From Octopus sinensis (lineage: Eukaryota), in the NCBI RefSeq assembly GCF_006345805.1, contig NW_021835970.1, positions 1 to 64,000 on the forward strand: a stretch of 64,000 bases of DNA, written 5' to 3'. Both the position numbers and the translations under genes were made by a program. The notes below the pieces were generated by a model, which saw only the letters and a list, made by a program, of their open reading frames with translations, did not search any database and was not told where the DNA came from. Position 1 is the stretch's first letter, and every line of letters begins with the position of its first letter. Shown here piece by piece: positions 1-64,000 of the stretch.

Positions 1-432
1 TGAATCCAAATACCTTCCTATTTGTATACCATGCAACAATCTTGCCCAGCCTACTGTATGGTATGGAAGCTTGGTTCTACTCGAATCAATATGAGAAAAT
101 TCTGCGGAAAATGCGAAAAAATACGGAGATACGCTCTAAAACTAGCCTATATGCTAAATCCATGGAGCCTGTCCCAAGCTGGGCGGAGAGGCAAGTCTCC
201 AGAGCTACGGCAGGCCATCGAGGCTTCTATCCGAACTTTTCGGAAACGCTCTAAAGTAACTGACCTATTCATCGATCGTGGAGAATAGCAGGTGTCCCTG
301 CTCATAGACAGACAAAGCGGACGAACCATGGAAGAGCTCGAATGCCCAAAGCAATCGTCTCGTCAAAATTACTTTCCGCACTAATTTTCTGTCTCGCTCT
401 TCTTTCTTACAATAAAATTCTTCGTTCGTTCG
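1..432 (+). mobile_element. LINE-B 3' end (post-RT C-terminus, 3' UTR, (TTCG)n tail), continuing beyond the window start
   Basis: Frames give LPSLLYGMEAWFYS and RYALKLAYML, as in the RT-bearing copy at 31000-32101 (inverted duplicate). It ends ...aataaaattc(ttcg)3 just before the H2B 5' UTR. Confidence 0.85.
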
Positions 433-458
433 TTCGGAACATACAAATTTTGTTAATA

Positions 459-863
459 ATGGCACCTAAAGTTAGCACAAAAGGACAAAAAAGAGCTCCC
501 ATTAAAACAAAAAATGTTTCCGTCGCTACAAAGAAAAAAAAGAAAAGGAAAACTTTTTCGATATATCTTATGAAAATTTTAAAGACAGTACATAATCAAC
601 TTGGGATGTCAAAGAAGGCTATGATGGCTATGGACAGTTTTACATTCGATGTTTATGACAAAATAAAAACCGAGGCTTCAAATTTAGTCTATCAGAATTC
701 GAAGGCTACCATTACCTCACGTGAAATACAGACTGCAGTTCGTCTGATTCTTCCGGGTGAATTGGCAAAACATGCTATTACAGAAGGTGCAAAGGCAGTT
801 ACTAAGTACACAAATACAAAAAAACACTTAAAAATAATTTTTATTCATTTGTTCTCTAAATAA
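459..863 (+). CDS. H2B: Histone H2B (divergent); true start is probably the MAPK ATG at 459, not 342
   Basis: [14 protein letters not shown]...[11 protein letters not shown]...[35 protein letters not shown] is a histone-fold H2B. The second copy has TAA at the position matching 822-824 (KYTNTK*), so the extension to 863 is probably a stop-loss mutation or error. Confidence 0.95.
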
Positions 864-895
864 CTATTGCAACAATCGAAATCTAACTAGTAATT

Positions 896-1100
896 GTTCC
901 TTTGCCATTCGAGACCTCCGCAGCCTTCTCAAACATCCAAGTTCTTAAAAGATGTAGGGCTCCTTATAGCTCGGAGAAACATGTATGCACGCGAATCTTC
1001 TTGGCTGAAACAGAGGATCTCGGTTACAATCATGCGCGACAACTTGCAAGCTATTCTTTTGACCGGGATCTGATCGTTCTCTGCTTTTTGTTTAATTGAT
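896..1100 (+). mobile_element. 5'-truncated CRE-like RLE retrotransposon (family C) with 12-bp TSD
   Basis: One frame reads FLKDVGLLIARRNMYARESSWLKQRISVTIMRDNLQAILLTGI*, homologous to the end of the full CRE at 44826. Flanked by taactagtaatt at 884-895 and 1101-1112. Confidence 0.85.
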
Positions 1101-1216
1101 TAACTAGTAATTTAGTCTGTAATCTCGCAAAATTCATCAATTTAAGCAATAGTTACAATTATTTGATGGTGCTAATAAAATATTATTTTAAAATATTTAA
1201 TTTTAATAATGATGAG

Positions 1217-1583
1217 GGGGATTCAACATGTTCCGACTCCTTGTCCAAGACAAACATGTTGGAAAGTGCCTGCTATGCCGGCACAGCTGCGGATAAAGCA
1301 GAGGACATCAAGAAGAAGAAATATGATGGCCTCACCGATCGTTACGTTTTCTGGCCGGTTGCTGTCGAAACCCTGGGATCGATTGGGAAGGAGTCGTTGA
1401 GCTTTCTCAAGTGTATTGGACCGTCTCAAGACCTTGAGAACACACAATCCTCTGGAGACTAGATGGCTCCTCCAGAACATGTCCCAAGCAATAGTGAGGG
1501 GAAACAGGATTGCCATCAGTTTTTCTTACACTGTATAACTATATTCCAAATTTTTTAACATTAATAATTGATTGAAGATAAAA
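1217..1583 (+). mobile_element. 5'-truncated CRE-like RLE retrotransposon (family D) with 12-bp TSD
   Basis: DSTCSDS...KKKKYDGL...FWPVAVETLGSIG is an RLE C-terminus. Direct repeat aataatgatgag at 1205-1216 and 1584-1595. Absent from the duplicate spacer near 30230. Confidence 0.85.
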
Positions 1584-1604
1584 AATAATGATGAGTAATT
1601 AACC

Positions 1605-1670
1605 AAAAAATTTTCGGAATAATACTTTTTTTGCATCACTCGAAAAAATTTTCGGAATGATGTCTTTTTT
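1605..1670 (+). promoter_or_regulatory. Candidate histone upstream element: two copies of aaaattttcggaat(a/g)at(ac/gtc)tttt upstream of H3
   Basis: The same motif is repeated upstream of H2B (32121-32200, minus) and upstream of the H3-tail copies. Function is inferred only. Confidence 0.5.
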
Positions 1671-1711
1671 TACTATACTGGCATTGTCATTGTTTTCTGA
1701 AATAATAAAAT

Positions 1712-2122
1712 ATGGCTAGAACAAAACAAACGGCTCGAAAATCTACTGGTGCAAAAGTAACCAAGGAAACAGTTGTCTGCAAAATCTGCTCGCAAGTCTG
1801 TTTCACAATTTGGAGGAGTAAAGAAACCTCATCGATTTCGACCTGGAGTTGTTGCAATGCGAGAAATTAGACGATATCAAAAGAGCACTGATTTGTTACT
1901 ACGAAAACTTCCATTCCAGAGACTCGTGAGAGAAACCGTCAGTTTATCAAAACTGATTTGCGTTTTCAATCGTCAGCGATTGTCGCTCTCCAAGAAGCGG
2001 CAGAGAGTTACCTAGTTGGAATTTTTGAAGACAGTAATTTGTGCGCAATTCACGGAAAAAGAGTAACTATAATGCCAAACGATATGCATTTATCGAGAAG
2101 AATTCGAGGTGAAAAAACATAA
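1712..2122 (+). CDS. H3: Histone H3 (divergent), with two compensating 1-bp indels relative to the intact copy
   Basis: ATG GCT AGA ACA AAA CAA at 1712 and TAA at 2120-2122. 411 bp, like the intact inverted copy at 38730-39140. Confidence 0.92.
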
Positions 2123-2350
2123 CTTGTTTTTTTAAATAAAAAAATGATTTATTGTTTGTATAACTCTGAGACAATTTTTAAATTTTTTGTTGAAGTTTGT
2201 AGAAAATGTAATGTTGCACCTCGTTTAGATAAAAAGAAGATACTAGTTGTGTATTTTAGAAAAAATATAATTAAAAATTGTTCAATTCGGATTTGTTGGA
2301 TAATTAATAAATAGTAGGAAAAACAAAAAAACTATAACCATGACAAGCTA

Positions 2351-2736
2351 CAGTGAACAAAAATAAAAACTGGACATGCTTTTTCTTATAAATTTACAAA
2401 TGGACAATATTGCAAATATGTTTCAAATTTATTTTTAACATAGATTAAAGTATTTTTTTATGATATCGAAAATTTAAAACCAAAAAAAACTGAACAAATT
2501 TAAATTACTTATATATATAAAAGGTTTTATTTTTAAAATTTGTTCAAATTCAATCATTTGTAACTTCTCTGCAAAAAATATTTTAAATTAAAGAAGCTTG
2601 AAAAGTGGATGCCAATTTCAACTGTTTTAAATTTACCAAAACATTTACAAAAAAAGGGAAATCAGTAACAGCTCAAACAATAAGAAATACCACGAAAAAA
2701 TTGGTCTGAATGCATATCCACCCACGAAAAGACCAC
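2351..2736 (+). mobile_element. Tc1/mariner left end, truncated by fusion to the tandem array
   Basis: TA followed by cagtgaacaaaaataaaaa TIR at 2351. Inverted match to 38146-38498. Confidence 0.8.
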
Positions 2737-2913
2737 CTAGAGGAATGCCTGACATGAATTGCAAGACATTATTGTGGTAATTTATGTTACAGTCAACCTT
2801 CGTTTGGAAAAATTGTTCCAAAACACAGGTTGTTCCAAAAATCGTATAAAAATTTACCGGCCTGCTTACCTTCTGTGTTTGTTTGGTTATTTTTACTCAT
2901 TATTACAATAAAC

Positions 2914-3860
2914 TTAATTGATTGATTGAACTTGCAAAAGCTTTATCCAGTTTTCAATTTCATCAAAGATGATGTTTTTATCATCTTCATTGTCGATTTT
3001 TCTTCTCTCACTTCTTATGAACCCTTAAATAACTGCATTATATTTCATCTTTAGCAAACATTTATCTTCTGTTTCTAAGTATCTTCTTTTGGTTGATTGT
3101 GATAGAGAGCTGGTAGATATGATAGTTGTTTCTTCATCCACGTTTATTCCATTCAATTGCTTGGTAATAAAACTGGTTTCTTGCTCACATTTGCTCATCA
3201 TTTCTTCATCTATTAATATATCTGGTAGAAATTTGGGCTCTTTTCCTTCCTCTTTAGATAACTCATATGTATCTTTCTTTCCCTTGACCACATCTGCAGG
3301 TGTGGTTCTAGTATGGTGGTTTGTGAATGAAGTCTTGAGGGGCTTGTAAAGCTTTGCACTTTTTGAAAAGCTATGTATCCTTACTATTTCCTTTAACGTA
3401 AGTTGGCTTTTCTCACTCTCATTTCTAGTATGGTCGAAAGGCATCAAAGTAATCACTTTTACTGTTGTTTCGCTCAAGAGATATTTCAAGAGAGATATTC
3501 TGGTTTCCGCTCATGAGGTATTTTACTTCAAAGAGAGGTTCCGCAGAGATCCTGCCTCAGTCCACGTCTGTTCTGTTAATAATAATTTGACCGCAAATTT
3601 GAAATCATCTCTTTTGGAACGCGAAACATTTATAAATTTGCTGAAAACACTAAAATGGAGTACATTGGTCGCAATAGAAAAACTTGTGTCAAGGAAATTT
3701 TGCACAAAATCTAAATAAAAAGACTGGAGGCTGCATGCAGAATATTATTAGAGACCAGTGGGAATATTTGCATTTTATTGAGAAACTCTCTATTGTCATG
3801 GTCCGCGATAATGCCCTGGTTTTATATTTATTAAAATTATGGCTCAAAAAGTTGATAATT
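2914..3860 (-). CDS. Hypothetical gene A (unit 1 copy; present in each unit), probably spliced; product unknown
   Basis: A 154-aa E/K-rich ORF (3025-3489) is conserved across copies. Removing a 27-nt GT-AG segment (3500-3526) joins it in frame to the upstream ORF. An in-frame tail (..DDKNIIFDEIENWIKLLQVQSIN*) follows a single TAA. Confidence 0.45.
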
Positions 3861-4409
3861 ATCTATGTTTATCAAATAAAATGAAAATCAAGAAGAAAAA
3901 TTTCAAGTACTTTAAAACTTAAACATTGATCGGCGATGATTATCAGAACGATTTCTCCGATTGGTTTAAAGACTCCAATAAAAAACTATGCGGATATCAA
4001 TGAACTAATAGATATCAATATTTTTTGATTTTAGAAAACAGAGAGTTATATAATTTAACAAAATTTTATACTATATTTAATTAGTTAATATTGAACAAAA
4101 TGAGTTTGAAAAAATTTATTTAGAAATTCGACATGAATTGTCTGAGTATGAAATTCATCTGAAATTGGCTAACGAGCAGAGACTATATTATTCTAATAAA
4201 GCTGGAAAGGAGTTTTAATCACCATGAACATTCTGTTTCAATTTATCAATAATTTGGAAAAAGAATCTGACATTTCTATCGGGAAAATGGAACCTTGCGG
4301 GTCTTTAAAGAAAAGAGAACATATAGGACTACGATCACTAGATTTCTATTTTTGAAGTATAAATTGAATCCAACTTAAGTTAATATCAAAGCTATAAAAA
4401 AAGTGTCTT

Positions 4410-5048
4410 TTTAAATCAATCACAAGAAAACCGCTCCATTCTATTCTCTCTAACAGTTATGAGAATATTGATATTCCTGAATTTTCTCAATGACTTGCTA
4501 AAGGTAAAGAAAATAACAGTTTTCTGCAGAAGGGAATTTATTTTCAAATGAAAAAAATTCAACATGCAATCAATGTAACAAGGCCAAAAATGTTGTTGTT
4601 GATCAGCCGTTTTAAAATGGTTGATCATATGTATTTTGCTTCAAGCGATTCTGACGATTGTTCATTAATTGTATATTTACATAATAAAAACTTACTAGCT
4701 ACCTGATGTGGCTTTTAGTTCTGCATACATGCCAGATATAGAAAAGAGAAAATGTCTTTCTTTATTCTTCGATTTTGAAGAAGGAGATTTCTGGAAAGTA
4801 AATCCCGAAGATCCTAAATTTCGTCGATTCATCAATTATACAGAATTCAAACAATTTTTTAATGTAATTTCACTGTAATGTAGATATTCATTAGACTGTG
4901 TCGGTATTCAATGAATTCTATGGTCGCTTCGAATTCTATTTAAGCGATGAAACTTTTGTCACAATTTCGTGTTTGAACTTGAAAAACCGTCCAAAGAATT
5001 AACCAAAAACGAACGAGCCAAATACAAAATGTTAATCGATGCGAATAA
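4410..5048 (+). CDS. Hypothetical gene B, multi-exon 3' part (unit 1 copy; present in each unit); 5' limit uncertain
   Basis: GT-AG introns at 4504-4529 (26 nt), 4671-4698 (28 nt) and 4864-4894 (31 nt), all phase 0, give ...LNDLLK|KGIYFQ...DDCSLI|LPDVAFSSAYMPDIEKRK...FKQFFN|TVSVFNEFYGRFEFYL...KYKIVNRCE*. Copy 1 has a 1-bp deletion near the end. Confidence 0.7.
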
Positions 5049-5880
5049 TGTTTTCGTTGTTTAAAAAATTCTTTATTTGGTTATTTTAGAATAATTTTTG
5101 TAGTTAGTTCTTTAAAAATATTTTTGGGAAATTTCAAAAAAATATTGGATAGGATCTTACAGTTTTGTTGACTGCAAGGGAGAATAGAAATGGCCTTAGG
5201 GCGTCGCCTTGTTGTAGACTCAATTATTTTATGTTACGAATCTAAGTGAAGAATGCTTAGAGTATGCTAGGCAACCTCGTGGGATACATTCTCTGCTTCA
5301 CATCTAACCTCGTGTGCTCTGCTGGCTAAACAGTTCGACTCCCTCGAGCAACCATCTTGTTGTATAGGCGTCAAAAATATTTCTGTACCAGTCTGTTGTT
5401 CTTTACAATAAAAAATTCTGTTCTGTTAATTGTCATTTTATAATATTTATCTTGACCAAAATAGATTTTGAAATAGAGTTCAAATATTTTTTAAATTTTT
5501 TTTCCAAGTCCGAATGTAGAAGCACCTAGGCTCGGTACACCCAAGGCCTGTGACATAATAATTTATAGAAATAATATAAGAATAATAAAATTCGTGTTCA
5601 GTTTAAAAACAGTCTAGATAAAAAATATAACAATAATGATTAAAATTTAAAGAAATTGATCATTTTAGATTTTAGGGCGCTAAAATACAAGATCGCCAAA
5701 TCCGGGAACAAATAAATAAAATTTTGCCATAAGAATATAAAGAATAGAACTTTCTATCAAAAATAAAGTAAAATTCAATTAATAAAGATAAATGAGAAGA
5801 TTTGAAATAAGCGAAATAACAAATTGAAAGAATAAACTCGCAAATATAACAAAATGATGAAATTTCAGATAATTTATTAA

Positions 5881-6036
5881 TTAAAAGAAACTACATCGCA
5901 AAATATTTTTTCTAATCCAAATAAAAAAATAAAGATTGACCAAATAATGGCAATTGTGAAACAGAATTGCGAGCAGATTGTTTCCTTGGAATTTTGCTCC
6001 AGTAGATTTTCGAGAAGGTTGTTGTGTTCTAGCCAT
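5881..6036 (-). pseudogene. H3 N-tail fragment fused to non-histone sequence (unit 1, with indels)
   Basis: Reverse complement reads atggctagaacacaacaaccttctcgaaaatctactggagc..., matching the H3 5' end. Confidence 0.8.
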
Positions 6037-9000
6037 ATTTTTTTATTTCAGACAGAACCGATTCAGACGAGTTATTTTTGTTTTATATTATTCCGAATTT
6101 TTAAACAACCTTATTCCGAATTTTTTCGAGTAATGCAAAAAAGTATCATTCCGAAAATTTTTATTTAATTCACTCATCATTTTTAAAAATAAGTAATTAA
6201 ATATTTTTAAAATAATATTTTATTAGCACCATCAATAATTGTAACTATTTCTTAAATTGATGAATTTACGAGATTACAGATTTAATTACTAGTGTACTAA
6301 TTAAAGAACAGAGTAATGGATAAAATTGATTGAGGAGAGCGTTACTGCCATCAACAGTTATTTCCAATTTTGTTTGACTAGAGGGAATGCCTGACATGAA
6401 TTGCAAGACATTATTGTGGTAATTTATTGTTACAGTCTAACCTTCGTTTGGAACATTAATTGTTCCAAAACACAGGTTGTTCCAAAAATCGTATAAAAAT
6501 TTACCGGTCTGCTTACCTTCTGTTTTGTTTGGTTATTTTTACTCATTATTACAATAAACTTAATTGATTGATTGAACTTGCAAAAGCTTTATCCAGTTTT
6601 CAATTCATCAAAGATGATGTTTTTATCATCTTCATTGTCGATTTTTCTCTCTCACTTCTTATGAACCCTTAAATAACTGCATTATATTTCATCTTTAGCA
6701 AACATATCTTCTGTTTCTAAGTATCTTCTTTTGGTGATTGTGATAGAGAGGGGTGGATATGATAGTTGTTTCTTCATCCACGTTTATTCCATTCAATTGC
6801 TTGGTAATAAAACTGGTTTCTTGCTCACATTTGCTCATCATTTCTTCATCTATTAATATATCTGGTAGAAATTTGGGCTCTTTTCCTTCCTCTTTAGATA
6901 ACTCATATGTATCTTTCTTTCCCTTGACCACATCTGCAGGTGTGGTTCTAGTATGGTGGTTTGTGAATGAAGTCTTGAGGGGCTTGTAAAGCTTTGCACT
7001 TTTGAAAAGCTATGTATCCTTACTATTTCCTTAACGTAAGTTGGCTTTTCTCACTCTCATTTCTAGTATGGTCGAAAGGCATCAAAGTAATCACTTTTAC
7101 TGTTGTTTCGCTCAAGAGATATTTCAAGAGAGATATTCTGGTTTCCGCTCATGAGGTATTTTACTTCAAAGAGAGGTTCCGCAGAGATCCTGCCTCAGTC
7201 CACGTCTGTTCTGTTAATAATAATTTGACCGCAAATTTGAAATCATCTCTTTTGAACGCGAAACATTTATAAATTTGCTGAAAACACTAAAATGGAGTAC
7301 ATTGGTCGCAATAGAAAAACTTGTGCCAAGGAAATTTTGCACAAAATCTAAATAAAAAGACTGGAGGCTGCATGCAGAATATTATTGAAGACCAGTGGGA
7401 TATTTGTATTTTATTGAGAAACTCTCTATTGTCATGGTCGCGATAATGCCCTGGTTTTATATTTATTAAAATTATGGCTCAAAAAGTTGATAATTATCTA
7501 TGTTTATCAAATAAAATGAAAATCAAGAAGAAAAATTTCAAGTACTTTAAAACTTAAACATTGATCGGCGATGATTATCAGAACGATTTCTCCGATTGGT
7601 TTAAAGACTCCAATAAAAAACTATGCGGATATCAATGAACTAATAGATATCAATATTTTTTGATTTTAGAAAACAGAGAGTATAATTTAACAAAATTTTA
7701 TACTATATTTAATTAGTTAATATTGAACAAAATGAGTTTGAAAAAATTTATTTAGAAATTCGACATGAATTGTCTGAGTATGAAATTCATCTGAAATTGG
7801 CTAACGAGCAGAGACTATATTATTCTAATAAAGCTGGAAAGGAGTTTTAATCACCATGAACATTCTGTTTCAATTTATCAAATTGGAAAAAGAATCTGAC
7901 ATTTCTATCGGGAAAATGGAACCTTGCGGGTCTTTAAAGAAAAGAGAACATATAGGACTACGATCACTAGATTTCTATTTTTGAAGTATAAATTGAATCC
8001 AACTTAAGTTAATATCAAAGCTATAAAAAAAGTGTCTTTTTAAATCAATCACAAGAAAACCGCTCCATTCTATTCTCTCTAACAGTTATGAGAATATTGA
8101 TATTCCTGAATTTTCTCAATGACTTGCTAAAGGTAAAGAAAATAACAGTTTTCTGCAGAAGGGAATTTATTTTCAAATGAAAAAAATTCAACATGCAATC
8201 AATGTAACAAGGCCAAAAATGTTGTTGATCAGCCGTTTTAAAATGGTTGATCATATGTATTTTGCTTCAAGCGATTCTGACGATTGTTCATTAATTGTAT
8301 ATTTACATAATAAAAACTTACTAGCTACCTGATGTGGCTTTTAGTTCTGCATACATGCCAGATATAGAAAAGAGAAAATGTCTTTCTTTATTCTTCGATT
8401 TTGAAGAAGGAGATTTCTGGAAAGTAAATCCCGAAGATCCTAAATTTCGTCGATTCATCAATTATACAGAATTCAAACAATTTTTTAATGTAATTTCACT
8501 GTAATGTAGATATTCATTAGACTGTGTCGGTATTCAATGAATTCTATGGTCGCTTCGAATTCTATTTAAGCGATGAAACTTTTGTCACAAATTTCGTGTT
8601 TGAACTTGAAAAACCGTCCAAAGAATTAACAAAAACGAACGAGCCAAATACAAAATGTTAATCGATGCGAATAATGTTTTCGTTGTTTAAAAAATTCTTT
8701 ATTTGGTTATTTTAGAATAATTTGTGTAGTTAGTTCTTTAAAAATATTTTTGGGAAATTTCAAAAAAATATTGGATAGGATCTTACAGTTTTGTTGACTG
8801 AAGGGAGAATAGAAATGGCCTTAGGGCGTCGCCTTGTTGTAGACTCAATTATTTTATGTTACGAATCTAAGTGAAGAATGCTTAGAGTATGCTAGGCAAC
8901 CTCGTGGGATACATTCTTGCTTCACATCTAACCTCGTGTGCTCTGCTGGCTAAAACAGTTCGACTCCCTCGAGCAACCATCTTGTTGTATAGGCGTCAAA

Positions 9001-9504
9001 AATATTTCTGTACCAGTCTGTTGTTCTTTACAATAAAAAATTCTGTTCTGTTAATTGTCATTTTATATATTTATCTTGACCAAAATAGATTTTGAAATAG
9101 AGTTCAAATATTTTTAAATTTTTTTTCCAAGTCCGAATGTAGAAGCACCTAGGCTCGGTACACCCAAGGCCTGTGACATAATAATTTATAGAAATAATAT
9201 AAGAATAATAAAATTCGTGTTCAGTTTAAAAACAGTCTAGATAAAAAATATAACAATAATGATTAAAATTTAAAGAAATTGATCATTTTAGATTTTAGGG
9301 CGCTAAAATACAAGATCGCCAAATCCGGGAACAAATAAATAAAATTTTGCCATAAGAATATAAAGAATAGAACTTTCTATCAAAAATAAAGTAAAATTCA
9401 ATTAATAAAGATAAATGAGAAGATTTGAAATAAGCGAAATAAACAAATTGAAAGAATAAACTCGCAAATATAACAAAATGATGAAATTTCAGATAATTTA
9501 TTAA

Positions 9505-9660
9505 TTAAAAGAAACTACATCGCAAAATTTCTTCTAATCCAAATAAATAAAAAAAAAAGATTGACCAAATAATGGCAAATTGGAAACAGAATTGCGAGCA
9601 GATTGTTTCCTTGGAAATTTTGCTCCAGTAGATTTTCGAGAAGGTTGTTGTTCTAGCCAT
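9505..9660 (-). pseudogene. H3 N-tail fragment (unit 2, with indels)
   Basis: Same sequence as the other unit copies. Confidence 0.8.
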
Positions 9661-12600
9661 ATTTTTTTATTTCAGACAGAACCGATTCAGACGAGTTATT
9701 TTTGTTTTATATTATTCCGAATTTTTAAACAACCTTATTCCGAATTTTTTCGAGTAATGCAAAAAAGTATCATTCCGAAAATTTTTTAGTTGTTTAATTC
9801 ACTCATCATTTTTAAAAATAAGTAATTAAATATTTTTAAAATAATATTTTATTAGCACCATCAAATAATTGTAACTATTTCTTAAATTGATGAATTTTAC
9901 GAGATTACAGATTAAATTACTAGTGTACTAATTAAAGAACAGAGTAATGGATAAAATTGATTGAGGAGAGCGTTACTGCCATCAACAGTTATTTCCAATT
10001 TTGTTTGACTAGAGGGAATGCCTGACATGAATTGCAAGACATTATTGTGGTAATTTATTGTTACAGTCTAACCTTCGTTTGGAACATTAATTGTTCCAAA
10101 ACACAGGTTGTTCCAAAAATCGTATAAAAATTTACCGGTCTGCTTACCTTCTGTGTTTGTTTGGTTATTTTTACTCATTATTACAATAAACTTAATTGAT
10201 TGATTGAACTTGCAAAAGCTTTATCCAGTTTTCAATTTCATCAAAGATGATGTTTTTATCATCTTCATTGTCGATTTTTCTTCTCTCACTTCTTATGAAC
10301 CCTTAATAACTGCATTATATTTCATCTTAGCAAACATTTATCTTCTGTTTCTAAGTATCTTCTTTTGGTTGATTGTGATAGAGAGCGGGTGGATATGATA
10401 GTTGTTTCTTCATCCACGTTTATTCCATTCAATTGCTTGGTAATAAAACTGGTTTCTTGCTCACATTTGCATCATTTCTTCATCTATTAATATATCTGGT
10501 AGAAATTTGGGCTCTTTTCCTTCCTCTTTAGATAACTCATATGTATCTTTCTTTCCCTTGACCACATCTGCAGGTGTGGTTCTAGTATGGTGGTTTGTGA
10601 ATGAAGTCTTGAGGGGCTTGTAAAGCTTTGCACTTTTTGAAAAGCTATGTATCCTTACTATTTCCTTTAACGTAAGTTGGCTTTTCTCACTCTCATTTCT
10701 AGTATGGTCGAAAGGCATCAAAGTAATCACTTTTACTGTTGTTTCGCTCAAGAGATATTTCAAGAGAGATATTCTGGTTTCCGCTCATGAGGTATTTTAC
10801 TTCAAAGAGAGGTTCCGCAGAGATCCTGCCTCAGTCCACGTCTGTTCTGTTAATAATAATTTGACCGCAAATTTGAAATCATCTCTTTTGGAACGCGAAA
10901 CATTTATAAATTTGCTGAAAACACTAAAATGGAGTACATTGGTCGCAATAGAAAAACTTGTGCCAAGGAAATTTTGCACAAAATCTAAATAAAAAGACTG
11001 GAGGCTGCATGCAGAATATTATTGAAGACCAGTGGGAATATTTGTATTTTATTGAGAAACTCTCTATTGTCATGGTTCGCGATAATGCCCTGGTTTTATA
11101 TTTATTAAAATTATGGCTCAAAAAGTTGATAATTATCTATGTTATCAAATAAAATGAAAATCAAGAAAAAATTTCAAGTACTTTAAAACTTAAACATTGA
11201 TCGGCGATGATTATCAGAACGATTTCTCCGATGGTTGGTTTAAAGACTCCAATAAAAAACTATGCGGATATCAATGAACTAATAGATATCAATATTTTTT
11301 GATTTTAGAAAACAGAGAGTTATATAATTTAACAAAATTTTATACTATATTTAATTAGTTAATATTGAACAAAATGAGTTTGAAAAAATTATTTAGAAAT
11401 TCGACATGAATTGTCTGAGTATGAAATTCATCTGAAATTGGCTAACGAGCAGAGACTATATTATTCTAATAAAGCTGAAAGGAGTTTTAATCACCATGAA
11501 CATTCTGTTTCAATTTATCATAATTTGGAAAAAGAATCTGACATTTCTATCGGGAAAATGGAACCTTGCGGGTCTTTAAAGAAAAGAGAACATATAGGAC
11601 TACGATCACTAGATTTTATTTTGAAGTATAAATTGAATCCAACTTAGTTAATATCAAAGCTATAAAAAAAGTGTCTTTTTAAATCAATCACAAGAAAACC
11701 GCTCCATTCTATTCTCTCTAACAGTTATGAGAATATTGATATTCCTGAATTTTCTCAATGACTTGCTAAAGGTAAAGAAAATAACAGTTTTCTGCAGAAG
11801 GGAATTTATTTTCAAATGAAAAAAATTCAACATGCAATCAATGTAACAAGGCCAAAAATGTTGTTGATCAGCCGTTTTAAAATGGTTGATCATATGTATT
11901 TTGCTTCAAGCGATTCTGACGATTGTTCATTAATTGTATATTTACATAATAAAAACTTACTAGCTACCTGATGTGGCTTTTAGTTCTGCATACATGCCAG
12001 ATATAGAAAAGAGAAAATGTCTTTCTTTATTCTTCGATTTTGAAGAAGGAGATTTCTGGAAAGTAAATCCCGAAGATCCTAAATTTCGTCGATTCATCAA
12101 TTATACAGAATTCAAACAATTTTTTAATGTAATTTCACTGTAATGTAGATATTCATTAGACTGTGTCGGTATTCAATGAATTCTATGGTCGCTTCGAATT
12201 CTATTTAAGCGATGAAACTTTTGTCACAAATTTCGTGTTTGAACTTGAAAAACCGTCCAAAGAATTAACCAAAAACGAACGAGCCAAATACAAAATTGTT
12301 AATCGATGCGAATAATGTTTTCGTTGTTTAAAAAATTCTTTATTTGGTTATTTTAGAATAATTTTTGTAGTTAGTTCTTAAAAATATTTTTGGAAATTTC
12401 AAAAAAATATTGGATAGGATCTTACAGTTTTGTTGACTGCAAGGGAGAATAGAAATGGCCTTAGGGCGTCGCCTTGTTGTAGACTCAATTATTTTATGTT
12501 ACGAATCTAAGTGAAGAATGCTTAGAGTATGCTAGGCAACCTCGTGGGATACATTCTCTGCTTCACATCTAACCTCGTGTGCTCTGCTGGCTAAAACAGT

Positions 12601-13147
12601 TCGACTCCCTCGAGCAACCATCTTGTTGTATAGGCGTCAAAAATATTTCTGTACCAGTCTGTTGTTCTTTACAATAAAAAATTCTGTTCTGTTAATTGTC
12701 ATTTTATAATATTTATCTTGACCAAAATAGATTTTGAAATAGAGTTCAAATATTTTTTAAATTTTTTTTCCAAGTCCGAATGTAGAAGCACCTAGGCTCG
12801 GTACACCCAAGGCCTGTGACATAATAATTTATAGAAATAATATAAGAATAATAAAATTCGTGTTCAGTTTAAAAACAGTCTAGATAAAAAATATAACAAT
12901 AATGATTAAAATTTAAAGAAATTGATCATTTTAGATTTTAGGGCGCTAAAATACAAGATCGCCAAATCCGGGAACAAATAAATAAAATTTTGCCATAAGA
13001 ATATAAAGAATAGAACTTTCTATCAAAAAAAAAGTAAAATTCAATTAATAAAGATAAATGAGAAGATTTGAAATAAGCGAAATAAACAAATTGAAAGAAT
13101 AAACTCGCAAATATAACAAAATGATGAAATTTCAGATAATTTATTAA

Positions 13148-13309
13148 TTAAAAGAAACTACATCGCAAAATATTCCTTCTAATCCAAATAAATAAAAAAA
13201 TAAAGATTGACCAAATAATGGCAAATTGTGAAACAGAATTGCGAGCAGATTGTTTCCTTGGAAATTTTGCTCCAGTAGATTTTCGAGAAGGTTGTTGTGT
13301 TCTAGCCAT
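13148..13309 (-). CDS. 53-aa H3-tail mini-ORF MARTQQPSRKSTGAKFPRKQSARNSVSQFAIIWSIFIFLFIWIRRNILRCSFF
   Basis: Open from ATG to TAA (162 nt). Residues 1-29 are H3-tail derived (LSAK deleted), followed by a hydrophobic stretch. Translation is not demonstrated. Confidence 0.55.
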   Translation of the reverse strand: MARTQQPSRKSTGAKFPRKQSARNSVSQFAIIWSIFIFLFIWIRRNILRCSFF

Positions 13310-16300
13310 ATTTTTTTATTTCAGACAGAACCGATTCAGACGAGTTATTTTTGTTTTATATTATTCCGAATTTTTAAACAACCTTATTCCGAATTTTTTC
13401 GAGTAATGCAAAAAAGTATCATTCCGAAAATTTTTTATTTAATTCACTCATCATTTTTAAAAATAAGTAATTAAATATTTTTAAAATAATATTTTATTAG
13501 CACCATCAAATAATTGTAACTATTTCTTAAATTGATGAATTTTACGAGATTACAGATTAAATTACTAGTGTACTAATTAAAGAACAGAGTAATGGATAAA
13601 ATTGATTGAGGAGAGCGTTACTGCCATCAACAGTTATTTCCAATTTTGTTTGACTAGAGGAATGCCTGACATGAATTGCAAGACATTATTGTGGTAATTT
13701 ATTGTTACAGTCTAACTTCGTTTGGAACATTAATTGTTCCAAAACACAGGTTGTTCCAAAAATCGTATAAAATTTACCGGTCTGCTTACCTTCTGTGTTT
13801 GTTTGGTTATTTTTACTCATATTACAATAAACTTAATTGATTGATTGAACTTGCAAAAGCTTTATCCAGTTTTCAATTTCATCAAAGATGATGTTTTTTA
13901 TCATCTTCATTGTCGATTTTTCTTCTCTCACTTCTTATGAACCCTTAAATAACTGCATTATATTTCATCTTTAGCAAACATTTATCTTCTGTTTCTAAGT
14001 ATCTTCTTTTGGTTGATTGTGATAGAGAGCGGGTGGATATGATAGTTGTTTCTTCATCCACGTTTATTCCATTCAATTGCTTGGTAATAAAACTGGTTTC
14101 TTGCTCACATTTGCTCATCATTTCTTCATCTATTAATATATCTGGTAGAAATTTGGGCTCTTTTCCTTCCTCTTTAGATAACTCATATGTATCTTTCTTT
14201 CCCTTGACCACATCTGCAGGTGTGGTTCTAGTATGGTGGTTTGTGAATGAAGTCTTGAGGGGCTTGTAAAGCTTTGCACTTTTTGAAAAGCTATGTATCC
14301 TTACTATTTCCTTTAACGTAAGTTGGCTTTTCTCACTCTCATTTCTAGTATGGTCGAAAGGCATCAAAAAGTAATCACTTTTACTGTTGTTTCGCTCAAG
14401 AGATATTTCAAGAGAGATATTCTGGTTTCCGCTCATGAGGTATTTTACTTCAAAGAGAGGTTCCGCAGAGATCCGCCTCAGTCCACGTCTGTTCTGTTAA
14501 TAATAATTTGACCGCAAATTTGAAATCATCTCTTTTGGAACGCGAAACATTTATAAATTTGCTGAAAACACTAAAATGGAGTACATTGGTCGCAATAGAA
14601 AAACTTGTGCCAAGGAAATTTTGCACAAAATCTAAATAAAAAGACTGGAGGCTGCATGCAGAATATTATTGAAGACCAGTGGGAATATTTGTATTTTATT
14701 GAGAAACTCTCTATTGTCATGGTTCGCGATAATGCCCTGGTTTTATATTTATTAAAATTATGGCTCAAAAAGTTGTTGATATTATCTATGTTTATCAAAT
14801 AAAATGAAAATCAAGAAGAAAAATTTCAAGTACTTTAAAACTTAAACATTGATCGGCGATGATTATCAGAACGATTTCTCCGATTGGTTTAAAGACTCCA
14901 ATAAAAAACTATGCGGATATCAATGAACTAATAGATATCAATATTTTTTGATTTTAGAAAACAGAGAGTTATATAATTTAACAAAATTTTATACTATATT
15001 TAATTAGTTAATATTGAACAAAATGAGTTTGAAAAAATTTATTTAGAAATTCGACATGAATTGTCTGAGTATGAAATTCATCTGAAATTGGCTAACGAGC
15101 AGAGACTATATTATTCTAATAAAGCTGGAAAGGAGTTTTAATCACCATGAACATTCTGTTTCAATTTATCAATAATTTGGAAAAAGAATCTGACATTTCT
15201 ATCGGGAAAATGGAACCTTGCGGGTCTTTAAAAAGAAAAGAGAACATATAGGATACGATCACTAGATTTCTATTTTTGAAGTATAAATTGAATCCAACTT
15301 AAGTTAATATCAAAGCTATAAAAAAAAGTGTCTTTTTAAATCAATCACAAGAAAACCGCTCCATTCTATTCTCTCTAACAGTTATGAGAATATTGATATT
15401 CCTGAATTTTCTCAATGACTTGCTAAAGGTAAAGAAAATAACAGTTTTCTGCAGAAGGGAATTTATTTTCAAATGAAAAAAATTCAACATGCAATCAATG
15501 TAACAAGGCCAAAAATGTTGTTGATCAGCCGTTTTAAAATGGTTGATCATATGTATTTTGCTTCAAGCGATTCTGACGATTGTTCATTAATTGTATATTT
15601 ACATAATAAAAACTTACTAGCTACCTGATGTGGCTTTTAGTTCTGCATACATGCCAGATATAGAAAAGAGAAAATGTCTTTCTTTATTCTTCGATTTTGA
15701 AGAAGGAGATTTCTGGAAAGTAAATCCCGAAGATCCTAAATTTCGTCGATTCATCAATTATACAGAATTCAACAATTTTTAATGTAATTTCACTGTAATG
15801 TAGATATTCATTAGACTGTGTCGGTATCAATGAATTCTATGGTCGCTTCGAATTCTATTTAAGCGATGAAACTTTTGTCACAAATTTCGTGTTTGAACTT
15901 GAAAAACCGTCCAAAGAATTAACCAAAAACGAACGAGCCAAATACAAAATTGTTAATCGATGCGAATAATGTTTTCGTTGTTTAAAAAATTCTTTATTTG
16001 GTTATTTTAGAATAATTTTTGTAGTTAGTTCTTTAAAAATATTTTTGGGAAATTTCAAAAAAATATTGGATAGGATCTTACAGTTTTGTTGACTGCAAGG
16101 GAGAATAGAAATGGCCTTAGGGCGTCGCCTTGTTGTAGACTCAATTATTTTATGTTACGAATCTAAGTGAAGAATGCTTAGAGTATGCTAGGCAACCTCG
16201 TGGGATACATTCTCTGCTTCACATCTAACCTCGTGTGCTCTGCTGGCTAAAACAGTTCGACTCCCTCGAGCAACCATCTTGTTGTATAGGCGTCAAAAAT

Positions 16301-16806
16301 ATTTCTGTACCAGTCTGTTGTTCTTTACAATAAAAAATTCTGTTCTGTTAATTGTCATTTTATAATATTTATCTTGACCAAAATAGATTTTGAAATAGAG
16401 TTCAAATATTTTTTAAATTTTTTTTCCAAGTCCGAATGTAGAAGCACCTAGGCTCGGTACACCCAAGGCCTGTGACATAATAATTTATAGAAATAATATA
16501 GAATAATAAAATTCGTGTTCAGTTTAAAAACAGTCTAGATAAAAAATATAACAATAATGATTAAAATTAAAAGAAATTGATCATTTTAGATTTTAGGGCG
16601 CTAAAATACAAGATCGCCAAATCCGGGAACAAATAATAAATAAAATTTTGCCATAAGAATATAAAGAATAGAACTTTCTATCAAAAAATAAAGTAAAATT
16701 CAATTAATAAAGATAAATGAGAAGATTTGAAATAAGCGAAATAAACAAATTGAAAGAATAAACTCGCAAATATAACAAAATGATGAAATTTCAGATAATT
16801 TATTAA

Positions 16807-16968
16807 TTAAAAGAAACTACATCGCAAAATATTCCTTCTAATCCAAATAAATAAAAAAATAAAGATTGACCAAATAATGGCAAATTGTGAAACAGAATTG
16901 CGAGCAGATTGTTTCCTTGGAAATTTTGCTCCAGTAGATTTTCGAGCAGGTTGTTGTGTTCTAGCCAT
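16807..16968 (-). CDS. 53-aa H3-tail mini-ORF (unit 4; [16 protein letters not shown]...)
   Basis: Open from ATG to TAA, 162 nt. Confidence 0.55.
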   Translation of the reverse strand: MARTQQPARKSTGAKFPRKQSARNSVSQFAIIWSIFIFLFIWIRRNILRCSFF

Positions 16969-18456
16969 ATTTTTTTATTTCAGACAGAACCGATTCAGAC
17001 GAGTTATTTTGTTTATATTATTCCGAATTTTTAAACAACCTTATTCCGAATTTTTTCGAGTAATGCAAAAAAGTATCATTCCGAAAATTTTTTATTTAAT
17101 TCACTCATCATTTTTAAAAATAAGTAATTAAATATTTTTAAAATAATATTTTATTAGCACCATCAAATAATTGTAACTATTTCTTAAATTGATGAATTTT
17201 ACGAGATTACAGATTAAATTACTAGTGTACTAATTAAAGAACAGAGTAATGGATAAAATTGATTGAGGAGAGCGTTACTGCCATCAACAGTTATTTCCAA
17301 TTTTGTTTGACTAGAGGGAATGCCTGACATGAATTGCAAGACATTATTGTGGTAATTTATTGTTACAGTCTAACCTTCGTTTGGAACATTAATTGTTCCA
17401 AAACACAGGTTGTTCCAAAAATCGTATAAAAATTTACCGGCCTGCTTACCTTCTGTTTGTTTGGTTATTTTTACTCATTATTACATAAAACTTAATTGAT
17501 TGATTGAACTTGCAAAAGCTTTATCCAGTTTTCAATTTCATCAAAGATGATGTTTTTATCATCTTCATTGTCGATTTTTCTTCTCTCACTTCTTATGAAC
17601 CCTTAAATAACTGCATTATATTTCATCTTTAGCAAACATTTATCTTCTGTTTCTAAGTATCTTCTTTTGGTGATTGTGATAGAGAGCGGGTGGATATGAT
17701 AGTTGTTTCTTCATCCACGTTTATTCCATTCAATTGCTTGGTAATAAAACTGGTTTCTTGCTCACATTTGCTCATCATTTCTTCATCTATTAATATATCT
17801 GGTAGAATTTGGGCTCTTTTCCTTCCTCTTTAGATAACTCATATGTATCTTTCTTTCCCTTGACCACATCTGCAGGTGTGGTTCTAGTATGGTGGTTTGT
17901 GAATGAAGTCTTGAGGGGCTTGTAAAGCTTTGCACTTTTTGAAAAGCTATGTATCCTTACTATTTCCTTTAACGTAAGTTGGCTTTTCTCACTCTCATTT
18001 CTAGTATGGTCGAAAGGCATCAAAGTAATCACTTTTACTGTTGTTTCGCTCAAGAGATATTTCAAGAGAGATATTCTGGTTTCCGCTCATGAGGTATTTT
18101 ACTTCAAAGAGAGGTTCCGCAGAGATCCTGCCTCAGTCCACGTCTGTTCTGTTAATATAATTTGACCGCAAATTTGAAATCATCTCTTTTGGAACGCGAA
18201 ACATTTATAAATTTGCTGAAAACACTAAAATGGAGTACATTGGTCGCAATAGAAAAACTTGTGCCAAGGAAATTTTGCACAAAATCTAAATAAAAAGACT
18301 GGAGGCTGCATGCAGAAGATTATTGAAGACCAGTGGGAATATTTGTATTTTATTGAGAGACTCTCTATTATCATGGTCCGCGATAATGCCCTGGTTTTAT
18401 ATTTATTAAAATTATGGCTCAAAAGGTTGATAATTATCTAAGTTTATCAAATCAAA

Positions 18457-18756
18457 ATGAAAATGAAAATCAAGAAGAAAAATTTCAAGTACTTTAAAAC
18501 TTTATTAAACTCTCAAATATCAAAAGTTGAGGATCTGAAGGATAATGCACAGATGTACGCGTCGTCGACAGCAAAAAACAAAACTGGTTTTACACGACGA
18601 ACATGTAAAAAAATTGAAAATTTAGTTGAAATGGTCAATGAAATTGCCAGCCACTTTGAAATAAAATTTAATGGCAAGACCGATTCTCTCAATGAGATTG
18701 GAGAACGTTTTCTAAGCAACAAAATAACACATCTTGAAGTTTTAAAAGAATTATAA
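18457..18756 (+). CDS. Hypothetical 99-aa ORF in the native continuation of segment A
   Basis: ORF only. The sequence recurs inverted at about 46260-46470. No family recognised. Confidence 0.2.
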   Translation: MKMKIKKKNFKYFKTLLNSQISKVEDLKDNAQMYASSTAKNKTGFTRRTCKKIENLVEMVNEIASHFEIKFNGKTDSLNEIGERFLSNKITHLEVLKEL

Positions 18757-18974
18757 AAACCATCGTGCGGCGTTTATAAAAAACAAACAACAGTAATTGT
18801 GAGGTTTGATCTAGTTATACGTAAGTCAATTGCCTCTTTGTCGAATCAATCCTATTAAGAAGGCTTTTATTTACGCTTGTCTAAATGAATAAAATATTTT
18901 TAATTTTTTTAATTTTAATTATTTTTTAATGATTAGTTTATTGTTTGACAATGTCAAGTGTTTCTTCTGAAACT

Positions 18975-20402
18975 AAAAAACGCTGTTTGAAAAATGAAAA
19001 GAGAATGCTTCAAAAAATCGGAAATTCTCTATTTTTGTACAACGATTGATGCAAAAATAGATTGTTTGATATGCAACCAGCTAATCGCTGTTTGAAAGAA
19101 TACAACTTAAAAAGGAATTTCAATTTCAATCATAAATGATACGATTATTTCGAAAGTACTAAGTTGTTTATTAAAAAGTCCAATGCGTGTTTAAAAGCTT
19201 AATCAGTTTCGAAATAATCTGACTTCGTCACAGGCTCGTTTCAAAAAAAATTACAATTGAAGTACTGCATCAGTTACTGCAAGTTATGAAATCAGCAGAA
19301 TGTTTTTACTAAATGGGAAATCATATTGTGATGGTGATTTTATTAAACAATGTCTCTGAAAACAGCTAAAATAATTTGTCCTGATAATGCGCATTTGTTT
19401 AAAGAAATTTCTTTGACCATAAAAATTGTTGCCGAACATATCAAAAAAATTTCTTCGCATTTGAAAGAGCGATTAAAACCCAAATTTTTGAAAATTGAAT
19501 ATTTTTCAATTGCGATCGATGAAACAGTCGACGTTATTGGATTTGCACAATTAGCAATCTTTTTCGGACCTGTGACCGAGATTTTGATATTTATGAAGAA
19601 TTTCTCGAACTGCTACCAATGCACGATACTACTAAAAGTAAAGATATCTTTGTAAAACTACAACAATTTTGACTATGGATTTGATTTAAGGAAGCTTGTA
19701 TTTTTGTGCACCGATGGTGCTCCTAATATGGCTGGACGACATTCTTGATTTGCTGCTAAATTGCGACATAAAATAGTAAAGTTAAATCCTGGCTTATTAT
19801 TTCCACATACTGTAATAAATTTTTCCACCTATGAAAGAAAACTGGATTTGTTTTTAAAAGAATTTCAGGAAAGATTCAATAATTTCTCGTCTTTTTAACA
19901 TGAATTTTCATTATTCACGGCACCATTCTCTTTCAATCCTTTCAATGCAGATAAAAGTCTTCAAATGGAATTGTTGGAGATCCAATCGGATTCTATACTA
20001 AAAACTAAATATTTGAAGGCTAGAATACCTACTTTCTTTACGCATCTTCCTAAAAATCTTTAGAAATTTTGTTGCCAAATATGTTTGGTTCGACATATGT
20101 GTCTTAACAATTTTTTTCATTTATGAAATTAACAAAAACTGTTCATAGAACACGACTCACAGATAAAAATTTGTCGGCTTTAATTAATGTCGGGACTACA
20201 CAAACAATTAAGTCCGATATATCCAAATTTGTATTAAAAACAGATGTCAATGATCCGGAAGTAGGTCCAAACACGATTAAAAGATGGTGATTAAATATTT
20301 CAATTTCCTTATTCTTGGTTTTATACTGAAATAAATAATCTTTCCTTTATGGAAAATTATTATAAATAGAGCCCCTGAAGCCAAATGAGTTTGACACCAC
20401 TC
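18975..20402 (+). pseudogene. Degenerate hAT (GTF2IRD2/SPIN-like) transposase with right TIR
   Basis: CLICNQ...KEYNLKR, YFSIAIDETVDVIGFAQLAIF, CTDGAPNMAGRH, FGSTY motifs. Ends gagtttgacaccactc, resembling the reverse complement of a CAGGGGTGTCAAACTC-type hAT end. Confidence 0.8.
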
Positions 20403-20764
20403 AATTAAATTCTTCTTCAAATTGTGATATTAAATCTTCAATTATTTTTAAATATTTTTCAGTTGAACCATTTTAGAAATTTTCCTACAAATATAGGAAA
20501 TGTATGTATTCTTTAGTGGATATCTGCGTTTTTCATAAACGTAATTTCTTAGCGAATGCAGCAATATATCCTAAATTTGATAATTAAGCTTATTTTAGCC
20601 TTGTACTTCGCCATTCATTGTAGACAGATGTACAGATATATCAACATAAAATGCTATATCTGCTACCCATCCTTTGTCTTTCAATAGTGTATTGTCCACT
20701 TTATTTTAAGTTAATAAAATAATTTCAGGAAGAAGTTGATAAAATCTATATATAAATATAAAAG

Positions 20765-20983
20765 CCCCAAGACACTCCGCTTCCTTCGCTCGCTCGGCCG
20801 ACGGATTTCAAGGACTAGCCACGATCCAAAAGAGTATTCTTGGCTCCTGGATCGTCTGTCGATTGCTGTGATCCGAGGGAACGGCTTTGCCATTCGCGAG
20901 GCTGGCCGGGTGTCTCGTAAAACCAGTAATTAGCTTAGCTATCTTTTCACTTCCTTATTGTTCCTTATTTTTGTAAAAAAAAT
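20765..20983 (+). mobile_element. 5'-truncated CRE-like retrotransposon (family E) with short poly(A); mirrored at about 25790-26006
   Basis: PKTLRFLRSLGRRISRTSHDPKEYSWLLDRLSIAVIRGNGFAIR. atataaaag flanks both sides (TSD of at least 9 bp). Confidence 0.8.
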
Positions 20984-21399
20984 ATATAAAAGAAATTTAC
21001 TTTCTGAGACTTGAGCTACGGCTTAATCATCTCACTCTTAAAAAAAGAAAAACATGGCCATCGACCGAATACGTTTCAGTTAAAAATGTTTTAAATTTTC
21101 GGTGATTCAAAACGTTCGTCCAAATCGAATTAGCGATTCCTATTACAACAAAATAAACATTTTCCATTTTTATATTTTTAGAAATTAGATTTTCCTGATG
21201 TATAATGTAACGACACAATAATATTGAAGTTCAGTTATTATCACATCTCCATTTATTCATAAGTCCAGGAAAACCAGTTTTACTGACAACCATAAAAAGC
21301 ACCATCACTAATTTCCTCGGATCCAATTGACAATCTTCAATTAATTTCACAATTAGAGGAAGAATCTTTGTTTTTTTAGTTTTGTTCTCTTCACGAAAA

Positions 21400-21606
21400 A
21401 AATGCGATATAGACGAGGTTTAGTAGAACCGCTGTGTAAAGTCCTCTTGCCCAATTCGAACAAATATCGATCGAGGATGATGGAGGGTGTTTTAGCACCA
21501 ACCAGCTCATGTTCATAAACGACATTAAACTGTTCGCTTGGTCTTCAAAGATTCTCCACTCGATGGGCAAAACCTTGAAAGGTTTAATGACGGCCGTTAA
21601 TCAGGA
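21400..21606 (+). pseudogene. R4/Dong-like RT fragment (mirrored at 25133-25372)
   Basis: STNQLMFINDIKLFA resembles the NHLLFMDDIKLFA catalytic motif. Confidence 0.55.
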
Positions 21607-22324
21607 GTTCAACTACAACAAGTCGACGACTAACACCCATGTGTGCGGTGACCCAGTAGCAATAAAAAAATAAAATAAAAAGTCGATAATGCGCGGCATT
21701 TTCAATTGTGTATTTAATTTGTTGTTATATTTAAGATGACAGATTCTTGCCATAATTCAGTAAAGAGGATATGTTTTCGATCGGACACGATGTTTGCCAA
21801 ATCAAAAAATACCATAGGAATAGTTTTTTAGTCTAGTCTGTATCAAAAAAGAGCTCTATCTGAAAGGATTCGTGGAAATTGTTCCATTCCCGAACATCTG
21901 GACCAGCTCCTTAATTCCTCCTTACATGCTTTCAGGAATTGACTCGTCTTGGATTGATATCTGCTAGTGATAGATTTTTTGTTTTATTTTATCCTTTTTT
22001 GATTCTTCGTTATTTTTAATAGATAAATAAGAATAAAGATAAAGTAACAAAATTCAAAAAGGTGTACAAAAGTCCAAGAAAACCAGTTTTACTGACAACC
22101 ATAAAAAACACCATCAGTTAAAATTGAAACTAATTTCCTCGAATCCAATTGACAATCTTTCAATTAATTTCACAATTAGAGAAAAAATTATTTTCTTTAG
22201 TTCTTTGTTTTATTGTGTTCTCTTCATAAAAAATGCGATATAGGCGAGGTTAAGTAGAACCTCTTGCCCAATTCGAACAAATATCGATCGAGCATGAGCA
22301 ATAAAAAAATTAATAAAAAATCGA

Positions 22325-22649
22325 TAATGGACTGAAACTTGTGCATTCACGTCTAATTCAGAACAACTACCGAAATGTCTCATTTGCCAGGAAACTTTGA
22401 ATCAAAATAAAAAGTGAAATTTATAGAGACACTTTAACACAAAACATTCGAATTTCGCAAAAAATATCCAATTGGTGATTCGCGAAAGAAAGCTGTAGAA
22501 GAACTTGCAAAGAAAAATCAGATCGAGAATTCCGCTTTTAAATATTGGCATCACAATACCATGACTGCAAATATTGCCAGTTTTTCAATTTTTCGAAATT
22601 TCCGAAATTGGCTCTTAAGGCTTTCTACAAAAGTATTTGCCGACCCCTG
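22325..22649 (+). mobile_element. Internally deleted hAT element: transposase N-terminus plus right TIR
   Basis: LPKCLICQETL...RHFNTKHSNFAKKYPIGDSRKKAVEEL. Ends tttgccgacccctg, a Charlie-type hAT end. Confidence 0.7.
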
Positions 22650-23159
22650 GTCTAGGTGCTACCAAAGTTAATGTGAAAGGGTTGATCAAACTTCAAAAAA
22701 AAACTTCGTTATTTTTAATAGATAAAGAAGAATAAAGAAAAAGTAAAAAAATTCAAAAAGGTGTACAAAAACCAATATAAAAATGTCAAAATAACAAAGA
22801 GATTGACTTTGAAGGAATAAAATCGAAATAAATGATATAAATGATAAAATTTCAAATTCTGAAATCAGGAAATGAAAGTTCACAAAGATTTATTCCTTAC
22901 AAATTAAATTAAATAAGAATGTAGAAAAGTACACATAAAATACTAACAAACAAACCAACCACGTGTATCAGCGTGTTATAATTTATTAGGATTACCTTTA
23001 CAATAGGTTAACCATAGTGTAATAATTTTATAAATGTGAATTTTATTTATATTTTCGAGAAAATCTACCATTCACTAATATAACACTCTTTCGATGTGTC
23101 CAGACTAAGAAAACAAATTTGCTTATCTGGATAACTGTCCTTCCCATCTAATTTTATCA

Positions 23160-23520
23160 TAGACTGGCGTGGCGTTATGTGGTTCACCAACTCGCTTGAA
23201 TCTTGCAATTCAGACGCATTTGGAAACGCTCAGGGAGGAACATCATCGGGGCTGACGAAGTTTCCGAGTTAATCGGAATCTCGCTTGGCACATCGAAGGG
23301 CCGTTTATTACTCGTCAATATATACATCCCACCTCGCGGCTTTTGTCCAAGGAGCTATTGCCTCTTTACTCTCTCCAAACTTGCACGGACAGACGGGGTC
23401 ATCTTATGCGGTGATGGAATGGGAATTCCCACGCAAGATAGCTATTGATATGCGTTGAAAAAGTCATGTCTGTTCTCGATGATCGTTTCTCTTTCTGCTT
23501 GCCAGGTCCCCCATTTAATA
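23160..23520 (+). pseudogene. APE endonuclease fragment of a LINE
   Basis: ELIGISLGTSKGRLLLVNIYIPP...GVILCGD. Confidence 0.7.
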
Positions 23521-25172
23521 AGGAATTTTTTAGTCCTGGGACCAAGGACTCCCGACGTCTCCACTGCGATCGGGGCAAAGATATAACGGTGCTGCGTGAA
23601 TTTTCTGATTTGTAAATTTTACTAAAAAAGTAAAATTGATTAAAGTTTTTTTTTGCATGATATGTTATACAACACGTGGAAGAAAGGAAATAAAAATATT
23701 TATTTAAAAAGAAGCTGTTAGTAGAGGGTAGATAAAGACCGCCCAGTCCCTGCATTTTACTAAAAAAAATTACTATTTTACTAAAAAAATTATTTGTTAA
23801 ATTTACTAAGAAGGAAGGAAATTATGAAAAGAACACACGTAAAGAAGGAAATTATAAACAACGTGGAAGGAAGTAAATTATAGAAAAACTGTATAATAAA
23901 TAAAACTGCGATAAAATATGCACAAATGGTTTTCTCCTCAAAGAAATTCCTGGAAAATACGGCTGGAAAGAAGGTTTGTGTTATAAATTATAAAATATAA
24001 AGGTTCGGGTCTAGGAAAAAACAGTCAAGGGCGAACCGAACTGGTCACCCTTAAAAGGAATAAGGGAGGAATGGGGGTATGATTACAATTTATAACAATT
24101 TAGGTCGGTTATCAAGAAGTACTTGATAAATTGGTAGACGCACAGTTTATAAGGACCTACCAAAATAAAGAAAACGAAGCCGGAAAAAGGGCAAAGGCAA
24201 AATAATATTTTTTTATAATAAATTTTTTGTTTTCTAAACTTTAAAATGTTGAAAAAATAATATAAAAATAAGGGTTTTTTCTAAGCTACTTTCAGAAAAA
24301 GATTACAGTTTAAATTATTTTTGATAGTAGTCCAATATGTTTTCTAAATTAACCACACATTTGATATTCAGTAGAAAATTCAATAAAGAAGTCTTATAAA
24401 AGGATTTTACAATTTATTTCTTTCGAATTCTGAATTATCATTAAAAATCATTGATTATATCAATTTTGATTTATATTATTATATTCTAAAGCAAATTTAA
24501 CTTGGTGGGTTGCAATTAATGTATCATTAGTACAAAAATTCAAATTTCTGGGCCCGAATTATAAACCCTATTTAATAAATATATTGCAGAACAAAATATT
24601 AATGGATTTTTTTGTTTAAATAGTTTTCTGCATAACTATCTAATAACCATCTTTTGCATATTTAAAAAAATTGAACAGAAATTGTTTGATTGGTAATGAC
24701 TGATTCGTACATACCCGTCTTTAGAATTATCTACACTTTTTTTATCGCTGGCGAATGGAACTTAAAGCTGATATTCGCCGTCGCACTTTTAATCAACGAA
24801 ACGGAAGAGGATATAAAAACCTGCCCTGGAGTATATTGGCTAATTTCTGTAAAGCTATACTTATGCAACACGGTTTTTTGAAAATTCTGCTCGGCACGGA
24901 AAGGAGATCTGACAAAAATGGGAACTACTTGCTTATATATAACCAAACTGACTACATTGTCTGCTGCCAAAAAGATATATAAACAAAATATATTTATACA
25001 TTTATCACGACAGAATGAAAGACATTATTTTTATAAAAAGGAACTCAGGAGATCAAAAAATTCTTTTTCCCACTTGAGTTCGAGGAATTTAAACTGGCAA
25101 CCAGGATCTGATTTTTTTTAGATAGGCTGTTATTATTTTTCTTGTTTATTAATCGGATTCATTTGTTTGACA

Positions 25173-26340
25173 TCCTGATTAACGGCCGTCATTAAACCTT
25201 CAAGGTTTTGCCCATCGAGTGGAGAATCTTTGAAGACCACGCGAACAGTAATGTCGTTTATGAACATGAGCTGGTTGGTGCTAAAACACCCTCCATCATC
25301 CTCGATCGATATTGTTCGAATTGGGCAAGAGGACTTTACACAGCGTTCTACTAAACCTCGTCTATATCGCATTTTTTTCGTGAAGAGAACAAAACTAAAA
25401 AAACAAAGATTCTTCCTCTAATTGTGAAATTAATTGAAGATTGTCAATTGGATCCGAGGAAATTAGTGATGTGCTTTTTATGGTTGTCAGTAAAACTGGT
25501 TTTCCTGGACTTATGAATAAATGGAGATGTGATAATAACTGAACTTCAATATATTGTGTCGTTACATTATACATCAGGAAAATCTAATTTCAAAAATATA
25601 AAAAATGGAAAATGTTTATTTTGTTGTAATAGGAATCGCTAATTCGATTTGGACGAACGTTTTGAATCACCGAAAATTTAAAACATTTTTAACTGAAACG
25701 TATTCGGTCGATGGCAATGTTTTCTTTTTTTAGTAGTGAGATGTTAAGCCGTTAGCTCAAGTCTCAGAAAGTAAATTTCTTTTATATATTTTTTTTACAA
25801 AAATAAGGAACAATAAGGAGTGAAAAGATAGCTAAGCTAATTACTGGTTTTACGAGACACCCGGCCAGCCTCGCGAATGGCAAAGCCGTTCCCTCGGATC
25901 ACAGCAATCGACAGACGATCCAGGAGCCAAGAATACTCTTTTGGATCGTGGCTAGTCCTTGAAATCCGTCGGCCGAGCGAGCTAAGGAAGCGGAGTGTCT
26001 TGGGGCTTTTATATTATATATAGATTTTATAAACTTCTTCTGAAATTATTTTATTAACTTAAAATAAAGTGGACAATACACTATTGAAAGACAAAGGATG
26101 GGTAGCAGATATAGCATTTTACGTTGATATATCTGTACATCTGTCTACAATGAATGGCGAAGTACAAGGCTAAAATAAGCTTAATTATCAAATTTAGGAT
26201 ATATTGCTGCATTCGCTAAGAAATTACGTTTATGAAAAACGCAGATATCCACTAAAGAATACATACATTTCCTATATTTGTAGGAAAATTTCTAAAATGG
26301 TTCAACTGAAAAATATTTAAAAATAATTGAAGATTTAATA
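25173..26340 (-). repeat. Right arm of the ~1.18-kb inverted repeat
   Basis: Reverse complement of 20428-21606. Confidence 0.92.
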
Positions 26341-26344
26341 GCTT

Positions 26345-27570
26345 CTGCAGAAAACCTCTCCATTCTATTCTCTCTAACAGTTATGAGAATATTGATATTC
26401 CTGAATTTTCTCAATGACTTACTAAAGGTAAAGAAAATAACAGTTTTCTGCAGAAGCAAATTTATTTTCAAATGAAAAAAATTCAACATGCAATCAATGT
26501 AACAAGGCCAAAAATGTTGTTGATCATCTGGCAACACGATTTAGCAGAATCCTATACAGGGACTGCATGAGAAGACATAATGAAGGTGTTAGATGCATAC
26601 ATCTGCATTTTTATATCCAAACGTCTAAAGACACACTCATTCGGTCAATTGCTGCGACACAAAAAACAAAAATCCAAGTGGTCACTTTAAGTATAATTGC
26701 CGCTGAAATAGAAGACAGATAAGACATTTTCGTTTATGACAAAGTGAAAAATGAGATCGTGATTATAGAAATTAGAATCACGTCGAAAAACATTCAAACA
26801 GACTGAGGTGGTTAGACAAGTATGACTTGTTAGATAGTGAATTGAAAATTTTATTATGCTAAAAGAATAGTTTGTACTAGTTTTTTTGTAAGCTCGGACT
26901 TGTTCAAATATTGTTCTGAAGATACAACAAACTAGAAGATGTCAAAGACGAGTACGTGTCCGTGCACGTCATATCCAAAAATATGATGGGACCACGTAAT
27001 GACGAATTTAAATATCATAAATATAAAATTAATTCTTTATTTTAATTAATCATAAATTTTAACGATTTTTTTAATCGGACAGCCTATTTTTATTAATAAA
27101 ATACATTATACCAGCAGCCGTTTTAAAATGGTTGATCATATGTATTCTGCTTCAAGCGATTCTGACGATTGTTCAGTAATTGTATATTTACATAATAAAA
27201 ACTTACTAGCTACCTGATGTGGCTTTTAGTTCTGCCTACATGCCAGATATAGAAAAGAGAAAATGTCATTCTTTATTCTTCGATTTTGAAGAAGGAGATT
27301 TCTGGAAAGTAAATTCCGAAGATCCTAAATTTCGTCGATTCATCAATTATAAAGAATTCAAACAATTTTATAATGTAATTTCACTGTAATTTAGAAATTC
27401 ATTAGACTGTGCCGGTATTCAATGAATTCTATGGTCGCTTCGAATTCTATTTAAGCGATGAAACTTTTGTCACAAATTTCGTGTTTGAACTTAAAAACCG
27501 TCCAAAGAATTAACCAAAAACGAACGAGCCAAATAGAAAATTGTTAATCGATGCAAATAATGTTTTCGTT
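26345..27570 (+). pseudogene. Diverged copy of gene B, interrupted by a retrotransposon
   Basis: Matches the unit sequence with scattered substitutions. The 26-, 28- and 31-nt GT-AG introns are retained. Confidence 0.75.
26527..27114 (+). mobile_element. Degenerate 3' end of an R4/Dong-like RLE retrotransposon
   Basis: LATRFSRILYRDCMRRHNEGVRCIHL...DIFVYDKVKNEIVIIEI...KYDLL. It splits gttgatca|gccg of gene B. Confidence 0.7.
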
Positions 27571-28169
27571 GTTTAAAAAATTCTTTATTTGGTTATTTTA
27601 GAATAATTTTTGTAGTTAGTTCTTCAAAAATATTTTTGGGAAATTTCAAAAAAATATTGGATAGGATCTTACAGTTTTGTTGACTGCAAGGAAGAATAGA
27701 AATTGCCTCAGGGCGTCGCCTTGTTATAGACTCAATTATTTTATGTTACGAATCTGAGTGCAGAATGCTTAGTGTATGCTAGGCAACCTCGTGGGATACA
27801 TTCTTTGCTTCACATCTAACCTCGTGTGCTCTGCTGGCTAAATCAGTTCGACTCCCTCAAGCAACCATCTTGTTGTATAGGCGTCAAAAATATTTCTGTA
27901 CCAGTCTCTTGTTCTTTGCAATAAAAAATTTTGTTCTGTTAATTGTCATTTTATAATATTTATCTTGACCAAAATAGATTTTGAAATAGAGTTCAAATAT
28001 TTTTTTTAATTTTTTTCCACTCCAAAAGTAGCCGGTTCTGGCTATGCGACAACTCGCCTAAATTTATTTGGCGACAACTCTAAATAAACAATTTTATTTT
28101 TACCAGATCAAATCTGAATAATTAAAATTTTATCAATATAATACAGATAGAAAAAAGACAGTCTTACCT

Positions 28170-29000
28170 ATTGGAGGTGCAGAAGTCGAGAATGCAGGGC
28201 GAGGTGCACGGTGGATGCTCAAAACAAGTTGAGTACAAAAAATGCTCTTAATTATGGCCCGTTTGGGGATCATAAGATAAAAAGCATCTGACCAGAAAGA
28301 TGCCGTCTAATTTTTTCGTCGTCTAATGTAATTGGCTGTAATTTCCATTTCGGCCAAATCATACGACGGAAAATACAATGTCTTCGTCTTGTGTGAGCCT
28401 ACAAAGACGTTTCATCGTGGGAACGAAAATTATTGAGTAAATGCTACCATTTAGCTTTCATCCCTATGGAAAATGTTTTATTGGAATTTGAAAAATTTTC
28501 TCTTGATGCCACAGGAAAAGAAAACGACCAAAAAATAATGAATTTTTTGATTTATTTAAAAAAAATTTTATCGCTGACCCATCTTATGACGTCAGTGCTA
28601 CCATTTAGCTTTCATCCCTGTGGAAAATGTTTTATTGGAATTTGAAAAATTTTCTCTTGATGCTACAGAAAAAGAAATCAACCAAAAAATAATGAATTTT
28701 TTGATTTATTTTAAAAAACATTTTATTGCTGACCCATCTTGTTTTTGGAGTCGTTTTCATCAGGTATTAAAGTCGATGCCTAGGACAAATAATTCATTAA
28801 AAGGTTGGTATTAGCTGTTGAACAGTTCTTTTAACATAGCGCACCCAAATTTGACAGCTTTTGTCAATGTTTTGACCAGGGAAGAACAAAGAATTTTTGC
28901 GATTTGTAATAAGTCAGGAAGGTATCTTGAAGTGTCTGCGACAAACAGCAAAAAGGAACTTGAACTGAGAATAGCATGTTAAAATTTTCATGAATTTGAA
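28170..29000 (+). pseudogene. MULE-like transposase remnants with FLYWCH-like finger and internal tandem duplication
   Basis: YWRCRSRECRARCT at about 28170 and PRTNNSLKGW...HPNL at about 28780. A ~170-bp duplication at about 28435 and 28605. Confidence 0.65.
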
Positions 29001-29121
29001 GTAGATTGCTATTTTAAGCAAATTGGTGGTTTGATTTGCTTTAAAAGTTCAGAATAAAAAGTAATTGTTTTAAAATTTTATTTACCCTTAAAAGTAGAAC
29101 TACTTAGGCTCGGTACACCCA

Positions 29122-30337
29122 TGAATTTTACGAGATTACAGATTAAATTACTAGTGTACTAATAAAGAACTTTTGTTTATAAATCCCATTCCGTGGAGCG
29201 GAGGAATTATATGCGTATATGAAAGTAATAATATGTTTGGTCTATAGTTATAGGACACACTCATAATTGGCGACGACCTTTGCCAGTTTTTCGCTTGCTT
29301 AGAATTTAACATTAATTATTTTGACTGTTTCGACACATATTTGTGTCAGAACTTGTTGAAATGATGCAAAAATCTGGCAGCGAAAAGAAGTCATTGAAAG
29401 AAACGCCCAGAATCATTTGGACTTCGACTTCGAAAATTATGACTCGTGTCAGGAATAAGAGCTGCGCGTGATCTTTACTAATTAGTCGATTCTATAAAAA
29501 AACATTAGATTAGATTGGTAAATTTTAAAATTTGTCCGAATTTTATTTTTTAACCTCGTGTGCTCTGCAGGCTAAATCAGTTCGATACACCAAGGCCTGT
29601 GACATTATTAATTTATAAAAATAAAAAAAATTAAATTCGTGTTCAGTTTAAAAAAATCTAGAAAAAAATATAACAATAATGATTAAAATTTGGTAGAAAT
29701 TGATCATTTTAGATTTTAGGGCGCTAAAATACAAGATCCCCAATCCGGGAACAAATAAATAAAAGTTAGCCATAAGAATATAAAGAATAGAACTTTCTAT
29801 CAAAAAATAAAGTAAAATTCAATTAATAAAGATAAATGAAAAGATTTGAAATAAGCGAAATAAACAAATTGAAAGAATAAACTCGCAAATATGACAAAAT
29901 GATGAAATTTCAGATAATTTATTATTAAAGAAAAACTACATCGCAAAATATTCCTTCTAATCCAAATAAATAAAAAAATAAAAGAGACAAATAATGGCAA
30001 ATTGTGAAACAGAATTGCGAGCAGATTGTTTCCTTGGAAATTTTTGCTCCAGTAGATTTTCGAGCAGTTTTGTTTGTTCTAGCCATATTTTGTTTTTAGA
30101 ACCGATTCGAGTTATTTTGTTTTATATTATTCCGAATTTTAAACAACGTTATTCCGAATTTTTTCGAGTAAGTAATGCAAAAAAGTATCATTCGAAATTT
30201 TTTTGGTTAATTCACTCATCATTTTTAAAATAAAAAATTAAATATTTTTAAAATAATATTTATTAGCACCATCAAATAATTGTAACTATTGCTTAAATTG
30301 ATGAATTTTGCGAGATTACAGACTAAATTACTAGTTA
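29122..30337 (+). repeat. Dispersed ~1.2-kb X-Y-H3tail-Z repeat (other copies at about 40713-45170, 51740-52895, 53115-54245 inverted, 58845-59810 inverted)
   Basis: Shared blocks aatcccattccgtggagcg..., cgtgtgctctgcaggctaaatcag..., the H3-tail and ...attactagtgtactaatt. H3-tail ATG at 30086 (minus). Confidence 0.85.
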
Positions 30338-30540
30338 ACAATTAAACAAAAAGCAGAGAACGATCAGATCCCGGTCAAAAGAATAGCTTGCAAGTTGTCG
30401 CGCATGATTGTAACCGAGATCCTCTGTTTCAGCCAAGAAGATCGCGTGTGCATACATGTTTCTCCGAGCTATAAGGAGGCCGACATCTTTTAAGAACTTG
30501 GATGTTGAGAAGGCTGCGGAGGTCCGAATGGCAAAGGAAC
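30338..30540 (-). mobile_element. CRE family C insertion, duplicate of 896-1100
   Basis: aattactagtta at 30326-30337 and 30541-30552. Confidence 0.85.
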
Positions 30541-30612
30541 AATTACTAGTTAGATTTCGATTGTTGCAATAGTTATTTAGAGAACAAATGAATAAAAATT
30601 ATTTTTAAAGTG

Positions 30613-30973
30613 TTATTTTGTATTGTGTACTTAGTAACTGCCTTTGCACCTTCTGTAATAGCATGTTTTGCCAATTCACCCGGAAGAATCAGACGAACTG
30701 CAGTCTGTATTTCACGTGAGGTTGGTAGCTTCGAATTCTGATAGACTAAATTTGAAGCCTCGGTTTTTATTTTGTCAAACATCGAATGATGTAAAACTGT
30801 CCATAGCCATCATAGCCTTCTTGACATCCCAAGTTTGATATGTACTGTCTTTAAAATTTTCATAAGATATATCGAAAAAGTTTTCCTTTTCTTTTTTTCT
30901 TTGTACGACCGGAAAAATTTTTTGTTTTAATGGGAGCTCTTTTTTGTCCTTTTGTGCTAACTTTAGGTGCCAT
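30613..30973 (-). pseudogene. H2B: Histone H2B second copy, frameshifted by small indels (possibly sequencing error)
   Basis: Reverse complement of 459-824; [32 protein letters not shown]. Confidence 0.9.
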
Positions 30974-30999
30974 TATTAACAAAATTTGTATGTTCCGAA

Positions 31000-32101
31000 C
31001 GAACGAAGAATTTTATTGTAAGAAAGAAGAGCGAGACAGAAACTTAGTGCGGAAAGTAATTTTGACGAGACGATTGCTTTGGGCATTCGAGCTCTTCCAT
31101 GGTTCGTCCGCTTTGTCTGTCTATGAGCAGGGACACCTGCTATTCTCCACGATCGATGAATAGGTCAGTTACTTTAGAGCGTTTCCGAAAAGTTCGGATA
31201 GAAGCCTCGATGGCCTGCCGTAGCTCTGGAGACTTGCTCTCCGCCCAGCTTGGACAGGCTCCCATGGATTTAGCATATAGGCTAGTTTTAGAGCGTATCT
31301 CCGTATTTTTTCGCATTTTCGCAGAATTTTCTCATATTGTTTCGAGTAGAACCAAGCTTCCATACCATACAGTAGGTGGGCAAGATTGTTGCATGGTATA
31401 CAAATTGGAAGGTATTTGGATTCAAGTGCATGCTTCTTAGGAGTCGGAGAGCGGCGATGGCTTTCCCTTTTCTCCGTTTGAAATGCAAATGGTATCCCGA
31501 GTTTGCGTCGATTGTGAGCCCCAGGTAACGTATGCTCTCAGCGAGCAATTTCCACCAAAGAGCCGGGTTTGCGATCTTGCGACTTTCTTGGGTTAATTTG
31601 GAGATATGCAGATTTGTCCATGGCCAGCGAGAGTCGCTTACCAATGCACCAATTCTTTATCTCCTCAATGTAGCCGGCAAGTCGTTTCTCCGAGGCATTG
31701 GTGTCCATCGAGGTGTCCAGAACGAGAACATCGTCCGCGTAGAGGAGTAGGGATGTCCTGGGATCGGAGGGTGTGGGGAAACTGCTCATTACCAAATTGA
31801 AAAAGATTGGGCTGAGACAGGACCCCTGCGGAACCCCCCTTCGGAGCAAAATATATCTTGAGAAGAAGCCCGACTCAGAGATAAAAGAGTAGCGATTTGA
31901 GAGGAAGCAGCGCATCCAGAGGAAGACTTCCGCTGTTGGCTCACAGAGTTCGATCCTTTCCAGTAGGTCTCTGTGCCAGACGCTGTCAAAAGCCTTTGAG
32001 ATGTCCAGACATACAAGAGATAAAGTTTCTTTAAACTCCGTTGCTCTCGAGATGGTGGACTGTACCGTAATGAAACAGTCACCGCAGCTACGTCCAGAGC
32101 G
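31000..32101 (-). mobile_element. 5'-truncated LINE-B (Jockey/I-like RT to 3' tail) in the H2B 5' region with a 19-bp TSD
   Basis: FRSGRSCGD, LDISKAFD, GVPQGSCLSP and LYADD motifs. aaaatttgtatgttccgaa at 30981-30999 and 32102-32120. Confidence 0.92.
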
Positions 32102-32120
32102 AAAATTTGTATGTTCCGAA

Positions 32121-32200
32121 GGGAAAAAACATTATATAATAAAAAAGTATTATTCCAAAATTTTTTTAAAAAGTATCATTCCGAATTTTTTGAGAGGAAT
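32121..32200 (-). promoter_or_regulatory. Displaced H2B upstream region with two histone motifs (aaaattcggaatgatactttt; ttttggaataatactttt)
   Basis: Lies beyond the distal TSD and shares the motif found upstream of H3. Confidence 0.5.
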
Positions 32201-32344
32201 AATTTGTAATAGTAGATAATTAAAATATTTCTAATAAAATAAAACAATAAAGTAAAAACGAGAAAGTTATAAATTAGTAATGTCATGAGGAAATTATTAT
32301 TATAAAATTCCGTAGGAACATTAACAAAGTTATAATCCGACACG

Positions 32345-32700
32345 TGTCACAAGCAAAACAATCTTCTGTTCCTTGCTCGTCCATGCCCCTCTGTTGCGGG
32401 CGAAATCCGTAAAGATTTTAGGTCGTCCCAGTTTTTGAAACTTTTGCCACGAAGTTTGAGATCCCTTTCAAGAACTGCCGGAAGAGTGGATCTAGATCTT
32501 CCACGATATTTGTCTCCATGTTCGGAAAAATAATCATCCATTGCCGGAGCTCTGGGGTCCATTCGCAAAATATTAATAAATAATTTCCACCGGCCTCTAA
32601 CGATTTCACCGACCTTCCGCGAGCTTGGTTCGAAATGCCCACATTGAAAATCTTATCATAAGACAGTCACCCATTTGGCAACTCGATGCAATAGAATGCT
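32345..32700 (-). pseudogene. RTE-like LINE C-terminal fragment
   Basis: WKLFINILRMDPRAPAM...YRGRSRSTLPAVLERDL...RNRGAW resembles RTE C-termini. Confidence 0.55.
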
Positions 32701-32829
32701 TAATTCCGAGTAAACAAGGCGACATAACGAAATTGTTAAATGCATACACATGCACCTATGCAGAAAATTTATATTCAAAAAATCAAAAAGGTTAAAGACT
32801 CACTCTATCCAAAGAGTTGACACTACTAT

Positions 32830-33315
32830 CCTTAGTTAATTTACTAAATAATTAAGATTAATTTATTCAAGTTTAATGCAACTTGGGTCACTCGTCTTCT
32901 GAAAAAGTTAAATTTGTTGACTTAAATAGCAATATCAAAAAAATGACAATTTGGGAAATTAATTATTTTAAAAATAAAATGAATAACAACGTCATTAAGA
33001 AATGCCAAATCGCGAATAAAAAAGCTCATTCGAAACGTAAAGAAAAAAGTAAATTTACAAAAAATAACACTTATAGATGAATTAAAAACAACACTGATCA
33101 CCAACCCGTAATAGCGACCACTCCAATGCAGTTAAGCATTATTGAACTCCAAAAACAAGCCGTAAACAGATGACCGTACAGGAGAAATTCTGGAAGTAGT
33201 GGACAGTTTTGACGTTCTGTCCCAATCAGAGGCCAACTACTTAGTCCTAGACCAGAATTACTTGACAGAGCTAAAATAATCGAAAATCCACCAACATATG
33301 CCCCTTCAGAACACA
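32830..33315 (+). repeat. Partial duplicate of the gene C region (about 50070-50560)
   Basis: Close match by eye, including the 29-nt intron position. Confidence 0.8.
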
Positions 33316-33317
33316 GC

Positions 33318-35353
33318 CAATCGCTGCATTGCACGAAAGCACGCAACGCACCTAATCGCTGCATTGCACGCATTTTCGTACGTGCAATGTGATCATCAAA
33401 CTTACCGGACGGCTTAAAGAGCACGCCCAAATAAGTCATCCGATCAACTGCAGCGATTGCTGACCCGCTCAGCAATAACCTAGGAACAAAAATAGTGTAA
33501 CCCCTCGTCCTTTTACAGACTTTAAGGACACTGCACTTGTCCGCGCACATTCTCAGACCCCTACTCCCACACCAGTTTGCAAGTCCATCCACAGCAACTG
33601 AAGCCTACGACACGCACACTCCGGTTTCATTGAGTGATCCCAGAGGATAATGTCGTATGCATAGATTACCATTTCAGTACGAGCATTGACTGGCATAGGC
33701 GCAGTGGCATAAACACATTGAATAGTGTCGGACTGAGCACAGAGCCCTGAGGGACCCCGCGAAGGACTGTTGCGACTTTAGAAAAGACCCCCTGATGCCG
33801 CACGACCTGTCTGCGAGATTCAAGAAACCCCGACAGCCAGCGCCTTAGACACGGAGAAACCCCACACGTGGCAAGGGAACTCCGGAGGCCGTCGTGCCAC
33901 ACCGAGTCGAAGGCCTTTTCAATGTCGAGACTAACTAAAATACCGCATTCCCTTTTCTGGAGGGCGCTCTTCATACTAGACGACACCTTGTGAAGGCAGT
34001 CCCCGCATGAGCGGCCCTCCTGAAGCCCCATTGGAACTCAGGGAGGGCGTCTGCCACCATCAGCTCTCCAGGAGCCTTTGGTGCATAATTCTTTCTAGGA
34101 TTTTAGATATCGCGGGGAGCAAGGAAATGGGCCTATATCCCCGGGGACATCATGTGGCTTCCCGGGTTTTCCGATAAGGATCACCTCAGCTACTTTCCAC
34201 CTGGAAGGAATCATCCCAAGTCGCAAGCTCCCGTTAAATAAACCTTTAGCGCAGTGATTAACCGTGGCAGGGCCTTCTTAAAGATGGCCATCGGGATCCG
34301 ATCCAAGCCCGCCGCGGTGTTCTTACTTCGGGAGATTGCTGCCAGAATCTCCGCTTCAGTAATTTCGCCTGCATCGTCATTGATAATCCAGCTGGCAGCG
34401 CTTGTCCCACGACAATATCTGCTGGACAGTATCAAAGGACGATGTCTCTACGAACTGACTTCCGTCAGTTCCCGAGAGATGTCATTGAGATGGGCTGAAA
34501 GTATTTCAACCACCTCAACCGGGTCCGAAGCGAGGGTTCCATCAGAGCGTTTAAGGCGCACTGACTTAGCCCCCCTTCTCCCCGACAGGCTCTTCAACTG
34601 CTTCCAGAAGTCCGGAAAGCGAGGGTCCACGCTTCGGCAGGCCCTCTCCCACCGCGAACTTTCGGCCTTCTTAAAGATGGCCATCGGGATCCGATCCAAG
34701 AAGTACCAGGCGCTCGGCTTCTGCAGGAGATCCCAGTGTTAGCTCCGCCACTTCAAGAGGGCGATTACCCTGCTTGAAGCGTGCAATGGCAGAGGCACTG
34801 GGGTACTCCTGCTGCAGGTGATCTAGGAGGTCATTATCCTCGAAGTCCCGAGGAACCCCGAGGAGGAGGACACTTACCTTTCTTACCTTACGTTCGATCC
34901 TGACTAGGCGATTGCATGCCAGGACCGAACGGATTTGACTTCTCCAACTCCCCTTTGAAGTTGGAGAAGTCATCCTCCTTCTCCCACCCAAGCAGGAATT
35001 GGTGGGGCTCCCTCTTCAGGACTCTATACAGCTTGAGGGCTGGATAGAGTCCAAGACACCTAAAATTTTTATGACCGAGGCCTTCCCACTAATAGGGAGG
35101 ACCTCAAGTCGTGCCACAGCACCAAAGGTAATTCTACCCCCGGCGCCAGTGGTCTTCTTGGGTGTGCATCCACCTGAGCGGACACACACCCAGTACCTAA
35201 AACATTAGGGGGGGTTGGACGGCCGGCAACACGTTTGGGTTTCCCCACCGTGTGCCAACCGTCCTCGGGTGAAACCTTATTTCCTGCCGAGGAAGAAGAG
35301 TCTCCAGTGAGTGCTGAACCCACGTGGGAGGGTCCAGGCTTCTTCTTCCTATC
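33318..35353 (-). mobile_element. LINE-A 5'/central part: ORF1-like region, endonuclease deleted, RT; 3' end missing
   Basis: [10 protein letters not shown] and VLLLGVPRDF (ORF1-like); KNTAAGLDRIP; LDIEKAFDSVWH; GVPQGSVLSP. Confidence 0.85.
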
Positions 35354-35509
35354 CTCGTAAATTTTTCCAGAAATTCTTCGAACACCCCCTCTTCGACATA
35401 GTCTTCTTATTGCTGGCTTAGTAATTCCTTGTATATTGTCAATTAATATCTTTCGAAATCGTTTTGCACCACTTTTTCCTCCTTTGCCACCTTTACCACG
35501 TCCAGACAT
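35354..35509 (-). pseudogene. H4: Histone H4 5' half (52 codons) fused in frame to LINE-A ORF1 (fusion ORF 35069-35509)
   Basis: [52 protein letters not shown], followed by non-histone GC-rich sequence. Confidence 0.92.
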
Positions 35510-35528
35510 TAGGAAAAATTCTCTAAAT

Positions 35529-36640
35529 TCCTGGAGGAAAAATTTATTAGTTAAGGGAGGCAGTTAAAAACTAACTAAGTAGACCTTCGGCATCGCTGCC
35601 TTTTCAGTCTCCATCACACACACGCCTCCCTACACACAACCACAAGTTAACTTACTTACCTGCCTTCCTGCCATCCAGAATATCTTCTCTAGGACCTCAG
35701 AGAGGCCTTGAGGGATGATTCCTGGCGTCGGAGAGCTCAGTCCGGAATCCTAAGCCATAGGCTAGCCTTATGGCTCGTCTTCTTACTTTTTTAAGCACGT
35801 CAACATGCTTATCCCTGTCCTCATAGAGGTACCAAGCGTGGACGCCATAGGTCAAGACGGGTAACACCATGGCGTTAAACACGCGGAACCAGGCACCTCT
35901 GCTCAAGCGGAAAGCACGCAACGCACCTAATCGCTGCATTGCACGCATTTTCGTACGTGCAATGTGATCATCAAACTTACCGGACGGCTTAAAGAGCACG
36001 CCCAAATAAGTCATCCGATCAACTGCAGCGATTGCTGACCCGCTCAGCAATAACCTAGGAACAAAATTAGTGTAACCCCTCGTCCTTTTACAGACTTTAA
36101 GGACACTGCACTTGTCCGCGCACATTCTCAGACCCCTACTCCCACACCAGTTTGCAAGTCCATCCACAGCAACCTGAAGCCTACGACACGCACACTCCGG
36201 TTTCATTGAGTGATCCCAGAGGATAATGTCGTATGCATAGATTACCATTTCAGTACGAGCATTGACTGGCATAGGCGCAGTGGCCATAAACACTTGAATA
36301 GTGTCGGACTGAGCACAGAGCCCTGAGGGACCCCGCGAAGGACTGTTGCGACTTTAGAAAAGACCCCCTGATGCCGCACGACCTGTCTGCGAGATTCAAG
36401 AAACCCGACAGCCAGCGCCTTAGACACGGAGAAAACCCCACACGTGGCAAGGGAACTCCGGAGGCCGTCGTGCCACAACCGAGTCGAAGGCCTTTTCAAT
36501 GTCGAGACTAACTAAATATACCGCATTCCCTTTTTCTGGAGGGCGCTCTTCATACTAGACGACACCTTGTGAAGGCAGTCCCCGCATGAGCGGCCCTCCC
36601 TGAAGCCCCATTGGAACTCAGGGAGGGGAACTCAGGGAGG
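35529..36640 (-). mobile_element. 5'-truncated LINE-A (RT to 3' end), tail 19 nt upstream of the H4 ATG
   Basis: RT motifs, MTYLGV and PVLTYG. The 3' terminus ...tgcctcccttaactaataaatttttcctccagga is on the minus strand. Confidence 0.88.
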
Positions 36641-36674
36641 TGCCTCCCTTAACTAATAAATTTTTCCTCCAGGA
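36641..36674 (+). mobile_element. 34-bp LINE-A 3' terminus in the opposite orientation, 9 nt upstream of the H2A ATG
   Basis: Perfect inverted repeat of 35529-35562. Confidence 0.85.
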
Positions 36675-36683
36675 CAGAGTATA

Positions 36684-37043
36684 ATGTCTTCAAGAGGAAA
36701 AGGAGGAAAAGTACGGTCAAAGGCTAAAAGCAAATCCGTTCGGGCCGGGTTACAGTTTCCAGTTGGACGCATTCACCGGTGTCTCCGTCATGAAACCCGA
36801 ATGCGAGTAGGAATTCCTGCCGCAGTATATATGTGCGCAGTATTGGAATATGCTGTGGCTGAAATGCTTGAACTTGCTGGAAATACAGCAGTAAAATGTG
36901 GAAAAAGAAGAATTAAACCACGTCACATTGTCGTTGCAATTGGAAATGACGACGAATTAAAAGAATTAACTCAGAAAGCTATTATTTCATCTGGTGGATT
37001 TATGATTCGCAAAACTGCAGAAACTCCTAAACCAACTTCTTAA
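36684..37043 (+). CDS. H2A: Histone H2A (divergent, 119 aa, short C-tail)
   Basis: [13 protein letters not shown]...[16 protein letters not shown]...KRRIKPRHI...NDDEL. Confidence 0.95.
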
Positions 37044-37293
37044 CTTTAAATTAATTATTTGAATAATGCGCTGTTATTTTGTAATATTGTTTTCGAAATA
37101 CAATAGATCAACCAGTTAAGTTTTTTTAACGAATTTCAAAATAATTTCAAACACAATTAACGAATAAACGTTTAGAAGTAATTATAAATAAAATATCGCA
37201 ATACTGTGTTATTCTATCATTGGCAAAATATTTTTTAGTCCAATATAATTTATTTACTTAAGCTAAATTATCCCAAAAAATAGTAAATATATA

Positions 37294-38498
37294 CAGTGAA
37301 CAAAAATAAAAATTGAAAAGGCATTTTCTCATGAATTTACTATGAAACAATATTTAAAAAATAACTTCTATCGATTTAAAACATTAAATAAAGTTTTGCT
37401 TTATTTTTTAGTTTGTCTAAAAAATATTATATTTATACGTTTTTCCATTCATTGATAATTCAGAACCCAAAAAAATGAACAAATTTATTTAATATCCATT
37501 ATATCCTCCATTAGCTCTAATTACATCTAGTGTTCGGCCTGGCATGCTATTAATAAGACTTTTTGCGTATTTCATTTTGAGTTAATTCCAAATGGATGAT
37601 ATTTTTGCAAATAAATGTTCTTTTTTTCAAAAATTCTCTTCTTTTGATTTTTTCTTTAATAAAGGCCCAAACATTATCTATAGGGTTTAAATCTGGGCTT
37701 TGTGTTGGCCATAGTAGTAATTTGATATTATTTACTTGAAAAAAAGCTCTTTGCTATTGCCGAAGTATGTTTCAGATCATTGTCTTGTTGGAAACTAGGA
37801 TCTTTATGTTTGATTTTGTTCAGAAATGAGATCATATTATTCGTTAATATGTTAACATGCAAAGCTCCACCAATCTTCTCTTTTATCAAAACCAAATTAA
37901 TAAATCCAATATTGATTATGGCATGATAGTTCATGATAGTTCCTTTACCGAATTTTACTGTTTTTGTAAGATTGTTTGTTAAATATTTTTCCTTGCGATT
38001 TCTCGATACTAAAGTTCTTACATCACTATTTTACATATTAAATTTACTTTTATCACTTAAAATAACTCGCTCCCAAAATATTTCGAGAGCATATTGCATG
38101 TTTGGCATAGCTTTAATCATTGAAGTTTAGGGTTTTTAGTAAAAAGTGGTCTTTTCGTGGGTGGATATGCATTCAGACCAATTTTTTCGTGGTATTTCTT
38201 ATTGTTTGAGCTGTTACTGATTTCCCTTTTTTTGTAAATGTTTTGGTAAATTTAAAACAGTTGAAATTGGCATCCACTTTTCAAGCTTCTTTAATTTAAA
38301 ATATTTTTTGCAGAGAAGTTACAATTTTAAATTTGTTCAGTAATTTAAATTTGTTCAGTTTTTTTTTGGTTTTAAATTTTCGATATCATAAAAAAATACT
38401 TTAATCTATGTTAAAAATAAATTTGAAACATATTTGCAATATTGTCCATTTGTAAATTTATAAGAAAAAGCATGTCCAGTTTTTATTTTTGTTCACTG
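37294..38498 (-). mobile_element. Tc1/mariner element with both TIRs, TA TSD and a degenerate transposase
   Basis: TA|cagtgaacaaaaataaaaa ... tttttatttttgttcactg|TA. WERVILSDKSKFN, FQQDND and WPTQSPDLNPI motifs on the minus strand. Confidence 0.92.
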
Positions 38499-38729
38499 TA
38501 GCTTGTTCATGGTTATAGGTTTTTGTTTGTTTTCCTACTATTTATTAATTATCCAACAAATCCGAATTGAACAATTTTTAATTATATTTTTTCTAAAATA
38601 CACAACTAGTATCTTCTTTTTATCTAAACGAGGTGCAACATTACATTTTCTACAAACTTCAACAAAAAATTTAAAAATTGTCTCAGAGTTATACAAACAA
38701 TAAATCATTTTTTTATTTAAAAAAACAAG

Positions 38730-39140
38730 TTATGTTTTTTCACCTCGAATTCTTCTCGATAAATGCATATCGTTTGGCATTATAGTTACTCTTTTTCCGT
38801 GAATTGCGCACAAATTACTGTCTTCAAAAATTCCAACTAGGTAACTCTCTGCCGCTTCTTGGAGAGCGACAATCGCTGACGATTGAAAACGCAAATCAGT
38901 TTTGATAAACTGAGCGGTTTCTCTCACGAGTCTCTGGAATGGAAGTTTTCGTAGTAACAAATCAGTGCTCTTTTGATATCGTCTAATTTCTCGCATTGCA
39001 ACAACTCCAGGTCGAAATCGATGAGGTTTCTTTACTCCTCCAAATTGTGAAACAGACTTGCGAGCAGATTTTGCAGACAACTGTTTCCTTGGTACTTTTG
39101 CACCAGTAGATTTTCGAGCCGTTTGTTTTGTTCTAGCCAT
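38730..39140 (-). CDS. H3: Histone H3 (intact, 136 aa, divergent)
   Basis: [13 protein letters not shown]...KKPHRFRPG...EIRRYQKST...RIRGE. Confidence 0.97.
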
Positions 39141-39196
39141 ATTTTATTATTTCAGAAAACAATGACAATGCCAGTATAGTAAAAAAAGACATCATT

Positions 39197-40120
39197 TGGG
39201 GGGGAAAAATTTATTAGTTAAGGGAGGCAGTTAAAAACTAACTAAGTAGACCTTCGGCATCGCTGCCTTTTCAGTCTCCATCACACACACGCCTCCCTAC
39301 ACACAACCACAAGTTAAGACTTACCGCCTTACTGCCATCCAGAAATAATCTTCTCTAGGACCTCAGAGAGGCCTTTGAGGGATGATTCTGGGCGTCGGAG
39401 AGCTCAGTCCGGAATCCTAAGCCATAGGCTAGCCTTATGGCTCGTCTTCTTACTTTTAAGCACGTCAACATGCTTATCCCTGTCCTCATAGAGGTACCAA
39501 GCGTGGACGCCATAGGTCAAGACGGGTAACACCATGGCGTTAAACACGCGGAACCAGGCACCTCTGCTCAAGCGGAAAGCACGCAACGCACCTAATCGCT
39601 GCATTGCACGCATTTTCGTACGTGCAATGTGATCATCAAACTTACCGGACGGCTAAAGAGCACGCCCAAATAAGTCATCCGATCAACTGCAGCGATTGCT
39701 GACCCGCTCAGCAATAACCTAGGAACAAAATTAGTGTAACCCCTCGTCCTTTTACAGACTTTAAGGACACTGCACTTGTCCGCGCACATTCTCAGACCCC
39801 TACTCCCACACCAGTTTGCAAGTCCATCCACAGCAACCTGAAGCCTACGACACGCACACTCCGGTTTCATTGAGTGATCCCAGAGGATAATGTCGTCTGC
39901 ATAGATTACCATTTCAGTACGAGCATTGACTGGCATAGGCGCAGTGGCCATAAACACATTGAATAGTGTCGGACTGAGCACAGAGCCCTGAGGGACCCCG
40001 CGAAGGACTGTTGCGACTTTAGAAAAGACCCCCTGATGCCGCACGACCTGTCTGCGAGATTCAAGAAACCCCGACAGCCAGCGCCTTAGACACGGAGAAA
40101 CCCCACACGTGGCAAGGGAA
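39197..40120 (-). mobile_element. 5'-truncated LINE-A, tail about 56 nt upstream of the H3 ATG
   Basis: IYADD motif intact. Same 3' UTR as 35529-35700. It replaces the promoter that is continuous in the H3 copy at 1712. Confidence 0.88.
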
Positions 40121-40484
40121 CATCACAAATAACCAAGTGAATGTCACATATATGAAGGCTCTGAATGCTGGATAATTGGAATATGAGACTTCAGATGTCA
40201 ACGAACTTGGTTATTTTATTAAATATAAAAAATGTCGGAATATTTGGACATGGATATTTTCTTGTTAATAGAAATGATAAAGAGGGAACAAACTACATAA
40301 TGCATAGATTTATTGGAAAATATGAATATCCGATGGAATTTGTGGAAATAGTTTGCAACAAATATTTGTTGCCTTTTAAGTAAATTACTTTTTGATGTAA
40401 AAATAAATTTATCTGAAAAATTATCTTTTATAAATACAGATAAGCTGTTTTTAATCCAAATATTTTTTTTGACTTTAAATCAGT

Positions 40485-40712
40485 TTGAGCGGAAACCAGA
40501 TTCGGAGATAAACGAGTATCTTTCGGAGAGAAAGCGGCGCAGCCAGAGGTAGAGTTCCGCTGTAGGCACACAGAGTTGGATCCTTTCCAGTAGGTCTCTG
40601 TGCCAGACGGTGTCGAAAGCTTTTGAAATGTCCAGACATACAAGAGATAGAGTTTCTTTAAATTCCATTGCTCTCGAAATTATGGACTGTACCGTTATGA
40701 AACAGTCACTGC
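40485..40712 (-). mobile_element. LINE-B' RT fragment (duplicate of the 5' end of 50941-51740)
   Basis: LDISKAFDTVWHRDLL. Same junction to the H3 promoter block. Confidence 0.8.
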
Positions 40713-41655
40713 CTTATTAAACAACCTTATTCCGAATTTTTTTGAGTAATGCAAAAAGTATCATTCCGAAATTTTTTGGTTAATTCACTCATCATTTTTA
40801 AAATAAGTAATTAAATATTTAAAAAAAAATATTTTATTAGCACCATCAAATAATTGTAACTATTTCTTAAATTGATGAATTTTACGAGATTACAGATTAA
40901 ATTACTAGTGTACTAATTAAAGAACTTTTGTTTATAAATCCCATTCCGTGGAGCGAGAGGAATTATATGCGATATATTGAAAGTAATAATATGTTTGGTC
41001 TATAGTTATAGGACACACTCATAATTGGCGACGACCTTTGCCAGTTTTTCGCTTGCTTAGAATTTAACATTAATTATTTTGACTGTTTCGACACATATTT
41101 GTGTCCAGAACTTGTTGAAATGATGCAAAAATCTGGCAGCGAAAAGAAGTCATTGAAAGAAACGCCCAGAATCATTTGGACTTCGAAAATTATGACTCGT
41201 GGTCAGGAATAAGAGCTGCGCGTGATCTTTACTAATTAGTCGATTCTATAAAAAACAATAGCTTAGATTGGTAAATTTTTAAATTTGTCCGAATTTTATT
41301 TTTTTAACCTCGTGTGCTCTGCAGGTAAATCGTTCGATACACCCAAGGCCTGTGACATTATAATTTATAAAAATAAAATAATTAAATTCGTGTTCAGTTT
41401 AAAAAAATCTAGAAAAAATTATAAACATAATGATTAAAATTTGGTAGAAATTGATCATTTAGATTTTAGGGCGCTAAAATACAAGATCGCCAATCCGGGA
41501 ACAAATAAATAAAAGTTAGCCATAAGAATATAAAGAATAGAACTTTCTAAAAATTCAAGTAATAAAGATAAATGAGAAGATGAAATAAGCGAAATAAACA
41601 AATTGAAAGAATAAACTCGCAAATATAACAAAATGATGAAATTCAGATAATTTTT

Positions 41656-44600
41656 TTTCACGTGCGCGTGTTGTTGTTGTGGGTACTTTCTGTATTCATT
41701 TGTTCATTCGTTATTTGCTATTCAATTATACTATTAATTATTAATTCATTGTGTTAATCATTGTTTCATTCTACTTTCTATTGTTCCATTCTATTGTCCT
41801 AATCCTTTGTCATTGTTTCAATCTACTTTTTTTTCCTCATGCCTCTCTGTTTCTCTAAAAAGTCGCTTTGTTGCACTTCGTGCATGCTTAACAACCCCAG
41901 GAAGAACGGCTGTCATTGCTCCTCCTGTGACCGTTTTTTCCATCTATCCTGTGCCGGAATACCTAAATCGGCCGCCGCTTCTCTGTCGAAGTGGAGTTGC
42001 CACCCTTGTCTTACCCAATTAAACTTGAGCCCGCAGCCGGTATTCTCATCCAAAGATTCACACTCTCAGCCCATCATTTCTTCCCCCTCGGTAAAAGACT
42101 TCCTCTTGGCGGTCGCAAAAGCCAAGAGAAGCCGCTCGATCCCTATCAAAATCCCGAAGGCCGCACGTATCCTTGCCGCAGACTCTTTATCAATAGTCAT
42201 CGACAAAGCCATTACTTCCAATGACCCAGCCTCCTGGAATCATCTTTTCTGCTTTGGCGTCATGGCTCTCGGCCTCCGCAGAGAGGATTCCCCACCAAAA
42301 TCGATTTCCAACCGTTCTAAGCATAACATCTCAGCCTACCTGAATCGCCCTGATGATGACTTTTCTGCCTGGCTGGGCGAAACAAAGCCCCAGCCAACGC
42401 ATAAAGTCAAAAAATCCGGTCAAAGTAGCAACGCAGACTCAGAATCCCAAGACATTTTGCGCCTGCGGAACAGGATCAACACTAAACTGATGGAGGGAAA
42501 TGTTGCCAGCGCTGTCCGTGTTTTATCATCTGATGACAGAGTTCTTTCCATTACACCAAGTGTCCTCGCTGAGCTTAATGCAAAACATCCGAGTCCCCCC
42601 GCGGACCTTCGCTCTACTACTCTAAACTCCGATTACCCCGCAACCTATGCCCCCAAAGAAGATGTTCTAGATGCTATTAATTCCCTCGCAACCGGCAGCT
42701 GCGGGGGCATCGACGGACTACGCCCAGGGCATGTGAAAGATCTACTCTCAAGCCACACCTGCGAGGCCGGCGCTCGCCTCCTCGTCTCCATAACTGCTCT
42801 GACAAACATGATCATCCAGGCACAAATCCCCGAGTACGCTCGGGACCTCCTATTTTCTGCAAACATCACCGCATTGAGGAAGAAGGAAGGCGGGATCCGC
42901 CCTATTGCTGTTGGTACATTTTTTCGCCGTCTAGCTTCCAAAGTAGCCTGTAGACAAGTTACCAAGTTTTTGGGCCAGGAACTACGCCCGTTTCAGTTGG
43001 GCGTCGGTGTCCGCGGCGGCTGTGAAGCTGCTGTCCATGCCGCAAGAAAGTTTATTTCCGCCTCGTCCGAAAGGCCGGATAACGCCTCTGTACTCGTGAA
43101 GCTAGACTTGACAAATGCCTTCAACAGTCTTCGTCGGGACTGTATTCTCGAAACTTGCTACCGCCGTGCTCCCTCAATTGCCCGCTTGGTATCTATGGCT
43201 TACTCCAAGCCAAGCCTTCTTATTGCCGATGACCAAATCCTACATTCCAGCAACGGTGTTCAACAGGGCGACCCACTTGGCCCGTTGCTTTTTGCCCTGA
43301 CGATCGATCCTGTTGTTCGGAACATCTCATCTCGTTTCAATGTATGGTACCTGGACGACGCTACTATCGGAGGTCCGGTAGCTTCTGTCCTTAAAGATTT
43401 GGAAAATCTGATCCCCTCCCTTAATTCTCTTGGCCTATCCATCAATCCGCTCAAATCCGAAATTGCCAATATTGGCTTTACCCCAGAAGATTTTACCTCT
43501 GTATTTAATACGTTCTCGAATGTCCTTCCAAATATCCGCAGGACCTTGATTGAAAATTTGAAAATCTTAGGGTCCCCTATATCTAATCTGGGTGTTGAAT
43601 CATCCCTATATGCTAAAACATCCTCGCTGTTGGCAATTTCTAACAAACTAGCAAAAATCGATTCCATTCCGGCCTGTTTTTCCTACGCAATTGTTTTGCA
43701 ATTCCAAAGCTTCTATTATCCTCAGAAGTGCCCCATGTTTCTTTAACCTGAGGGCTCTCGAATCATTGATTTTTCGCTTAAATCCAGCTTGGAGTCCATT
43801 TGCAATATTACCCTCGATGAGATCGGTTGGCAACAGGCCATCCTTCCTATAAGCCATGGCGGTATTGGTATCCGATCATCTGTCGACCTTTCTATCCCGG
43901 CGTACTTATCTTCAGTTAATGCGACAAATGATCTGGTCCAGGAGATTCTCCAATCCGTAACCGAATCATCTATGGACACAGAGTCGGTCGCCGCAGAAAG
44001 TTGCTGGAAAGGGATGTCTCTGGAAATCCCGGAGAATACGCACGCCCAAGGCCAATGGGACCGGATCCTTTGCGACCACAAGATAAACAGCCTCAAGCCG
44101 AAACTCAATCAACATCGCTTGGCGTGCTTATTGGCCGCCTCGCAACCATACTCCGGTGCATGGCTTACAGCAATCCCTATGGCGTCAATCGGCACCTTAA
44201 TGGACAACGACTGTGTAAGGATTTCCGTCTCTCTCCGCCTCGGACTTCCCATTTGCAAAACACACCAGTGCCGCTGCGGTTTAAGAGTGGACCCTTATGG
44301 CCATCATCCCCTCTCCTGCTCACGTAGTGCCGGACGTTTCCCACGACACGCCGCCATCAACGACACCGTGAGCCGTGCCCTAACGACGGCGGGGTTTCCT
44401 AATGAGCTCGAACCAGTCGGGCTCGACAGAGGCGACGGTAAGCGCCCGGATGGCATGACAATCTTCCCGTTTGAAAAGGGGAAATGCCTTATCTGGGACG
44501 CCACCTGCTCCGACACTTTCTCCGCCAAGAATCTAATTGCCTCCGCTGCGGAACCGGGCTCAGTTGCAAAGCAGGCGGAACTAACAAAACAGAAGAAGAA

Positions 44601-44841
44601 GTACCGGGTCCTGGCCATGAATCACCTATTCGCTGCAGTCGCGGTGGAAACCTCTGGAGTCATCGGTCCGCAGACGCTATCGTTTCTCCGTCGCCTTGGA
44701 TCTAAGCTCGTGGTTGCCACGAAAGATCCCAACGAGTCGATCAGACTCTTTCAAAGGATCTCATTGGCCATCATGCGCGGGAATTGCCAGTCGATTCGCT
44801 GCGCATTTTACTCTTTCGTTCATTAACAATAAGATTGCACA

Positions 44842-44875
<34 letters not shown>
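41656..44875 (+). mobile_element. Near full-length CRE-like RLE non-LTR retrotransposon with poly(A)33, inserted in the X-Y-Z repeat
   Basis: The flanks rejoin as cagataattt^attaattaaaag of the repeat (TSD at most about 5 bp). Single long ORF and a poly(A) tail at 44843-44875. Confidence 0.95.
41839..44826 (+). CDS. PHD finger - RT - CCHC - restriction-like endonuclease polyprotein (~990 aa; small indels near 43670-43750)
   Basis: C4HC3 pattern in residues 11-57; GIRPIAVG, KLDLTNAFN, GVQQGDPLGP, WYLDD; CRCG...HPLSC...RH; RPDG...WDAT...KKKY...AVETSG. Confidence 0.92.
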
Positions 44876-44878
<3 letters not shown>

Positions 44879-44879
44879 A

Positions 44880-45720
44880 TTAATTAAAAGAAACTACATC
44901 GCAAAATATTCCTTCTAATCCAAATAAATAAAAAAATAAAGATTGACCAAATAATGGCAAATTGTGAAACAGAATTGCGAGCAGATTGTTTCCTTGGAAA
45001 TTTTGCTCCAGTAGATTTTCGAGCAGTTTGTTTAGTTATTTTTGTTTTATATTATTCCGAATTTTTAACAACCTTATTCCGAATTTTTTTGAGTAATGCA
45101 AAAAAGTATCATTCCGAAAATTTTTTGGTTAATTCACTCATCATTTTTAAAAATAAGTAATTAAATATTACCGCTTTGTCTGTCTATGAGCAGGGACACC
45201 TGCTATTCTCCACGATCGATGAATAGGTCAGTTACTTAGAGCGTTTCCGAAAATTCGGATAGAAGCCTCGATGGTCTGCGGTTAAATTTAAGAAATAGTT
45301 ACAATTATTTGATGTTGCTAATAAAATATTATTTAAAAATATTTAATTTTTTATTTTAAAATTTTCGGAATGATACTTTTTTGCATTACTCGAAAAATTC
45401 GGAATAACGTTGTTTAAAAATTCGGAATAATATAAAACAAAAATAACTAAACAAACTGCTCGAAAATCTACTGGAGCAAAATTTCCAAGAAAACAATCTG
45501 CTCGCAATTCTGTTTCACAATTTGCCATTATTTGGTCAATCTTTATTTTTTTATTTATTTGGATTAGAAGGAATATTTTGCGATGTAGTTTCTTTTAATT
45601 AATAAATTATCTGAAATTTCATCATTTTGTTATATTTGCGATTTTATTCTTTCTATTTGTTTATTTCGCTTATTTCAAATCTTTTCATTTATCTTTATTC
45701 ATTGAATTTTACCTTGTTTT
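44880..45720. repeat. Imperfect palindrome of H3tail-Z arms around a ~105-bp LINE-B piece (about 45170-45275)
   Basis: 44880-45165 is matched in reverse by 45325-45610. Both H3 tails lack the ATG. Confidence 0.8.
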
Positions 45721-45771
45721 TGATAGAAAGTTCTATTCTTTATATTCTTATGGCTAACTATTCTTATGGCT

Positions 45772-46017
45772 AGTTTTAGAGCGTATCTCCGTTTTTTTTC
45801 GCATTTTCGCAGAATTTTCTCATATTGTTTCGAGTAGAACCAAGCTTCCATACCATACAGTAGGCTGGGCAAGTTTGTTGCATGGTATACAAATAGGAAG
45901 GTATTTGGATTCAAGTGCATGCTTCTTAAGAGTCGGAGAGCGGCTATGGCTTTCCCTTTTCTCCGTTTGAAATGCAAATGGTATCTCGAGTTTGCGTCGA
46001 TTGTGAGCCCCAGGTAA
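45772..46017 (-). mobile_element. LINE-B internal fragment
   Basis: YLGLTIDANS...LPSLLYGMEAWFYS. Confidence 0.8.
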
Positions 46018-46019
46018 GT

Positions 46020-46255
46020 CTAAGCTCAAAGAAAACCACTCGTACGAACTTCCGGGCTACCGGTCAGTGGATCTAAAATGGGGAAGCTGCTCTACGCCAG
46101 GGACTGGCTCGAGCATCTCTGTACGCCGAAAATCTCCAAATCCGTAACCTCACCATCATCAAGAGCACGGTGTGCGAATTCCTCTCTTTTGAGGTGAAAA
46201 CTGATTCCTTCTGGATAAAGGTCGGTGGAATATATTGCAAATATCTCCCCTGGCG
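46020..46255 (+). pseudogene. APE endonuclease fragment
   Basis: LKENHSYELPGY...CEFLSFEVKTDSFWIKVGGIY. Confidence 0.55.
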
Positions 46256-46741
46256 ATTTCATTGACAATTTCAACTAAATTTTCAATTTTTTTACATGTT
46301 CGTCGTGTAAAACCAGTTTTGTTTTCTACGTCGACGACGCGTAAATCTGTGCATTATCCTTCAGATCCTCAACTTTTGATATTTGAGAGTTTAATAAAGT
46401 TTTAAAGTACTTGAAATTTTTCTTCTTGATTTTCATGTTAATTTTGATTTGATAAACTTAGATAATTATCAATCTTTTGAGCCATAATTTTAATAAACAT
46501 AAAACCAGGGCATTATCGCGGACCATGACAATAGAGAGTCTCTCAATAAAATGCAAATATTCCCAATGGTCTCTAATAATATCTGCATGCAGCCTCCAGT
46601 CTTTTTATTTAGATTTTGTTCAAAAGTTCCCTGGCACAAGTTTTTCTATTGCGACCAATATACTCCATTTTAGTGTTTTCAGCAAATTTATAAATGTTTC
46701 GGGTTCCAAAAAAGATGATTTCAAATTTGCGGTCAAATTAT

Positions 46742-47899
46742 TGTCACCGGTTTTAGAGCGGACCCGGTTTTTGGAAGGACCACACAAAAAATTGTATAAA
46801 TCGTTTTATTTTATCCTGAAAATAGTTATACAATAAATTAGACCATGTTTAAATAATTTCTTAAGCTGTTTCTGATTTTATCATTGCTCACAAAACCAAC
46901 ATACCCTTAAAAAGTGCTTTTTAAATTTTAAATAAGTAATTTTATTTAATTTTTGTGTAAAATATTAAAAAAACATTATATTTTTATTTAATGATTTTAA
47001 ACCTAAATATTTTAAAAATTAAATCTTAAAATTACCGTCAATAAAAAACTATTCTAACCCACAAGGTTTAATATAAAAATTCAACTAGTCCCCTATGCGG
47101 CCTACGGCCGAGGTATCTCTTCACTTAGAGAATTTTAAAATTTAGTTAAACTTTTTTATTTTAGAAATATTAATATTCTTATGGACATTTCCATTTTCAT
47201 CTTCTAAAGAATAGTTGTAATGAATTTGAATCGTTTAATTCCGAATATCTCCTTAAGTCAATGAGATCGGCTATGTATCTATCACGCGGGCCTCTCGCAA
47301 TGATTGGCCTAATAGGAGGTTTTGTTGCCATTAATCTCATTGACTAATCGCCTTATTTTAATTATTATACCTGACAAAAAACACAGTTTTTAATAACATT
47401 TTTAATCTCATTTCGAGTAACACCGTAAATTTTTTCTGACAGCTGACTAATCATTCTATCTTTGCCAAAATGATTAGAATTATGCGCCTTCTAAACATAA
47501 GAAGATTTATAGATAACCTCAATCATTGTTGGCTTTAGTTCTTTCTCTTCTATACAAAAAAATCTGAGTAAGCAATTGTTTTTTCGAATAAATGCCTTTC
47601 CGTCAGAGAATTCAAATTTTTTTGCGTGAATTCTAAATCTATACTTTTTTCTTTTTTCAATCACTTCATCTAGATCCCTCAACTCATTGATTTTTTTAAT
47701 TTTTGAAGATTTGCTTTTGAAAGTACAACGAAACCCATTTTTTATGTTGAATTTAATTAATTAATTATTACAATAATATAATAAAAAATAAAACCAATTT
47801 TTATCTTCTAATGAAAATAAATTATTTTATCCATTTTTTATTTTAATATACGCACCTGGTCCTTCCAAAAAAACCGGGTCCGCTCAGAAACCGGTCACA
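46742..47899 (-). mobile_element. Ginger-like (integrase-type) DNA transposon, internally deleted, ~42-bp TIRs, 5-bp TSD, inserted in a copy of segment A
   Basis: TGT...ACA ends (tgtcaccggttttagagcggacccggttttt / aaaaaccgggtccgctcagaaaccggtcaca); attat at 46737-46741 and 47900-47904; PIRPIIARGPRDRYIADLIDLRRY and an HHCC remnant. Confidence 0.85.
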
Positions 47900-48599
47900 A
47901 TTATTATTAACAGAACAGACGTTGATGATAAATAAACTGGGTAAATTGTCCAGGTTTCGAATGAAAATAGGTTTCGAATGAAAATAGATCTCTGTCGAAT
48001 GATTGAGACTTGGACAAGTAAATTTTCTTCTTTTTTGGTCATCTAGAAAAGTAAGTATTCTTTTAGAATTTTTCAGAATTTTGAAATAAACAATAAATCA
48101 CGCTGTGTGTACTTCTTTTGAAATAAATGGCAGGCGTTTTCGATTTTCCACAAGTAATAATTATTGTTTTTTATATATAAATAATATATGTCCTCGTCTA
48201 CGAATATGGGAGAATTGTGTCCTTCCTCGTCGAACAGTAAAAGGTGGAATGATCTGATGGACTTTGGGGATATATTGGGGATGTATTAACTACATATTAA
48301 TGGCTAGAGAAGGTTTGGTTACACTTTTTTTTATATTCAATTATTAATACATTATTTTTACTTTTTTATTAAGGTTTTCGGGATCAAAAAACAAAAAAAT
48401 TAATATTAATGTTATACTCCTTTGTGGATTTGAACCCATGACGTCTGAGAACTGTTCTCGTTGTCCGAATGATTCATCACACCTTAAAATGAGTTTTCTT
48501 AGTTGCTTGTTACTACAACAGATCTACATTTTAAAAGTAATGTAACATTAAAAAATTATTAGTAATAACTTTAAACATTTATCATAAACTAATAAAGCA

Positions 48600-49110
48600 A
48601 AAACTTTGTCGTTCTGGGAAAAAGTATGGAGCAAAAGGCGCGAAATATCCGTGCCACTGGGCAATGTTAGTAAAAGAATAACCGGCAGTGAAGACATGTT
48701 GCCAGATTTAACAAATAATTACATAATGGAGATCATTAAATATCTTCCTGACTGGAAGGCACCGGGATGTGACGGAATATATAATTTCTTCATTAAAAGA
48801 CCAGAATCTCTGCATGAATTTTTTATGTGTTGAAATCAAGAAAATAATCAACGGTGATTACATGCCAGAAAACTGGTTTTATACTGGAATTACATATCTA
48901 ATTCCTAAAAAGAACGATTGTGAGACCCCGAAAGATTTACGGCCTATAACATGCATGTCGACACTTTATAAGTTAGTTACCAAGTGTATTAATGGAAAAC
49001 TGTCTGAGTTTATGGATGTATTTAGCTTAATTTCCGACAATCAACTTGGTACAAAGAGACAGTGTCAGGGTGCTAAAGAACAGGCCCTTATTAACCAATG
49101 TTTCCGAACT
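48600..49110 (+). pseudogene. R4/Dong-like RT N-terminal fragment
   Basis: WKAPGCDGIYNF...GITYLIPK...LRPITCMSTLYKLVT...NQLG. Confidence 0.8.
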
Positions 49111-50234
49111 TTAGCTTCGAAAGATTAGTGTAGATAGATCAAGCATCTATGTTTCTGATTAATCTCGAAGCTTTAGACATTAGCTTTTAAATCGCATATA
49201 AGCAAGCATCGACGTTTTTCAGGAAATTCTGTGTTAATATCCCTTTCAAAAAAACTGATTGTTGAACATTAAATTGTTAAAAAAACCAATAAAAAAATAA
49301 GTGACTATCTAAATAAGCCTCAATTCTCTATAAGTCGAATACTTCGTCAATGGAAAAAAATCCGAAGATATTAATAGCAAACCTCTTAGTGGAGTTTATT
49401 TTTTTTAATTAAATGATTTACACAACCAATACATTTTCAGTTTGCACGCATGCGGAAAAAGAGAGAGCCAAGTCTGAAATTTCTTTTATTTGACAGTACT
49501 TAAGGTAAAAAACAGGAAAATTTCTTTCGCAGGAATAAACAAATATAAAAACATTTTCCATGAAAAATAACATTAATAAAAAACGAATGAAATAACTATT
49601 GAAAACTATGACTCTTTAACAAAAATGCTCAAATATGTCTTTTTTACCGAGCAGAAAGTAATAATTAATCAATAAAATTTTAATTTATTAAAAAAATTGT
49701 AACTATTGCTTAAATTGATGAATTTTGCGAGATTACAGACTAAATTACTAGTGTACTAATTAAGGAAAAAACAGAGAACGATCAGATCCCGGTCAAAAGA
49801 ATAGCTTGCGCGTTGCCGCGCATGAAAACGTTTCCGGACTAAAGTGGAAGTGAATTATGAATTTGATTTTTTAACCTGTGTCAGAGAAAAACCCACCCCT
49901 GGCATTCGAGATCTGGAATATTAAGTTGTACATTATTTATCAAATTAACTCCAAGATGACATTGAAAAAACTGCATCACAATTAACAGAGCTTGGTTCAC
50001 TCTCTTCGGTTCGTACAGATCTTTTGTCATACTATATTGGTTAAAGTAAGTTCCACAGTCATTTTCCACCAATTTACTAAATAATTAAAATTAATTTATT
50101 CAAGTTTAATGCAACTTGGGTCACTCGTCTTCTGAAAAAGTTAAATTTGTTGACTTAAATAGCAATATCAAAAAAATGACAAATTGGGAAATTAATTTTT
50201 TTAAAAATAAAATGAATAACAACGTAATTAAGAA

Positions 50235-50940
50235 ATGCCAAATCGCATAAAAAAGCTTATTCGAAACGTAAAGAAAAAAAGTAAATTTACAAAAAAATAA
50301 CACTCATAGATGAATTAAAACACAAAACTGATCACCAACGCGTAATAGCGACCACTCCAATGCAGTTAAGCATTATTGAACTCCAAAAACAAGCCCGTAA
50401 ACAGATGACCGTACAAGAAAAACTCCTGCAAGTAGTGGACAGTTTTGACGTTCTGTCCCAATCAGAGGCCAACTACTTAGTCCTAGACCAGAAATTACTT
50501 GACAGAGCTAAAATAATCGAAAATCCACCAACATATGCCCCTTCAAAACACAGCCTTAGTCTTGAATCTATCAAAGCTCCAATTCAAAGAAAGCCTTACA
50601 AACCTCGTGTTAAACCACATTCAACAAGCGCGTTTGTACTTTCCTCAATTATATTTAGTATAATTTGTATGTTTATATTTTAGCTGTAATCGCACTTTTG
50701 GTAAACCATAACGAATTCAGACCACAAATGAACGACATTAAACCCATTGAACAGATTTGTGAAAAAATGTCTCTACATATATTGATTACAAATAACCAAG
50801 TGAATGTCACATATATGAAGGCTCTGAATGCTGGATGGTTGGAATATGAGAATTCAGATGTCAACGAACTTAGTTATTTTATTGGTTCGAATATAAAAAT
50901 GTCGGAATATTTGGACCTGGATATTATCTTGTGAATAGAA
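50235..50940 (+). CDS. Hypothetical gene C, possible single-pass membrane protein; 3' end cut by LINE-B'; missing 3' part probably at 40121-40383
   Basis: Introns at 50281-50309 (29 nt) and 50658-50683 (26 nt), both phase 1, join three ORFs in frame. Hydrophobic AFVLSSIIFTVIALLV spans the second junction. Confidence 0.6.
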
Positions 50941-51740
50941 AGCGCGTAGCATCGGATTTTCTCGCATTTCCTGTAAATTTTCTCGAGATCTTTCGAGTAG
51001 TACCATGCTTCCATTCCGTACAGCAAGCTGGGTAGGATGGTTGCATGGAACACAAAGAGGAATGTCTTAGGATCCAGATGCATGCTTCTTAAAAGGCGGA
51101 GAGCCGCAATGGCTTTCGCTCTCTTTTTCTTTACATGCAGACGGTAGCCCGAGTTAGTGTCGATCGTAAGCCCCAGGTAGCGTATGCAGCTGGGGTGCCC
51201 AATATCGGCTAGGGGCCCAGAGCTCTGATCTGATGACTTTTTCGAGTTGATTTGTAGGAAAGCGGATTTATCCATTGCTAACGAGAGCTGTTTGATGGCG
51301 CACCACTCCTTTATTACCTCAATGTAGGTGAAAAGCCTCTTTTCTGAGGCCATCACATCTTTTGAGGTGTCAAGGATAAGGACGTCATCAGCATAGAGAA
51401 GTAGATTTGTCCGAGGGTCCCGGGGCAAAGGGAAACTGCTCATAACCAAATTGAAAAGAAGTGGACTGAGGCAGGACCCCTGCGGAACCCCTCTTTGGAG
51501 TGAAATATCTCTTGAGCGGAAACCAGATTCGGAGATAAACGAGTATCTTTCGGAGAGAAAGCGGCGCAGACAGAGGTAGAGTTCCGCTGTAGGCACACAG
51601 AGTTGGATCCTTTCCAGTAGGTCTCTGTGCCAGACGGTGTCGAAAGCTTTTGAAATGTCCAGACATACAAGAGATAGAGTTTCTTTAAATTCCATTGCTC
51701 TCGAAATTATGGACTGTACCGTTATGAAACAGTCACTGCC
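50941..51740 (-). mobile_element. LINE-B' RT fragment (273-aa ORF), truncated at both ends
   Basis: LDISKAFD, GVPQGSCLSP, LYADD, YLGL. A clearly diverged relative of LINE-B. Confidence 0.9.
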
Positions 51741-51949
51741 TTATTAAACAACCTTATTCCGAATTTTTTTGAGTAATGCAAAAAAGTATCATTCCGAAAA
51801 TTTTTTGGTTAATTCACTCATCATTTTTAAAAATAAGTAATTAAATATTAAAAAAATATTTTATTAGAACCATCAAATAATTGTAACTATTTCTTAAATT
51901 GATGAATTTTACGAGATTACAGATTAAATTACTAGTGTACTAATTAAAG

Positions 51950-54245
51950 AACTTTTGTTTATAAATCCCATTCCGTGGAGCGAGAGGAATTATATGCGAT
52001 ATATTGAAAGTAATAATATGTTTGGTCTATAGTTATAGGACACACTCATAATTGGCGACGACCTTTGCCAGTTTTTCGCTTGCTTAGAATTTAACATTAA
52101 TTATTTTGACTGTTAAGACACATATTTGTGTCCAGAACTTGTTGAAATGATTCAAAAATCTGGCGGCGAAAAGAAGTCATTGAAAGAAACGCCCAGAATC
52201 ATTTGGACTTCGACTTCGAAAATTATGACTCGTGGTCAGGAATAAGAGCTGCGCGTGATCTTTACTAATTAGTCGATTCTATAAAAAACAATAGATTAGA
52301 TTGGTAAATTTTTAAAATTTGTCCGAATTTTATTTTTTTAACCTTGTGTGCTCTGCAGGCTAAATCAGTTCGATACACCCAAGGCCTGTGACATTATAAT
52401 TTATAAAAATAAAATAATTAAATTCGTGTTCAGTTTAAAAAAAATCTAGAAAAAAATATAACAATAATGATTAAAATTTAAAGAAATTGATCATTTTAGA
52501 TTTTAGGGCGCTAAAATACAAGATCGCCAAATCCGGGAACAAATAAATAAAATTTTGCCATAAGAATATAAAGAATATAACTTTCTATCAAAAACAAGGT
52601 AAAATTCAATGAATAAAGATAAATGAAAAGATTTGAAATAAGCGAAATAAACAAATTGAAAGAATAAACTCGCAAATATTACAAAATGATGAAATTTCAG
52701 ATAATTTATTAATTAAAAGAAACTACATCGCAAAATATTCCTTCTAATTTAATTAAATAAAAAAATAAAGATTGACCAAATAATGGCAAATTGTGAAACA
52801 GACTTAAGAGCAGATTGTTTCCTTGGAAATTTTGCTCCAGTAGATTTTCGAGAAGTTTGTTTAGTTCTAGCCATATTTTTTTATTTCAGACAGAATGAAT
52901 GAAGAATTTTATTGTAAGAAAGAAGAGCGAGACAGAAACTTAGTGCGGAAAGTAATTTTGACGAGACGATTGCTTTGGGCATTTGAGCTCTTCAATGGTT
53001 CGTCCGCTTTGTCTGTCTATGAGCAGGGACACCTGCTATTCTCCACGATCGATGAATAGGTCAGTTACTTTAGAGCGTTTCCGAAAAGTTCGGATAGAAG
53101 CCTCGATGGTCTGCGGTTAAATTTAAGAAATAGTTACAATTATTTGATGTTGCTAATAAAATATTATTTTAAAAATATTTAATTTTTTATTTTTAAAATT
53201 TTCGGAATGATACTTTTTTGCATTACTCGAAAAAATTCGGAATAACGTTGTTTAAAAATTCGGAATAATATAAAACAAAAATAACTCGTCTGAATTGGTT
53301 CTGTCTGAAATAAAAAAATATGGCTAGAACTAAACAAACTGCTCGAAAATCTACTGGAGCAAAATTTCCAAGGAAACAATCTGCTCTTAAGTCTGTTTCA
53401 CAATTTGCCATTATTTAGTCAATCTTTATTTTTTTATTTAATTGGATTAGAAGGAATATTTTGCGATGTAGTTTCTTTTAATTAATAAATTATCTGAAAT
53501 TTCATCATTTTGTAATATTTGCGAGTTTATTCTTTCAATCTGTTCATATCGCTTATTTGAAATTTTTTCATTTATCTTTATTCATCGAATTTTACCTTGT
53601 TTTTGATAGAAAGTTCTATTCTTTATATTCTTATGGCTAACTTTTATTTATTTATTCCCGGATTTGGCGATCTTGTATTTTAGCGCCCTAAAATCTAAAA
53701 TGATCAATTTCTACCAAATTTTAATCATTATTGTTATATTTTTTTCTAGATTTTTTTTAAACTGAACACGAATTTAATTATTTTATTTTTATAAATTATA
53801 ATGTCACAGGCCTTGGGTGTATCGAACTGATTTAGCCTGCAGAGCACACGAGGTTAAAAAAATAAAATTCGGACAAATTTTAAAAATTTACCAATCTAAT
53901 CTATTGTTTTTTATAGAATCGACTAATTAGTAAAGATCACGCGCAGCTCTTATTCCTGACCACGAGTCATAATTTTCGAAGTCGAAGTCCAAATGATTCT
54001 GGGCGTTTCTTTCAATGACTTTTTTTCGCTGCCAGATTTTTGCATCATTTCAACAAGTTCTGGACACAAATATGTGTCGAAACAGTCAAAATAATTAATG
54101 TTAAATTCTAAGCAAGCGAAAAACTGGAAAAGGTTGTCGCCAATTATGAGTGTGTCCTATAACTATAGACCAAACATATTATTACTTTCAATATATCACA
54201 TATAATTCCTCTCGCTCCACGGAATGGGATTTATAAACAAAATAT
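51950..54245. repeat. Large imperfect palindrome: X-Y-H3tail arms (about 51950-52890 and 53300-54245) around a LINE-B tail plus promoter block
   Basis: Arms are reverse complementary by eye. H3-tail ATGs at 52874 (minus) and 53320 (plus) point outward. Confidence 0.85.
52896..53109 (-). mobile_element. LINE-B 3' end with (TTCA)n tail, about 21 nt upstream of an H3-tail ATG
   Basis: Same 3' UTR as 31000-31210. On the minus strand the tail reads aaaattcttcattcattc|tgtctgaaat. Confidence 0.85.
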
Positions 54246-54285
54246 TAAAACAGCGATACATAAGAAATTATTTCAAGTACAATGA

Positions 54286-54540
54286 TTAGGCCTTGTTTAT
54301 CACTTGGTAGTTTTGTAACTCCTCCTTTGTCATCTCTCTCGATCGACCGTGGAGGTCGACAACAAAATTGGTATAGAAAGTGTGATCATTGATGTAATGC
54401 TCGAACCTCTCATAATAACTATTGAATACTGGAGTGATCTAATAAATATAAACGTTCAGATAAAATTACTTGAAAATTTTTTTTTAATTCAGGATGGTCA
54501 ATGAAGTGGCGATCATCAGAATCATATGGATTTATATACC
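54286..54540 (-). pseudogene. Gene B paralogue, 3' exons (copy 1)
   Basis: INPYDSDYRHFIDHPE|31-nt intron at 54439-54469|ITPVFNSYYERFEHY... Confidence 0.7.
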
Positions 54541-54619
54541 ATAATGACCCGTATTTAACATTCTATTGTATCTCGCAATTAATGCAATTCACACTAGCAC
54601 ATATTACTAATTTAAAAAT

Positions 54620-55400
54620 GTATAATATGTCGCGCCCATAGCTGGCGACCATACCACGCTGGCGATAATGGTGACCTACATTGTTGACAGCGTGACCTAC
54701 ATAGTTTGACATTCAATTAAAAACGAAAATAATTTATTATAAAAAGGGTTTAGTGTCATTTTAATTAGAAAAATGGTATCTTCCAAAAGATGTTGTATTA
54801 GTATAGTCTCAATCCTTAGGTTACGTGAAAAATGACAGTGAATACCAAAATATTGTAAATGCACTACTCCAAATACCGGTACAAACTACATCTAAATCCG
54901 AAAAATACAAATTTATTAAAAAAGCTAATCAATTTATGATAATTGATGATCGGTATATTTGATATTCCTAATTCATAGTCTCTATCTAAAGGACGATAAT
55001 AACCAAAAACACAAATTGGTTATCTGTTTGGACAATGAAATGGAGATGAAGACACTGGCATTCGCTATTCACCAAGAATGCCACTGGGGAATACTATAGC
55101 TTCATAAGAAGTGCTTTGAATTTTATTTTACTGTGAAGCGCCCTATTATCGAACAGATTATAAAAGACTGCGAAATTTGTAAATTTGCTGGCCCATTAAA
55201 AGTATTTTTGATTAAATATACTTAGGAATCCGATTCTAATTACCATGTAACGGCAAGAAGTCCAAATGAAAGATTCCAGGCGGATCTTATTGACGTTAGA
55301 AGATATAAAGATTTTAACGATGGATATAATTGGATATTAACAATTATTGACATCTACAGCAAATTTGTGGTTTGCAAATCCTTAAAAAATAAATCTGCTT
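54620..55400 (+). pseudogene. Second Ginger-like integrase remnant with a possible terminal region
   Basis: IHQECHWG...IIKDCEIC (HHCC) and RFQADLIDVRRYKDFNDGYNWILTIIDIYSKF. Subterminal repeats gctggcga x2 and gtgacctaca x2. Confidence 0.75.
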
Positions 55401-55530
55401 TCAATAAAACTTAACATTTAGTTTTAGAAGTTAAAAATAAATTAAAAAAAAATTTTCGTCAAATTGGATATTGTCAAATTTTGCAAACTAAATAGTTAAT
55501 ATTTTTACGCAAATTCTTCTGATTGCGCTG

Positions 55531-55720
55531 TCAATTGGTGGTAAATTGTGTTAATGATTGTGCTAATGTGGTTTCAACTATCAAAGTGTTTTTCAAAATC
55601 TGTTAATTGCACACTCTATTCAAGGTCGTGCGTCAATTGGTGGTAAATTGTGTTAATGATTGTGCTAATGTGGTTTCAACTATTAAAGTGGTTTTTCAAA
55701 ATCTGTTAATTGCACACTCT
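55531..55720. repeat. Two-copy ~102-bp tandem duplication
   Basis: gtcaattggtggtaaattgtgttaatgattgtgctaatg at about 55531 and 55633. Confidence 0.85.
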
Positions 55721-55911
55721 GTCAAAGTCAAATATGATAATAGCTTTAATTTTGATTCATGGTCGATAATGATATATGCATTTAATTTTAAAGAGAAAAA
55801 CATAGGATGAATTGAATTTCTTTATCGCGAATAATTGGGAGTTCATCATTGTTAATATTCTCGCTGTCGTTTTCATCAAGGATATTCTTAATACGTGAGA
55901 TTTTTGCCTGG

Positions 55912-56900
55912 AAGGTTTTAATGGACCTCATCATGAATGTCGAGGACATTCGCGTTGTTCATTTTAATCAAAATGCAGAAAATAATTTTTTGATTTTTTG
56001 GCGGGAGGTTTTAAGGACCTCATCATGTAAGTCGAGGACATCGTAGTTGTTCATTTTAACCAAAATGCAGAAAATTTTTTTTTAATTTTTTTTGGGGGGA
56101 AGGTTTTAAGGACCTCATCATGTAAGTCGAGGACATCGTAGTTGTTCATTTTAACCAAAATGCAGAAAATTTTTTTTTAATTTTTTTTGGGGGGAAGGTT
56201 TTAAGGACCTCATCATGTAAGTCGAGGACATCGTAGTTGTTCATTTTAACCAAAATGCAGAAAACTTTTTTTTAAATTTTTTTTTGGGGGGAAGGTTTTA
56301 AGGACCTCATCATGTAAGTCGAAGATATCGTAGTTGTTCATTTTGACCAAAATGCAGAAAAATTTTTTTTAATTTTTTTTTGGGGGGAAGATTTTAAGGA
56401 CCTCATCATGTAAGTCGAGGACATCGTAGTTGTTCATTTAAACCAAAATGCAGAAAATTTTTTTTGATTTTTTTGGGGGGAAGGTTTTAAGGACCTCATC
56501 ATGTAAGTCGAGGATATCGTAGTTGTTCATTTAAACCAAAATGCAGAAAATTTTTTTTTAATTTTTTTTGGGGGGAAGGTTTTAAGGACTCATCATGTAA
56601 GTCGAGGACATCGTAGTTGTTCATTTAAACCAAAATGCAGAAAATTTTTTTTAATTTTTTTTGGGGGGAAGGTTTTAAGGACCTCATCATGTAAGTCGAG
56701 GACATCGTAGTTGTTCATTTTAACCAAAATGCAGAAAATTTTTTTTAATTTTTTTTGGGGGGAAGGTTTTAAGGACCTCATCATGTATGTCGAGGATATC
56801 GTAGTTGTTCATTTTGACCAAAATGCAGAAAAATTTTTTTAATTTTTTTTGGGGGGAAGGTTTTAAGGACCTCATCATGTAAGTCGAGGATATCGTATTG
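55912..56900. repeat. Minisatellite, 11 copies of a 93-97-bp unit
   Basis: aaggac(c)tcatcatg recurs at 56013, 56108, 56203, 56300, 56396, 56489, 56584, 56677, 56771 and 56865, plus a degenerate first copy at about 55921. Confidence 0.97.
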
Positions 56901-56989
56901 CCAATTTGAAGTTGGTGTGCACAGACAGACAGACAGACAGAAAGACAGACAGACAGACACACACACACCATACCATTTTATTATTAAGA
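56901..56989 (+). mobile_element. (ACAG)n/(AC)n microsatellite and ...tttattattaagat terminus; possible Helentron-associated (DINE/HINE-like) 3' end
   Basis: Only the architecture (internal tandem repeats, microsatellite, T-rich end) resembles non-autonomous Helentrons; no Rep/helicase seen. Confidence 0.4.
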
Positions 56990-57161
56990 TTATTTATAAA
57001 AAAATTAGTTAAATATTTTTAATTGGTTAGCCTATATATCAATAGTATGTATGGGAAGTAAAAATTAAAGTTATCGATGTACGTTTCTGTCTGTTGGAAA
57101 TTTGTGGAAGTATATCTAAGGAAATCTGCTCTAGGTATCTTACTGTTTATTCAAATAAATT

Positions 57162-57529
57162 TTTTTTTTTTTTAAACAGAATTGTTTATTAACGAAAACA
57201 ACAAAAAACTATTATGAACTGGCTCGCAGGATTGAAAGACAATTCCCGCGTAAAACAGCCAGCGAGATCCTCTGAATGAGGAATATAAATTCCCTCGGAT
57301 CTCTGGAGCGGTGGGTGCACAAGCGGCCAAGTTTCTTGAGATGGGCAAGCGTCTTGGCCCCAAAAACACAGGAGGTTTCGACAGCAATTGCCCAAAAGCA
57401 AAATCGATCGAGTAAATCAACATATTTCGATAGTTTTGCAAATTCGGCCTTCTCGGCCGACGAGCCGGGACGACAAGCCGTAGCATTTAAGGCACCCTTG
57501 GCGAAGGAGTCGGAACAGGTGACGTCCCG
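57162..57529 (-). mobile_element. 5'-truncated CRE-like retrotransposon (family G) with poly(A) and 12-bp TSD
   Basis: DVTCSDS...KYVDL...AVETS...QRISLAVLRGN. ttcaaataaatt at 57150-57161 and 57530-57541. Confidence 0.9.
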
Positions 57530-57615
57530 TTCAAATAAATTATAGCGTGCAAGTATATATAACGCGCAATAATTTAATCGACGTGGTGACATTTCAAAAA
57601 ATTTAGAAAAGCCAA

Positions 57616-58540
57616 ATGAAGAACGAAGAAGCAAGAAACAAAGACCCGTGTCAACTCACTCACTCTACCAGCGCATGTGCTACCTGCTCCCGAAAGAACT
57701 CTCGGAAACTGGGCCTATTCTGCTCCTCTTGTGGGGTCTACCATCATATTGGCTGCGCAAAGTTAAGGAAGAAGGCTGTCAAGGGCTTTCGTAGTTGGCT
57801 TTGCTCACCTTGTTTACGCATGTTCACCTTTTCTGAACACCGAGCAAAACGCTCTGATCCATTTTCAATCATAGACGGAGATTCAATTATTCTGCTGCTC
57901 TCTTCTATTCGAAAATCCAGAAGGATCCCTTTAAAGATCCCCAAGTCAGCCAGAGTTCCTGCTGCCTCGTGCCTCAACAGTCTTGTTGAAAGGACACTCC
58001 AGTCACGTGACACAGAATCATGGATTCGCCTTTTCTGTTTTGCACCTCTTGGACTTGGAACTTCTGTACACTTTTCAGAAAACCGCAAGTCTTTGGATTC
58101 TGAAAATAAATCGCATCTAAAATCCCTCCTTGAACGCCCTATTGAGGAACTAATTGATCAGTCTGAGCGGCACGACGAATTTAATCGGCCACGCTTGGGA
58201 GATGAGAAGGAATGGGTCAGAGGAGAAGTTTCTCGTAAATTTATGGAGGGGGACCTGCGGGGAGCACTCCGATTTGGCTGAGGTACATAAAGTTCAGAAA
58301 TATTCCAACCTGTTGGACAACTTCATCTTCTCCCCAATATCCGTAGAAACCTCCGGGGTCATGAGCCAAAAATCGTTCGAACTCGTCGGGAAAATCGGGA
58401 ATCTGATTTGAGAAGACGGAGAGAGCCTCGGGAGAAGCAATGGTTGTTCCAAAGAATATCCATTGCGATCCTGAGGGTTAACGTCTTCTCGATCATCAGT
58501 AGCTTTAGATTGTGATAATCATTTTCGTTCTGTTTAATAA
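57616..58540 (+). mobile_element. Internally deleted PHD-CRE element: PHD-containing N-terminus joined to an RLE 3' end (family F), RT absent
   Basis: CATC...CSSCGVYHHIGC...WLCSPC; IPLKIPKSARVPAA and FMEGDLRGALR align with the 41839 ORF; then QKYSNLL...SVETSG. Confidence 0.8.
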
Positions 58541-59017
58541 ATAGTTTGAGCAATATAGTATGAGCAATGAGTTTGAGCAATGACAAAAGATCTGTACGAA
58601 CCGAAGAGAGTGAACCAAGCTCTGTTAATTGTGATGCAGTTTTTTCAATGTCATCTTGGAGTTAATTTGATAAATAATGCTTAAATACAACTTAATATTC
58701 CAGATCTCGAATGCCAGGGGTCGGTTTTTCTCTGACACAGGTTAAAAAATCAAATTCATAATTCACTTCCACTTTAGTCCGGAAACGTTTTCATGCGCGG
58801 CAACGCGCAAGCTATTCTTTTGACCGGGATCTAAAATATTATTTTAAAAATTTTTAATTTTTTATTTTTAAAAATGATGAGTGAATTAACAAAAAAATTT
58901 TCGGAATGATACTTTTTTTATTACTCGAAAAAATTCGGAATAATGTTGTTTAAAAATTCGGAATAATATAAAACAAAAATAATTTGTCTGAATCGGTTCT
59001 GTCTGAAATAAAAAAAT

Positions 59018-59095
59018 ATGCCTAGAACTAAACAAACTGCTCGAAAATTATTAAAATGGATTAGAAGGAATGTTTTGCAATGTAGTTTCTTTTAA
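59018..59095 (+). pseudogene. Shortened H3-tail mini-[28 protein letters not shown]
   Basis: Internal deletion that keeps the same terminal reading frame. Confidence 0.5.
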
Positions 59096-60200
59096 TTATT
59101 AAATTATCTGAAATTTCATTCTGGTAATATTTGAGTTTATTCTTTCGATCTGTTTATATCGCTTATTTGAAATCTTCTCATTTATCTTTATTAATTGAAT
59201 TTTACCTTATTTTTTGATAGAAAGTTCTATTCTTTATATTCTTATGGCAAACTTTTATTTATTTGTTCCCGGATTTGGCGAACTTGTATTTTAGCGCCCT
59301 AAACTCTAAAATGATTCATTTCTACCAAATTTTAATCATTATTGTTATTTTTTTTTCTAGAATTTTTTTTAGACTGACACGAATTTAATTATTGTCATAT
59401 TATTTTTATAAATTATAATGTCACAGGCCTTGGGTGTATCGAACTGATTTAGCCTGCAGAGCACACGAGGTTAAAAAAAATAAAATCCGGACAAATTTTA
59501 AAAATTTACTAATCTAATCTATTGTTTCGTATAGAATCGACTAATAAGTATAGATCACGCGCAGCTCTTATTCGTGACCACGAGTCATAATTTTTGAAGT
59601 CGAAGTCCAGAATGATTTTGGCAGTTTCTTTCAATGACTTCTTTTCGCTGCCAGTTTTTTGCATCATTTCAACGAGTTCTGGACACAAATATGTGTCGAA
59701 GCAGTCAAAATAATTAATGTTAAATTCTAAGCAAGCGAAAAACTGGCTAAGGTCGTCGCCAATTGTGAGTGTGTCCTATAACTATAGACCAAACATATTA
59801 TTACTTTCACACGTTTATCACGCACACAAAAAATATTGAACAGATTGTGCCGTTTGAATGTCTCTTTCATCAAAACAGCCACTCGATCACCCACTTGAAA
59901 GTGTTCTGGCCTGATTTGCTGGTTCGGATTAGAAAATATTAAATCATGTGAAAGTTAAGCTGCTTTGACTGTTTCTCATGAGTTTTCGTGTACGATCCGG
60001 AATCGGAAATGGATCGGACAACGGAAATGTGATGCGTCCACCAAAAAGAGCACCAACATTCGAATATCTCCGGTCGACGGAATGTTAAATCTAAGCAAGC
60101 AAAAAAACTGGCTAAGGGTTGTCGCCAAATATGAGTGTGCTCGCTCTACGGATGGGATTTATAAACAAAATATTAAACAAAACATACATAAGAAATTATT

Positions 60201-60460
60201 TCAAGTACAATGGGCCTTGTTTATCACTTGGTAGTTTTGTAACTCCTCCTTTGTCATCTCTCTCGATCGACCGTGGAGGTCGACAACAAAATTGGTATAG
60301 AAAGTGTGATCATTGATGTAATGCTCGAACCTCTCATAATAACTATTAAATACTGCAGTGATCTAATAAATATAAACGTTCAGATCAAATTACTTGAAAA
60401 AATTCTTTAAATTCAGGATGGTCAATGAAATGGCGATAATCAGAATCATATGGATTTATG
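60201..60460 (-). CDS. Gene B paralogue, 3' exons (copy 2, open)
   Basis: INPYDSDYRHFIDHPEFKEFFQ|31-nt intron at 60363-60393|ITAVFNSYYERFEHYINDHTFYTNFVVDLHGRSREMTKEELQNYQVINKAHCT*. Confidence 0.75.
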
Positions 60461-61079
60461 ATTGTTTTGTATTAAGTTTTCTAAAAATTTGTTCTTGGGC
60501 AAATTTAAATCAGTTGTTAAGAAAAGAAAATTTTATTAAAAATATACAAGTGTCCCAAGACTAATTTGACCCACTGTAAATAATTAAAGGAGGACGCGAC
60601 ACTATAAACATCCTCTGGCTCACTCATTCGTCCACACTACTATTCAAAATGGGTAATGTGGGCTACAAATAAGGGGACAAAGCAAACGTTTGCTAAAGAA
60701 TAGTTATCTTCCAAGTCAGAATCGTCTTCTTCTGGTTCCGAATTCACAAACCTCTCGGGATCCACAGCCAACCAGTTCAACTAAACATTACAACAGCACA
60801 TACTCGACTACGAGTGGACACACACTTCCAGCGCCCAGGCCAGAACACTTTCAAGTGGGTGATCGAACCCACTTAAATCAGTTGATTCAAAATATTCACC
60901 ACCATAAACAGGAAGCATTGATTGCATCGCTCTTTATTTATTAAATATTAAATAACATCCGACATAACCCGATCTTATTAACAAATTTAAATACTTTAAA
61001 AAATATACCTTTATTTTAGTATGTATCAATGTGCTTATTTAGGGCACTTTTACGTGTTTTTTTATTATTGTGAGCCTAC

Positions 61080-61600
61080 ATTTGTCAAACTGATTTTATC
61101 GGTTCGGCTTTTACCCAGCGTACTGGGCTTTTTGTCTGTGGGCTCTTCGCAGCCCTAAGACTGCTGTGCTGCTTTGGCAGACGGACATCACCGTCACGCA
61201 AGTGCGCCAGTGTTCTTGCAATTAATGCAAGTTTTTGCAGCTGGGACACTCGGTTTCGGCTTGGAACTCGGGCAGTTTTGGTGCCTGTGTTCTTTACCGC
61301 AGAGGAGGACAACGGAGTTTTCTGAGCATTCTGTAGGACGTATGTCCAAAATGATTGCAAACGGAAACATCTCGTTGCTGAGGGCTTGTGCAATCGCAGC
61401 GGATATGGCTGAAGCCCGCAGTATTCCAAAGCGGACGAAGCAGCATCCTATGGCGAACTGAATTTTAGAATGAAGGTGCCGGACTTCTGTAAGGTTATCC
61501 GGGCTTTGGAAGCAGTTGAGACTTGGATAGGAGGTTTAAACTCTTGATCTTTCCAAGTGCGAGTTTACGATAGTCAGAGAATATGTGAGGTTTGAGCTGT
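61080..61600 (-). pseudogene. LINE ORF1 (gag-like) remnant with three degenerate CCHC knuckles
   Basis: After frameshift correction: RCFRCNHFGHTSYRC...CGKEHRHQNC...CINCKNTG. Confidence 0.7.
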
Positions 61601-62309
61601 TAACCTCAGTAGTCGTCTGATAAAATGGGTCTCACTGTGTTTTTGAGCCACAGTAGGGTTCGGATGTTTGGTGGGTTATTCAGCTTGATGGGTTCGCAAA
61701 AAAGCTGTGGCTTTCCGCTGTTCGTCTTTGAACTTTGGAGCAAGCTTTGATTGATAAAAAAATTTTGTTTATTCTTGACCATTTTTTCTTCTTTCTTGAC
61801 TATGCAATGGATTTTCACAGCAATTTGAATTTTCCGAATTTTTCGAGGAATGCCAAAAAGTATCATTCCGAAAATTTTGGTTTATTCCCTCGTCATTTTA
61901 AAAATAAAATTAAATATTTTTAAAATAATATTTTATTAGCACCATTAAATAATAGGAACTATTTCTTAAATTGATGAATTTTGCGAGATTACAGACTAAA
62001 TTACTAGTGTACTAATTAAAGAAAAAACAGAGAACGATCAGATCCCGGTTCAAAGAATAGCTGCGCGTTGCCGCGCATGAAAACGTTTCCGGACTAAAGT
62101 GGAAGTGAATTATGAATTTGAATTTTATGACTGTGTCAAGAAAAAACCCACCCTTTGCATTCGAGATCTGGAATATTAAGTTGTATTTAAGCGTTATTTA
62201 GCAAATTAACTCCAAGATGACATTGAAAAAACTGCATCACAATTAACAGAGCTTGGTTCACTTCTTTGGTTGTACAGATCTTTTGTCATACTATATTGGT
62301 CAAACTATT

Positions 62310-63050
62310 TATTAAACAGAACGAAAATGATTATCACAATCTAAAGCTACTGATGATCGAGAAGACGTTAACCCTCAGGATCGCAATGGATATTCTTGGA
62401 AACAACCATTGCTTCTCCCGAGGCTTTCTCCGTCTTCGAGATCAGATTTCCGATTTTCCCGACGAGTTCGAACGATTTTTGGCTCATGACCCCTGAGGTC
62501 TCTACGGATATTGAGGAGAAGATGAAGTTGTCCAACAGGTTGGAATATTTCTGAACTTTATATACCTCAGCCTTCTCAGCGGCCGACCCTGGACTGAAAC
62601 GGAGTCAACTATATTGGTCTTTGAGAAGGTGTCTGTGCACTTGGAGTCCCACGCGAGGCATTTCCCATTACTCCACGGAAAAATGGTGACTCCATCTGGG
62701 CGTTAACCGTCTCCACGGTCAAGCCCAACGGGTTCCAGTTCTGTCGGGAATCCAGCTGCTTGTAACGCAGCCGAAATAGTCTCGTTGATAGCGGAGTGTC
62801 TGGGAGCACGGCCAGCACTCCTTCTGCATGACAGGGGATGTAGTCCTTTGGTATCGACTTTACTACCACATCGGCATTGGCCCCCCGAACAGACTTTAAG
62901 TCCCAAGCGTATTGCTACGCCAATCCTCACACAGTCATTATCGAGAAAGGTTCCAGATTGGGAGCAAGGGAGGGCATTAAGCCACGCCCCACTTTCAGGT
63001 CTGGCAGCGGCACCGAAACAAGCGAGGCGATGCTGATCCAATGTGGGTCT
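62310..63050 (-). mobile_element. CRE family F 3' portion (CCHC plus RLE)
   Basis: SGAWLNALP...CRCGSKVDTKGLHPLSC...RH...RPDG. The 3' part is the reverse complement of 58280-58540. Confidence 0.88.
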
Positions 63051-63399
63051 GATTGCTTCAATTTTAGCTTTCTGAAGATATCATCTCATTCCCATTGGCG
63101 TGAAATGTTAGATGGAATGGCCAATCCAAAAAAATTAAATGTTTTCTATGAAATTTTATTATTTCATCTGACTATAAACAGACAAATACGTGGTGAAATA
63201 CAACATACTATACAGCAACTGTTCTAAAGGCAATAATTTTACGCAAAATGAATGGCCCACTTTTTACTCGAGTTCAGATTTTATGCGGAGGCTAATAACT
63301 TCCAAATTGAGCATGATGAGCTGAAACCTTTTGGGTCGGGTTGCCATCAAATACGACAGGTTTTGTTACATTCATCGGAGATCTTCTTACTGGCCAAGT

Positions 63400-63910
63400 A
63401 ATGAAGAACTGGAGAAGTATCTATCCCTCTGGGATTTAAAGTGAAATGCTTCATGAAGGATGGAATAAAATTTATCAATAGCAAAGCTGACTATCCTCTT
63501 GAGAGGTGAGGCAAACTCATTAATCCGACTGATAACAAACATTAACTTCAGAAAAATTGACTGCGAATGGTTTTGTTGTTACAAATGTTGTTATAAATGC
63601 CAATCCTACGGGCATATAGCACGTTATTGCTATGCAGAAATAAGATACTTTACTTGTGGCGGTTCTCATCATAGAAAATAATGCCCAAATCCAAGAGGAA
63701 GCACAAAACTCTGTATCAATTGTAAATCATCAGAACATTGGGCTACATACGGAGGCTGCCCCTTAGCGAAAAACAACAAAACTACAGAAGCCAATCCGCC
63801 TTCTGATTCCAGATTGTACACGGTCTCTAAGAAAGTCCAAAGTGTGACCTCAGCTTGGAAAAAACAGCAAATTGTAATTAACCGAGAAAGAGAAAGTGAC
63901 AGGAATTAAA
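63400..63910 (+). pseudogene. LINE ORF1 (gag-like) remnant with three CCHC knuckles
   Basis: CYKCQSYGHIARYC...TCGGSHHRK*C...CINCKSSEHWATYGGCP. Confidence 0.75.
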
Positions 63911-64000
63911 GACGGTGATAGGACGAGACTGATGTCAAGGCAACTGAACTCTTCTGAGCTTGCGTCCAATTCATCTGTCGTGAGCCAGAGTTAATATTGG

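Follow-up and report, generated by a model that had tools for sequence, protein, structure and literature searches.

Introduction

Known target-specific LINEs use rRNA, snRNA, tRNA or spliced-leader genes, telomeres or microsatellites. SLACS, CZAR and CRE1/2 of trypanosomatids and NeSL-1 of C. elegans insert a few nucleotides downstream of the start of the multicopy, Pol II-transcribed spliced-leader genes; insertion just past the transcription start puts the element behind a host promoter, so that its RNA carries the host leader at the 5' end. Dictyostelium TRE5-A and TRE3 and yeast Ty3 and Ty1 show position-specific integration beside Pol III (tRNA) genes, through contacts with TFIIIB and TFIIIC. 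In mammals, template switching by the L1 RT produces U6-L1 chimeras, in which another RNA stands in sense orientation 5' of the LINE and which are sporadic dead-end products, and twin priming of L1 gives inverted LINE pieces together with loss of target DNA.

The snRNA genes are the target of Utopia, Keno and Dada, and some SINEs carry snRNA-derived heads (PMC4640811, PMC3706591, PMC4494074). R9 is an rDNA-specific LINE with a 126-bp TSD (Gladyshev and Arkhipova 2009, as cited in PMC5035012). In a full-text literature search and in a paper on R2, we found no LINE directed to a protein-coding gene family, and as far as we found, histone gene starts are a target class so far undescribed for LINEs.

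Results

The window, that is, the whole stretch of 64,000 nucleotides analysed, comes from contig VCDQ01011424.1 of an assembly labelled Octopus sinensis. This is an error-prone long-read assembly in which many reading frames are broken by homopolymer-length differences. The original prediction had located six LINE 3' ends, at 432, 31000, 35529, 36674, 39197 and 52896, all in sense orientation shortly before a histone ATG, and the positions of the 3'-end motifs confirmed this. The LINE-B motif occurred exactly three times in the window, at 406-423 (plus strand), 31005-31022 and 52901-52918 (both minus strand), and the LINE-A motif likewise three times, at 35536-35559 (minus), 36644-36667 (plus) and 39203-39226 (minus), with 0-0.04 matches for the two motifs in the shuffled-sequence control. 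The ends lie 7-57 nt before the ATG, and the individual distances were also given correctly (7 nt from the TSD to the H2B ATG, 19 nt for H4, 9 nt for H2A, 56-57 nt for H3 and 21 nt for the H3 tail). The downstream histone ATGs, on the same strand every time, are at 459 and 30973 (H2B), 35509 (H4), 36684 (H2A), 39140 (H3) and 52874 (truncated H3).

At 31000-32101 (minus strand), a 5'-truncated RT fragment of LINE-B with a YADD motif is situated between the TATA box and the leader of an H2B gene. It is flanked by a 19-bp TSD, AAAATTTGTATGTTCCGAA. The downstream copy (30981-30999) lies with the leader at the start of the H2B gene (30572-30999, minus strand; ATG 30973), the frame of which is broken in the assembly, and the upstream copy (32102-32120) is joined to the native H2B type-1 promoter (tattatataatg...; together 32102-32200, minus strand). 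The end at 432 is a duplicate of this one, as had been proposed: positions 1-1204 are an inverted duplicate of 31424-30234 with 96.7% identity. Here the 3' part of LINE-B with a (GTTC)n tail (1-432, plus strand; the inverted duplicate of 31000-31424) is cut by the window start and is followed by the H2B leader (the downstream copy of the TSD, 433-451) and the H2B gene with its ATG at 459 (433-863, plus strand).

The ends at 35529 and 36674 had been counted as separate elements, which proved to be wrong, as both belong to a single composite LINE-A piece, of which they form the ends. A 1.1-kb LINE-A 3' fragment (35529-36627, minus strand; reference 3019-4097) adjoins an H4 leader, and an inverted copy of the LINE-A 3' terminus (36641-36674, plus strand), perfect over 34 nt against 35529-35562, adjoins the leader of an intact H2A gene of 119 aa (36684-37043, plus strand). 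The composite piece (35529-36674) displaces about 125 bp of the usual 154-bp divergent H4/H2A promoter, and the join at 36641-36674 looks like twin priming. The H4 gene proposed as a target has its ATG at 35509, but only the leader and codons 1-53 are present (35351-35528, minus strand), fused in frame to ORF1 of a LINE-A1 body with an internal deletion (33335-35350, minus strand; reference 1-666 and 2399-3724 present).

An intact H3 gene of 136 aa with 57 nt of its own promoter (38730-39197, minus strand) is preceded by a 0.92-kb LINE-A 3' fragment (39198-40121, minus strand), the junction lying within the H3 promoter motif TTCGGAATG. An H3 paralogue with an intact native promoter (1590-2119, plus strand), 99% identical over 860 bp to the LINE-A-bearing H3, represents the empty site for the insertion at 39198 (stretch 1590-1714). 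A 222-bp LINE-B 3' fragment with an (ATTC)2 tail (52893-53114, minus strand) adjoins the leader of what had been described as an H3 tail; its ATG at 52874 is present, but it is actually an H3 gene interrupted at codon 33 by another, short element (leader and codons 1-33, 52773-52892, minus strand). Because 432 and 31000 are duplicates and 35529 and 36674 belong to one piece, the window contains four or five independent events and not six. A further element, LINE-C (41654-44873, plus strand), with a PHD-like finger, an RT and a C-terminus resembling a CCHC finger and a restriction-like endonuclease, served as an in-window control: with its poly(A) tail and a TSD of 5-7 bp, it occupies an ordinary AT-rich site away from histone starts. 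Many other transposable elements are scattered through the histone arrays.

We extended the analysis to 19 loci of the same assembly, about 339 kb of non-redundant sequence in total. One locus (L015) was found via the LINE-A RT and the remaining ones were retrieved with histone proteins, so the sample is enriched in histone arrays. In the 276-kb sample, 24 of the 30 LINE 3' termini had a histone ATG on the same strand within 60 nt downstream (P = 6e-46); when four hold-out loci were added (339 kb), 26/35 termini were on target at a chance rate of 0.7% (P ~4e-49), in sense orientation in 26 of 26. Collapsing the duplicates by hand left ~20 of ~28 distinct events on target (P = 2e-37). Thus, the density of histone genes, named in the original prediction as a possible explanation, does not account for the pattern, and nor does repeated duplication of one or two events, since about 20 distinct junctions from at least five lineages were found. 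The targeting is not absolute, and at least four copies were off target (L015, L020, L022 and NR c7429:4530): L015, the sole locus found by the LINE-A RT, had a non-histone 3' flank, and the hold-out loci contributed two more off-target LINE-A ends (L020, L022), along with one A3/E end 128 nt upstream of H4.

The LINE-A group comprises subfamilies A1, A2 and A3/E and the LINE-B group B, B' and B''; the RT domains of these two families share only ~26-43% amino-acid identity. In ORF2 of the L001 copy of LINE-A (3210-5258) we identified Exo_endo_phos (1.3e-07), Exo_endo_phos_2 (8e-10) and RVT_1 (5e-32), the APE endonuclease being N-terminal; no C-terminal endonuclease is present in LINE-A. The L001 translation of ORF1 has three CX2CX4HX4C zinc knuckles, for which the Pfam zf-CCHC score (20.3 bits) is just below the cut-off of 20.8 bits. 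The 5' truncation is variable, with points ranging from 0.2 to 4.1 kb. By its ORF2 domains, CCHC knuckles and truncation pattern, LINE-A is an APE-type non-LTR (LINE) retrotransposon. The APE endonuclease was demonstrated for LINE-A only; among the sampled loci there was no full-length LINE-B, and the copies present hold the RT part only. LINE-A tails are (TCC)n or C-rich and those of LINE-B are (GTTC)n, (ATTC)n or (ATTCC)n. Database hits carried the name 'mobile element jockey' (30-39% identity), and a PDB sequence search matched only the RTs of L1 and R2.

At least five lineages (A1/A2, A3/E, B, B' and B'') were found at the same nucleotide positions. For each histone type there is one main insertion position, to which two to four lineages have returned with a deviation of no more than 2 nt: the H2A -9/-10 site is used by four, A1 (window), A2 (L005), B' (L006) and B (L023), the H2B -26 site by B and A2, the H3 -20 site by A and B, the H3 -36 site by B' and B'', and the H4 -19 site by A, A3 and E. 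The junctions read GGAAC, AAAAC, CTGAA, TGTCT, CAGAG and ATTTA, so no single conserved target sequence was seen, and their distance to the ATG is not constant either (9 to 36 nt across the six promoter types). In all six native promoter types, the junction is 39-43 nt downstream of the shared promoter motif TTCGGAATG, in degenerate form TT(C/G)G(G/C)AAT; two junctions depart from this spacing, that of H3-b at -20, which is at 55 nt, and that of the H3 in the window at -58, which falls within the motif itself. As the distance to the shared motif and to the TATA box is constant, the target appears to be the promoter architecture and not the target sequence. The idea of insertion directed to histone starts is thus supported (26/35 termini), as a site fixed by the promoter, with no shared target sequence and with off-target copies.

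Three insertions lie between native promoter and native leader: the LINE-B at 31000-32101 with its 19-bp TSD, a LINE-A in a native H3-a promoter (NR c13488:11443-10431), and an H2B-2-headed LINE-A2 between the H2B-1 promoter and the H2B-1 leader (c6206). Since 5'-truncated copies of 0.2-1.1 kb, which were dead on arrival, occupy the same positions, later selection for transcription does not explain the pattern.

Full-length LINE-A copies begin with a histone leader and N-terminal histone codons joined in frame to ORF1 (four of four fusions), namely H4 codons 1-53, H3 codons 1-28 or H2B codons 1-27. The captured 5' heads are all histone-derived (H4 twice, H3, H2B and an older H4-like remnant), and ORF1 itself lacks a start codon over roughly its first 150 codons. 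The 5' junctions within histone coding sequence were in sense orientation in 6/6 cases. An identical H3|TGTCTGCAC junction was preceded by at least five upstream contexts unrelated to one another, and H2B codon 27 was joined to the LINE at the same 5' point. The A1 heads have common variants that are missing from the downstream H4, and the type of the head mostly differs from that of the downstream gene. No single simple model, either a long TSD or template switching, fits all copies. Some of the histone ATGs that follow a LINE 3' end belong to the histone-derived 5' head of a LINE-A copy, and these adjacencies are LINE-to-LINE.

Discussion

We consider it probable that LINEs of two families integrate at the presumed transcription starts of histone genes, at a target set by promoter architecture, and that the heads are inherited. 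Both families would insert by target-primed reverse transcription at H2A, H2B, H3 and H4, at or a few nucleotides from the presumed transcription start, between the TATA-like box and the leader and always in the orientation of the histone gene; a full-length copy would then lie directly behind the resident histone promoter. LINE-A RNA would start with a captured histone leader and N-terminal codons, inherited as part of the element. The TATA spacing and the points where the heads begin suggest that transcription starts at the junction. The nick may be guided by a promoter-bound factor or by the structure of the open promoter, and the heads may arise from 5' junctions formed inside a histone gene or on histone mRNA. 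Histone promoters may drive transcription of the elements, and an AATAAA near the end of the LINE (in its 3' end) could substitute for the displaced TATA box.

A more far-reaching reading, which we regard as tentative and rather doubtful as a whole, is that these elements are specialized to parasitize histone promoters. Their RNP would be brought to the start sites of the four core histone genes by a histone-specific factor bound to the promoter, or by the environment of the histone locus, and there full-length insertion would rebuild a unit of histone promoter, histone leader and histone-tail-ORF1. With such a unit the element would be expressed like a histone gene (in S phase or in the germline), and the histone tail on ORF1p would serve nuclear import or hitch-hiking on chaperones. 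At the right spacing, AATAAA would take the role of the displaced TATA box, so that the downstream histone gene could survive, and fresh heads would be captured repeatedly through the formation of 5' junctions within histone genes or on their mRNAs.

An unlikely alternative is that the elements target TATA-type Pol II promoters of any gene and that histones dominate through the histone-based choice of loci. The lack of a common target sequence, the promoter geometry as the constant feature, and the existence of off-target copies with uncharacterised flanks agree with it; however, the captured 5' heads all come from histone genes, the TTCGGAATG motif that the promoters share appears to be specific to these histone promoters, and at none of the junctions did we see the start of a non-histone gene. 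It is less likely still that the junctions are not insertions and that units consisting of a LINE 3' end and a histone sequence from the cap site, made by RT template switching between histone mRNA and LINE RNA, were retrotransposed as chimeras. The junctions do match the start points of the heads, the presumed cap site, and the histone segments at LINE 5' ends are always in sense orientation; such switching is a plausible origin of the heads. Against it, the 19-bp TSD flanks LINE-B alone, with a native TATA box upstream, the c13488 copy of LINE-A has native H3 promoter on both sides, and the LINE-preceded H2A and H3 resemble the uninterrupted arrays in their gene order (H3 / H2A / H4).

Random insertion with survival only in redundant histone arrays is very improbable: multicopy arrays tolerate damage and the same arrays harbour many other transposable elements, but retention could yield neither the reuse of one position per gene at nucleotide level, nor the sense-only orientation, nor the avoidance of the abundant AT-rich spacer in the same arrays. 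We also tested whether a few events were multiplied by segmental duplication or gene conversion against a high histone density. Duplicates were found (432/31000, c13488 twice, c7076 twice, L023 twice and LINE-B before H2B three times), but the ~20 junctions can be told apart by lineage, tail, target gene or point of truncation, and the enrichment persists once duplicates are collapsed, so this explanation is unsupported and has hardly any probability left. The least probable is an artefact of long-read mis-joins in repeats; such an assembly is prone to errors, as its broken frames show, but like junctions recur on 12 contigs, with TSDs and matching empty sites.

If integration at histone starts is confirmed, it would be a case of an APE-type LINE with position-specific integration at Pol II promoters, by promoter geometry and not by target sequence. 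It would also provide a natural example of an element that has repeatedly acquired the beginning of its ORF1, in frame, from host coding sequence (histone tails). Histone arrays would then be a second 'rDNA-like' arena for the coexistence of a multigene family and its resident retrotransposons, and the elements may interest those working on targeted gene delivery.

Compared with known systems, the histone-start LINEs resemble the spliced-leader LINEs in their placement behind the promoter of a multicopy Pol II gene and, presumably, in the host leader at the RNA 5' end. The spliced-leader elements, however, use a restriction-like endonuclease, one exact sequence and a non-coding gene, whereas LINE-A has an APE endonuclease, the four targets are protein-coding and differ in sequence, and the captured leader includes codons translated in ORF1. 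A lookalike of the C-terminal endonuclease of the SLACS/CRE/NeSL type occurs only in LINE-C, which is unrelated and off histone starts. With R1, R2 and R9 they share a tandem multigene family as host, co-transcription with the host gene (here presumed), several unrelated lineages per array and the possibility of long target duplications; those elements recognize one conserved sequence in Pol I genes, whereas here the common feature is the distance from a promoter motif, some copies are off target and the observed TSDs are of 19 bp or small. Positions are reused as by strict target-specific LINEs (R1, R2, Tx1, NeSL), but not at one conserved target sequence. In the snRNA-gene elements and SINEs, multicopy genes are likewise targets and host-gene sequence forms a 5' 'head' of a retroelement, but the genes concerned encode small RNAs and have internal or special promoters, and neither histone genes nor in-frame protein fusions are involved. 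The inverted pieces and lost target DNA at 35529-36674 are like those of L1 twin priming, and in contrast to U6-L1 chimeras the chimeric heads are inherited and define subfamilies. TRE5-A/TRE3, Ty3 and Ty1 are alike in that the site is a fixed distance from a promoter complex, with rules of orientation and position that span one gene class; as for TRE5-A and Ty3, this distance from a promoter element is constant across differing sequences (39-43 nt in six promoter types, with two exceptions). Their targets are Pol III genes, whereas here they are Pol II histone promoters and the guiding factor is hypothetical.

LINE 3' termini at histone start codons

The original prediction, that LINE insertion is directed to histone start regions, drew on six LINE-A and LINE-B 3' ends in the window. 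All six were found where they had been placed, but those at 35529 and 36674 form one composite and not two elements. Each of the two 3'-end motifs was found at three sites in the window and nowhere in shuffled sequence, and in all cases a histone ATG follows on the same strand at the predicted distance. It was also correct that the ends at 432 and 31000 are duplicates of one event: 1-1204 is an inverted duplicate of the LINE-B/H2B region around 31000-32101.

The sample was then extended to other loci of the same assembly (designated L or NR below). Histone-bearing loci were obtained by exact protein look-ups and one locus through a close LINE-A reverse transcriptase (RT) protein, giving a histone-biased main sample that, with redundancy removed, covers 276 kb on 11 contigs. 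A LINE 3' terminus was scored as on target when a same-strand histone ATG lay no more than 60 nt downstream. By this definition 24 of the 30 termini were on target, against 0.75% expected by chance (P = 6e-46). Four hold-out loci, fetched after the main count, contained one new on-target event, a LINE-B at position -9 of H2A (nt before the ATG) that was present twice. They also yielded two LINE-A ends off target and one A3/E end located 128 nt upstream of H4. Taken together, 26/35 termini were on target, and the on-target copies were all in sense orientation. After duplicates had been collapsed by hand, ~20 of ~28 distinct events were on target (P = 2e-37). At least four copies lie off target (L015, L020, L022 and NR c7429:4530).

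The same positions were used by different subfamilies: -9/-10 of H2A by A1, A2, B' and B; -26 of H2B by B and A2, in two promoter types; -20/-21 of H3 by A and B; -36 of H3 by B' and B''; and -19 of H4 by A, A3 and E. The majority of copies at these reused positions are 5'-truncated and were never transcribable, and thus selection on the element after insertion cannot have made the pattern.

Position of the junction relative to the promoter

Over six native promoter types the distance from the junction to the ATG varied from 9 to 36 nt, whereas the distance from the start of the promoter motif TT(C/G)G(G/C)AAT to the junction was 39-43 nt in all six. In the five types that possess a TATA-like box, the junction lies ~17-20 nt past it. 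Exceptions to the 39-43 nt rule are an H3-b junction at -20 and the window H3 junction at -58, which falls inside the motif itself. No common motif was found at the junction sequences themselves; because the motif distance is constant, it is the promoter architecture that sets the coordinate. We infer that the junction corresponds to the transcription start or lies a few nt away from it.

The motif TTCGGAATGATAC (variant TTGGCAATGATAC) is found ~20 nt upstream of the TATA-like box in H2A, H2B and H3 genes, and is frequently multicopy, with copies facing either way. All native histone promoters contain it (for example L004 9847-10000 and window 1590-1711); the H4 promoter has the variant TTGGCAATGATAC, and no TATA-like box was found there. 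TTCGGAATGATAC is a candidate histone-specific promoter element.

Individual insertions

The 5'-truncated RT fragment at 31000-32101 belongs to LINE-B. Upstream of it is the native H2B TATA region, downstream the H2B leader, and a perfect 19-bp duplication borders it on both sides; it is therefore a textbook target-primed insertion. In the LINE-A composite at 35529/36674, a 1.1-kb 3' fragment is joined to 34 nt that repeat its own terminus perfectly in inverted orientation. The divergent H4/H2A promoter is 154 bp long in uninterrupted loci, and at the composite ~20 nt and ~10 nt of it are left. This looks like the product either of a single twin-priming-like event with a nick at each end of the promoter, or of a pair of insertions with a later deletion. 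The H3 gene at 39140 has a paralogue at 1712 that represents the empty site and matches it at 99% identity as far as the junction.

The arrays contain further kinds of insertion besides LINE-A and LINE-B. The stretch between H2A and H3 (window ~37480-38330) contains a Tc1/mariner-like element. Fragments of it adjoin the leader of H4 at -12 and that of an H3 at ~-25, where they mark the 5' boundary of histone-derived LINE-A starts (L001 1600-1660; L006; NR c7429:14913, within L005). A short AT-rich element (attatttggtcaatc ... ttagaaggaatattttgc) splits H3 at codon 33 in the window (52700-52790 and other H3-tail modules) and at codon 14/15 in L001 (12685); the RefSeq model apparently splices around it. 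Other, GC-rich elements end at internal histone codons, namely H3 codon 84 (L006 6247), H2B codon 90 (L001 16364) and H2A codon 91 (L011 15492).

Histone heads on LINE-A

All full-length LINE-A copies seen start with a head, that is, a histone leader and N-terminal codons in frame with ORF1. The A1 head comprises H4 codons 1-53 (window 35509-35351, L001, L006) and the A3 head reaches ~codon 51 of H4 (L005). A2 copies have either H3 codons 1-28 or H2B codons 1-27, both joined to the identical LINE nucleotide (TGTCTGCAC...). After this H3 or H2B head comes a remnant, LSALRRLCRSGGV, resembling H4 residues 33-45 (~25/30 nt, read by eye), which suggests that heads were stacked over time and that the remnant is older than the H3/H2B head. 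Past the head, ORF1 runs for ~150 codons without a methionine, and therefore translation must begin at the histone ATG.

The heads move along with the LINE-A element. One H3-LINE junction was found in varied upstream contexts (a LINE-A 3' end, a mariner fragment, another transposable element, unrelated DNA in L015, and native H3 promoters), an H2B type-2 head was found within an H2B type-1 locus, and variants common to A1 heads are missing from the H4 gene that lies 3' of the element in question. Head capture in progress is shown by locus L023, in which an H3-headed LINE-A2 has been attached to a native H2B promoter plus codons 1-91.

The 5' junctions within histone coding sequence are all in sense orientation (6/6). 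Two routes would fit this: joining of the second strand at a point downstream of the first nick, which gives a long duplication, or a switch of the RT to histone transcripts. Long target duplication is known for R9. As a general origin of heads, a simple model of this kind was rejected: in most copies the head type differs from the type of the downstream gene, and the A1 variants missing from the downstream H4 also speak against it. It is a possible origin for first-generation events such as those in L001 and L023. Insertion inside coding sequence was likewise rejected as the source of heads, with 0 LINE-A or LINE-B 3' ends adjoining an internal histone codon.

Element types

The best LINE-A copy (L001 1672-5935) has three CCHC knuckles in ORF1, and its ORF2 encodes an apurinic-type endonuclease followed by the RT. 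The closest named database relatives are 'jockey'-type RTs with <40% identity. A search with the LINE-A RT gave a single close protein, P0001, which led to L015, and a PDB sequence search gave no placement of the endonuclease. The RTs of B, B' and B'' are 55-64% identical to one another and ~26-43% identical to LINE-A. LINE-A tails are (TCC)n or C-rich, and those of the B group are (GTTC)n, (ATTC)n or (ATTCC)n. Full-length copies of LINE-B were absent from the sampled loci.

The unrelated LINE-C (41654-44873, + strand) is full-length and encodes a PHD-like finger, an RT and a C-terminus resembling a CCHC finger and a restriction-like endonuclease; an exact look-up of its protein matched only the window itself. 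It ends in ~30 nt of poly(A), has a target-site duplication of 5-7 bp (empty site, 52700-52707) and lies in ordinary AT-rich DNA, which shows that not every element in these arrays gathers at gene starts. Related fragments were found at window 1220-1420, L014 5120-5278 and 14287-14472, and L012 5615-5773. At several loci the H2B stop codon is closely followed by short C-terminal pieces of LINE-C-like ORFs, which may stem from an ancient insertion since absorbed into the H2B unit. In addition, a 221-aa ORF with a PHD finger (window 57616-58281, +) resembles the LINE-C N-terminus and is probably a further copy of a LINE-C-like element.

Source of the histone arrays

The window is 1-64000 of contig VCDQ01011424.1 (assembly GCA_006345805.1), where NCBI protein names are those of Octopus sinensis. 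Its four core histones are a divergent set (identity to human, H2A ~59%, H2B ~52%, H3 ~78%; H4 fragment, 83%) in AT-rich, highly repetitive DNA. Rfam detected no histone 3' stem-loop in the window, where the stop codons are followed by AATAAA; the observation extends to L014 from 8723 onward. The nearest H2A relatives are non-cephalopod contigs of the public runs ERR12370323 and ERR12408770 (Logan; 76%), followed by DF945167.1, a contig of 2.2 kb in an ant assembly (73%), with no cephalopod relatives among the matches listed. The 90% protein clusters contain only O. sinensis entries and one Logan member. In the longer public-run contig the four histone genes form a LINE-free cluster of ~3 kb. 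Since the nearest H2A relatives are non-cephalopod, the histone contigs may derive either from octopus or from a co-sequenced organism.

Many reading frames are disrupted by homopolymer-length differences among near-identical copies, which is typical of long-read error and not to be taken for decay. Two tandem arrays were also noted in the window: a ~3.6-kb unit repeated 4.3 times with ~98% identity between repeats (2737-18502), which carries a truncated H3 (leader and codons 1-33) with its native promoter at 9662, 13309 and 16968, and a repeat with a period of ~94 bp in ~10 copies of 87-94% identity (55901-56909).

Alternative explanations

A few duplicated events together with histone density, a cause that the original prediction had itself raised against its reading, are excluded by the counts and the variety of junctions, as is mis-assembly; the pattern recurs on 12 contigs. 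Chimeric retrocopies cannot explain insertions that have native sequence on both sides, or the duplication flanking the LINE only, although template switching may yet account for the heads. Similarly, retention bias after random insertion cannot give reuse of single-nucleotide positions and strict orientation. The most serious rival to histone-directed insertion is that promoters in general are targeted, and the histone-biased sampling leaves room for it; against it, the heads are exclusively histone-derived.

Proposed mechanism

In the insertion mechanism that we propose, a template-strand nick made by the endonuclease at the histone start site would prime reverse transcription, which would set the LINE 3' end against the leader. 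A full-length copy would then end up directly behind the histone promoter and, its first nucleotides being histone leader, a native-looking start of transcription and translation would be restored. Expression of the elements probably relies on histone promoters. The displaced histone gene may keep a core promoter through the LINE, whose 3' end carries an AATAAA at 24-31 nt before the H2A ATG, the place of the native TATA-like box (-27, manual count). Intact, 100% identical histone coding sequences occur behind LINEs, which is compatible with a kept core promoter without proving it.

Comparison with known systems

We know of no histone-targeting LINE. None was found in full-text literature searches or in the R2 paper. 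By their defining features, the histone-start LINEs belong to none of the spliced-leader, rDNA and TRE5-A/Ty3 systems. Like the LINEs of spliced-leader genes they insert just past a start site, here a presumed one, and bear a host leader, but LINE-A has no restriction-like endonuclease. With the rDNA elements they share residence in a tandem array, although they have no single target sequence. They resemble TRE5-A and Ty3, whose position is fixed by a promoter complex, but the targets here are Pol II genes and not Pol III genes.
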